Shown: positions 1 to 41,923, counted from the first letter of the stretch. The stretch: DNA of 41,923 nucleotides from Ignisphaera sp. (GCA_038821645.1 JAWBDT010000003.1:1-41923); one strand, 5' to 3'. Notes: generated by a model not told the origin, from the letters alone. Numbers and translations are program-made.

Positions 1-1227
1 CATATTCTTCTCAATAGCTACAGCAGCTACATCTATATAGTGAGCTACAGATATATCTTTACCTACTGCTTGTACACCTATGATAGTGTTGTTTCTGTCT
101 ACAATCATCTTCATCTTTATTTCTACACTTCCTGGGTAATAATGAGCCTTTGTTCTAACACTAATTGTTTTAGCTCTAAAGTCTATACCATTTTCTTTGG
201 CTTCTTTTTCTGTAACACCTGTTCTACCTATGTATAGGTCAAAGAATTTCGTTACAGCTGTCCCAACAATACCTCTGAAGACAAGGGTTCTTCCAAGTGC
301 AGCATTGGCTCCAGCTACCTGCCCTTCCTTATTTGCTGTAGGAGCTAGAGGTATCCACACCTTTTTCTTAAGAACTCTATGATATTTTTCAGCTACATCA
401 CCAGCCGCATATATGTCTTCAATAGAGGTCTCCATATACTCATTCACAGATATTGAACCTTTTACACCAAACCTAATGCCTACATCTTTAACTATCTCGA
501 TCTGAGGCCTTACACCTATAGCTAATACAACAGCATCAACATCATAACTACCATATTCTGTAACAACCTTTTCAATTCTATCACTACCAGATAACTCTAA
601 AACAGGTTCAGATAGATGTAGCTCTACACCACTAGAAATAAGTTCTTCTTCCACAACTTTAGCTAAATCACTATCTAGAGCATCTGCTAAAATTTGTTGT
701 TCTTTCTCAAACATGAGAACCTTCTTACCCAAGAATAGTGCAGCTTCAGCCATTTCTATACCTAGGTAGCTTCCACCAATAATCGCAATCTTTCTAGCAT
801 TCATAATCACGTTTTTTACATGGTCAGCATAAGCTGGATGTCTTACGGTTATAACGTTCTTAAGATCAGAACCAGGTATTGTTATAGGAGTTGCACCAGT
901 AGCTATAATAAGCTTATCCCATCTTATATTTTCAACATTGCCCTTTCTTTCGATACGCACACTTTTTTTATCGATATCTATACCTATAGCCTTTGTATTT
1001 ATGTAGACCTTGACCCCCCTCTTCTCTTCAAGATACTGCGGTGTATATGTAGTCAAACTAGATCTATTCTTCACAATACCTTCAACATAATAGGGAATAG
1101 CACAAGGTCCGTGTGTAACCATGTCTGTAGCTTCAATAAGGATTACATTTGCATTAGGGTTTAATCTTTTAGCTCTAACAGCAGCAGAAGCTCCTGCAGC
1201 TCCACCACCTATAACTACTATATTCAT
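1..1227 (-). CDS. CoA-disulfide reductase / NADH oxidase family flavoprotein (3' end runs off the window; absent from the ORF track)
   Basis: Manual translation from ATG 1227: MNIVVIGGGAAGASAAVRAKR (FAD-binding), THGPCAIPY (redox Cys), IATGA, IIGGSYLGIEMAEA (NAD(P)H-binding), IYAAGDV; frame appears open to position 1. Confidence 0.85.
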   Translation of the reverse strand, partial: MNIVVIGGGAAGASAAVRAKRLNPNANVILIEATDMVTHGPCAIPYYVEGIVKNRSSLTTYTPQYLEEKRGVKVYINTKAIGIDIDKKSVRIERKGNVENIRWDKLIIATGATPITIPGSDLKNVITVRHPAYADHVKNVIMNARKIAIIGGSYLGIEMAEAALFLGKKVLMFEKEQQILADALDSDLAKVVEEELISSGVELHLSEPVLELSGSDRIEKVVTEYGSYDVDAVVLAIGVRPQIEIVKDVGIRFGVKGSISVNEYMETSIEDIYAAGDVAEKYHRVLKKKVWIPLAPTANKEGQVAGANAALGRTLVFRGIVGTAVTKFFDLYIGRTGVTEKEAKENGIDFRAKTISVRTKAHYYPGSVEIKMKMIVDRNNTIIGVQAVGKDISVAHYIDVAAVAIEKNM

Positions 1228-1317
1228 TTTTTGTCGCCAAATATAGTTAAATCAATTCGCAAAATAAAAGATTTTATTTAATGAAATATAGATTTCCTTG
1301 GCTAATGGTTAGAGAAA

Positions 1318-2559
1318 TCATCTGAGTAGATTGGCTTTAACTAGAAGTTTCTCTAAGTTGTTTCTAATAGCATGTATAAAAGATTCAGTATCAACGATAG
1401 AGATATTACTACATTCAATTACTTTAGCTAGATCTTGTGTCACTATACAGTCCTCTATAGTTTTGATTGTCGCATTCATGAGTATTTCGGCAAATTTCTC
1501 TAGATCTTCTAGTTTGTCTAGTTCTGCTCTTCTCTTTAAAGCTTTAGCCCATGCAAATATTATTGCCGTTGGATTTGTAGAGGTTTTTTCTCCTTTGAGA
1601 TACTTGTAATAATGTTTTTGAACAGTTCCATGAGCAGCCTCAGTAAGATAGTGTCCTTCTGGTGACATAAGTTCGGAGGTCATCATGGCAAGACTTCCTG
1701 AAAATGCTGAAGCAATCATATCTGATAAAACATCACCATCATAGTTCTTCGTGGCCCAAATAAATCCTCCTTCAGATCTTATAGCTCTAGCATAAGCATC
1801 ATCTATCAAATAGTAATAATAGTTTAGCTGTTTCTCACTAAACAAATTCTTGAATTCTTCTTCAAAAACTTTTGCAAATATCTCCTTGAATCTAGTATCA
1901 TAGATCTTGGAGATGGTGTCTTTAGATGCAAACCATACATCCATGGAGACCATGAGGGCATACCTAAAGACTGAGCGAGCAAAATTCTCTATTGATTTAT
2001 CTAGATTATAGTAAGCTTGAATAACTCCACCTCCGGGAAAGCTACCGATGTTAACTCTGATCTCCTTACCCTGTAATGACCTGTAGATTATTTCAGCTTC
2101 TCCAGGTTCGTTAAACCTTATACCTGTTCCTGCATATATATCTCCAAAAGCATGTCTAGCAATAACTATAGGTTTTTTCCAGAATCTAACAGCAGGAACA
2201 ATATTTTTGACTATTATTGGAGCTCTAAATATGGTTCCATCAAGAATTTCTCTAATAGTTGCATTAGGGCTTCGCCACTCCTTCTTTAGGTTATACTCCT
2301 TAACTCTTTCAGCATTAGGGGTTATTGTGGCACACTTAACACCTACACTCAATCGTTTAACGGCTTCAGCAGCTCTAATAGTTATATGATCGTTTGTTTC
2401 ATCTCTAACCTTTATATGAAGGTCATAATATTCAACCTTAAGATCGATGTAAGGCTCTAAAAGCTTCTCTTTAACCCAGTACCACATAACTCTTGCCATT
2501 TCGTCTCCATCAATCTCGACTACAGGCTTATCCATAGCTATACGCTTCAAAATACCCAC
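1318..2559 (-). CDS. icd: Isocitrate dehydrogenase, type II (eukaryote/Thermotoga-like), probably NADP-dependent
   Basis: VEIDGDEMAR, VKCATITP, WRSPNATIR, KNYDGDV.SD, EAAHGTVQKHY, STNPTA motifs. Confidence 0.92.
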   Translation of the reverse strand: MGILKRIAMDKPVVEIDGDEMARVMWYWVKEKLLEPYIDLKVEYYDLHIKVRDETNDHITIRAAEAVKRLSVGVKCATITPNAERVKEYNLKKEWRSPNATIREILDGTIFRAPIIVKNIVPAVRFWKKPIVIARHAFGDIYAGTGIRFNEPGEAEIIYRSLQGKEIRVNIGSFPGGGVIQAYYNLDKSIENFARSVFRYALMVSMDVWFASKDTISKIYDTRFKEIFAKVFEEEFKNLFSEKQLNYYYYLIDDAYARAIRSEGGFIWATKNYDGDVLSDMIASAFSGSLAMMTSELMSPEGHYLTEAAHGTVQKHYYKYLKGEKTSTNPTAIIFAWAKALKRRAELDKLEDLEKFAEILMNATIKTIEDCIVTQDLAKVIECSNISIVDTESFIHAIRNNLEKLLVKANLLR

Positions 2560-2657
2560 CTACGCCACTCATAATCAATCTTTCCCTAAGATTTAAAATT
2601 TGTCAATAAGCATTATAGGACATCATAACCGGAGAGAACTTCTAGTTCACCACAGTA

Positions 2658-2663
2658 TTTAAG
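2658..2663 (+). promoter_or_regulatory. TATA-like box upstream of the box C/D sRNA / radical SAM gene
   Basis: TTTAAG ending about 26 nt before box C at 2690. Confidence 0.5.
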
Positions 2664-2689
2664 TTCTGCTACCTTATAGATTGTTCTGG

Positions 2690-2739
2690 ATGATGAGTGG
2701 GACCCTCGAAGACCTGATGAAGAAAGTCAGAGATGCTGA
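2690..2739 (+). ncRNA. Box C/D 2'-O-methylation guide sRNA
   Basis: ATGATGA(C)-gtgggaccctcg(12 nt)-AAGA(D', degenerate)-cctg-ATGAAGA(C')-aagtcagagatg(12 nt)-CTGA(D). Confidence 0.75.
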
Positions 2740-2770
2740 TACATTAAATATAGTAAGCATAGGTAACAGA

Positions 2771-3822
2771 ATGAGAATTGCTAAGTTCTGGAGAAATATA
2801 GATAATAATGTAGCTGAATGTTATACTTGTGAGCGTAGATGTAGAATAGATTATGGTAGGAAAGGTATATGTGGTAATTACGTAAATGTTAATGGAAAAC
2901 TATATAACATAGGCTATGGAAAAATTAGTGCCCTAGAAAGTAGACCTATCGAAATCAAACCACTGTTTCATTACTGGCCAAATAGCACATCTCTAACATT
3001 CTCTTTTTGGGGTTGTAACTTCTACTGTCCATGGTGTCAGAATCATCATATAAGTTTCAGACATCCAAAAGAAGATGACGAGTATCTACCTCCTCACTCT
3101 ATAATAGCTTTAGCCATTGAGAATAGTGATGAAGGACTTTGCGCAAGTTTTAACGAACCTACAGTTTCTATTGAATATGTTCTTGATTTAGCAGAATTAG
3201 CGAGAGATTATGGATTATACTTCTCTATAGTTACAAATGGTTATCAGACGATTAGGGTAATTGAAGAAGCATTGAAGGTTGGTATAGATGGTTGGAGCAT
3301 AGATATAAAGGGCTGTCCCAAGATGAAAAAGCCTTAGTGAATATAGATCATTGGATTATCTATAGAAACGCTAAATATATAATAGATAGAGGTGGTCACG
3401 TAGAAATAGTGTATTTAGTAGTTACGAATACTAATGATTTAGACGAATGTATTGAATGGATTATAGATACACATCTATCTACGGTAGGACCAAAAACACC
3501 TCTGCATATCAATAGATACTATCCAGCTTATAAATGGTATGAACCTCCAACAAGTTTAGACAAATTGATTTCAATAGCCTTGAGAGCAAAAAGAGAAGGA
3601 ATAGAATTTGTATACTTAGGGAATACAGAGAATACAGAGGATCCTATGTTTGAAACAACCTATTGTCCTAAATGTGGTAAGAAGCTAGTGTATAGGTGGA
3701 TGTATAGAGTGAAGGAGTTCAACATGTATAGAGATGGTAACGTGTATAGATGTCCTAGATGCAATTACGAAATACCTATCAAGGGAAAATACATTTCGTG
3801 GAAAAAATCATTAATATTATAG
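2771..3822 (+). pseudogene. AmmeMemoRadiSam/PflA-like radical SAM enzyme split by a 1-nt frameshift at about 3326-3330 (or a sequencing error)
   Basis: CxxCxxxC N-terminal motif, PIEIKPLFHY, GCNFYCPWCQN, NEP, TNGY and IDIKG in ORF 2681-3337; PLHINRYYP, VYLGN, TYCPKCG and CPRC in ORF 3292-3822; likely start ATG 2771 after AGGT. Confidence 0.85.
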
Positions 3823-3965
3823 AAACATAGAAACCTAGATGAAGTAGTACCTTCACACTACCAATATCTATATATTTCTACTTCTGGTCGCATTAGCAAT
3901 ACTAATACTTAAATTGGTTACTAATACTATACTATATAGGTTAGCTGTAGTCTGTATGGTGTAAC

Positions 3966-5192
3966 TTGTTGCCTGTAGCAGTAGAGCCTAGATTAGCTAA
4001 GCTTTTCGTAGTTGAGGACAAGATTGAAGCAGTTCCTTTTATAATTCAGATAAAGGGTATAGGATCTTCTAGAGATACACAAAACATCTATACTGTAGCT
4101 ATAGATGCTAGCTGGTCTATGGATGGAGCAAAGATATTCAGGGCTAAGGAAGCAACTATAGAGATGCTGAAGAATATGTCTCCAGATGATCTAGTCAATA
4201 TATATAGCTTTAATGATAAAGTTGAAAGAGTTATCTATATGTCTAAAGCATCTAGCTATGAAGCTATAGCTGATGCTGTAGCTAGTATAAAGCTAGGTGG
4301 TGGAACCAATATCTATGGTCTTCTCAAACAGATATACAGAGACTATATAGAGATTAAGAACAGTAGCAATAAGAAGATGGATAGCTTCAAACTGGTTATG
4401 GTTACAGATGGTGTGCCTACAACAGGTGTGAAAGATGAGGCAAAGATAGTTGAGATAGCTAAAAAGCTAGGTGAACATACATCTATATCTCTGATTATTG
4501 GTGTAGGTAGTGATTACAACGAGAAGCTATTAATGGATATAGCGACAAACACTAGAGGTATCTTTGAGCATTTGAGTAATCCATCCAAGATATACTCTAT
4601 ATTCAACAAGATAGTGTCTAGATATAGAGAGTTGTGTGCAAAAAATGTAAAACTCTTCATAAAGACTCTCCCTGGATCCTCTATCTATATATACAATAGA
4701 CCTGCCTATGCTGGTAAAGGAGGTATAGAGATAGATGTAGGCGACATATACAGCAACGATACAATTGATGTAGTTGGTGAAGTTGTGCTTCCTCCACAAA
4801 AGAGAGGATTGATTCATATAGCAACAATATCAGCTAGCTACATAGATACAGAGAATATATCTAGAGAAATCCCACCTATACCTCTATCTCTACCATGTCT
4901 CTCGAATCCACCGCTAGAGCATCTAGATATAGATGAGAGATTATTCAAAGAGTTCAGCATGATTAAAACAGCTACTCTATTAGCTAGAGATCTCTATGGA
5001 AAACCATCTGCAGAAGATATCAAGAAGATTGTTGATGAACTCGTTAATGCTACACTCACTATAGATCGTAGAGATCTTTACTCAAGAACAATAGATATAA
5101 GATCTCAGCTAGAACAAGAAGGGCTTTCACCAGAAGTAGTTAAAAAACTTGTTTCACTTATATCTAAGATAATAAGTGGAAGACTTGAATAA
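3966..5192 (+). CDS. von Willebrand factor A domain protein (ArnB-like)
   Basis: MIDAS DASWS, GGTN, VTDG, IGVGSDYNEKLL; helical C-terminus. Confidence 0.88.
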   Translation: MLPVAVEPRLAKLFVVEDKIEAVPFIIQIKGIGSSRDTQNIYTVAIDASWSMDGAKIFRAKEATIEMLKNMSPDDLVNIYSFNDKVERVIYMSKASSYEAIADAVASIKLGGGTNIYGLLKQIYRDYIEIKNSSNKKMDSFKLVMVTDGVPTTGVKDEAKIVEIAKKLGEHTSISLIIGVGSDYNEKLLMDIATNTRGIFEHLSNPSKIYSIFNKIVSRYRELCAKNVKLFIKTLPGSSIYIYNRPAYAGKGGIEIDVGDIYSNDTIDVVGEVVLPPQKRGLIHIATISASYIDTENISREIPPIPLSLPCLSNPPLEHLDIDERLFKEFSMIKTATLLARDLYGKPSAEDIKKIVDELVNATLTIDRRDLYSRTIDIRSQLEQEGLSPEVVKKLVSLISKIISGRLE

Positions 5193-5204
5193 GGGGATGC
5201 ATTA

Positions 5205-5531
5205 ATGAGTATAGATAAAAACATTTTAATAGTGTTTCTAAAAAGTATTTCATCTGCATCTCACCAGATTGTGAAGCTTAAACCCGATAGCTATATGATT
5301 GGTAGAGATCCTGATTGTGATATAGTTGTTGCAGATCCTTTTGTATCTAGAAAACATGCAAAAATATTCTATAGAGATGGTAAATGGTTTATAGAGGATG
5401 TTGGTAGCAAAAACGGTACATATGTAGATGGCGAAGATATAAGGGGTAGAGGGGCAATAGAACTTAAAGAAGATATGGAGATAATCATGGGTTTCTCAGT
5501 ACTAATCATCAAGGGATTCGAGGAGAGCTAA
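5205..5531 (+). CDS. FHA domain protein (ArnA-like, FHA domain only)
   Basis: IGR, VSRKHA, DVGSKNGTYV pThr-binding motifs. Confidence 0.92.
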   Translation: MSIDKNILIVFLKSISSASHQIVKLKPDSYMIGRDPDCDIVVADPFVSRKHAKIFYRDGKWFIEDVGSKNGTYVDGEDIRGRGAIELKEDMEIIMGFSVLIIKGFEES

Positions 5532-5618
5532 CTTTATTATCTCTTCAATAATTACAGAAACTTAGGCTCGTCCTCTCAGGCTACAATGTAATGGTGTATC
5601 TTATATTTAGGTGTTCAT

Positions 5619-7169
5619 ATGTTTTTACGTGTATGTAGAGACATTGATAAGGTTAGTGAACGTATATTTGATCCTGTGATATTTTATTCGATAATGTTGA
5701 TTAAAGGTGGAAAATTTCTTCGAAGAGTTTCTGATGAAGCAAAAAATCTAGCTAAACTTGTTCTAGAGATAATTAGGGAATCGCCAGATACTAGCTTAAT
5801 GTATTTTAGGTTTGATTTAAGTGATAAGATCTATAGGGTTATTGCTTTAAAGGACATAGCCTTAGCCATTGCACAAGAAGATTCCTCTGGACAAGTCCAG
5901 CTATATGGCATAGAAGCACTTCAATCACTATCAAAGATTTTTAATAGTAGTATAAATGTCAAAATGATTGTTGAAGAACTACCTCTATCTCAACTAGACA
6001 GCAATATTGTAGAATCGCTTAAGCCTTGTATCGAAGAAGCCGAAAAAATATATATATCGTTATGGAAAAGAAGAGGATTGTATTGGTTCATTATTGAAGA
6101 TGTAGTGAGTGATAAAGGTAGTTATACATATGTGTTTAAAGCATGTGATAAACAAGGTAACACATATGCCTTAAAGGTATTGAAAGAGGATATAGTTGTA
6201 GGCAGAAGGTTCATGGATGTAATTAGAGGGTATATCCAAGGACTAGTTGTAGCTACAGTAGATGATAGAGAATTTATTGACTTATTGGAATTAAAAGGAT
6301 ATGACAAAGCAATCATGAAAGATCTCATTCTATATAAAAAATACATTACATTAGCAAAGGCTTTATTTATTGTAAAAGATAAACTAGATAAGGATGAATA
6401 TATAAACCATCCACCAACAATAGTTGAAGAATATGCATCATTAGGAGATCTAGAACGCTACATACAGCTTAATGGTGCTCGAAGTCTCGAAGAAACAATG
6501 TATATCCTTATAAGGATTGTTGGCGCAGTAGCCTTAGCACATCTATTCAATATAGTCCACCTAGATATTAAACCTAGAAACATCCTCATCTATAGTAATG
6601 AAAATGAAAACTACAAATATACACCTAAGTTAAATGATTTTAGTGGAGCTGTTGGAGATCCAAATAGAGGATACAAATTTGTAAGAATAACACCTGGCTA
6701 TTCAGATCCATTAGCACTTGCAAAAGGTGTAGCTGACTTCGGTTATGATGCATATAGTATAGCTATGGTAGTAGCCTATATACTAACAGGACAGTTACCA
6801 AAACATCGCTTAGCACTCAACATAATTATGTTACAGAATCTGTACAACTATCCTATTCCTATGGAGAAAATAGGAGATGATGAAAAACCATTAAAAGAGT
6901 TCATAAAAAAGATAATCGATACCTCTCTTCAGTTACGTAGCAAATCAATCTCTATTCATAATTTCGTAGAATCAATAAATGAAGATTTAGAACATCTAGA
7001 TACAATATACATGCCATGGATAAACGATATACCTAAATCTATAGCTAGTGTAATAAAGAAGGCATTAACTTTAGACACAAATACTAGGTATAAGAATGGT
7101 ATAGATATGTGGCTTGAAACAAAAGAAGCTCTAGTAAAAGAGAAAATGGATAATCTCATCCCTAGATAA
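5619..7169 (+). CDS. Hanks-type Ser/Thr protein kinase with an N-terminal extension of about 150 aa
   Basis: YALKVLK, IVEEYASLGDL, HLDIKPRNIL, NDFSG, TPGYSDP, DAYS. Confidence 0.88.
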   Translation: MFLRVCRDIDKVSERIFDPVIFYSIMLIKGGKFLRRVSDEAKNLAKLVLEIIRESPDTSLMYFRFDLSDKIYRVIALKDIALAIAQEDSSGQVQLYGIEALQSLSKIFNSSINVKMIVEELPLSQLDSNIVESLKPCIEEAEKIYISLWKRRGLYWFIIEDVVSDKGSYTYVFKACDKQGNTYALKVLKEDIVVGRRFMDVIRGYIQGLVVATVDDREFIDLLELKGYDKAIMKDLILYKKYITLAKALFIVKDKLDKDEYINHPPTIVEEYASLGDLERYIQLNGARSLEETMYILIRIVGAVALAHLFNIVHLDIKPRNILIYSNENENYKYTPKLNDFSGAVGDPNRGYKFVRITPGYSDPLALAKGVADFGYDAYSIAMVVAYILTGQLPKHRLALNIIMLQNLYNYPIPMEKIGDDEKPLKEFIKKIIDTSLQLRSKSISIHNFVESINEDLEHLDTIYMPWINDIPKSIASVIKKALTLDTNTRYKNGIDMWLETKEALVKEKMDNLIPR

Positions 7170-7370
7170 TTGTTGTCATTTTAATAAACTAATGTATATC
7201 TAAGACTACTCTCTACATAATGCATTATATTTATCATTTCTCGTGGCTTCTACATACAGTTTGTACCTAATAGATAATATTAACCCTGTTTATTAACTTA
7301 TTAAAAGTGCTCAGAAAGATATTTACTATGACTTATACCAAGAATATTCATTAAATGAGGTTACAGAAGC

Positions 7371-7859
7371 ATGGATGTCTACATATCACATATAAATGTG
7401 AATAATCTAAATGGATTTCTTGAATATTTGAAACATAAAGGGATAAATCCTGAAGAGTACTTCCATACAGTTTTAGCAGATTCATCGGAATTCGAAATAA
7501 TTGTAGGTAGTAAAGGAGAAAGCAGAATAGTCTATATGTTTGTACACTATATAGATACACATTATGCTGTTCTCTCAGACATAGGCGAAAACTCATCTGA
7601 TAGAGAGATTCTACAAGCACTTCTATCCGTTAGTAAAAAGGACTTATGGAGAATATTGGTGGAACCAATGATATATGTAACAAATGATTATAGTTTCATA
7701 AGGCTTATCAACAGTTATGTAGATAGCACTCTAGATGCTGGGATGAAATATCTAGAAAGGTATCTTAATTCTAGTGATAGCATTAAGAAGGTAATAGATA
7801 TCGATTCTGTTCTAGATATAGCATATAGAATTAAGAAAATAAATGGTGAGAATATTTAA
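7371..7859 (+). CDS. Hypothetical protein, translationally coupled to mobB
   Basis: 162 aa ORF, GAGGT upstream, TAATG stop/start overlap with the next gene. Confidence 0.7.
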   Translation: MDVYISHINVNNLNGFLEYLKHKGINPEEYFHTVLADSSEFEIIVGSKGESRIVYMFVHYIDTHYAVLSDIGENSSDREILQALLSVSKKDLWRILVEPMIYVTNDYSFIRLINSYVDSTLDAGMKYLERYLNSSDSIKKVIDIDSVLDIAYRIKKINGENI

Positions 7860-8614
7860 TGAAACCCTACATAGTTAGATTTATATCGTTACATTCTGGT
7901 GTCGGTAAAACATTTATAGCGAGTCAAGTAGTCGCTAGGCTAAAGAATAAAGGTTATAGTGTAGGTGTTATTAAGCACTGTATTCACGATTTAGAGATAG
8001 AGGATAAAGATACACACAAGTATCTATATAGTGGTGCTGATACAGTAGTAGCTTCTTCAGCTAGTCTAGGGATAATATATCAAAGAATATGGGTGGATTC
8101 ACTTACTGATAACATTAGATACATCGGGACACCAATAACTATAGTTGAGGGATTCAAAAATATAGATATAGGCGATGTTGTAGTTGTTGTAGAGAATGAA
8201 GAGGACATTCATGAGGTTCTCGACATGAAAAACATGATAGCGTATATTGTTAAGGAATTCAAAGATAATAAGAAAGAATACAGAGGTACACCAATACTTA
8301 CTTTTAATGATATTGATGAGCTAACAAATATCATAGAAAGCAGAGCTATCGATCATATATATCAACAACTACCGAAAACAGATTGTGGTGCTTGTGGATA
8401 CGATAATTGTTGGCTATTTGCTAAAGCATATATCAAAGGAAAAACACAATGGTGTCCTAGAGATTCAGAAGTTTCTCTAATAGTAGATGGTGTAAAAATT
8501 TCACTCAATCCTTATGTTAAAAAAGTCCTTAAATCAATAGTTTTAGCGTTTATAGATACACTCAAGGATGTACCCAAGGATAAGAAGAAGATATCTATAG
8601 AGATCAATATATGA
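7859..8614 (+). CDS. mobB: Molybdopterin-guanine dinucleotide biosynthesis protein B with a C-terminal Fe-S domain
   Basis: SGVGKT, VGVIKH, KDT, VEGFK, DCGACGYDNC...CP, LNPYV. Confidence 0.88.
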   Translation: MKPYIVRFISLHSGVGKTFIASQVVARLKNKGYSVGVIKHCIHDLEIEDKDTHKYLYSGADTVVASSASLGIIYQRIWVDSLTDNIRYIGTPITIVEGFKNIDIGDVVVVVENEEDIHEVLDMKNMIAYIVKEFKDNKKEYRGTPILTFNDIDELTNIIESRAIDHIYQQLPKTDCGACGYDNCWLFAKAYIKGKTQWCPRDSEVSLIVDGVKISLNPYVKKVLKSIVLAFIDTLKDVPKDKKKISIEINI

Positions 8615-9008
8615 TACCTGAATTGGCAACAATACGTAAGATATTTGATGAATTATCGTTAAATTTAATTTGCTACAAGCATAAGTTTAGCGATGCGCGT
8701 TCAACACCTAGAGCATGTTACGTCTGTAGAACTTGATATGATAGAACTGTAGCTTCATGGCTAGTGCTACAGAAACTGCTAAGTTATATCAATAATTTAA
8801 TTTTTGGATCGAAATACGTAACAGTAATAATGTTTAACATACATCTATATTGTTTGCATCTTCTCTATATGCAACTCTTGTTATCAGTTTTGATATACTT
8901 GTTTAATAGCATATTAATCCAGGCTACATAAAGGTCTCAGTATCATCTAGACTTAATACGGCAGAAATATGGATTAAGACATGAAGATAATATGCTAGGT
9001 ACTTTAAT

Positions 9009-9962
9009 ATGGTTAAATTGGGTATCGTAGGACTTGGGGTTATGGGTACTCGTTTCTACAATTTATTGAGAAAGATGAATGTTGAAGTTGTTGCTGTATG
9101 TGATATAGATGAAACCAAGCTGAAGGCATTCAAGAGTGAGGGGATAAAGGTTTATAGGGATTACAGAGCTATGGCTGAAGAAGGGGGTTTTGATGGAGTT
9201 ATTATAGCTGTTCCTCCATTATATCATGCAGAACATGCTATAGAATTTCTTAGCAAAGGGTATTATGTTTTTCTAGAAAAACCTATGGCTAATGATATTG
9301 AGGGAGCTAAGAGAATTCTTGATATAGCTAAAGGTAAGAATAGACTTTTTGTTGGTTACTGTCTTAAGTTCAATAAACTGTATCAAAAAGTGAAGAATGT
9401 GATAGATAATGTGTTAGGTGAACCAAAATTCATGTGGCATATAGCTTTAGGACGCTTTCCACAGAGATCGTGGATATACTCTAAATCTATCAGCGGTGGT
9501 GTATTAATTGAGCATGGATCTCATGTAGTTCATGTCTTTTATTGGTATGGTGGATCTGTTAAGAAGGTCTATGCTAATATGACTTACAATAGCAATGATG
9601 TTGAGAAAGCATTTACAATTATTCTAGAGCATTTCTCGGGAACACTATCAACATTTACACTAAGTTGGTTTGGAGGACATAATTGGAGAAAATGGGGTAT
9701 CGATGGTGAGAAAGGCAGAATTGTTGTAGAAGGATATCTCGAAGGTGAATTCTCAGTATCTTCTCCTGACGGTACAATGATTATGAGAGAAGTGGTATCA
9801 ATGGATCCCATACATATGTATGAAGAGGAATTAAAGCACTTTATAGATACTATTGAAAGAGGAGACAGATTTCTAGTAGATGAAGAAGAAGCATTTGTTG
9901 TTCAGAAAATAATTGATGCTGCATATAGATCATCACAAGAAGGGAAAGCGATATATCTTTGA
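9009..9962 (+). CDS. Gfo/Idh/MocA family oxidoreductase
   Basis: GIVGLGVMG, LEKPMA, GGVLIEHGSH. Confidence 0.9.
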   Translation: MVKLGIVGLGVMGTRFYNLLRKMNVEVVAVCDIDETKLKAFKSEGIKVYRDYRAMAEEGGFDGVIIAVPPLYHAEHAIEFLSKGYYVFLEKPMANDIEGAKRILDIAKGKNRLFVGYCLKFNKLYQKVKNVIDNVLGEPKFMWHIALGRFPQRSWIYSKSISGGVLIEHGSHVVHVFYWYGGSVKKVYANMTYNSNDVEKAFTIILEHFSGTLSTFTLSWFGGHNWRKWGIDGEKGRIVVEGYLEGEFSVSSPDGTMIMREVVSMDPIHMYEEELKHFIDTIERGDRFLVDEEEAFVVQKIIDAAYRSSQEGKAIYL

Positions 9963-10217
9963 CGAGGTTTCTGGTTTACTGTCTAGAAAATCTCTACCTT
10001 GATAATATGGAGAAACAATGACCAGTATCATATACATACAGAGTTCCTCATATAATGGACCTAAAGACTATGTCAATTAATGCCTATACTATAATGCTAT
10101 GGAGTTCCAGTTGTAGTTAACTATTATTCGTTATTGACATATCAATATGAGTTCTCAAGTATAGCTACAGAATTAGAGTTATTGAAAACAGTAATTGTTA
10201 TCGAGTTACTGAATAAG

Positions 10218-10748
10218 CTATTCAAGTCTATTACCATAGCTATTAATATAGGTTATATCACCTAGACTTTTTCTAGATCTAAGTTGCGGAGATTCGGCTG
10301 GATAACCAAGGGCAATCATGGATATAGGGATATAGTTTGATGGTAAATTAAGTATCTTCTGTATATCTCCTATGTTCTTAAGTGTCTGGAGCCACACAGT
10401 TCCAAGACCTAAAGCATGTGCAGCTAGCATTACGTACATTGTTGCATTAGCGCAATCAACTTGATAGGAATCTGGAGAGACATTTTTATCACATGCAATC
10501 ACTATACCTATAGGTGCCTCATTTAACGGATATGCCCATGGGTGAATAGCAGCAAGTTTTGTTTTGATTTCCTTATCTGTAACAACTATGAAAATCCATG
10601 GCTGTCTATTGCCTGCGCTAGGAGCATATCTAGCTATGTCAAGAATTCTCTTCACAGTCTCCATATCGATGGGATCTGGTTTGAATTTTCTAATGCTTCT
10701 TCTAGTTAGTAAAAATTTTATCAAGATTTCTTTTTCAGATATATTCAT
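10218..10748 (-). CDS. Nitroreductase family protein
   Basis: RRSIRKF, APSAGNRQPW, LAAHALGLGTVW, ALGYP. Confidence 0.92.
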   Translation of the reverse strand: MNISEKEILIKFLLTRRSIRKFKPDPIDMETVKRILDIARYAPSAGNRQPWIFIVVTDKEIKTKLAAIHPWAYPLNEAPIGIVIACDKNVSPDSYQVDCANATMYVMLAAHALGLGTVWLQTLKNIGDIQKILNLPSNYIPISMIALGYPAESPQLRSRKSLGDITYINSYGNRLE

Positions 10749-11148
10749 AGTTAAACCCCATATTTTTTACACGCTACCCATATATTAACTGTATTTGTGG
10801 TAATATGAATCTCGTAAACAACAATGTATATTGTTAAATATATTAGATATAATAGACTAAGATATTTTGATATAGTAAGCTATTTTATTATTAACCTATA
10901 CCTCTTTATGATTCTTTAGATTTATAGAGCCGATTGACAAAAAGTATTGACGATCTTTATCATTTCAATTAGTGCGAGACATTATTATCCACAGCAAATA
11001 TTATTCCAATAATTAAGTATACATTGATATTATGTTATGAATAGAATATTATGAATAGAGGTAATTGTTGAAGACACTATAGAAAGTGATGAATGTAAAC
11101 TATTTAACTGAGGATACAGATGAAATTAAGTATCTAAGGTGAGTATTA

Positions 11149-11826
11149 ATGGATGTTACCACACTAGTTTTTACAACAATAGCTGTTTCTTCATCTGGAG
11201 CTCTAAGTCCAGGACCTCTGACTGTAGCTACATTAGCTATAGGGTCAAAGTATGGATGGAAGGGAGGAGGATATATAGCATTGGGTCATATGATGTTTGA
11301 ATTACTATATATTTTCACATTGTACTTCTTCATATCGTATATTAGAGATCTCTTGGAAGGATTTGTAGGTGATGTAGTTACTATTGTAGGAGCAGGAATG
11401 GTTATATTCTTTGCTATAATGTTGTTGAAAGACTCCTTTAGAAAATTGAGAACAATTAGATATCACACATCTATAGATGGAAATGTTGATAGTAAATGGA
11501 TAAAACTTTCAAAGAGTCCTATTTTGATAGGTGTTATTTTTACAGGATTAAACATATGGTTTCTCCTTTGGTGGCTTAGTATAGGCTTTGGGCTCCTAAT
11601 GTATGTATCCGATATGGGTTTAACTGCTATCGGTATAATGTATCTAAGCCATGTATGGATAGATTTTGCTTGGCTTATCCTTGTTGCAGAAACAAGCAAA
11701 AGAGGGACGCAACTTGTTGGAGCTAGAGGTTACTACTTGTTCATGGTCTTTTTAGGAACACTATTACTTGTGTTTGGGCTAAACATAGCTCTAAAGAGAT
11801 TTGCATTAGTGTCACTGTTGCCTTAA
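11149..11826 (+). CDS. LysE family translocator
   Basis: SGALSPGPL, GH..FE, N.WFLLWW; multiple TM helices; GGTGA RBS. Confidence 0.85.
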   Translation: MDVTTLVFTTIAVSSSGALSPGPLTVATLAIGSKYGWKGGGYIALGHMMFELLYIFTLYFFISYIRDLLEGFVGDVVTIVGAGMVIFFAIMLLKDSFRKLRTIRYHTSIDGNVDSKWIKLSKSPILIGVIFTGLNIWFLLWWLSIGFGLLMYVSDMGLTAIGIMYLSHVWIDFAWLILVAETSKRGTQLVGARGYYLFMVFLGTLLLVFGLNIALKRFALVSLLP

Positions 11827-11873
11827 GCTTTTTAACCTTCACTATTTGGCTAAAATGCTGGTGATAAATTTTT

Positions 11874-13022
11874 GTGGTTGAAGGCGAGATTCATGTAACA
11901 CCTTGGGAAGCTGAAGCATTTGTAGATTACGACAAATTGATAAAAATATTTGGAGCCAAACCTCTATCAGAACAAGAAGTAGATATGCTCAAGAGATACA
12001 CAAATGAAGATCATGTAATGCTTCGAAGAAGGGTATTCTACTCTCATAGAGATCTTGATATATACCTAAACAAATATGGTGAGGGTAAGAGGTGTGTTCT
12101 TTATACAGGTCGAGGTCCCTCAGGTTCTACTCATCTCGGTCATCTACTTCCATGGATTTTTACAAAATGGTTGCAAGATAGAATGAATCTTCATCTCTTT
12201 TTCCAGATGACTGATGACGAAAAATTTCTGCATGGTAATGATAAAAGTTTGGAGGAATACAACAGTTATGCGTACGAGAATATGCTGGACCTAATAGCTC
12301 TGGGTATGGATGCAGATAAAACTCATGTTATAATAGATACAGAAGATATACGATATCTATACCCTATAGCTGTTAGGGTAGCGAAGAAGATAACATTTTC
12401 CACACAGAAGTCAGCATTTGGGTTCACAGAATCAACAAACGTTGGCATGATCTTCTATCCTGTTCTGCAGATATCTGTAGCTTTTCTGCCAACAGATCTA
12501 TTTAATGAGCCTACAGAAGTATTGATTCCCGCTGCTATAGACCAAGATCCTTACTGGAGAATAGCTAGAGATATAGCTTCATCGTTAGGTTATCCAAAGC
12601 CTGCGCAAATACATTGCAAGCTTCTCCCAGGTCTAGACGTAGGTGGAAAAATGTCTTCATCTAAACCTGAATCAGCAGTATATACCACAGATCCACCTGA
12701 AGTAGCTTATAAAAAGATCTTGAGGTCATATACTGGTGGTCAACCTACAATAGAACTTCAAAGAAAATTAGGTGGAAATCCAGATCTATGTCCGGTATAT
12801 AAGATGTACGAGATGATGTTTGAAGAAGATGATCAAAAGCTTTTCGAGCGATACAGCTCTTGTAAACTAGGGAATATTCTGTGTGGTGAGTGCAAAAAAG
12901 AGTTAGCTGAAAGAGTGTCAAGATTTATAAAAGATCATCAGCTGAAGCGAAGAAGGGCTGTAGATCTTATCGATAAGTATCTCATAAGGAATAAGTTTGC
13001 CTTACCTCCGATTAGAAGATGA
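11874..13022 (+). CDS. trpS: Tryptophanyl-tRNA synthetase (archaeal type)
   Basis: VTPWE, YTGRGPS..HLGH, TDDEK, AIDQDPY, KMSSS; TATA-like TTTTTAA at 11829-11835 and GGTGA RBS. Confidence 0.96.
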   Translation: MVEGEIHVTPWEAEAFVDYDKLIKIFGAKPLSEQEVDMLKRYTNEDHVMLRRRVFYSHRDLDIYLNKYGEGKRCVLYTGRGPSGSTHLGHLLPWIFTKWLQDRMNLHLFFQMTDDEKFLHGNDKSLEEYNSYAYENMLDLIALGMDADKTHVIIDTEDIRYLYPIAVRVAKKITFSTQKSAFGFTESTNVGMIFYPVLQISVAFLPTDLFNEPTEVLIPAAIDQDPYWRIARDIASSLGYPKPAQIHCKLLPGLDVGGKMSSSKPESAVYTTDPPEVAYKKILRSYTGGQPTIELQRKLGGNPDLCPVYKMYEMMFEEDDQKLFERYSSCKLGNILCGECKKELAERVSRFIKDHQLKRRRAVDLIDKYLIRNKFALPPIRR

Positions 13023-13053
13023 GAACTTAACTAGGTATCATAACTTTGTAGAA

Positions 13054-13872
13054 TTAGTTGCCGAAGGTTTTCTTAAGTGTTTCGCCAGTTACTATGAGTA
13101 CAGAATTTTTAGGTACTTTAAATAGTCTTGCAATTACATCGCATTTAGCTCTTAGTAGATGGAGAGATGATGTTTTTCCTCCCTCTATATATGCTTCAGC
13201 ATTAGCTATACCTTTGGCTACAACAAAACCTTTATCTATGTATAGTACAGGTGATAGGTTTCCATGAGTTTCAATAACATCTATATTGTTGAGTTCGATA
13301 TCATTTCGCAGAACATCTATCTCATAGCTCTCTTTTCTAACCACTATAGAGACCCTATAGCCATTTAGCTTAAATGCTTTAGCGAGTAGTAAATCTATAG
13401 CAGCTTCACCTGCATTATCAAGCACTATATACACATCTATATTCTTTGGAATCTCGACTTCCTCCTCAATAACAGGTTTATCCCATATGCACTCCTCTAT
13501 GTTCTTAGCTTCGTAGCCCAGAACAGATGTATCAACAATATTTGCTGCAGCAGATATTCTTAGAGCTTCACGAAGATTCCATCCAACGCTTTCCAAGTAC
13601 TTCTCAACAATAGCTGAAAGCTTTTTACCTACTTTATTTAGCTCTTTTTTGACATCCATATAAGGATCAGGGTTTTCTGTAAGTTGTTTCACGATGTTAA
13701 AGGAGTAAGTGAAAGCATATGTTCTGCTGTAGTTTTTTCTGATTATATTGGCTAGCTCTATCAGCATTTTATCAAGTAGCTCAACCCTCTTTAGATTTAT
13801 TATGTCTTTTGATCTAGAGTATATTAGACACAGTTTACATAAATCATTATCGATCCACAAGACTATTAACAA
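13054..13872 (-). CDS. DUF89/ARMT1-like metal-dependent phosphatase
   Basis: N-terminal CxxC, DPY...K..LN, AAN..D, LDNAGE...D, AKG.AN.E, AKC; start may be TTG 13860. Confidence 0.8.
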   Translation of the reverse strand: MLIVLWIDNDLCKLCLIYSRSKDIINLKRVELLDKMLIELANIIRKNYSRTYAFTYSFNIVKQLTENPDPYMDVKKELNKVGKKLSAIVEKYLESVGWNLREALRISAAANIVDTSVLGYEAKNIEECIWDKPVIEEEVEIPKNIDVYIVLDNAGEAAIDLLLAKAFKLNGYRVSIVVRKESYEIDVLRNDIELNNIDVIETHGNLSPVLYIDKGFVVAKGIANAEAYIEGGKTSSLHLLRAKCDVIARLFKVPKNSVLIVTGETLKKTFGN

Positions 13873-14875
13873 CCTCTATAACTTTCTTTAGATCTTCTAC
13901 ACTTATATCTCCCATAACTCCTATCCTTATGGTATTGTTCTTTAGCTCACCCATACCTCCAGCAATTACATAGCCATGCTTCTTTAGTTCATTAATTATC
14001 TCTGTAGGCTTATCGGCATAGAATGCCGTTACTGTATAGCTTCTCAATGGCTCTTCTGCTACAGGTTTCAATTTAAGTGATTTATATAGCAGCTCAGCTT
14101 TCTGTTTATGTAGTTCATGGTATGTCTCTACCCCCATACTCAATATAATCTCTAGAGCTGCATCCAGTCCATATATAACATTTATAGGTGGTGTATATGG
14201 GGGATCTGCTTTATCGAGTCTCTCTATGAATTTTCTGAGGTTCATTGATGGTGGAAGAGGTGATTTTGCTCTTGGCTCTACGTTAATGTAGATTATTGCT
14301 CCTCCTGGAGGCGCCATAAAGGCTTTTTGTGTAGCTGTTGCAACTACATCAATTCTATGTCTTATTGGTTCAGCAGGTAATGCTGAAACACTATCAACTA
14401 TTAATATTGCTCCTAATCCTTCAGCTATTTTCTGTAGTTTATCTAGATATCTATTGGTTACACCTACACTAGTTTCGTTATGTACTACTGTTATAGCTCT
14501 TATGTTCTTCAGTTTCTTAGCGAAATCTTCAACAACATCTGGTGATGGTGGATGTATACGGTACCTAAGCTCATAAACTTTTGCACCTCTGGATCTAGCT
14601 GATTCAGAAATTCTTTCACCAAACTCTCCATGAACTATAGCGACTACCTCTTCTCCTGGATCTATGTAATTGTATATGGCAGTATCTACAGCAAACGTAC
14701 CTGTGCCAGGCGCTATAATGGAAGTTCCTTTGTAGACTTTAGCTAAATTATCTAGAACTCTCCTAAGGGTTTTTCTAAATTCATCAATTCTATGAAATTC
14801 CGGTTGTTTTGCTATAGCTTCTATAACCTTCTTCGGTAATTGAACAGGACCTGGAGTGAGAAACTTCATCTCCAT
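13847..14875 (-). CDS. Class V PLP aminotransferase (serine-pyruvate/phosphoserine aminotransferase-like)
   Basis: LTPGPV, GTGT, VHNETS, VDSVS, TQKAF.APPG, RIGVMG. Confidence 0.9.
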   Translation of the reverse strand: MEMKFLTPGPVQLPKKVIEAIAKQPEFHRIDEFRKTLRRVLDNLAKVYKGTSIIAPGTGTFAVDTAIYNYIDPGEEVVAIVHGEFGERISESARSRGAKVYELRYRIHPPSPDVVEDFAKKLKNIRAITVVHNETSVGVTNRYLDKLQKIAEGLGAILIVDSVSALPAEPIRHRIDVVATATQKAFMAPPGGAIIYINVEPRAKSPLPPSMNLRKFIERLDKADPPYTPPINVIYGLDAALEIILSMGVETYHELHKQKAELLYKSLKLKPVAEEPLRSYTVTAFYADKPTEIINELKKHGYVIAGGMGELKNNTIRIGVMGDISVEDLKKVIEVVNSLVDR

Positions 14876-15794
14876 CTAATCGCCTCCATAATGTTTTCGA
14901 TAAGTTCATCAGATATTCTCTCTAGAGCTTCAACAGTTTCAGCACCAATATGTGGTGTTACTATAACCTTGGGATGTTTTATGAGCTCGAGGAGATGAGG
15001 AGATCTTGGAGGTTCTTCTTCAAGAACATCAAGAGCTACACCTCCAAGTCTATCTATATGTTTTAAGAGTGCAACACTATCTATGACTTCACCTCTGCTT
15101 GTGTTCACGATTATTGCTCCGTCTCTAACTAGAGATAGTGTATGATCATTAATCATATGGTACGTCTGTGGAGTTAATGGTACATGAAGTGATATGATAT
15201 GACTCTCCTTAAGAAGTGTTTCGAGATCAACTTGTTTTCCACCGATAACAGACATCTCTAAACTGACATCTCTTACATCATGTACTAAGAGCTTCATGCC
15301 CATAGCTTTGGCATACATACCGACTCTACTACCTATCTTCCCAAATCCTATTATCCCAATAGTTTTTCCATGAAGCTCAAAACCTCCATAACGACCCTTA
15401 GGCCACTCACCTTTCTTAGCCCCATCAATATAGAGGTAGAGATTTCGAGCAGCAGCAATCATGAGCCCTATCGTTAGTTCAGCAACACTTATACATGATG
15501 CTTGCGGAGCATTTACAATAGCTATACCTTTACTAACCGCATAATCAATATCAATGTTATCTAGGCCTATTCCATATCTAGCGAGTATCTTTAATCTCTT
15601 TCCTCTGTCAATAACCTCTTTATCTATTTTGAGACGACCTCTGAATATGAGTATATCGTATTGTTCAACTATCTCGAGAAGAGATTGGTAATCAATTCCA
15701 GGTCTATAATCAACATCTATAGCTCTATCCCTAAGTTTGTTTATTGTTTTTTCTGATACTTTATCAACTATTAATGCACGTAATTTATCGACAA
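14866..15794 (-). CDS. serA: D-3-phosphoglycerate dehydrogenase-like; extends about 110 codons upstream of the ORF-track start; start codon out of frame
   Basis: Frame open from about 15790: DKLRALIVD...ARYGIGLDNID...NAP...VAELTIGLM, then GIIGFGKIG, HVPLT, NTSRG, LDV.EEEP, TPHIGA. Confidence 0.85.
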
Positions 15795-16042
15795 AAGTGA
15801 TTCACCACATCATTGCTTCTAACTGTGGACTATATAAGTTTAGCTGAATAAAGAGAAAACTGAGTAGATGTTGATTCTGGAAGGTGTTAATGTACTGATC
15901 TTTAATAAGGAGTACATGCAGAGGTACCGGTTCCACACCATAAAGATACAGATTTCTGTATGTAGCCATTATCGCTACATATATAAATTTGGTGTAGGAG
16001 AATCTCGATCTCAGTATCGTTAGTATTACGAGGGAGATAGGT

Positions 16043-17335
16043 ATGGATAGTACATATAATGATGGGGTATTTTTTAGAGAAATATATCCATTTCATGATG
16101 TTCCACGCATAGGTCACATAGATGATCGTGAAATAGTTGAAAATCTTAATAAGATATATTTGACGGATACAACATTAAGAGATGGTCAGCAAGGATGGAG
16201 GGTATTTAGTGTAGAAGAATGTGAAAAAATATATGAACTTTTAGCAGATATCGGTAGAGCTATAACAAGTACTGAAGTATTTCTATATACTGATAAAGAT
16301 AGAGAAGTTGTCAAAAGGTTAATCAGTTATGGTTATGAGTATCCTAAGGTAATAGGCTGGATTAGAGCTACACATTCCGATTTGCAACTAGTTATAGACA
16401 TAGGCTTAGATGAAACAATAATACTCACATCTATATCAGATTACCACATAAGATACAAGTTTGGTGTAACACGTGAAGAAGCTATTAAGAAGTATCTAGA
16501 GGTTGTTGAGAAGGCTCTGAGCCATGGAATAGCTGTAAGAGCTTCTCTTGAGGATATAACTAGAGCTGATATCCATGGAGCTGTCATCCCCTTTGTTAAA
16601 AAACTGTTAGAACTTAGCGAAAGATACAGAGTTCCTGTAAAGATAAAGCTACCAGATACCCTCGGATTAGGGCTACCTTTCTATGAAGTGTCATTGCCGA
16701 GAAGCATACCGAGGATAGTGAAGACTATAAGAAGCTTAGGGATTCCACAAGAGTATATAGAGTTCCATGCACATAACGATTTAGGTCTTGCTGTAGCTAA
16801 TCAGATTGCTGCATGGATATATGGAGCAGCAGCAGCTAACTGCACCATATTCGGTATAGGTGAGAGATCCGGTAACTGTCCTCTAGAGATCATGGCCATA
16901 CATTACGCAGGTATAAAAGGATCACAAGATATCAACCTCAGAGCGATATCCAAGATACCCGAAGTTTTTGATAAAATGGGTTATAGAGCTGTAGAACATT
17001 ATCCTATACTTGGCAAAAATGCCTTTAGGACTAAAGCCGGAATACACGTTGATGGACTTATGAAAAATCCTGAAGTCTATCTACCATTTGATCCTATAAA
17101 GGTCTTAGGGATACCTTATTCAGTATCTATAACGCCTTATGCAGGTAGATCAGCTATAGTGTTATGGATAAGGAATTACCTCGGCTACAATGGTATAAGT
17201 AAAGATGATCCGAGAGTGATTGAGACATACAATGATATTGTTGAGTATTTCAATATGTCAGGAAGAACAGAACCTTTAACAGATGAAGAAGTAGAGAGAT
17301 TTATTAAGAAACATTTTCCCGAGCTATTCAGATAA
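16043..17335 (+). CDS. DRE-TIM metallolyase (LeuA/NifV family), most like Re-citrate synthase
   Basis: REIYPFHDVPRI, TDTTLRDGQQ, E.FLYT.KD, YP.V.GWIRA, SDYHI, EDITRADI, LPRS, HAHND, GIGERSGNCPLE, AGIHVDGL.KN; no LeuA regulatory domain. Confidence 0.8.
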   Translation: MDSTYNDGVFFREIYPFHDVPRIGHIDDREIVENLNKIYLTDTTLRDGQQGWRVFSVEECEKIYELLADIGRAITSTEVFLYTDKDREVVKRLISYGYEYPKVIGWIRATHSDLQLVIDIGLDETIILTSISDYHIRYKFGVTREEAIKKYLEVVEKALSHGIAVRASLEDITRADIHGAVIPFVKKLLELSERYRVPVKIKLPDTLGLGLPFYEVSLPRSIPRIVKTIRSLGIPQEYIEFHAHNDLGLAVANQIAAWIYGAAAANCTIFGIGERSGNCPLEIMAIHYAGIKGSQDINLRAISKIPEVFDKMGYRAVEHYPILGKNAFRTKAGIHVDGLMKNPEVYLPFDPIKVLGIPYSVSITPYAGRSAIVLWIRNYLGYNGISKDDPRVIETYNDIVEYFNMSGRTEPLTDEEVERFIKKHFPELFR

Positions 17336-17387
17336 GAAAAGGTATCGAATTACTACAACACTAATAACATTGTTCTGGTGTATAATT

Positions 17388-18644
17388 TTGGGCCTAATAG
17401 ATACACTCCTATCTAAAGTAGTAGGTAAAGATGTTGTACCAGGGGATATAACAGTAGTTGATGTAGATGTTATATATGCACAAGACGGTACAGCACCATT
17501 AGTTATAGATGTTATAGAAAAAGAACTCGGTGTTGACAAGCTTCTGGCTTCGGATAGAACATTCTTCTTCATAGATCACTCATCGCCAGCACCTCATATC
17601 TCTGCAGCTACTGTTCATAAGGAGATGAGGAGATTTGGTAAAAAACATGGCATACACGTATATGATGTAGGTAACGGGATATGTCATCAAGTTGTTGTAG
17701 ATGAAGGTATTGTAAGGCCTGGTATGATCGTTATGGGGGCAGACAGTCATACACCTACTGTGGGTGCTCTAGGACTTTTTGCGCTTGGTGTGGGAAGTAC
17801 TGATGCAGCTATAGCTATAGCCTATGGAAAGCAATGGGTAAGAGTTCCACCAACAATGAAAATAGTTCTGCTAGGTGTTCCCCAAATAGGTGTAATGTCT
17901 AAAGACATAATACTTAGCATCATAGGTGAATTTGGTACGGATGGAATGATAGGTAAAGCTGTAGAATTCCATGGTGATACACTTAGACATCTATCTATGG
18001 ATGCTAGACTTACGTTAACCAACATGTGTACAGAAATGAGTGCAGAATCTGCTGTTATACCTGTTGATGATGTAACTAATGCATGGCTTAAGGAGAGAAA
18101 CTTCACACACTATAGGTTCATAGACTATGATCCAAAGAGATCGAATTTCATTGATGAGGCTGTATTTGAGGTAGATAAGATAGAGCCTGTTGTAGCAGCA
18201 CCACCAGATGTAGATAATGTTGTTACAGTAAATGAGGTTAGTAATGTCGAAATAGATCAAGTGTTCGTAGGATCTTGTACTAATGGTAGGCTTGAAGATA
18301 TGGAAATAGTTGCCCGAATACTAAATAAGAGAAAGGTCCATAGAAACGTTAGATGTATTGTTTCACCAGCTTCACGAAGGGTATATATAGAGGCTCTTAA
18401 AAGAGGATACATAGATATTATTGTTGAAGCTGGATGCGTCATAGCACCACCTACATGTGGACCTTGTGTAGGAGCTCACATGGGGATATTAGGTGAAGAT
18501 GAGATAGCAGTATCAACAACAAATAGAAACTTTCCTGGAAGAATGGGGCACAAGAACAGCAAAGTCTATTTATCATCGCCAGCAGTAGCTGCAGCTTCTG
18601 CTATCGAAGGAAAGATAGCTGACCCTAGGAAATATCTTTCTTAG
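17388..18644 (+). CDS. LeuC/homoaconitase-type dehydratase large subunit
   Basis: QDGT, DH, GICHQ, GADSHT, GSCTNGR, CGPCVG, STTNRNF.GRMG; likely start TTG 17388 after GGTG. Confidence 0.9.
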   Translation: MGLIDTLLSKVVGKDVVPGDITVVDVDVIYAQDGTAPLVIDVIEKELGVDKLLASDRTFFFIDHSSPAPHISAATVHKEMRRFGKKHGIHVYDVGNGICHQVVVDEGIVRPGMIVMGADSHTPTVGALGLFALGVGSTDAAIAIAYGKQWVRVPPTMKIVLLGVPQIGVMSKDIILSIIGEFGTDGMIGKAVEFHGDTLRHLSMDARLTLTNMCTEMSAESAVIPVDDVTNAWLKERNFTHYRFIDYDPKRSNFIDEAVFEVDKIEPVVAAPPDVDNVVTVNEVSNVEIDQVFVGSCTNGRLEDMEIVARILNKRKVHRNVRCIVSPASRRVYIEALKRGYIDIIVEAGCVIAPPTCGPCVGAHMGILGEDEIAVSTTNRNFPGRMGHKNSKVYLSSPAVAAASAIEGKIADPRKYLS

Positions 18645-18646
18645 AG

Positions 18647-19177
18647 GTGGTAAACCTGATTATAAGAGGCAGATGTTGGAAATTAAGTGACAATATAAGT
18701 ACAGACCATATAATATCAGGTAAATACAAGTTTAGTGCTATTGATAAAATAGAGGCCATGGTTCCGCACGTTCTCGAGGAGGTTATTCCAGAATTCTACA
18801 AAAAAGTCAATAAGGGAGATATAATAGTTGCTGGAAGAAATTTTGGGAAAGGATCAAGCAGAGAACAAGCTCCAAGGCTTCTAAAGATCGTTGGTGTGGC
18901 AGCTATAGTTGCAAAAAGTTTTGCTCATATATTCTACAGAAACTCAATAAATATAGGGTTGCTTGTTATTGTTGCACAAAAAATACCTGACGTTACTGAG
19001 ACCGGAGATATTGTGGAGATAGATATTAGTAAAGGTGTGGTAAAGAATTTAACTAAAGATATTGAAGAACAGATAGCTCCTTTTCCAGGAGAACTAGCTG
19101 TTATAGTTGAAGCAGGAGGCATTATAGAGTACATTAAGAGATATGGTGGCCCTCCATGGCAAAAAGGTACAAGATAG
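18647..19177 (+). CDS. LeuD/homoaconitase-type dehydratase small subunit
   Basis: DNISTDHII, AGRNFGKGSSREQA, SFA.IFYRN. Confidence 0.9.
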   Translation: MVNLIIRGRCWKLSDNISTDHIISGKYKFSAIDKIEAMVPHVLEEVIPEFYKKVNKGDIIVAGRNFGKGSSREQAPRLLKIVGVAAIVAKSFAHIFYRNSINIGLLVIVAQKIPDVTETGDIVEIDISKGVVKNLTKDIEEQIAPFPGELAVIVEAGGIIEYIKRYGGPPWQKGTR

Positions 19178-20202
19178 GTGTTATTAGAGGCGATGGAATA
19201 GGTCCCGAAATAATTGATTCGACATTAGAAGTTCTTCAGCACCTTAATCCAGGTATAGATTTTGTAGAGATTTCTGCAGGATACGAATACTATAAGAAAA
19301 CAGGTAAAGCAGTAGAAGATACATTCTTTGATACTATTAGAAATCTTGATGCAGTTTTGAAGGGCCCTCTCTATACACCTCCTCACGATCCTAATTTCAA
19401 GAGTATAAATATACTTATTAGAAGAGAACTAGATCTCTATGCAAATATACGTCCTTTCAAGAGTTTTCGTGGTGTTTCTCAGAAAGTGTTCAATATAGTT
19501 ATCTTTAGGGAGAATACCGAAGGCGAATATGTAGGTATAGAGGGCATGTTTAATAATATAGCAATCTCATTAAGAATCATAAGTGAGAAGGGGTCTAGAA
19601 GGATATGTGATCTAGCTTTTAGATATGCAAAACTTCTTGGATTTAATAAGGTGTCAGTAGTACATAAAGCAAATATACTTAAGGTAAGTGATGGACTATT
19701 TAGAAGAATATTCTTTGATGTTGCTAAGAATTATCCAGATATACTAGCTAATGAGATTATAGTTGATACTGCTGCTTACATGCTTGTCAAAAATCCTGAA
19801 GATCTACAGATTCTCGTTACACCTAACCTCTATGGCGATATACTTTCAGACCTAGTTGGAGGACTTATGGGGAGCCTAGGTCTATGTGGATCAGCGCTAA
19901 TAGGTGATACAATAGGTGTTTTTGAGCCTATACATGGTGTCGCTATGGATATAGCTGGTAAAGGTATAGCTAATCCTGTAGGAGCAATGATGGCTGCTAA
20001 AATGATGCTTGAGTACCTAGCTCAAAGATACACCGATTCAACTCTTATTGAAAAGGCTAGAGCATTAGAGAACTCTATTTATATCGTTATAGAGGATAAA
20101 AAGATTTGGACACCTGATCTTGGAGGAAACTATAAAACGAGAGATGTAGCTAAAGCAGTAACAGAAGAACTAAACAAGGTGTTGTATACTTCGCCTAAAT
20201 AA
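19156..20202 (+). CDS. Isocitrate/isopropylmalate dehydrogenase family; isocitrate-type motifs, probably NAD-dependent
   Basis: GDGIGPE, LKGPLYTP, KSINILIRRELDLYAN, RENTEG, HKANI, NLYGDILSD, EPIHG.A.DIAGKG.ANP. Confidence 0.85.
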   Translation: MAKRYKIGVIRGDGIGPEIIDSTLEVLQHLNPGIDFVEISAGYEYYKKTGKAVEDTFFDTIRNLDAVLKGPLYTPPHDPNFKSINILIRRELDLYANIRPFKSFRGVSQKVFNIVIFRENTEGEYVGIEGMFNNIAISLRIISEKGSRRICDLAFRYAKLLGFNKVSVVHKANILKVSDGLFRRIFFDVAKNYPDILANEIIVDTAAYMLVKNPEDLQILVTPNLYGDILSDLVGGLMGSLGLCGSALIGDTIGVFEPIHGVAMDIAGKGIANPVGAMMAAKMMLEYLAQRYTDSTLIEKARALENSIYIVIEDKKIWTPDLGGNYKTRDVAKAVTEELNKVLYTSPK

Positions 20203-20307
20203 GGACTTGTAGTTCACATAATTAAGGTATAGTAAGTTTTTTAACCCCTGTACATAGTATAGGAATAACTTGGTGAACATCTTGGAAACATAAATACTGA
20301 ATCCAAT

Positions 20308-21498
20308 ATGTATAGAGTTGTGAAAGAGGAGGTATTTCTAAAATGTATTAAATGTGGACATGAATATATACCATCTCCCAGATTGTTCATATGCCCCAAA
20401 TGTGGTTCACTACTAGAGGTTATCATTAACAATACAAAGTTTGAATGGAACAAGATTAAGACTAGACGGTTCGGTGTATGGAGATATAGAGAGCTATTAC
20501 CCATAAGAGATGATGTAGAACCAGTAACAATGTGTGAAGGAGGTACACCATTAATTAAAGCTCTAAACCTATACGAAAGAAAACACGTAGCTATACCCAA
20601 CACCTATATAAAATTTGAAGGAGCTAACCCCACAGGTAGTTTTAAGGATCGTGGAATGACTGTAGGAGTAACTATAGCAAAATACATAAATGTTGATGGT
20701 GTAGTAGTAGCAAGCACAGGAAATACAGCTGCTTCGGCAGCTGCTTACGCAGCTAGAGCTGGACTTAAATGCATTGTAGTTCTACCTAAAGGATCTGTTG
20801 CCAAAGGTAAAATAGCTCAAGCACTTCTACATGGAGCTGAGATCAAAGAGATAGAGGGATCGTTCGATAACGCTCTTGAAGAAGTATTTGAATCTATTGT
20901 AGAAGGTGAGTTTAAGAACATGTATCCACTAAATTCCTATAACCCGTGGCGTCTAGAAGGACAAAAGACAATAGCCTATGAGATAGTAGATGAACTTGGA
21001 AAAGTACCGGATTATGTGATAGTACCAGTTGGTAATGCGGGAAATATTTCAGCCATATGGAAAGGATTCAAAGAGCTCTATAGTCTTGGTTACATAGACA
21101 AACTTCCTAAGATGATAGGGGTTCAAGCAGAAGGAGCAGCACCACTAGCATCAGCATGGAGAGAAGGACTTTCTGAACCTCTATATGTGGATAAACCAAA
21201 CACTATTGCCTCGGCCATAAGAATCGGAAAACCAATCAATTGGCCTAAGGCATTCAAAGCTGTTAAAGAGTCCCACGGTTTCTTCATTGATGTTAGTGAT
21301 GAAGAAATAATTAATGCGATGAAACTACTGGCTAGGGTTGAAGGATTAGGGGTAGAGCCTGCAAGTGCAGCATCCTTGGCTGGACTGATGAAATGCGAGA
21401 GAGAAGGCAAAATCGATAAGGATAGTCTTGTGGTACTTATAGCGACAGGTCATGCGCTAAAGGATCCTGACACAATTATAGGTAAAGTAGTTATATAG
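20308..21498 (+). CDS. thrC: Threonine synthase
   Basis: Zn ribbon CxxC..CPKCG, EGGTPL, NPTGSFKDRG, ASTGNT, RLEGQKT, PVGNAGN; own TATA-like TTTTTTAA at 20237-20244. Confidence 0.93.
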   Translation: MYRVVKEEVFLKCIKCGHEYIPSPRLFICPKCGSLLEVIINNTKFEWNKIKTRRFGVWRYRELLPIRDDVEPVTMCEGGTPLIKALNLYERKHVAIPNTYIKFEGANPTGSFKDRGMTVGVTIAKYINVDGVVVASTGNTAASAAAYAARAGLKCIVVLPKGSVAKGKIAQALLHGAEIKEIEGSFDNALEEVFESIVEGEFKNMYPLNSYNPWRLEGQKTIAYEIVDELGKVPDYVIVPVGNAGNISAIWKGFKELYSLGYIDKLPKMIGVQAEGAAPLASAWREGLSEPLYVDKPNTIASAIRIGKPINWPKAFKAVKESHGFFIDVSDEEIINAMKLLARVEGLGVEPASAASLAGLMKCEREGKIDKDSLVVLIATGHALKDPDTIIGKVVI

Positions 21499-21575
21499 AT
21501 TGTGAAAATGAGTTTAATGGTAATAGTTAAACGTTTATATATCCTTGTATACATAAACTTATAGAGGTCTCGACA

Positions 21576-22976
21576 TTGTATATACCTAAGTTATTGTGTA
21601 CTCAACATCCAGATGCTACTGTAAAAATTACTACTCAACAAGAGGTTGATGAAGCTCTACAAGGATACGCTATGTATGGTTGTGATGAAATTATGAGTGA
21701 TTATGAAGGAAAGTTAACACCCTATGCTCAGCCTAAAGATATTGTTCTTAGATCTTATGAGCTTGAAATCCCCATAGGAGAGAAATTCTTTGTAACGCCT
21801 AGGATCCCTAATCCTTCGCTAGAAGATTTCGATAGGGTTGATCTCTCAATAGAAGCAGGTCTTATAGCGAACTACTACTCCTATAAAACAATGAATGTTC
21901 AGGCTGTTAGATGGTTCATTCTGCCAATGGTTGAAGACTCTAATGTTGTCAGATTTGTGCAGAGATTAATAATAATGAAAGAGAAAGTGATAAGTGAAGA
22001 AGTTAATGCTAAGATGTTGCCTGTGCAACTCATACCTCTTATTGAGGAAACACATAAGCATATGGTTATACATGACTATGTTTCTACGATTGTATCTGTA
22101 CTTAATGAATTTGATGCACAGATAGACACATTAAGAGTATTTCTAGGTAAAAGCGATGCAGCTGTTAGAAGTGGTCATATAGCTTCCTCTCTATCGCTTG
22201 TCTATGCATTAAATGAGCTTGAAAAGTTAGCTAAAGAATACGATATAGAGATAAAACCAATTATAGGTATGGGTGTACCACCGTTTAGAGGAGCCCTAAA
22301 TAATCCAGAATTAGTTGAATATGAGGTTCAACGCTATAGAGGTTTTTCTACAGCAACTATACAATCAGCCATAAGGTACGATATACCCTATAGGGATTAT
22401 ATCATTGTAAAGAACACGATACTAGCAAATGTAGATACAAAACCAAAGCCTATGCCTCTATCTTCAGACGTTATAGGTATCATAGATCAGGCTACTAGAC
22501 TCTATAGGAGGTTAGTGTCTAAGTATTGTGATATTATACAGAAGATAGCGAATAATGTTCCAGGAACTAGAGAGAGGATATCTTGGAAAAGTTATGGAAG
22601 AATACTTCCGCTTCAAAATGAAGCGCTCTCAGTTCCCCGTGCAATAGTCTACACATCAGCTTGGTATGCAACCGGAATACCACCGACATATCTTGATGCA
22701 GAATTCGTAATAGAGATGTATAAACAGGATAAACTCGATGAGATTCTCAAACTAGTTCCCTACCTAGATAAGGAATGGCTCTACGACTCTAAATTCTATG
22801 TGCGTGATATAGCTATAGAGAGACTCAACGAAGATATTGTTAAGAAGGTTGACAAAGCGCTAGACATAATGGGCATAAAGCCTGAACCAATAGATGTCTA
22901 CAGATCTCTTCTAATGCTTAATCCAATTGAGCTACACATTACGGCCTTAGGTAAAATAAGAGGATTTTTGGGATAA
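21576..22976 (+). CDS. ppcA: Archaeal-type phosphoenolpyruvate carboxylase
   Basis: IP....TQHPD, DYEGK, RIPNP, IPLIE, RVFLGKSD, PPFRG, TIQSA, PRAI, C-terminal RGFLG; TATA TTTATATA at 21534-21541. Confidence 0.93.
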   Translation: MYIPKLLCTQHPDATVKITTQQEVDEALQGYAMYGCDEIMSDYEGKLTPYAQPKDIVLRSYELEIPIGEKFFVTPRIPNPSLEDFDRVDLSIEAGLIANYYSYKTMNVQAVRWFILPMVEDSNVVRFVQRLIIMKEKVISEEVNAKMLPVQLIPLIEETHKHMVIHDYVSTIVSVLNEFDAQIDTLRVFLGKSDAAVRSGHIASSLSLVYALNELEKLAKEYDIEIKPIIGMGVPPFRGALNNPELVEYEVQRYRGFSTATIQSAIRYDIPYRDYIIVKNTILANVDTKPKPMPLSSDVIGIIDQATRLYRRLVSKYCDIIQKIANNVPGTRERISWKSYGRILPLQNEALSVPRAIVYTSAWYATGIPPTYLDAEFVIEMYKQDKLDEILKLVPYLDKEWLYDSKFYVRDIAIERLNEDIVKKVDKALDIMGIKPEPIDVYRSLLMLNPIELHITALGKIRGFLG

Positions 22977-22980
22977 ATAG

Positions 22981-24048
22981 CTAAACTCTCACTATATTGT
23001 ATCCAGAAGCTTTCCTAAGTCTATTCATTATTGCCAAACCTATGCCGATTTCCGGAAATCCTTCAACAATAGCTATATCTACACCCATTCTATCAACATC
23101 TCTAAGTACCTTGAACAAGTTCTTGGCAATCTCATACAGGTTGTATCTAGATCCTATGACTATCGTATTTAGTTCCATAGATTTGTATTCTTCAGCAGTT
23201 TCCCTACTAGCAATAATAACGTATCTATGATTTAAATAGTTTTTAATAACCTCGATGACAGCGTTAGTATACTTTTTCAGGTCATGATAATCTGATGATT
23301 CGACAACAACGATAGGTGTTTTTGGAGCGTAGTGTTTATACTTAGTACCTGGAGCAAGAGCAATATTGCTTTCACTTAGACCTTTCGCAAAATTCGGTAC
23401 CACAATATCTTTCCCTAAAATCTCTCTCAACTTTTCAATTGGTAAAGGACCTGGTCTCAAAAGTTTAGGTGTATCTGTTGTTAGATCCACTATAGTTGAT
23501 TCTACACCAAGAAATGTTTCACCACCATCAATAATCATATCAGCTCTACCAAACATATCCACATAGACATGATGAGGAATAGTAGGACTAGGTCTACCAG
23601 AGATGTTAGCACTAGGAGCAGCAATAGGACCACTACAATCTATAAGTCTCAATGGTACAGGATGAGCAGGCATTCTAACAGCAACTGTAGGTAGACCTCC
23701 AGAAACTTCATTAGGAACCTCTCTATGTTTTTTCAGTATAAATGTTATGGGTCCTGGCCAAAGCTTTTTCGTTACATCTTTAAAGTTATCTGGAATATCT
23801 TCAGCTACTTCATATAAGTGATCGAACTTAGAGATATGAACAATTAGTGGATTATCTATAGGTCTCTCTTTTATAGCGAATATTCTCTTAACAGCATAGA
23901 TATCGAATATATATGCTCCTAACCCATAGACTGTTTCTGTAGGAAATACAACTGTAGTACTTCTGCTCCTAATCTCCCTACAGCATTGCTTCAATACTTC
24001 TTCATCAGGATTTAATGGATCTACTATGAACACTTTTGTTTTGACCAT
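22981..24048 (-). CDS. sua5: L-threonylcarbamoyladenylate synthase (Sua5)
   Basis: FPTETVYGLG, K.RP.DNPLIVH, WPGP, AAPSAN.SG, APG.KY.HYAP, AIMNRLRKA. Confidence 0.95.
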   Translation of the reverse strand: MVKTKVFIVDPLNPDEEVLKQCCREIRSRSTTVVFPTETVYGLGAYIFDIYAVKRIFAIKERPIDNPLIVHISKFDHLYEVAEDIPDNFKDVTKKLWPGPITFILKKHREVPNEVSGGLPTVAVRMPAHPVPLRLIDCSGPIAAPSANISGRPSPTIPHHVYVDMFGRADMIIDGGETFLGVESTIVDLTTDTPKLLRPGPLPIEKLREILGKDIVVPNFAKGLSESNIALAPGTKYKHYAPKTPIVVVESSDYHDLKKYTNAVIEVIKNYLNHRYVIIASRETAEEYKSMELNTIVIGSRYNLYEIAKNLFKVLRDVDRMGVDIAIVEGFPEIGIGLAIMNRLRKASGYNIVRV

Positions 24049-24054
24049 AATCTA

Positions 24055-24723
24055 TCAGCTTATAGAGATATCTATAGGTAAATCGTAGATATCTTTAGCT
24101 ATAGCTAGAGCTTCAGCTAAGTTAGTAGCTATAGGTATACCTACAGCCTCTAAGTCTTCATCTATATAATCTGTATCGCTTATCCGAAAGGTCCGTGGAT
24201 TTCTTAAGATCACTATACCATTCATCTTATTTACAATAGCAGCTATACCATCTAGAATCTTATCACCAATAAAGAGTACTTCATTAGGATTTATATCAAT
24301 AGACCTTATAGCTTTAGCAAGCTGTTCAACTCTATTAGATGCATCTTCTCTTGATGCTAGAACACCTAAGAATTTATCACAATTATAGAGCTCCATTCTA
24401 TACACTATTTTTTCGGCAGCCGATCTACTCTGCATTGTCACAAAACCTATAGGTATGTATTTACATATCTTTTTTAACAGTTCATCAGCATTATCTAAAA
24501 TAGTCATAGCATCTATAGCACTATTTTCAACAATTTCTAGGTATTTGTGTATGTATCTAAATTCATTAGATCCATAGTATCTTGATATAAAACCCAAAAA
24601 TGTTTTCGTAGATACTGGTGATAGAGATTTTATCTTAATTAAAATGCTGTTCCAGTCTATTGGGAGAAGAACTATTGTTCCATCGATATCAAATATTATT
24701 GCACTTATCTTTTGTTTCTTCAT
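24055..24723 (-). CDS. HAD superfamily hydrolase
   Basis: IIFDIDGT, VT, FIGD...D; likely start ATG 24723 rather than 24804. Confidence 0.8.
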   Translation of the reverse strand: MKKQKISAIIFDIDGTIVLLPIDWNSILIKIKSLSPVSTKTFLGFISRYYGSNEFRYIHKYLEIVENSAIDAMTILDNADELLKKICKYIPIGFVTMQSRSAAEKIVYRMELYNCDKFLGVLASREDASNRVEQLAKAIRSIDINPNEVLFIGDKILDGIAAIVNKMNGIVILRNPRTFRISDTDYIDEDLEAVGIPIATNLAEALAIAKDIYDLPIDISIS

Positions 24724-24956
24724 ACGTGTATCCCTCGAATTTACTAGAGATTCAGAAAATCTAATAACATTATATAGATCTTTGATGTGAGTTGTTGAGC
24801 ACATATGGAATATATGAATAGAGTTTTGAGCCTAATTATCAAAAAGTCAGACTTTCAATTATAAATAAAGATATCCATAGAGTTCTTCATATTTTTACGT
24901 GCTTCAAAATCAGTTATAACCTCTTTACCAGCTATATAGTTAAGGTTGAAGTTTTT

Positions 24957-27458
24957 ATGAATATTCAGAAGCATATATCTTCATTTACAATTATAGTTTT
25001 CTTTATCCTAACACCTCTACATATTGTTTTTGTTGAGGGATATATAGAGGCGATAGATGTAATCATAGTGTATAGATCTGAACAAGATCTAGATGTTGTA
25101 ATGGATCTAGGCTGTAGTATAGAGAGAATATATAATGCATTTAATATGATCCTAGCTCACTGCCCCAATAAAGTAGTTGAACAGCTAAGATCTATAAATT
25201 TCGATGTTTTTTACAACTATAATGTCAGTATAGGTGTTACTGTCGAGAATTTTAAGGTGCTAAACCCATCATTATTTGATTATAGTAGGCATCAACATCA
25301 TGAGTATGATAATGTACCTTTCTACTGGTCATGGGCAGTATCTAGAGTTTCTTCAGATATGGTCTGGAGTTATCTTGGTGAAGAAGGGATGGATTCTGTT
25401 ATCGCTATACTGGATACAGGTATAGATCCTACGCATCCTCTGATTACTGGTAAACTTATTGGATGGATAGAGTTTGACTCTAAAGGTAGACCTGTATGTT
25501 CTTCACCACGTGATACACATGGTCATGGAACATGGGTTGCTAGTATAGCTGCTGGTGGTGATGGTACTAAATATGTTTTTGGTGTAGCTCCTAAAGCTAA
25601 AATACTTTCGGCATTAGTTTTACCTAGTGGAAGAGGTACAGTAGCCCAGGTTTTAGCAGGACTTGAATGGGTTCTAGAACCTTATGACTGTAGAGGTATA
25701 AAACTAGGGATAAGAAAACCTGATGTAGTGTCTATGAGTTTTGGAGCTATAGGTAACTACTCCAACGTGTTTTTACCAGCTATAGCTAAACTGATAGAGA
25801 ATGGTATCATCCCTGTAGCTGCCATAGGAAACAGTGGCCCCTATACCTCTTCTAATCCCGGAAACATATGGGGAGTAATAGGTGTAGGAGCTATAGATCT
25901 AAACAATGATGTAACAGTATTCAGCAGTTACGAAGAAGTTGAATGGCCGGATCCTCCAAAAACGTGGCCATTTAAGAATAGATACCCTAGTCGATATATA
26001 AAGCCCGATATAGTTGCGCCAGGTGTTGATGTAGCGGGTGCTTTTCCTGGAGGATTAATAGCTATTGGTAGTGGAACAAGTGCTGCTACACCTATAGTAG
26101 CTGGAATCGCGGCTATTGTTAGTGCTAAGCTAAGGAGCCAAGGTTTTTCTGGTGCTTTACTGGTAGAGAAGGTATATGATATATTGACCTCAACAACTAT
26201 GGCTATCAATCATCCAGGTGCAGGAAAAGGTCTTGTCGATGCCTATCTTTCTGTGGCTAGAGCTAAAGGTTTAAACTTATCGAGTATAGATATAGCTGTT
26301 AATACATATTCGGCTAGACCTTTAGATAGAATATCGTTGAATATAAATGGGGTTAAAGAAGGCGAACAAATAGATATATACATATCTGGTGCAAAAGTAT
26401 ATAGTGGTCCAGTATTTTCAAAACCTGTAACTGTTGAAATACCTGTGACACATATGTATATGAACACTATAGTTGTTGTAGATAGTAAAGGACTTCATTA
26501 TGGAAAAGACTTCATATATATACTACCTCGATTGTTGGTAGATTATGTAGGTTTCTGGGGAAAGAATATCAGAGTTATGGTTACAGGTATAGGGATAGGG
26601 GATACTATAGGGATATACTTAGGGAATAACCTATTGACTCTAGATTTTGCAAACTTAAGAGGTAGCTATATATCACATCTCTTAATACCGTACGCTGAAG
26701 AAGGTGAATATAACTTAACAGTTATAGACTTCTCAACACCCACCATCACCCTCACTTCAGCAATAGTCATAAGATCATATCTTGATACAAATATGTCAAT
26801 AGTGACACAGACAGTTATCCATAATATTACTAACACATATGTAACATCTATTCCTGTAGCTGTAAACCTTAAACAGTATTATATAGCGGGATCCATAGAT
26901 TTTATTGATGTAGTTACCTATAATGCCACGCTAGATAAGGTATCAGTATCAACAGTATACCCAGTTCCAGTAACAATAGATATAGTCAATGTTACATCCT
27001 TAGGAAGAGATGTATATAGATTATGGATAAAAATAGATTCGCAAGTACTTCAAGAGACTTATGCCATTATAAATATGACACTACTAAAAGATGGCACAAG
27101 TCTTCCATATATCTTCATTACGAGAATAGTACCTAGAGACCCTTACATGATAACCCAAAACTATATTGAGGAAATGATGCATAAGATTCTCCAAAATATG
27201 ACCACAATATCCATGGTCTACAGCAAGCTAGAGAATATAGAGATGACAATCAACAAGTTAAATAAGGATATAAACAACATGTCTATGGATCTCTACCTTT
27301 TAAATTCATCGATAAGGAGTTTTAATCAAAGAGTTGACAGAGATCTAAAGAAGATGACAGAAAAGGTAAATTATATGGCTTATACTATCCTTCTAGCCAT
27401 AACTTTAGCTGTAACATCAATAATTATTGCAATACGTATGCGACATAAAACCACCTAA
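24957..27458 (+). CDS. Secreted, membrane-anchored S8 (subtilisin-like) serine protease
   Basis: Signal peptide, propeptide, ILDTG, HGHGTWVA, AIGN, GTSAATP; C-terminal heptad region plus TM helix. Confidence 0.9.
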   Translation: MNIQKHISSFTIIVFFILTPLHIVFVEGYIEAIDVIIVYRSEQDLDVVMDLGCSIERIYNAFNMILAHCPNKVVEQLRSINFDVFYNYNVSIGVTVENFKVLNPSLFDYSRHQHHEYDNVPFYWSWAVSRVSSDMVWSYLGEEGMDSVIAILDTGIDPTHPLITGKLIGWIEFDSKGRPVCSSPRDTHGHGTWVASIAAGGDGTKYVFGVAPKAKILSALVLPSGRGTVAQVLAGLEWVLEPYDCRGIKLGIRKPDVVSMSFGAIGNYSNVFLPAIAKLIENGIIPVAAIGNSGPYTSSNPGNIWGVIGVGAIDLNNDVTVFSSYEEVEWPDPPKTWPFKNRYPSRYIKPDIVAPGVDVAGAFPGGLIAIGSGTSAATPIVAGIAAIVSAKLRSQGFSGALLVEKVYDILTSTTMAINHPGAGKGLVDAYLSVARAKGLNLSSIDIAVNTYSARPLDRISLNINGVKEGEQIDIYISGAKVYSGPVFSKPVTVEIPVTHMYMNTIVVVDSKGLHYGKDFIYILPRLLVDYVGFWGKNIRVMVTGIGIGDTIGIYLGNNLLTLDFANLRGSYISHLLIPYAEEGEYNLTVIDFSTPTITLTSAIVIRSYLDTNMSIVTQTVIHNITNTYVTSIPVAVNLKQYYIAGSIDFIDVVTYNATLDKVSVSTVYPVPVTIDIVNVTSLGRDVYRLWIKIDSQVLQETYAIINMTLLKDGTSLPYIFITRIVPRDPYMITQNYIEEMMHKILQNMTTISMVYSKLENIEMTINKLNKDINNMSMDLYLLNSSIRSFNQRVDRDLKKMTEKVNYMAYTILLAITLAVTSIIIAIRMRHKTT

Positions 27459-27540
27459 ACTATAAGAAAACTATAAGAGTAAAATCTTAAGCTATTTTCA
27501 ATTTTTATTTTATTATCAGCTAGACTTTAACTAAAAATGA

Positions 27541-28089
27541 GTGGTGAAGACTATGATTAGAGTATGCATTGGCAGTAAGAATCCAGTTAAATTAAAAGGA
27601 GTTGAGAAAGCTTTTAGACAGTTCTTTGACGTAGTTAAAGTTGAAGGATATGGTGTTGAAGATATACCCAAACAACCTATTGGTCTAAAGAATATACTGA
27701 AATTCGCTAGATATCGGGCTGAAAAAATTAAAGAAATAGACTCTCTATGCGACTTTTATCTAGGTATCGAGGCTGGGTTAATAGATATAGAGGAACTAGG
27801 ATATTTTGATGTTCATATAACATGTTTAATTGACAAAAACAATAGACTATCTTACGGCTTTTCCCCAGCATTTGCTATACCCAAAAAGTTTGCAGATCTT
27901 CTTGTTTCTGGAGTTTATGAAGAACTTGAAGAAATTGTTGATACTTATTATGGTACATCAAATATTGGCGATAAAGGTGGTTTTATAAGCTTGTTGACGA
28001 AAAACAATGTTGTGAGAGAAGATCTTGTTTATTATTCTGTGGTTATGGCATTAATACCTATAATTAATCTAGATACATATCTACAGTAG
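27541..28089 (+). CDS. yjjX: Non-canonical purine NTP phosphatase (inosine/xanthosine triphosphatase)
   Basis: GSKNPVK, QPIG, GIEAG, EL, G.I..LT...V.R. Confidence 0.88.
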   Translation: MVKTMIRVCIGSKNPVKLKGVEKAFRQFFDVVKVEGYGVEDIPKQPIGLKNILKFARYRAEKIKEIDSLCDFYLGIEAGLIDIEELGYFDVHITCLIDKNNRLSYGFSPAFAIPKKFADLLVSGVYEELEEIVDTYYGTSNIGDKGGFISLLTKNNVVREDLVYYSVVMALIPIINLDTYLQ

Positions 28090-28333
28090 AGTATTGATGA
28101 GCTCAGATAAACTATACAAAATTATTGAAGAATTCCATGGATACAATTCTGCAGATATTTCTATAAGCAGTTTGAGAGCTAAAAGAATATGGACACGAGT
28201 TTAGAAGTTGATATACGGAAACTAATCAAAAGGACTAAACAAATTTATGCAACAGTTGTCCTAGAGCAGTTAAGCAATAAAGAATTTATTAAAAAGAATT
28301 CACTAAATCTAGATAGAAAAATTGTAAAAAGGA

Positions 28334-30454
28334 CTAAAGCTCTATAGCGGTACCTTGCGTTGGTATCTCATTGAATAATCCATTGATTAAAGCTACAACA
28401 GTGCCCTGAACCTTAAATTTAGCTGAAATATTCTTTTCTTTGATACTGTATGTGGTCATCGGATATGGAGGCAGTATGTACTCCTTTAACCCTATGATAG
28501 CGTTTCCATCAATAACTTTCGAGAACACGTATATATCGACCTCGAGTTCACCTAATGTTATCTCTAGATTGTCACTACTATCCATGATGCCGCATCTTCC
28601 GGTAAAGACGCTATAGTATGCATAAAGACCAGGCTCAACATTAAACGGTAAGTGCTTTAACGATATACTGTCTGTGATTGTGATACCTTCTCTATTTATA
28701 TTGAATACTGCTACAACAGGAAAACCTCTACATCTTGAAGCAATTTTCAGCAACACATCCTCGTTATAGGGATCACTAAACAACACGTCTTTTGTAGGTG
28801 AAGCTGGTTCATCAACTCTAACCACATCTCCATCAGGTAAAACAATCTTCTTCAACAGCTCTACATCTGTTTTCTCAGGATGTCTGTCTGTTATATATAT
28901 AGGTCCTCCACTAAACACTCTAGAAACAGCATGGATTTTTGAGTAAGGGTCGTAGGTTATCCACATATCATAATCTGGGTAAGCTATATGGCTAAAGAGT
29001 AGAGAATTGTATGTATTGAACAATATATGGAGTTTTGTGTCAGCTTTCCAGAAAGGTATATAGTCTATGGATGTTCTCATAACATTACTTATTAGGAAAT
29101 TGCTATAGTTCTCTGGTGTCATAGACATACAGTTCAATATATCGAGATTATTTACTTCAGCTGCTAACTGTAATCCATACTCGATTTCTTTAGATGCTTC
29201 CCCTACATGTTTTGTTCCTTGATAGAGTAAATGTATTATCCATTGATTATCTATCTTGAGAAAGCTGAAGCCTAGATCTTTAATCCATGAGAAGAACTTA
29301 TTATAGAAATGATAGGCTGATGCTATATCTGGTGGAGGTACATATGAATCAAACGGAGGATATCTATAGCCTTCTACATCAAGTTCATCGATAAACCGTT
29401 TGCTTGTACCACCCCAATACATATTTATTGTAGACCATAGACCTACAAATTCTATACCCAGATTTTTAAGTTCTTTAACAAGTTGCTGAAATCCATAGGG
29501 AAACCTAGATCTATCAACATCCAGTCTCTCTATAACCTTAGAGAACCAGTAATAAGACCTAGGTGAAGATGCTATCTGCCATCCATCGTCAACTATAATC
29601 CACTTTATAGGTACACCCCTTTCCCTAAGTCCCTTAACTATGTTTATGATATTATTGTGTGATAAATCTTCTGTTAATAGAGCATTCCACGAACACCAGC
29701 CAAGACCCTGCATAAATATGGGTTTCTTCTTCAATTTTCTTGGTTTGAAACCAGATACCTTAGCTGCTTTATGAACACAATCCTCGATAACTTTATATGG
29801 ATCATTATCGATAGAGTATGTAAAGAGATGTGTCATCTCTATTTCATAAGAAGCTTTACCATTAAACACAGTTATCCTCGATCCAGGACCTATATATGAT
29901 GTAACTCTGCTACTTAATGTCGTAAGAGCTATATATTTTTTGGCAACATCAAGTAACATAAATATAGAGTACTTAGGCACCTCATTGATGTTTCTAAGTA
30001 CTAAAGGATAAGTCCAGCAGGGAACTCTAGATACATGATCTACATAACTGAGATCTATCTTAGATAAAGATGGATAAGGTATAGCATCAGATGGTCTTTC
30101 TACTCTAGGTTCTCTATCTATAGCCAAGTAGTTGTAGTAACCAAATCCTTTACCAAGTTCTTCAGCAACAGCAGTATTTAGCGTTAAAACAAGAACACGC
30201 GAAACATTTTCATCAATCTCTAAATCTATGATTAACGATTCGTAAGGTGAGAAAAGTTTCAATCTAGATACGGCTTTGATAACGGTAATAACACCATCTC
30301 TATCCTCTAAATGAACCTCAAAATCTCTACATAAAAATTTATATAATTTGGTTATACCACTAAAATTAGTTTCACAACGATCACAAATTTCATGGGATCC
30401 ATCAGCAAAAAACGCTGTTACGCGTTTCGGTACGAATACCACGAACTTCACCAT
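28334..30454 (-). CDS. GH36 Sip1/raffinose-synthase-type alpha-galactosidase
   Basis: GWCSWNA, IVDDGWQ, KIDNQ, NCMS, RTSIDY, PDYDMW, SGGPIYITD; likely start ATG 30454. Confidence 0.88.
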   Translation of the reverse strand: MVKFVVFVPKRVTAFFADGSHEICDRCETNFSGITKLYKFLCRDFEVHLEDRDGVITVIKAVSRLKLFSPYESLIIDLEIDENVSRVLVLTLNTAVAEELGKGFGYYNYLAIDREPRVERPSDAIPYPSLSKIDLSYVDHVSRVPCWTYPLVLRNINEVPKYSIFMLLDVAKKYIALTTLSSRVTSYIGPGSRITVFNGKASYEIEMTHLFTYSIDNDPYKVIEDCVHKAAKVSGFKPRKLKKKPIFMQGLGWCSWNALLTEDLSHNNIINIVKGLRERGVPIKWIIVDDGWQIASSPRSYYWFSKVIERLDVDRSRFPYGFQQLVKELKNLGIEFVGLWSTINMYWGGTSKRFIDELDVEGYRYPPFDSYVPPPDIASAYHFYNKFFSWIKDLGFSFLKIDNQWIIHLLYQGTKHVGEASKEIEYGLQLAAEVNNLDILNCMSMTPENYSNFLISNVMRTSIDYIPFWKADTKLHILFNTYNSLLFSHIAYPDYDMWITYDPYSKIHAVSRVFSGGPIYITDRHPEKTDVELLKKIVLPDGDVVRVDEPASPTKDVLFSDPYNEDVLLKIASRCRGFPVVAVFNINREGITITDSISLKHLPFNVEPGLYAYYSVFTGRCGIMDSSDNLEITLGELEVDIYVFSKVIDGNAIIGLKEYILPPYPMTTYSIKEKNISAKFKVQGTVVALINGLFNEIPTQGTAIEL

Positions 30455-30770
30455 ATCATCAAACGTTACCGAGATAGTATTAAAATTTATCAAAACATCA
30501 ATTGAGTCAAAAATATGTAGTAGCCATATTGAGAGAAACAATAAGAATAATTTTGCGCACTTTTGCATACTCTAGAAATACTGAATTATATACTATGATT
30601 AATGATCATTCCAAGTTTTTCACTATATCATATTGAATAGGGCTATTTTGTTACATCATTTTTATGATCGTGAATATTACATTATTATCTTAATTCTATG
30701 AATATATGGATTAGTAGTAGTATCTAAATACCTCTAACACATGTTATCGCTTCTCTTGTTATATCATATT

Positions 30771-32072
30771 CTATACTACATATATTATGGTGTAGAGAAG
30801 CCAGGCAATTAATATTGATACTGAATTGTATATAATGCTTATCTTTATGAATTCTGTGAATGTTACATTATGATTATTTTTCTCCAAGATTCTTACAGCT
30901 GCTGCATTTGCTGATGCACCTATATACGTTAAATTACCCCCTAGTGTGACACCTATTAAAGCTGCCCACATAAGGACAACAGGATCTTGGTTTAAGAGTG
31001 TTGAAGATGCTTTAACAACAGGTATCATTGTTAAGGTTATTGGAACATTGTCTATAACTGCTGAAAGAAATGAGCATAACCATATGATAAGTGATGTTAC
31101 TCTGAATAAATCCTTACCTAATCTATAGACAATATATTCACCAAATCTTTTGGCTATACCATGTTTTTCGAAAGCTCCTGAGAGTATAAAAATTGTGGCT
31201 AAGAATAGAAGTAATTTCCACTCGAAACCTTGTCTAAATGCCTTCTTAACGCTATCACTATCTCTATGGACAAACCTAACTATAGTTAAACCACCAACAG
31301 CTATAGCAGCAGAAAAACTTAGAGGAAGTGTTATAATGTTTCTCATACTCAATAACAATATCTTGGCTATTAGGAATAGTGTAGCCTCAATAACAAAAAC
31401 ATTATCTATAGATACATATTCTAACGTGTCTAACTTCTCGCTTAGACTACTTCTATTATTAATCTTTGTTTTCTTCGATACTATGTAGCTAGAGATAGCT
31501 ATAGCAGAAACCATCGATATTATTGTGAAGAAAAACATAGAGGGCTTTCCTCTATAGACTATAAAATCCGTAAACGATAATTTGAAAGCTCCAGCAGTAA
31601 TTAGTGCTGGTGGATCTCCAATCATTGTTGCTGATCCCGCTATATTTGAGGATAGAGCTACGAAGATCATGGGTATAGTAGGCTCTATCCCGAGCAACCT
31701 AGAGAGGGAGAAAACTATCGGATAGAATAGAAAAACTACAGACACATTCTCCATGAACACACTTACCATACCTGCCACAAGAGATACTGTAAATAGTGTA
31801 GCATATAGAGAATATCCAATATGCTTAACTATATAGTGTGCAAATATGTATGTAGCTCCGCTCTTCTCTAGATAGACAGTATATATGCTTACACCTAGTA
31901 TAAGTCCAAGAACATCCCAATCGATATAATTCAAAGCTTCAGAAACAGATAGAGCACCAGAAGCAATAAGAAATAGTGCTATACATAAACCAATCCAGTG
32001 TCTTTCTATTTTTCCCCAAACCAGAAAAGCCACAAGTACAGCTAGAGATAACAACACTAATTCTGCATACAT
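30771..32072 (-). CDS. ArsB/NhaD (SLC13/P-protein-like) ion transporter
   Basis: IDWDVLGL, SN..G.AT.IGDPP, SAVIDNVP, LGGNLT.IGASAN; many TM helices. Confidence 0.88.
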   Translation of the reverse strand: MYAELVLLSLAVLVAFLVWGKIERHWIGLCIALFLIASGALSVSEALNYIDWDVLGLILGVSIYTVYLEKSGATYIFAHYIVKHIGYSLYATLFTVSLVAGMVSVFMENVSVVFLFYPIVFSLSRLLGIEPTIPMIFVALSSNIAGSATMIGDPPALITAGAFKLSFTDFIVYRGKPSMFFFTIISMVSAIAISSYIVSKKTKINNRSSLSEKLDTLEYVSIDNVFVIEATLFLIAKILLLSMRNIITLPLSFSAAIAVGGLTIVRFVHRDSDSVKKAFRQGFEWKLLLFLATIFILSGAFEKHGIAKRFGEYIVYRLGKDLFRVTSLIIWLCSFLSAVIDNVPITLTMIPVVKASSTLLNQDPVVLMWAALIGVTLGGNLTYIGASANAAAVRILEKNNHNVTFTEFIKISIIYNSVSILIAWLLYTIIYVV

Positions 32073-32455
32073 TGTAAACTCGAGAATTAATTAATAAGAA
32101 AACATTATAAGCTTTACTAAACTGCATATTGTCTACTAATGCGTCTTAGCTAAGTTTCATTTTTAAACAAAATACCCTGGCTTTAATCCATATGCTTTAA
32201 TTCAACCAAATGAATACTTGAATCATGTTAACAAAGTCTTGGTAATAGAATTGAATAATTGACGTAAATATTGTGGATAAAGCTAGAGAGTAGATCGATA
32301 AGTGATTAGATGTTAGCGTTGTGTATCCGTATTCTAGGATACGAGTGATGTATCGATGTGTCTAGCTCGATGTGCTAAAGGCTCTCCTACTTTATCTATA
32401 TCTAAAGGTACAAAATACTATAGTAGTGTGCTATATGTATCTATGGTGAGAACCT

Positions 32456-32890
32456 ATGGTTATGAATATCGTGATAATTACAGCTGTTGCTGTATCAGCT
32501 CCTATAGCCTTCTATGTAGCTACTAAACGTGGTATTGTTCGACAACATATTGGATATGTTAAGAATAGACTAGGCATGTTTAGCATGGAAAAAAAGTGTA
32601 TAGATAAAGTAGAAGAGTTGCGTATAGAGTTAACAAATTTAAGAGAGTATGTGGAGAAGTATAAGGAGAAGATTGATATAGTAGAAAATCAGCTACATAG
32701 TTTAGAAGAAAGGATAGAATTTATAGACAAGAAACTGTCTTCTCTTGATACTGCTCAAGAGGAAGACGATATTGTGTTAAAGGTAATAGATCTTCGCAAA
32801 AAAGGTTATTCACTTAAAAGAATAGCTGAAGAACTCAATATATCGTTATCTAAAGTTAGAAAGATTCTGAAGGATAATGCTGTTGATTAA
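32456..32890 (+). CDS. Hypothetical protein: N-terminal TM helix, coiled coil, C-terminal HTH
   Basis: Hydrophobic N-terminus, heptads, LRKKGYSLKRIAEELNISLSKVRKIL; GGTGAG RBS. Confidence 0.75.
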   Translation: MVMNIVIITAVAVSAPIAFYVATKRGIVRQHIGYVKNRLGMFSMEKKCIDKVEELRIELTNLREYVEKYKEKIDIVENQLHSLEERIEFIDKKLSSLDTAQEEDDIVLKVIDLRKKGYSLKRIAEELNISLSKVRKILKDNAVD

Positions 32891-32975
32891 AACTTTTTAA
32901 TTAATTGTCTATCTATGAGTGGATCTTTCTATTGATATAATTTGTTGTAATTCACTCTACTTAACACGTTTCTCA

Positions 32976-33947
32976 TTACTTCACTATCTCTATATTTAAT
33001 GCCTTATCTCTGATAAAGTAGTAGGGAATAAAGAATCTACGGTTGTTTATAGAAATTGTGATACCTCCAAGTGAATATTCTATAACTTCTGTATATCCTT
33101 CAATGCTATTTAATCTAGTCTCCTCGTGAACTATATATGTTTTTGCTATGTTCTCGAAATACTTATCGCTAAACCTAATAACAGGTAAAGGTTTATCTTT
33201 GTTGACGATCTTTCTGGAAATAAGTAGAGGCTTTATTTGGCGGACAAACGTCAATACGAATTGTGTTAGGTGGGTCTCTAAATTATACATATTTACATTC
33301 TTTATCTGTTCAATTCTTTCAGATACTCTAACTCTATCCCTTATTTTACTACCAGCTAACATCTTCTCAATCTCTCTAGCTCTAGCCACATCTTCAACAA
33401 AAGCTACTGGTGTAGCATATACAAATATTTGTTCAAAAATCCTATTAAGGTTCTTCATAACATTAGCTATACCTACCTTGACATTAGATCCACCAAGAGA
33501 TAAAATATACACCATATGTGGAACTTGAGCCAAACCCACATCAGGTTTAGTGTTGCTTAATCCAAATACATAAGAAAGATACTTGCTATAGTCAGATCTT
33601 TTATGAAGTGAGCAAAAACCATTACTAACTCTAGCCATACAGAAAACATCCTTTCTATACAAATACATCAAATTCTCTAGAGGATCTTGAGTAAATGAAA
33701 CAACTATATCTCCAGAGCAAACTCTATACAGAGACATAGGGCGATATATCTTTATAAAGCTACCTGAGGTAATAGAATGAAGATTACCTTCCGTATCGTA
33801 CAACAGTAATCTCCATCTATAGGGATCTATAACTTCTACAACAACTTCCTGAACATCTTTACCAAAAAGAGCTAGTGGTAACTCATAGCTATACTTACGA
33901 ATATCTTCAATACGCATAGATACATCAATACTGTTTGCGAAATACAT
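32976..33947 (-). CDS. DUF2797-like protein
   Basis: CSG...C...C..H, PH.VY.......KVG, R..EQ, AR.IE motifs. Confidence 0.55.
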   Translation of the reverse strand: MYFANSIDVSMRIEDIRKYSYELPLALFGKDVQEVVVEVIDPYRWRLLLYDTEGNLHSITSGSFIKIYRPMSLYRVCSGDIVVSFTQDPLENLMYLYRKDVFCMARVSNGFCSLHKRSDYSKYLSYVFGLSNTKPDVGLAQVPHMVYILSLGGSNVKVGIANVMKNLNRIFEQIFVYATPVAFVEDVARAREIEKMLAGSKIRDRVRVSERIEQIKNVNMYNLETHLTQFVLTFVRQIKPLLISRKIVNKDKPLPVIRFSDKYFENIAKTYIVHEETRLNSIEGYTEVIEYSLGGITISINNRRFFIPYYFIRDKALNIEIVK

Positions 33948-34203
33948 AACACATCCTACACTTTTTATCTAGTTTCAGAATTAAAGAAACTTGAAAAACG
34001 AATTAGTATTGATGGAAAAGCTAAAACTTTTGTTGTAGCATATAATGATTGGTCATAGTGCATATGCTGCTGAAGTACCGAGGTGTAGTATGTAAGGAGG
34101 GCATCTAATAAAAATCATCTATATCTAGAGCATACGTTATATAGTGTCCACGTTCACGAATCATGTTAAGTGTGACAATAAATAGTCTTCATCGTTGTAA
34201 TTT

Positions 34204-34629
34204 CTATTTTTCATACATTTTCAATGCTTCTAAGACCTTCTTTATCTCTTCTAGAGATATACTTGCATATGCTTCACTACCTGCTTCCATAAGCTTATTA
34301 TTCCAGTAGATTCCTGGAGCAGAAATACTGAATCCTATGGGCTTCTCATACTCAATAGCCAGGTCTAAGAGTTTACTGATTACTTGATTGAATACATATT
34401 CATCTAGTTGTGTTCCTTTAACTATGGCGCCGATAACCACAACACCATCGATGTTATCTCTATTTCTTTCTAGAATCCTTTTAACTAGTATGGGTATTCC
34501 AAGGAGACTCGCCACCCTGTATATTCCGCTTATTTCGAATCCATAGTTTTTTGCGTTTTCTTCCACGAATTTGACCATGGAGTCAACAATAGTTCCAAGT
34601 TTTGTGGCTACAACGGCTATGCGTGGCAT
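34204..34629 (-). CDS. Divergent lumazine synthase (RibH) fold protein
   Basis: RIAVV, IP..VK, IDGVVVIGAIVKG, LDLAIEYEKPIGF.I.APG; several catalytic-site residues altered; GGTGA RBS. Confidence 0.75.
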   Translation of the reverse strand: MPRIAVVATKLGTIVDSMVKFVEENAKNYGFEISGIYRVASLLGIPILVKRILERNRDNIDGVVVIGAIVKGTQLDEYVFNQVISKLLDLAIEYEKPIGFSISAPGIYWNNKLMEAGSEAYASISLEEIKKVLEALKMYEK

Positions 34630-35019
34630 AGGTGGTCACCGGGATTAACAATACTATTGAACTAAATAAGTCTATTCTTTAAACATATACTAAAGTCTTA
34701 ATCAAATCTTGAAGAATCTCTCGATAATATAATGTTTTAACTATTTAAATAATTAATACCACGTCGATAGTGATTGTAGAAAGAGTATTTGCAGGAAGTA
34801 GCCAAATAGTTACAGCATCTAATGGATAAGGAACAAATAATAATGTAATCAATGTATGTAGTAGATTGTTTACTGACTTAATAACTTAATGAAATCTATG
34901 CATAACTATGTATGAAAAGGTTTATATATGAGAAGTATTGAGTAGTACAGAGACCTATAGGTTGTGTAAATATTACAAGAGGTTCATGACTTGTTGGACA
35001 TGTTGAGGATGAGAGGTAT

Positions 35020-35319
35020 ATGGTGTATACAGACAATCTGAGGGATCTTCTTAATGTAGCAGATAGGCTATGTAGTAGATTTAATGTACTTTGTGGTGAA
35101 CAAGACGAAGCTGTACTCAAGTTTGCTTTAACTTGGATCGAGAACTTTCTCTACATAGATCCAATAGAATGTGTTGCTGATATAGCTTGTGTGGAAAAGA
35201 TATTCGATATGCATTCCAGCATTGTTGCATATGCATATAGAGGTGAATACTTGATCAACATCTCAGAACATATGATAACGGTGACAGAAAAATTATTGAA
35301 ATTGAATGAAATTGGTTAG
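35020..35319 (+). CDS. Hypothetical protein
   Basis: 99 aa ORF with GAGAGGT directly upstream. Confidence 0.6.
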   Translation: MVYTDNLRDLLNVADRLCSRFNVLCGEQDEAVLKFALTWIENFLYIDPIECVADIACVEKIFDMHSSIVAYAYRGEYLINISEHMITVTEKLLKLNEIG

Positions 35320-35558
35320 CTATATGGATTCCTTACTTAAGGCTATGAATAGAAGAATGGAATGCATTACATAGATTGTTTAAAATGAACTATATAGAAT
35401 GATGTAGTCAGCTTTTAGTAAATCATAATTAGGAACGCTGTCGCCGATACATAGCGTCTCTAATGATTCTTATTAGAGTTCTAACATTTTATTAAAATAT
35501 CATGTAACTTGATAATACTTTTATATCAGTAACTAGTCAAACTAAATGGGCTCTGAAT

Positions 35559-36332
35559 ATGAGAGCTTGGATTTATATACTTATAGTAGCTGTTGTTGTA
35601 GTTTCAGTTGTGGCTATACATCTTGCATATAGTTACTTCCTTTCATTGTCACCAAAGCCCAAGGTTTTAAGAATAGGTACCTCACCTGATTTTCCACCTT
35701 TTGAGTATATTGATGAAAAAACAAACGAGGTCGTAGGTATAGATATAGATCTTATTAAGGCTATAGCTAATAGACTTGGATACAGTATAGAGATAGTGAG
35801 TATGGATTTTGATGGACTCATACCTGCTCTAGAACAAGGACATGTAGATATAGTTATATCTGGTATGACTATAACCGAGGAAAGAGAAAAAAGAGTCGAC
35901 TTCAGTATACCTTATTGGGAAGCTGATCAAGCAATAATAGTTTTTAGAGGTTCTTCCTATAGACCTCAATCCTTAGAAGATTTAGATAATTATGTTGTAG
36001 GAGTTCAAAGCGGTACTACAGCAGCAGAGCTTTTGGATAATCTCGTGAAGCAAGGCTATAGGATAGAGATAAAGAGATATACATCATACACATTAGCAGT
36101 ACAAGATCTCATTAATGGTAGAGTTGATGCAGTAGTAGTAGATTCTCCTGTAGCTAGAGCTCTTGAGAAAAGATACAGCGTAGAGATATCATGCGTAATA
36201 CCAACAAATGAGAGGTACGGTATAGCTGTAAGAGAAGGTAATAGAGAGCTTTTGGATCAGATAAATAAGGTATTGAATGATATTCTTAATAGTAATGAAT
36301 GGGATCAAATAATAGCTAAATACTTAGGCTAA
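35559..36332 (+). CDS. Polar amino acid ABC transporter substrate-binding protein
   Basis: N-terminal TM, GTSPDFPPFE, GMTITEER...DFS.PY, VQSGTT; TATA TTTTATAT at 35519-35526. Confidence 0.92.
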   Translation: MRAWIYILIVAVVVVSVVAIHLAYSYFLSLSPKPKVLRIGTSPDFPPFEYIDEKTNEVVGIDIDLIKAIANRLGYSIEIVSMDFDGLIPALEQGHVDIVISGMTITEEREKRVDFSIPYWEADQAIIVFRGSSYRPQSLEDLDNYVVGVQSGTTAAELLDNLVKQGYRIEIKRYTSYTLAVQDLINGRVDAVVVDSPVARALEKRYSVEISCVIPTNERYGIAVREGNRELLDQINKVLNDILNSNEWDQIIAKYLG

Positions 36333-36337
36333 CCAAA

Positions 36338-36991
36338 ATGAGTTTTGAGGAATTTTTTCAAACATTGTTATTAATTCTATTGAGAGGTTTTTTGAATACA
36401 TTTATACTTTCAGTTGGTGGATTTTCTTTAGGACTCTTTCTAGGAGCTTTAGCAGCTTTTGTACAAGTATTCATAGGTGGTGCATACAGTAAAGTTATAG
36501 ACTATGTTAATAGGATTATACGTAGTATTCCACCTATATTGATGCTCTTTATAGTTTTCTATGGTCTAAAACTGAATAATATAGCTTCAGCCATAATAGG
36601 TCTAGGCATTATAAGTTTTTCTTATCAATCCCAAATCTTTCGAGGTATAATAGAAGCTGTAGCAGCTAGACAACTAGAAGCTGCACTCTCTATAGGTCTA
36701 GATAGATGGAAAGCATTTAGATACACCATACTTCCTCAAGTGATAGTTTTATCTATTCCAGCGTTACTTAACGAATTTACTATTCTTCTGAAGGACTCTT
36801 CAATAGCTTACGCTATAGGTGTTGTAGAAATGTTTACTGTTTCCATCAATATCGCTAATGCTAGAATGGAATACGTTATACCTTTAGCTTCAGTAGCTAT
36901 TCTCTATTTAATAATATGTTATACGATATCATTTGTATCTAATTTAATTCATAAGAGGATCAGTTCTCTAGGCTATGGTGCCCCTCCATGA
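36338..36991 (+). CDS. Amino acid ABC transporter permease
   Basis: RSIP, EAALSIGL (EAA loop), LKDSS. Confidence 0.9.
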   Translation: MSFEEFFQTLLLILLRGFLNTFILSVGGFSLGLFLGALAAFVQVFIGGAYSKVIDYVNRIIRSIPPILMLFIVFYGLKLNNIASAIIGLGIISFSYQSQIFRGIIEAVAARQLEAALSIGLDRWKAFRYTILPQVIVLSIPALLNEFTILLKDSSIAYAIGVVEMFTVSINIANARMEYVIPLASVAILYLIICYTISFVSNLIHKRISSLGYGAPP

Positions 36992-37752
36992 ATATTTTAC
37001 TGAAGGCTATAAATATCCATAAGTATTTCGGTAAACAACACGTGCTTAAGGGTGTAGATCTAGAAGTAGAAGAAGGTAAAACAGTTGTTATTATAGGGCC
37101 TTCTGGATCAGGCAAATCAACACTTCTTAGATGTCTAAATCTTCTAATAAAACCTGATAAAGGTACAATATTATTTAATGGTATGGATATAACGAGAGGA
37201 GAAATAAATATACATAGAGTTAGACAAGAAATAGGTTTTGTTTTTCAAAGCTACAACCTTTTCACTCATCTAACCGCTATTGATAATGTTATGCTCGGAC
37301 TTGTAAAGGTTAAGAAAATGGATAAATCCATGGCTCGAAAAATCGCTGAAGAGGCTCTGATTTCTGTAGGTATAACAGAAGATCTTTGGAAGAAGTATCC
37401 AGCACAACTTTCTGGAGGACAACAACAAAGAGTTGCTATCGCACGAGCAATAGCTATGTCTCCTAAACTTCTTCTACTAGATGAACCTACGTCAGCTCTA
37501 GATCCGGAGCTAACGGTAGAAGTACTCAACGTTCTTGAGAAGTTATCGGAAAAGAAAATGACTATGATTATAGTTACTCATGAACTTGGATTCGCTATGA
37601 GAGTTGCAGATGAAGTTATATTTATGGAGGATGGAAGAATTGTCGAGAAAGGTCCTCCTGAAAGAATATTGTTGGCTCCAGAAAAAGAGAGAACAAAGAT
37701 TTTTGTTTCAAAACTTATGGAGCTCTACAGAATTGATAGGAGATACAAATGA
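36988..37752 (+). CDS. Amino acid ABC transporter ATP-binding protein (GlnQ-like)
   Basis: GPSGSGKST, LSGGQQQR, LLDEPTSALDPE, VTHE. Confidence 0.93.
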   Translation: MNILLKAINIHKYFGKQHVLKGVDLEVEEGKTVVIIGPSGSGKSTLLRCLNLLIKPDKGTILFNGMDITRGEINIHRVRQEIGFVFQSYNLFTHLTAIDNVMLGLVKVKKMDKSMARKIAEEALISVGITEDLWKKYPAQLSGGQQQRVAIARAIAMSPKLLLLDEPTSALDPELTVEVLNVLEKLSEKKMTMIIVTHELGFAMRVADEVIFMEDGRIVEKGPPERILLAPEKERTKIFVSKLMELYRIDRRYK

Positions 37753-38426
37753 TAAGTGAATTACTCGATATATTTTCTAAATACGGTATAGATTTAGTAT
37801 TAGCCTTTATATTGACTTTAGAATTAACATTTCTGTCATTCTCTATAGGCTTTGTAGGAGGTATAATTATAGCCGTTCTAAGAAGCTCTATAGCTAAACC
37901 ATTTAGATCCCTTTTAACATTATTTATCGAGATTGTTAGAGGTACTCCGATGATTGTACAGCTATTCTTTGTATACTATACGCTACCTGTTTTAGGAATT
38001 AAGTTGGATTCATTTACAGCTTCATTAATAGCATTAGGATTAAATTCTGCGGCATACCAATCAGAATATCTGCGAACGGCAATAAACTCTATACCTAGGG
38101 AACAGTGGGAAGCTGCATATTCGCTTGGATTGAGTTCTTTTAGTACAGTCATTAATGTAGTTATTCCTCAAGCTCTAAGAATAGCGATACCATCATTAAC
38201 AAATGAGCTGATATATCTTCTAAAGTTTAGTTCTATAGCTTATTTTGTGGCTCTACCAGAACTTATCTATACAGCTAAATGGATTGCATCAAAAACCTTC
38301 GCGTATATGCAGATCTATATAGTCATAGCATTGTTCTATATAGCTGTATCCATGATCTTAAGCGAAATCGTGACTAGAATAGAGAAAAAGGTATCTATAC
38401 CTGGATTAACAATAAAAGTGTCGTAA
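37749..38426 (+). CDS. Amino acid ABC transporter permease
   Basis: RGTP, AAY.SE, QWEAAYSLG, LK.SS. Confidence 0.9.
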   Translation: MISELLDIFSKYGIDLVLAFILTLELTFLSFSIGFVGGIIIAVLRSSIAKPFRSLLTLFIEIVRGTPMIVQLFFVYYTLPVLGIKLDSFTASLIALGLNSAAYQSEYLRTAINSIPREQWEAAYSLGLSSFSTVINVVIPQALRIAIPSLTNELIYLLKFSSIAYFVALPELIYTAKWIASKTFAYMQIYIVIALFYIAVSMILSEIVTRIEKKVSIPGLTIKVS

Positions 38427-38512
38427 GCTGAAAGTAGCTAATTTATAAAACTTTCTTTAAAATGTAATATATAGTTAACTGCGAATATGTGTTTCAGATG
38501 ACTAAAATACCC

Positions 38513-38743
38513 TTAGTATACCTTTCCCGTTACTGTGTCATAGCATATTATCTGGTTTAATTCGAAAACACATCTTATTGTACTGTTTCTATTTACTATG
38601 TGGGTTTCTTCATAGTTATCGTCTTGTTCGTATTTTTCTTGAAGTCTAGTAGCTGATTCAGTTGTTCTTCCGTATATATTGAAGACCCTTTTCAAACCAT
38701 CTATAGTGTGTTTCACAATTAGCTCTAACTTCATATCTCTCAC
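38513..38743 (-). CDS. Small hypothetical protein
   Basis: 76 aa ORF filling an otherwise empty gap; GGGTGA upstream of internal ATG 38734. Confidence 0.45.
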   Translation of the reverse strand: MRDMKLELIVKHTIDGLKRVFNIYGRTTESATRLQEKYEQDDNYEETHIVNRNSTIRCVFELNQIICYDTVTGKVY

Positions 38744-38749
38744 CCAAGT

Positions 38750-38822
38750 GAGTATAAGTGTATTAAACCTAATAGGTTTGTAGTTTTATCGAGTATAACT
38801 AGGTTATACTGAGTATACCTAG
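38750..38822. promoter_or_regulatory. Cluster of palindromes (candidate operator) in a divergent promoter region
   Basis: AAACCTA-A-TAGGTTT 38765-38779; AGTATAAC-TAG-GTTATACT 38792-38810; TATACT-G-AGTATA 38805-38817; TTTATAA at 38829-38835. Confidence 0.45.
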
Positions 38823-38875
38823 CTAAACTTTATAACAATTTATAGAATCAATTATATCGGTAATATACAGAGATA

Positions 38876-39715
38876 GTGATGTATATGTCTGTATGTATAG
38901 AAACTAGATCTCTGAGTGTCGAGAATACTGAAGGTCTCAAAATACTGGATGATGTATCTATAGATATATCTTGTGGAGATTTTGTTATAGTTTCAGGACC
39001 TAGTGGTGGTGGCAAATCTACTCTTCTAAAGATTTTTATAGGTATTGTTGAAGCTTTTAGAAACCTTAAGGTCTCTGGCTATGTTAGGGTTCTAGATGTA
39101 GATGTTCTTAAAGAAGGTTTCAGAAAGCTTTTGGGGAAAGTTGGTATTGTTTTTCAGAATCCTATTAACGAGATCTTTTCTTTAACTGTTGAAGAAGAGA
39201 TAGCTTTTCCTCTTGAGAATATGAACTTAGAGCCTATTGAGATTAGCAAAAGAATTGATAGAGCTTTACATATTGTTAATATAGAGAATCTCAGAAATAG
39301 ATTAGTTCACGAACTCTCTATGGGTCAAATCCAGCGTGTTGTCTTAGCTTCTGTAATAGCTATGGAGCCCCAGATACTGTTATTGGATGAGCCTTGCGCC
39401 TATATGGATCCAGGATCTAAACGTAGATTTTATGAGTATGTATATAGCTATTGGAGAAACAATAATGTGACAGTAATTGTTGTAGAACACGATCTAGACT
39501 ATGTGTTAGGCTATGCTACAAAACTTCTTATACTGAATAGAAGAGTTGTAGCTTATGGTAACCCTATAGATGTTTTAAACAGGGTTAGAGTTGAAGATTA
39601 CGGTATTAAAGAACCTATTTACATCAAAATGTGTAGAGGATTTGAAAAAAGCGCTAAAAGCGTTGAAGAAGCAATAGACTGTTTGAAGAAATTCATATGC
39701 CGGGATAGAAAATAG
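38876..39715 (+). CDS. ECF transporter ATPase (EcfA/CbiO-like)
   Basis: GPSGGGKST, FQNP, TVEEEIAF.LEN, LSMGQ.QR, LLDEP, VEHD. Confidence 0.88.
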   Translation: MMYMSVCIETRSLSVENTEGLKILDDVSIDISCGDFVIVSGPSGGGKSTLLKIFIGIVEAFRNLKVSGYVRVLDVDVLKEGFRKLLGKVGIVFQNPINEIFSLTVEEEIAFPLENMNLEPIEISKRIDRALHIVNIENLRNRLVHELSMGQIQRVVLASVIAMEPQILLLDEPCAYMDPGSKRRFYEYVYSYWRNNNVTVIVVEHDLDYVLGYATKLLILNRRVVAYGNPIDVLNRVRVEDYGIKEPIYIKMCRGFEKSAKSVEEAIDCLKKFICRDRK

Positions 39716-40460
39716 CTATAGCTATAGATATACATAACATTATGACAAGCACATCAAGCATCTTTATGGTTTCTGTGTACAGGTATGTTCTTTTGTTGGT
39801 ATATCCAAAGCCTTTAACCTCAAGAGAAATAGCGATTTCATCAACCCTCATTAATGTTGATATTGTTAGTGGTATAAATATAGCTAGATAGTTCCTCAAT
39901 TTCTTGATTAAGTTCTTTTCGAATATCAACCCCCTAATCTTCTGTATAGATACTATCTCTATGAGGTCTCCAGCTATAACTGATACAAATCTCAATGCAA
40001 GAATAAATCCATAGCTATACTTATAGGGAATACCTATTCTATTGAGAACTCTTGCTAATGACTGTGGTTTTGTAGAGACAAAAAGTATGTGGAAGGATAA
40101 CGCCATAGACATTACTCTAGCTATAGCAACACCAACATTTCTAGCCGTAGATAAAACCACATAGATAGGATTCCCAATAATTGTGTATATATGTACAAAA
40201 AATACCATAGGTGCTATAAATAAGAATACAGAAATCACCAAGGAGAAAGTATTTCTCCAATTAATCAGAAAAATAGATAGTAGAACAAGAACTGCTAATG
40301 TAGTTAAGACCAGCTCTGGTCTAGAGACTATAGCTATAGCTGTGGTAAATATTGTAAAAACAATCTTAGAGACTGGATGAAGCTCATAGACTTTTTTCTC
40401 ATTTGGACGATATAGAAACACTCGTGAAATATTCTTCAGATATAAACTTGTTAATGACAA
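39693..40460 (-). CDS. ECF transporter transmembrane T component (EcfT/CbiQ-like)
   Basis: LHP.SK, TKP..L, ALRF, Q.IRG, E.KGF; several TM helices. Confidence 0.88.
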   Translation of the reverse strand: MSLTSLYLKNISRVFLYRPNEKKVYELHPVSKIVFTIFTTAIAIVSRPELVLTTLAVLVLLSIFLINWRNTFSLVISVFLFIAPMVFFVHIYTIIGNPIYVVLSTARNVGVAIARVMSMALSFHILFVSTKPQSLARVLNRIGIPYKYSYGFILALRFVSVIAGDLIEIVSIQKIRGLIFEKNLIKKLRNYLAIFIPLTISTLMRVDEIAISLEVKGFGYTNKRTYLYTETIKMLDVLVIMLCISIAIAIFYPGI

Positions 40461-41314
40461 ATCACATCCCGAAGCTTATCCATATACAGTAAAATGTCTA
40501 CAAATGTCTGTAGTTCTTCAAAATCTATACCAAGTCTTTTTGAAAGCTCTATTTCAGCAGGAATCCCTAGACCATATCTATAGAGATTTTCAACAAATTC
40601 TATAGCTTCTCTAACTGATCCATCATAGATTATCTCACCGCTAGCTAGAACAATAAGTCTAGAGCTCGGTATTAGGGTAAGTAAATCTAAATCATGTGTA
40701 GATATCACTACTGTTGTTCTGTAATGATTATTGATCCTCTTAATCATATCTATGAAATTCTTCTTCAGTATATAATCAAGACCTGCAGTAGGTTCGTCTA
40801 GAAGTAATGCAGCGGGATTGTGTACAAGAGCAGATGCTATAACGACTCTTCGTACCTCTCCCTCGCTTAATGTGAATGGAGATCTATCTAGTAGATCCAC
40901 TATATCGAGTCTAGTAGCTATATCGAGAACGTTTTTCTCGATACGTTGTATATCCATACCCAGATTTCTAGCTGTAAAAGTTATCTCGTCTATAACCTTT
41001 GGATTAAATATATGGAACCATGGATTTTGATGAATATAGCCTATAAATTTAGCTAGAAATCCTTCAGAAACGTTCTTAGTGTTGTAGCCACATACATATA
41101 CATCACCTTTCTCGGGTCTAAGTATCCCAGAAAAAATCTTTAGTAGAGTAGACTTTCCAGCACCATTGGGACCCATAACTATAACTATCTCTCCTTGATC
41201 TATATCTAGAGACACATTTCTTAAAACATATCTATCTTCGTATCTAAACCATACATCTTCAGCCTTTAGAACAGCTCCATGTCTACAAGAATCACGATAA
41301 TCCTCTTTATCCAT
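40451..41314 (-). CDS. ECF transporter ATPase (second copy)
   Basis: GPNGAGKST, HQNP, LSEGE.RR, LLDEPTAGLD, STHD; likely start ATG 41314 after GGCGA, because the ORF-track start 41350 lies in an sRNA C' box. Confidence 0.88.
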   Translation of the reverse strand: MDKEDYRDSCRHGAVLKAEDVWFRYEDRYVLRNVSLDIDQGEIVIVMGPNGAGKSTLLKIFSGILRPEKGDVYVCGYNTKNVSEGFLAKFIGYIHQNPWFHIFNPKVIDEITFTARNLGMDIQRIEKNVLDIATRLDIVDLLDRSPFTLSEGEVRRVVIASALVHNPAALLLDEPTAGLDYILKKNFIDMIKRINNHYRTTVVISTHDLDLLTLIPSSRLIVLASGEIIYDGSVREAIEFVENLYRYGLGIPAEIELSKRLGIDFEELQTFVDILLYMDKLRDVICH

Positions 41315-41327
41315 ATCTGTCGCCCAA

Positions 41328-41377
41328 TCAGCTAGGGTGTCCAACATCATTTACTCAGATAGCTCGAAATTCATCAT
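41328..41377 (-). ncRNA. Box C/D 2'-O-methylation guide sRNA
   Basis: Minus strand: ATGATGA(C)-atttcgagctat(12 nt)-CTGA(D')-gtaa-ATGATGT(C')-tggacaccctag(12 nt)-CTGA(D). Confidence 0.85.
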
Positions 41378-41923
41378 GTTGTTCCGAATGTTTAATTACC
41401 TCTATATCTATACCGTTATTGTTGGGTCTCCATATATATACCCATTTAGGATTCGTAGTCATTACAGCTTCTACTGCATTATCAACAACATTTTTGTCTA
41501 TTAAAGCAAATAGCGCTTCACCAATCATATTCATTGATGCTCCTATAACTCCTTCAACTTTGTTTAGCAACTCTATGGTGTTTCTAACTGTTGGTGTCAT
41601 TATTTTTGACTCTATAGCAAACCTATAGCAATTATCTATAAAGGTTTCTGGGGTCGGGTTTAGCTCAATCTTCCTTAAAGTCTCTAGCCCAATTGCTCTG
41701 ACTTTCTCTAGATCTTCTAGATTAGTGAGTATAGTGTTTTTCGGTATGGGTTTATAAAAGGCTGTTAACGCTAAAAGAGAATCATCGATAGGTATACACA
41801 TTATCTCAGCATATCTAGGTCCCCCTGGTTTTCTCACAATCGTTATACCGTTACATGGCTTCATGATACCGACAACTGTTCCCAGACCTGTTTTACAGAC
41901 TATGTCTGCCTCATGAGCTATCT
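41355..41923 (-). CDS. Pantoate kinase (GHMP kinase family), 5' end outside the window
   Basis: Frame open to the window edge: IAHEADIVCKTGLGTV, R.PGGP, FA.E, ASMNMIGEALFA. Confidence 0.75.
   Translation of the reverse strand, partial: IAHEADIVCKTGLGTVVGIMKPCNGITIVRKPGGPRYAEIMCIPIDDSLLALTAFYKPIPKNTILTNLEDLEKVRAIGLETLRKIELNPTPETFIDNCYRFAIESKIMTPTVRNTIELLNKVEGVIGASMNMIGEALFALIDKNVVDNAVEAVMTTNPKWVYIWRPNNNGIDIEVIKHSEQHDEFRAI

Follow-up and report, generated by a model that had tools for sequence, protein, structure and literature searches.

A four-gene Ignisphaera operon with a condensing enzyme of the Re-citrate-synthase branch and a possible dual role in 2-oxoacid elongation

The locus raises the question of which 2-oxoacid is elongated by a leu-like operon of Ignisphaera sp. 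The window, meaning the whole stretch of 41,923 nucleotides analyzed here, had been described in the initial annotation as containing a four-gene operon that probably forms a Re-citrate route to 2-oxoglutarate. ORF calling returned exactly these four genes, all on the plus strand: g1 (16,043–17,335; 430 aa), a condensing enzyme of the archaeal "operon-type" sub-clade of the Re-citrate-synthase branch; g2 (17,370–18,644; 424 aa), the large subunit of a LeuC/HacA-type [4Fe-4S] dehydratase; g3 (18,647–19,177; 176 aa), the dehydratase small subunit; and g4 (19,156–20,202; 348 aa), a beta-decarboxylating dehydrogenase with an ICDH-like substrate loop. Gaps of 34 nt and 2 nt follow g1 and g2, respectively, whereas g3 shares its last 22 nt with g4. 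The motifs quoted earlier for g1 and g4 could all be read in the translations.

The condensing enzyme

The g1 protein contains the Pfam domains HMGL-like and HCS_D2. The Pfam search gave no LeuA_dimer match, in agreement with the earlier remark that the LeuA regulatory domain is missing. Its translation carries REIYPFHDVPRI, RDGQQ, FLYTDKD, GWIRA, SDYHI and EDITRADI. All NCBIfam cut-offs were missed, with a top score of 194.6 bits against a required 517; g1 fell below every cut-off of the IPMS, CimA and NifV models (180.8 bits against 462.9 for NifV) and below that of the typical homocitrate synthase (HCS) model TIGR02146 (179.1 bits against 413.55). Matches within its own family scored 245–490 bits at 36–54% identity, in alignments that span the N-terminal extension, while generic HCS and IPMS sequences reached at most 150 bits. 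The source names of family members include "citrate (Re)-synthase", and the named bacterial relatives come from Desulfovibrio, Syntrophus, Kuenenia/Brocadiaceae and Lachnospiraceae, groups in which Re-citrate synthase is reported (PMC12016533, PMC8027424).

A quick tree search, with SH-aLRT as its only support measure and without named characterised enzymes, split the g1 family from an HCS/IPMS/CimA outgroup at a support of 100. It placed g1 in an archaeal clade, sister to Ignicoccus-type copies, with key archaeal nodes at 93–94. We know of no characterised enzyme in the operon-type clade.

The active-site motifs were compared with those of 20 bacterial and 5 Ignicoccus-type copies. All 25 share TDTTFRDGQQ, R-x-H-(L/F)-E-D and N/A-x-T-x-AGIH. 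None of these three is found in g1, which instead has TDTTLRDGQQGWR, R-A-S-L-E-D and F-R-T-K-AGIH. Its predicted pocket retains an Arg and a Ser (V-R-A-S) and has a Trp (G-W-I-R-A) where HCS-like sequences have a His; we take that His (x-H-x-R-A) and the Arg-x-Ser/Thr pair to bind the distal carboxylate in HCS. The Ser site is Ser or Thr in HCS-like sequences and His in Re-citrate synthases. The earlier proposal that g1 is a Re-citrate synthase therefore held in part. By scores and tree, g1 groups in that branch, away from LeuA, CimA and typical HCS, but it lies outside the bacterial/Ignicoccus sub-clade and differs from it in conserved active-site motifs. Judged by its sequence, g1 is neither LeuA nor a standard HCS and belongs to an archaeal sister clade within the Re-citrate-synthase branch.

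The closest known counterpart is the Clostridium kluyveri-type Re-citrate synthase (EC 2.3.3.3), an oxygen-sensitive enzyme that attacks from the Re face in citrate formation; it shares with g1 the same branch of the HCS/IPMS superfamily, an N-terminal extension with FP..VP, the motifs RDGQQ, FLYT, GWIRA, SDYHI and EDITRAD, and the lack of a regulatory domain. This enzyme, like g1, is found in genomes without Si-citrate synthase and is commonly misnamed IPMS or HCS (PMC12016533; source names). Bacterial Re-citrate synthases are, however, only 38–42% identical to g1, which forms a separate archaeal clade, and their R-x-H, TDTTF and N-x-T correspond to R-A-S, TDTTL and FRTK in g1. A further difference is the operon around g1, whose other genes encode a split LeuCD-type dehydratase and a LeuB/ICDH-type dehydrogenase.

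Re-citrate synthase activity in Ignicoccus is known from labelling (Jahn et al. 2007, cited in PMC12016533), and a gene copy was seen here in Ignicoccus pacificus (locus L243). The Ignicoccus-type copy is likewise archaeal and was drawn from the same order-level sample; its genome gave no Si-citrate synthase match, and in the tree it is sister to the operon-type clade, at 46–48% identity to g1. Unlike g1, it is solitary, has the bacterial motifs R-V-H and TDTTF and is 50–56% identical to bacterial relatives. Genomes of this type also contain a typical HCS over the cut-off.

Automatic annotation would make this an ordinary leucine, citramalate or coenzyme-B-type operon, and the source names listed for it were all "2-isopropylmalate synthase" or "isopropylmalate/homocitrate/citramalate synthase". 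We consider this very improbable. The model scores and missing regulatory domain speak against it, as does an arginine in g1 where IPMS-like and CimA-like paralogues carry Glu or Ile. The genome already has a separate leucine-type set, with leuC and leuD on contig C16 and cimA, a leuA-like gene and a leuB-like gene on contig C17.

The dehydratase and the dehydrogenases

Pfam assigned g2 to Aconitase and g3 to Aconitase_C. The large subunit passed the subfamily models TIGR02086 (538 bits), NF001614 and TIGR01343, passed no equivalog model, LEU2 (457 bits against 611) and HacA_Meth (433 against 550) included, and was matched weakly by the AcnA and AcnB models. The small subunit passed the subfamily model TIGR02087 (175 bits) and no equivalog model for homoaconitase or isopropylmalate isomerase. 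HacA and HacB models are among the best equivalog-type scores of the two proteins, with HacB2_Meth at the top for g3, a point in favor of a lysine function. In PDB alignments, the substrate loop of g3, GKYKFS, differs from those of Methanocaldococcus jannaschii HACN (GPYLRT), M. jannaschii IPMI (ARYLVY) and Pyrococcus horikoshii (GRYNLT); its YKFS is neither the YLRT of HACN nor the YLVY of IPMI. The same loop occurs in 22 related loci. The g2/g3 pair is a candidate aconitase and/or homoaconitase.

The g4 protein matched Iso_dh in Pfam (288 bits) and passed no NCBIfam cut-off, whether for ICDH equivalogs (317 bits against 509, 304 against 510 and 287 against 432) or for HICDH-type models (348 against 540 and 269 against 680). 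Its best solved relatives were the NAD-ICDH 6LTF (248.6 bits) and Thermus thermophilus HICDH (246 bits). When the loop segment KSINILIRRELDLYANIRP was used alone, 16 ICDHs ranked above any HICDH. The motifs noted previously as KGPLxTP and SxNxxIR appear as KGPLYTP and SINILIR, and the isocitrate-type Ser/Asn pattern was borne out, with Ser and Asn at –6 and –4 from the first substrate-binding Arg. These two positions are presumably the substrate-specificity residues of isocitrate dehydrogenases. At –3, g4 has Ile and not the Thermus-type Arg.

A type II NADP-isocitrate dehydrogenase (1,318–2,559, minus strand; NF006156, 566 bits against a cut-off of 335) is encoded in the window 14 kb from the operon and was absent from the initial annotation. 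This gene was found in the genome under study, and 11 of 12 further sampled genomes of the genus have it as well. The enzyme likely consumes isocitrate made by g1–g3. Having a bona fide NADP-ICDH in the window renders g4 dispensable as an isocitrate dehydrogenase.

These observations bear on two single-purpose explanations. In the first, g1–g4 would make 2-oxoglutarate for glutamate only, the LysW cluster would serve arginine alone and lysine would be imported. The ICDH-type loop of g4 and the retained NADP-ICDH favor this route, while the redundancy of g4 beside that enzyme does not; all evidence considered, we regard it as rather unlikely. In the second, the operon would have been drawn from the Re-citrate-synthase lineage to serve lysine alone, with g1–g4 acting as homocitrate synthase, homoaconitase and homoisocitrate dehydrogenase in the initial half of the aminoadipate pathway and 2-oxoglutarate coming from peptide-derived glutamate. 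The Ser of g1, HCS-like in contrast to the His of Re-citrate synthases, agrees with this. Against it, g4 has the ICDH Ser-x-Asn and no T. thermophilus HICDH arginine, and the NADP-ICDH conserved in Ignisphaera would be left without an isocitrate source. A function in lysine synthesis alone seems improbable to us.

Gene inventories of the genome and its relatives

The genome is 97.8% complete. In it, a check for gltA found no Si-citrate synthase (0 PF00285 matches), and AcnA, AcnB and lysA likewise gave no match. It has two aconitase-family genes, g2 and the leuC on C16, both of LeuC type. The lack of lysW, lysX and ilv reported earlier is correct for the window ORFs scanned; elsewhere in the genome there is a lys cluster that had been missed (LysZ, LysY, LysW, LysX, LysJ and LysK), with the lysW and lysX matches solely on C16 and the ilv genes on C17. 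The two other synthases of the genome do not have the arginine found in g1 and HCS-like sequences, which we assume is expected for a dicarboxylic 2-oxoacid substrate. There is no second HCS candidate, so g1 is the sole possible homocitrate maker for a LysW-dependent lysine pathway, making a homocitrate-forming round probable. On the other hand, the genome has one such synthase, one LysX/ArgX-type ligase and argG 6 kb from lysK, a set with which the LysW cluster could be arginine-only, leaving a pure citrate route. This ligase is closer to lysW-adjacent than to stand-alone copies in four of five two-ligase lineages (41–52% against 33–39% identity), which counts against the glutamate-only explanation; the opposite holds for the f7 genome G049, where the stand-alone copy is the closer one (47%, and 39% for the copy beside lysW).

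Gene order was inspected in 40 related loci, and gene content was surveyed in 201 sampled genomes. The sampled genomes are akin to one another, so that the counts below overstate independence. In 6 of the 40 loci (L206, L208, L212, L213, L214 and L226), lys genes directly adjoin the operon, and g1 is next to lysZ in two more. This supports a lysine function and argues against synthesis of glutamate alone, as do two genomes (G141 and G153) that have Si-citrate synthase and the operon as sole synthase. Other contexts point toward citrate and away from lysine. Three genomes (G065, G087 and G183) keep g1–g4 as their sole synthase and sole Iso_dh; searches there for LysW, LysX and LysY/ArgC found no match. 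In G187 (locus L229), the order is ICDH2-g1-g2-g3, with a standard NADP-ICDH directly upstream of g1 replacing g4. Three others (G010, G063 and G068) carry a typical HCS over the cut-off together with the operon and have no Si-citrate synthase match. The clade closest to g1 (SH-aLRT 99) includes the three genomes without lys or arg gene matches.

Among the 201 genomes, all 27 with a type II NADP-ICDH have Si-citrate synthase or a g1-type gene. Of the 48 that carry a g1-type gene, 41 yielded no Si-citrate synthase match, and a g1-type gene is present in 41 of the 105 genomes without such a match. Genomes that seemingly need both activities usually have two synthases and two LysX/ArgX ligases, a habit that speaks against general bifunctionality and fits a citrate-only operon. 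LysX-positive genomes that lack any such synthase, such as G044, also count against a dual function. Taken together, the earlier reading of the operon as a route to 2-oxoglutarate gains from the missing Si-citrate synthase match and from relatives that retain the operon without lys genes; it loses from the lys cluster in a genome with no lysA match, the lys-joined operons and the separate NADP-ICDH.

A possible dual role

The best fit to these data is a dual role, with lysine (homocitrate) synthesis remaining in play. We tentatively propose, at somewhat less than even confidence, that the operon is a promiscuous 2-oxoacid elongation module that converts oxaloacetate to 2-oxoglutarate and probably carries the latter on to 2-oxoadipate. 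It would consist of a Re-citrate-synthase-lineage condensing enzyme, a two-subunit LeuCD/HacAB-type dehydratase and an ICDH-like dehydrogenase. The core job would be to turn oxaloacetate and acetyl-CoA into citrate, isocitrate and 2-oxoglutarate, with the final step catalyzed by the NADP-ICDH of the window and/or g4. In a second round, the same enzymes would probably extend 2-oxoglutarate, via homocitrate and homoisocitrate, to 2-oxoadipate. Gene order, family placement, gene inventories and the neighborhoods in relatives are observed, whereas the substrate specificities and the stereochemistry given here for the operon enzymes are all inferred. It is also conceivable, though we hold this extension with more doubt, that Ignisphaera and several other Thermoproteota make glutamate/arginine and lysine on one promiscuous enzyme set, with one LysX-type ligase loading both glutamate and aminoadipate onto LysW.

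Two known systems resemble such a module. In the Thermus/Thermococcales aminoadipate lysine pathway, HCS, HacAB and HICDH of the first half are encoded next to lysWXYZJK. The T. thermophilus HCS is reported to accept oxaloacetate, and the lysine-pathway dehydrogenases of Thermococcus kodakarensis and P. horikoshii to accept isocitrate. The four-gene logic is the same, the fusion with lysYZWXJK recurs in the six related loci, and g4 scores almost equally with T. thermophilus HICDH (246 bits) and the NAD-ICDHs (249 bits). However, g1 is not a typical HCS (TIGR02146 below cut-off, Trp for His), T. thermophilus HICDH has Gly..Ile-Arg in place of the Ser-x-Asn of g4, and the operon is also found in relatives with no lys genes. 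In the methanogen AksA, AksD-E and AksF system for coenzyme B, a single set of synthase, dehydratase and dehydrogenase likewise lengthens dicarboxylic 2-oxoacids round after round. Compared with other equivalogs, the HacA, HacB and AksF models score rather well on the operon proteins, though all below cut-off (433 bits against 550, 178 against 230 and 348 against 540); the g3 substrate loop differs, and Ignisphaera is not a methanogen.

A pathway of broad specificity has been postulated as the ancestor of the TCA, leucine, lysine and arginine routes. If the enzyme set is indeed shared, the operon would be a living example of such a pathway, and homocitrate synthase activity would have arisen a second time, from a citrate synthase. 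The IPMS or generic source names for the g1 family lead reconstructions to report no citrate synthase and an incomplete TCA branch, and either to credit the genome with a second, spurious leucine operon or to find homocitrate synthase missing. The genomes affected belong to Ignisphaera, Desulfurococcaceae-like, Pyrodictium-like, Thermofilaceae and related groups. The contexts seen in the clade form a natural series (operon alone, with typical HCS, with Si-citrate synthase, duplicated, lys-fused, and with the dehydrogenase swapped for a standard ICDH) that could reveal shifts in specificity between citrate and homocitrate synthesis.

The oxaloacetate for the proposed module could be supplied by an archaeal-type PEP carboxylase two genes downstream (21,576–22,976, plus strand; TIGR02751, 256 bits against a cut-off of 146). 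The window also encodes a CitMHS-family anion transporter; citrate import would thus be possible in principle, which counts against a citrate-synthesis reading. Between g4 and the PEP carboxylase gene lies threonine synthase (20,308–21,498, plus strand; TIGR00260, 303 bits against a cut-off of 167), a conserved downstream neighbor that also follows g4 in loci L204, L216, L217 and L230. The order g4-thrC-PEP carboxylase recurs in L204.

Layout of the operon and family of its condensing enzyme

The operon is real. The ORF list holds four plus-strand ORFs exactly where the initial annotation had placed them: the condensing enzyme g1 (16043-17335; Pfam HMGL-like and HCS_D2, without the LeuA regulatory domain), the dehydratase subunits g2 (17370-18644; Aconitase) and g3 (18647-19177; Aconitase_C), and the dehydrogenase g4 (19156-20202; Iso_dh). 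The genes are closely packed, with a 22-nt overlap between g3 and g4. Ignisphaera MAGs supply the nearest database proteins of g1 (92% identity), whose source names are, without exception, isopropylmalate synthase or a generic variant.

Downstream of g4 lies thrC, as it also does at four related loci (L204, L216, L217, and L230), and in the window and at L204 it is followed by PEP carboxylase. Ahead of g1, the minus strand (13847-15462) encodes a class V aminotransferase together with an ORF resembling D-2-hydroxyacid/phosphoglycerate dehydrogenase; the latter, at 198 aa, matches just the C-terminal portion of the models, and its true start may be further upstream. Some 4 kb before the operon (11149-11826, plus strand) is the gene for an amino-acid exporter of the LysE type (PF01810, 72 bits), whose family takes in lysine, arginine, and threonine exporters. 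The stretch 3966-7169 (plus strand) encodes a VWA-domain protein and, after it, a protein of 516 aa that bears a protein kinase domain of the eukaryote type.

When 1.84 billion representatives were searched, the g1 family stood out as distinct. Its members scored 245-490 bits at 36-54% identity, with the N-terminal extension covered, compared to at most 150 bits for generic homocitrate synthases (HCS) and isopropylmalate synthases (IPMS). Names in the family clusters include 'citrate (Re)-synthase' and '2-phosphinomethylmalic acid synthase', and one Desulfovibrionales protein is named 'histone-lysine N-methyltransferase'. The motifs quoted by the initial annotation are all readable in the translations, and those it attributed to Re-citrate synthase are precisely the ones common to the family alignment. 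Against NCBIfam, g1 fell far below all cut-offs (best match 194.6 bits vs 517; LysS_fung_arch, 179 vs 413.55; NifV, 181 vs 463), and g2 and g3 passed subfamily models only. The best PDB match of g1 was the homocitrate synthase 6KTQ (137 bits), and no solved Re-citrate synthase was among its PDB matches.

A single-protein scan of named genomes, which returned only Ignisphaera and 68 bacterial loci (mostly Bacteroidota, about 30% identity), was superseded by alignment-based scans with 80 loci listed per scan. The bacterial members found in this way include Desulfovibrio, Bilophila, Syntrophus/Syntrophales, Kuenenia/Brocadiaceae, Lachnospiraceae, Nitrospirae, and Omnitrophota. C. kluyveri, S. aciditrophicus, D. 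mccartyi, and H. modesticaldum were not among the 80 loci listed in either alignment-based scan and, therefore, the likely tie to characterized Re-citrate synthases is indirect, through the Kuenenia homolog, the source names, and the taxon range. The Kuenenia 'isopropylmalate synthase' is reported to share 55.1% identity with the enzyme of C. kluyveri (PMC8027424). Re-citrate synthase is described as being used in Firmicutes, Chloroflexota, Thermodesulfobacteriota, and the archaeon Ignicoccus, and as often misannotated as HCS or IPMS (PMC12016533). We searched the literature for a published archaeal gene of the g1 kind and came upon nothing past the mention of Ignicoccus.

Phylogeny and active-site motifs

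A quick tree of 77 rows with SH-aLRT support split the g1 family from the HCS, IPMS, and CimA outgroup (support 100). Inside the family, the bacterial sequences formed one clade (98) and the archaeal sequences another (93). The latter comprises a small set of solitary copies, a second group in which solitary f7-family copies are joined by one copy from genome G069 (97), and, with support of 94, a large clade with all the operon-type genes, including g1. The assignment of g1 to the Re-citrate-synthase family, apart from HCS, IPMS, and CimA, was borne out, but g1 falls in neither the bacterial nor the f7/Ignicoccus-type clade. In one scan, the f7-type protein showed 86% identity to its counterpart in Ignicoccus pacificus DSM 13166 and 50-56% to its bacterial relatives. 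Its identity to g1 is 46-48%. Judged by its sequence, g1 belongs, in the wide sense, to the Re-citrate-synthase lineage, within an uncharacterized archaeal sub-clade.

Bacterial members of the family have TDTTFRDGQQ, R-x-H-(L/F)-E-D, and N/A-x-T-x-AGIH in common with the f7-type ones. In the operon-type clade, the motifs read TDTTLRDGQQGWR, (R/K)-x-(S/T/A)-L-E-D, and F-(R/K)-T-K-AGIH. The HCS-like outgroup rows carry His in x-H-x-R-A and R-F-(S/T), whereas g1 carries Trp and R-A-S. We take the Arg and Ser/Thr of HCS to bind the distal carboxylate of 2-oxoglutarate, following the Thermus and S. pombe structures. At the Arg position, Glu and Ile are found in the LeuA-like and CimA-like proteins of the same genome.

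The dehydrogenase g4 reached no NCBIfam cut-off. Its best solved relatives were nearly tied, with NAD-dependent isocitrate dehydrogenases (ICDH) at 248.6 bits and T. thermophilus homoisocitrate dehydrogenase (HICDH) at 246 bits. When the substrate loop alone was compared, 16 ICDHs ranked before the first HICDH. This ICDH-type loop carries Ser-x-Asn, where T. thermophilus HICDH carries Gly..Ile-Arg, and argues for a citrate role. Of 24 g4 orthologs examined, 22 retain Ser-x-Asn. The two exceptions (L221 in G153 and L233 in G141) both have Ser-Ile-Thr and both come from genomes with an ordinary citrate synthase (Si-CS); the change may be a mark of specialization for homoisocitrate. The second Iso_dh of the Ignicoccus-like genome, considered as a possible g4-type dehydrogenase for both roles, is longer, has only 35% identity to g4, and was uninformative on it.

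Genome inventory and distribution

The genome that carries the window (1.57 Mb, 31 contigs, 97.8% complete) had no match to Si-CS (PF00285) or to AcnA/B. Its aconitase family consists of g2 and of leuC on contig C16. Its HMGL-type synthases are g1, a CimA-like gene within an ilvD-cimA-ilvC-ilvB cluster, a LeuA-like gene (389 aa) adjoining a LeuB-like gene on C17, and a weak fourth match on C1 that is under the cut-off (27.3 bits). The Iso_dh genes are g4, the LeuB-like gene, and a type II (eukaryote-like) NADP-ICDH in the window (1318-2559, minus strand; 566 bits vs a cut-off of 335), which the initial annotation had overlooked. Among the 12 other genomes of the genus that were sampled, 11 also gave a match to the type II enzyme, and G054 did not. 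This conserved NADP-ICDH requires an isocitrate source, which favors a citrate role for the operon.

The distribution was assessed in 201 genomes of the class, which are related to one another, with g1-type genes called at 340 bits or more; paralogs reached at most 160. A g1-type gene was present in 48 genomes and fragments in two more. Si-CS had no match in 41 of these 48, the remaining seven being G006, G179, G189, G141, G153, G145, and G155. In family f5, Si-CS was present in 38/38 genomes and a g1-type gene in 0/38. Type II ICDH was found in 27/201 genomes, all of which had Si-CS or a g1-type gene. Typical HCS was over the cut-off in 46/201 genomes: 37 of f5, four of f7, G034, G164, G010, G063, and G068.

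Citrate, homocitrate, or both

The evidence makes it probable that the operon produces 2-oxoglutarate from oxaloacetate. Whether it does this and also provides 2-oxoadipate for lysine is a more tentative matter, and we would put the chances of such a dual role slightly short of even; a route confined to citrate is less likely than the dual one. The proposal has close known counterparts in bacterial Re-citrate synthase and in the lysine enzymes of Thermus and Thermococcales, which have relaxed specificity.

Gene contexts were compared at 40 loci from 36 genomes, four of which have two copies. The complete g1-g2-g3-g4 array was found at 20 loci, g1 with g2/g3 and no g4 at three, g1-g4 pairs at three, g1 next to lysZ at two, and solitary g1-type copies at 11. 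The remaining locus (L229, G187) has type II ICDH-g1-g2-g3 without g4, with the ICDH fused upstream; it is the sole Iso_dh of its genome, and this pairing of g1-g3 with a standard ICDH supports a citrate role. The second, solitary copies in G054, G020, G014, and G069 are L205, L207, L209, and L211, and in the first three genomes no difference from the operon copy was seen at the compared motifs.

Several genomes speak for a citrate role that is independent of lysine. G065 and G087 (single contig, 99% complete), together with G183, keep the operon as their sole synthase and sole Iso_dh, with no match to Si-CS, LysW, LysX, LysY/ArgC, or argG, and their copies form one well-supported clade with g1 (99). 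The operon is also kept in G010, G063, and G068 despite a typical HCS for lysine; these genomes have no Si-CS match, and their dehydratases and Iso_dh genes number only two each. Ignisphaera sequence variants were among the strongest 13C-acetate and 13C-aspartate assimilators in a hot-spring isotope-probing study (PMC10579274), which is consistent with the proposal but no proof of it.

A homocitrate role is suggested by the genome itself, where C16 bears lysZ, lysY, lysW, lysX, lysJ, and lysK, lysA has no match, and no other synthase has the Arg. The single LysX/ArgX-type ligase (two other RimK-family genes best match MptN) also points this way in four of the five lineages compared, with 41-52% identity to the in-cluster ligase of two-ligase genomes vs 33-39% to the stand-alone ligase. 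The order was reversed with the f7 genome G049 (47% to the stand-alone copy, 39% to the lysW-adjacent copy). Furthermore, the full array adjoins lysY-Z-W-X-J-K at six of its 20 loci (L206, L208, L212, L213, L214, and L226). At L226 (G007:C2:17000-36999), two lysW and two LysX-type ligases, then lysY, lysZ, lysJ, and lysK, and then g1-g4 lie within 2402-13412, apparently as one combined supercluster for arginine, lysine, and elongation. In G141 and G153, the operon supplies the only synthase, alongside Si-CS and two ligases. Even so, a route serving lysine alone is improbable, given the evidence for citrate.

Several observations weigh against the dual role. Where a genome seemingly requires both activities, it mostly encodes two dicarboxylate-type synthases along with two ligases; the sets encountered were Si-CS or Re-CS type with typical HCS, the operon with typical HCS, Si-CS with the operon, and two g1-type copies. 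The Ignisphaera genome has one synthase of this type, one ligase, and argG (6 kb beyond the C16 cluster) and, thus, its LysW cluster might serve arginine only. G044 has a LysX match and yet no synthase whatever. Citrate could also be provided otherwise, by a 433-aa membrane protein in the window (30771-32072, minus strand; Pfam CitMHS, 'citrate transporter', 180 bits). This protein had only weak DASS/MamN-type matches in NCBIfam and could import citrate or another anion.
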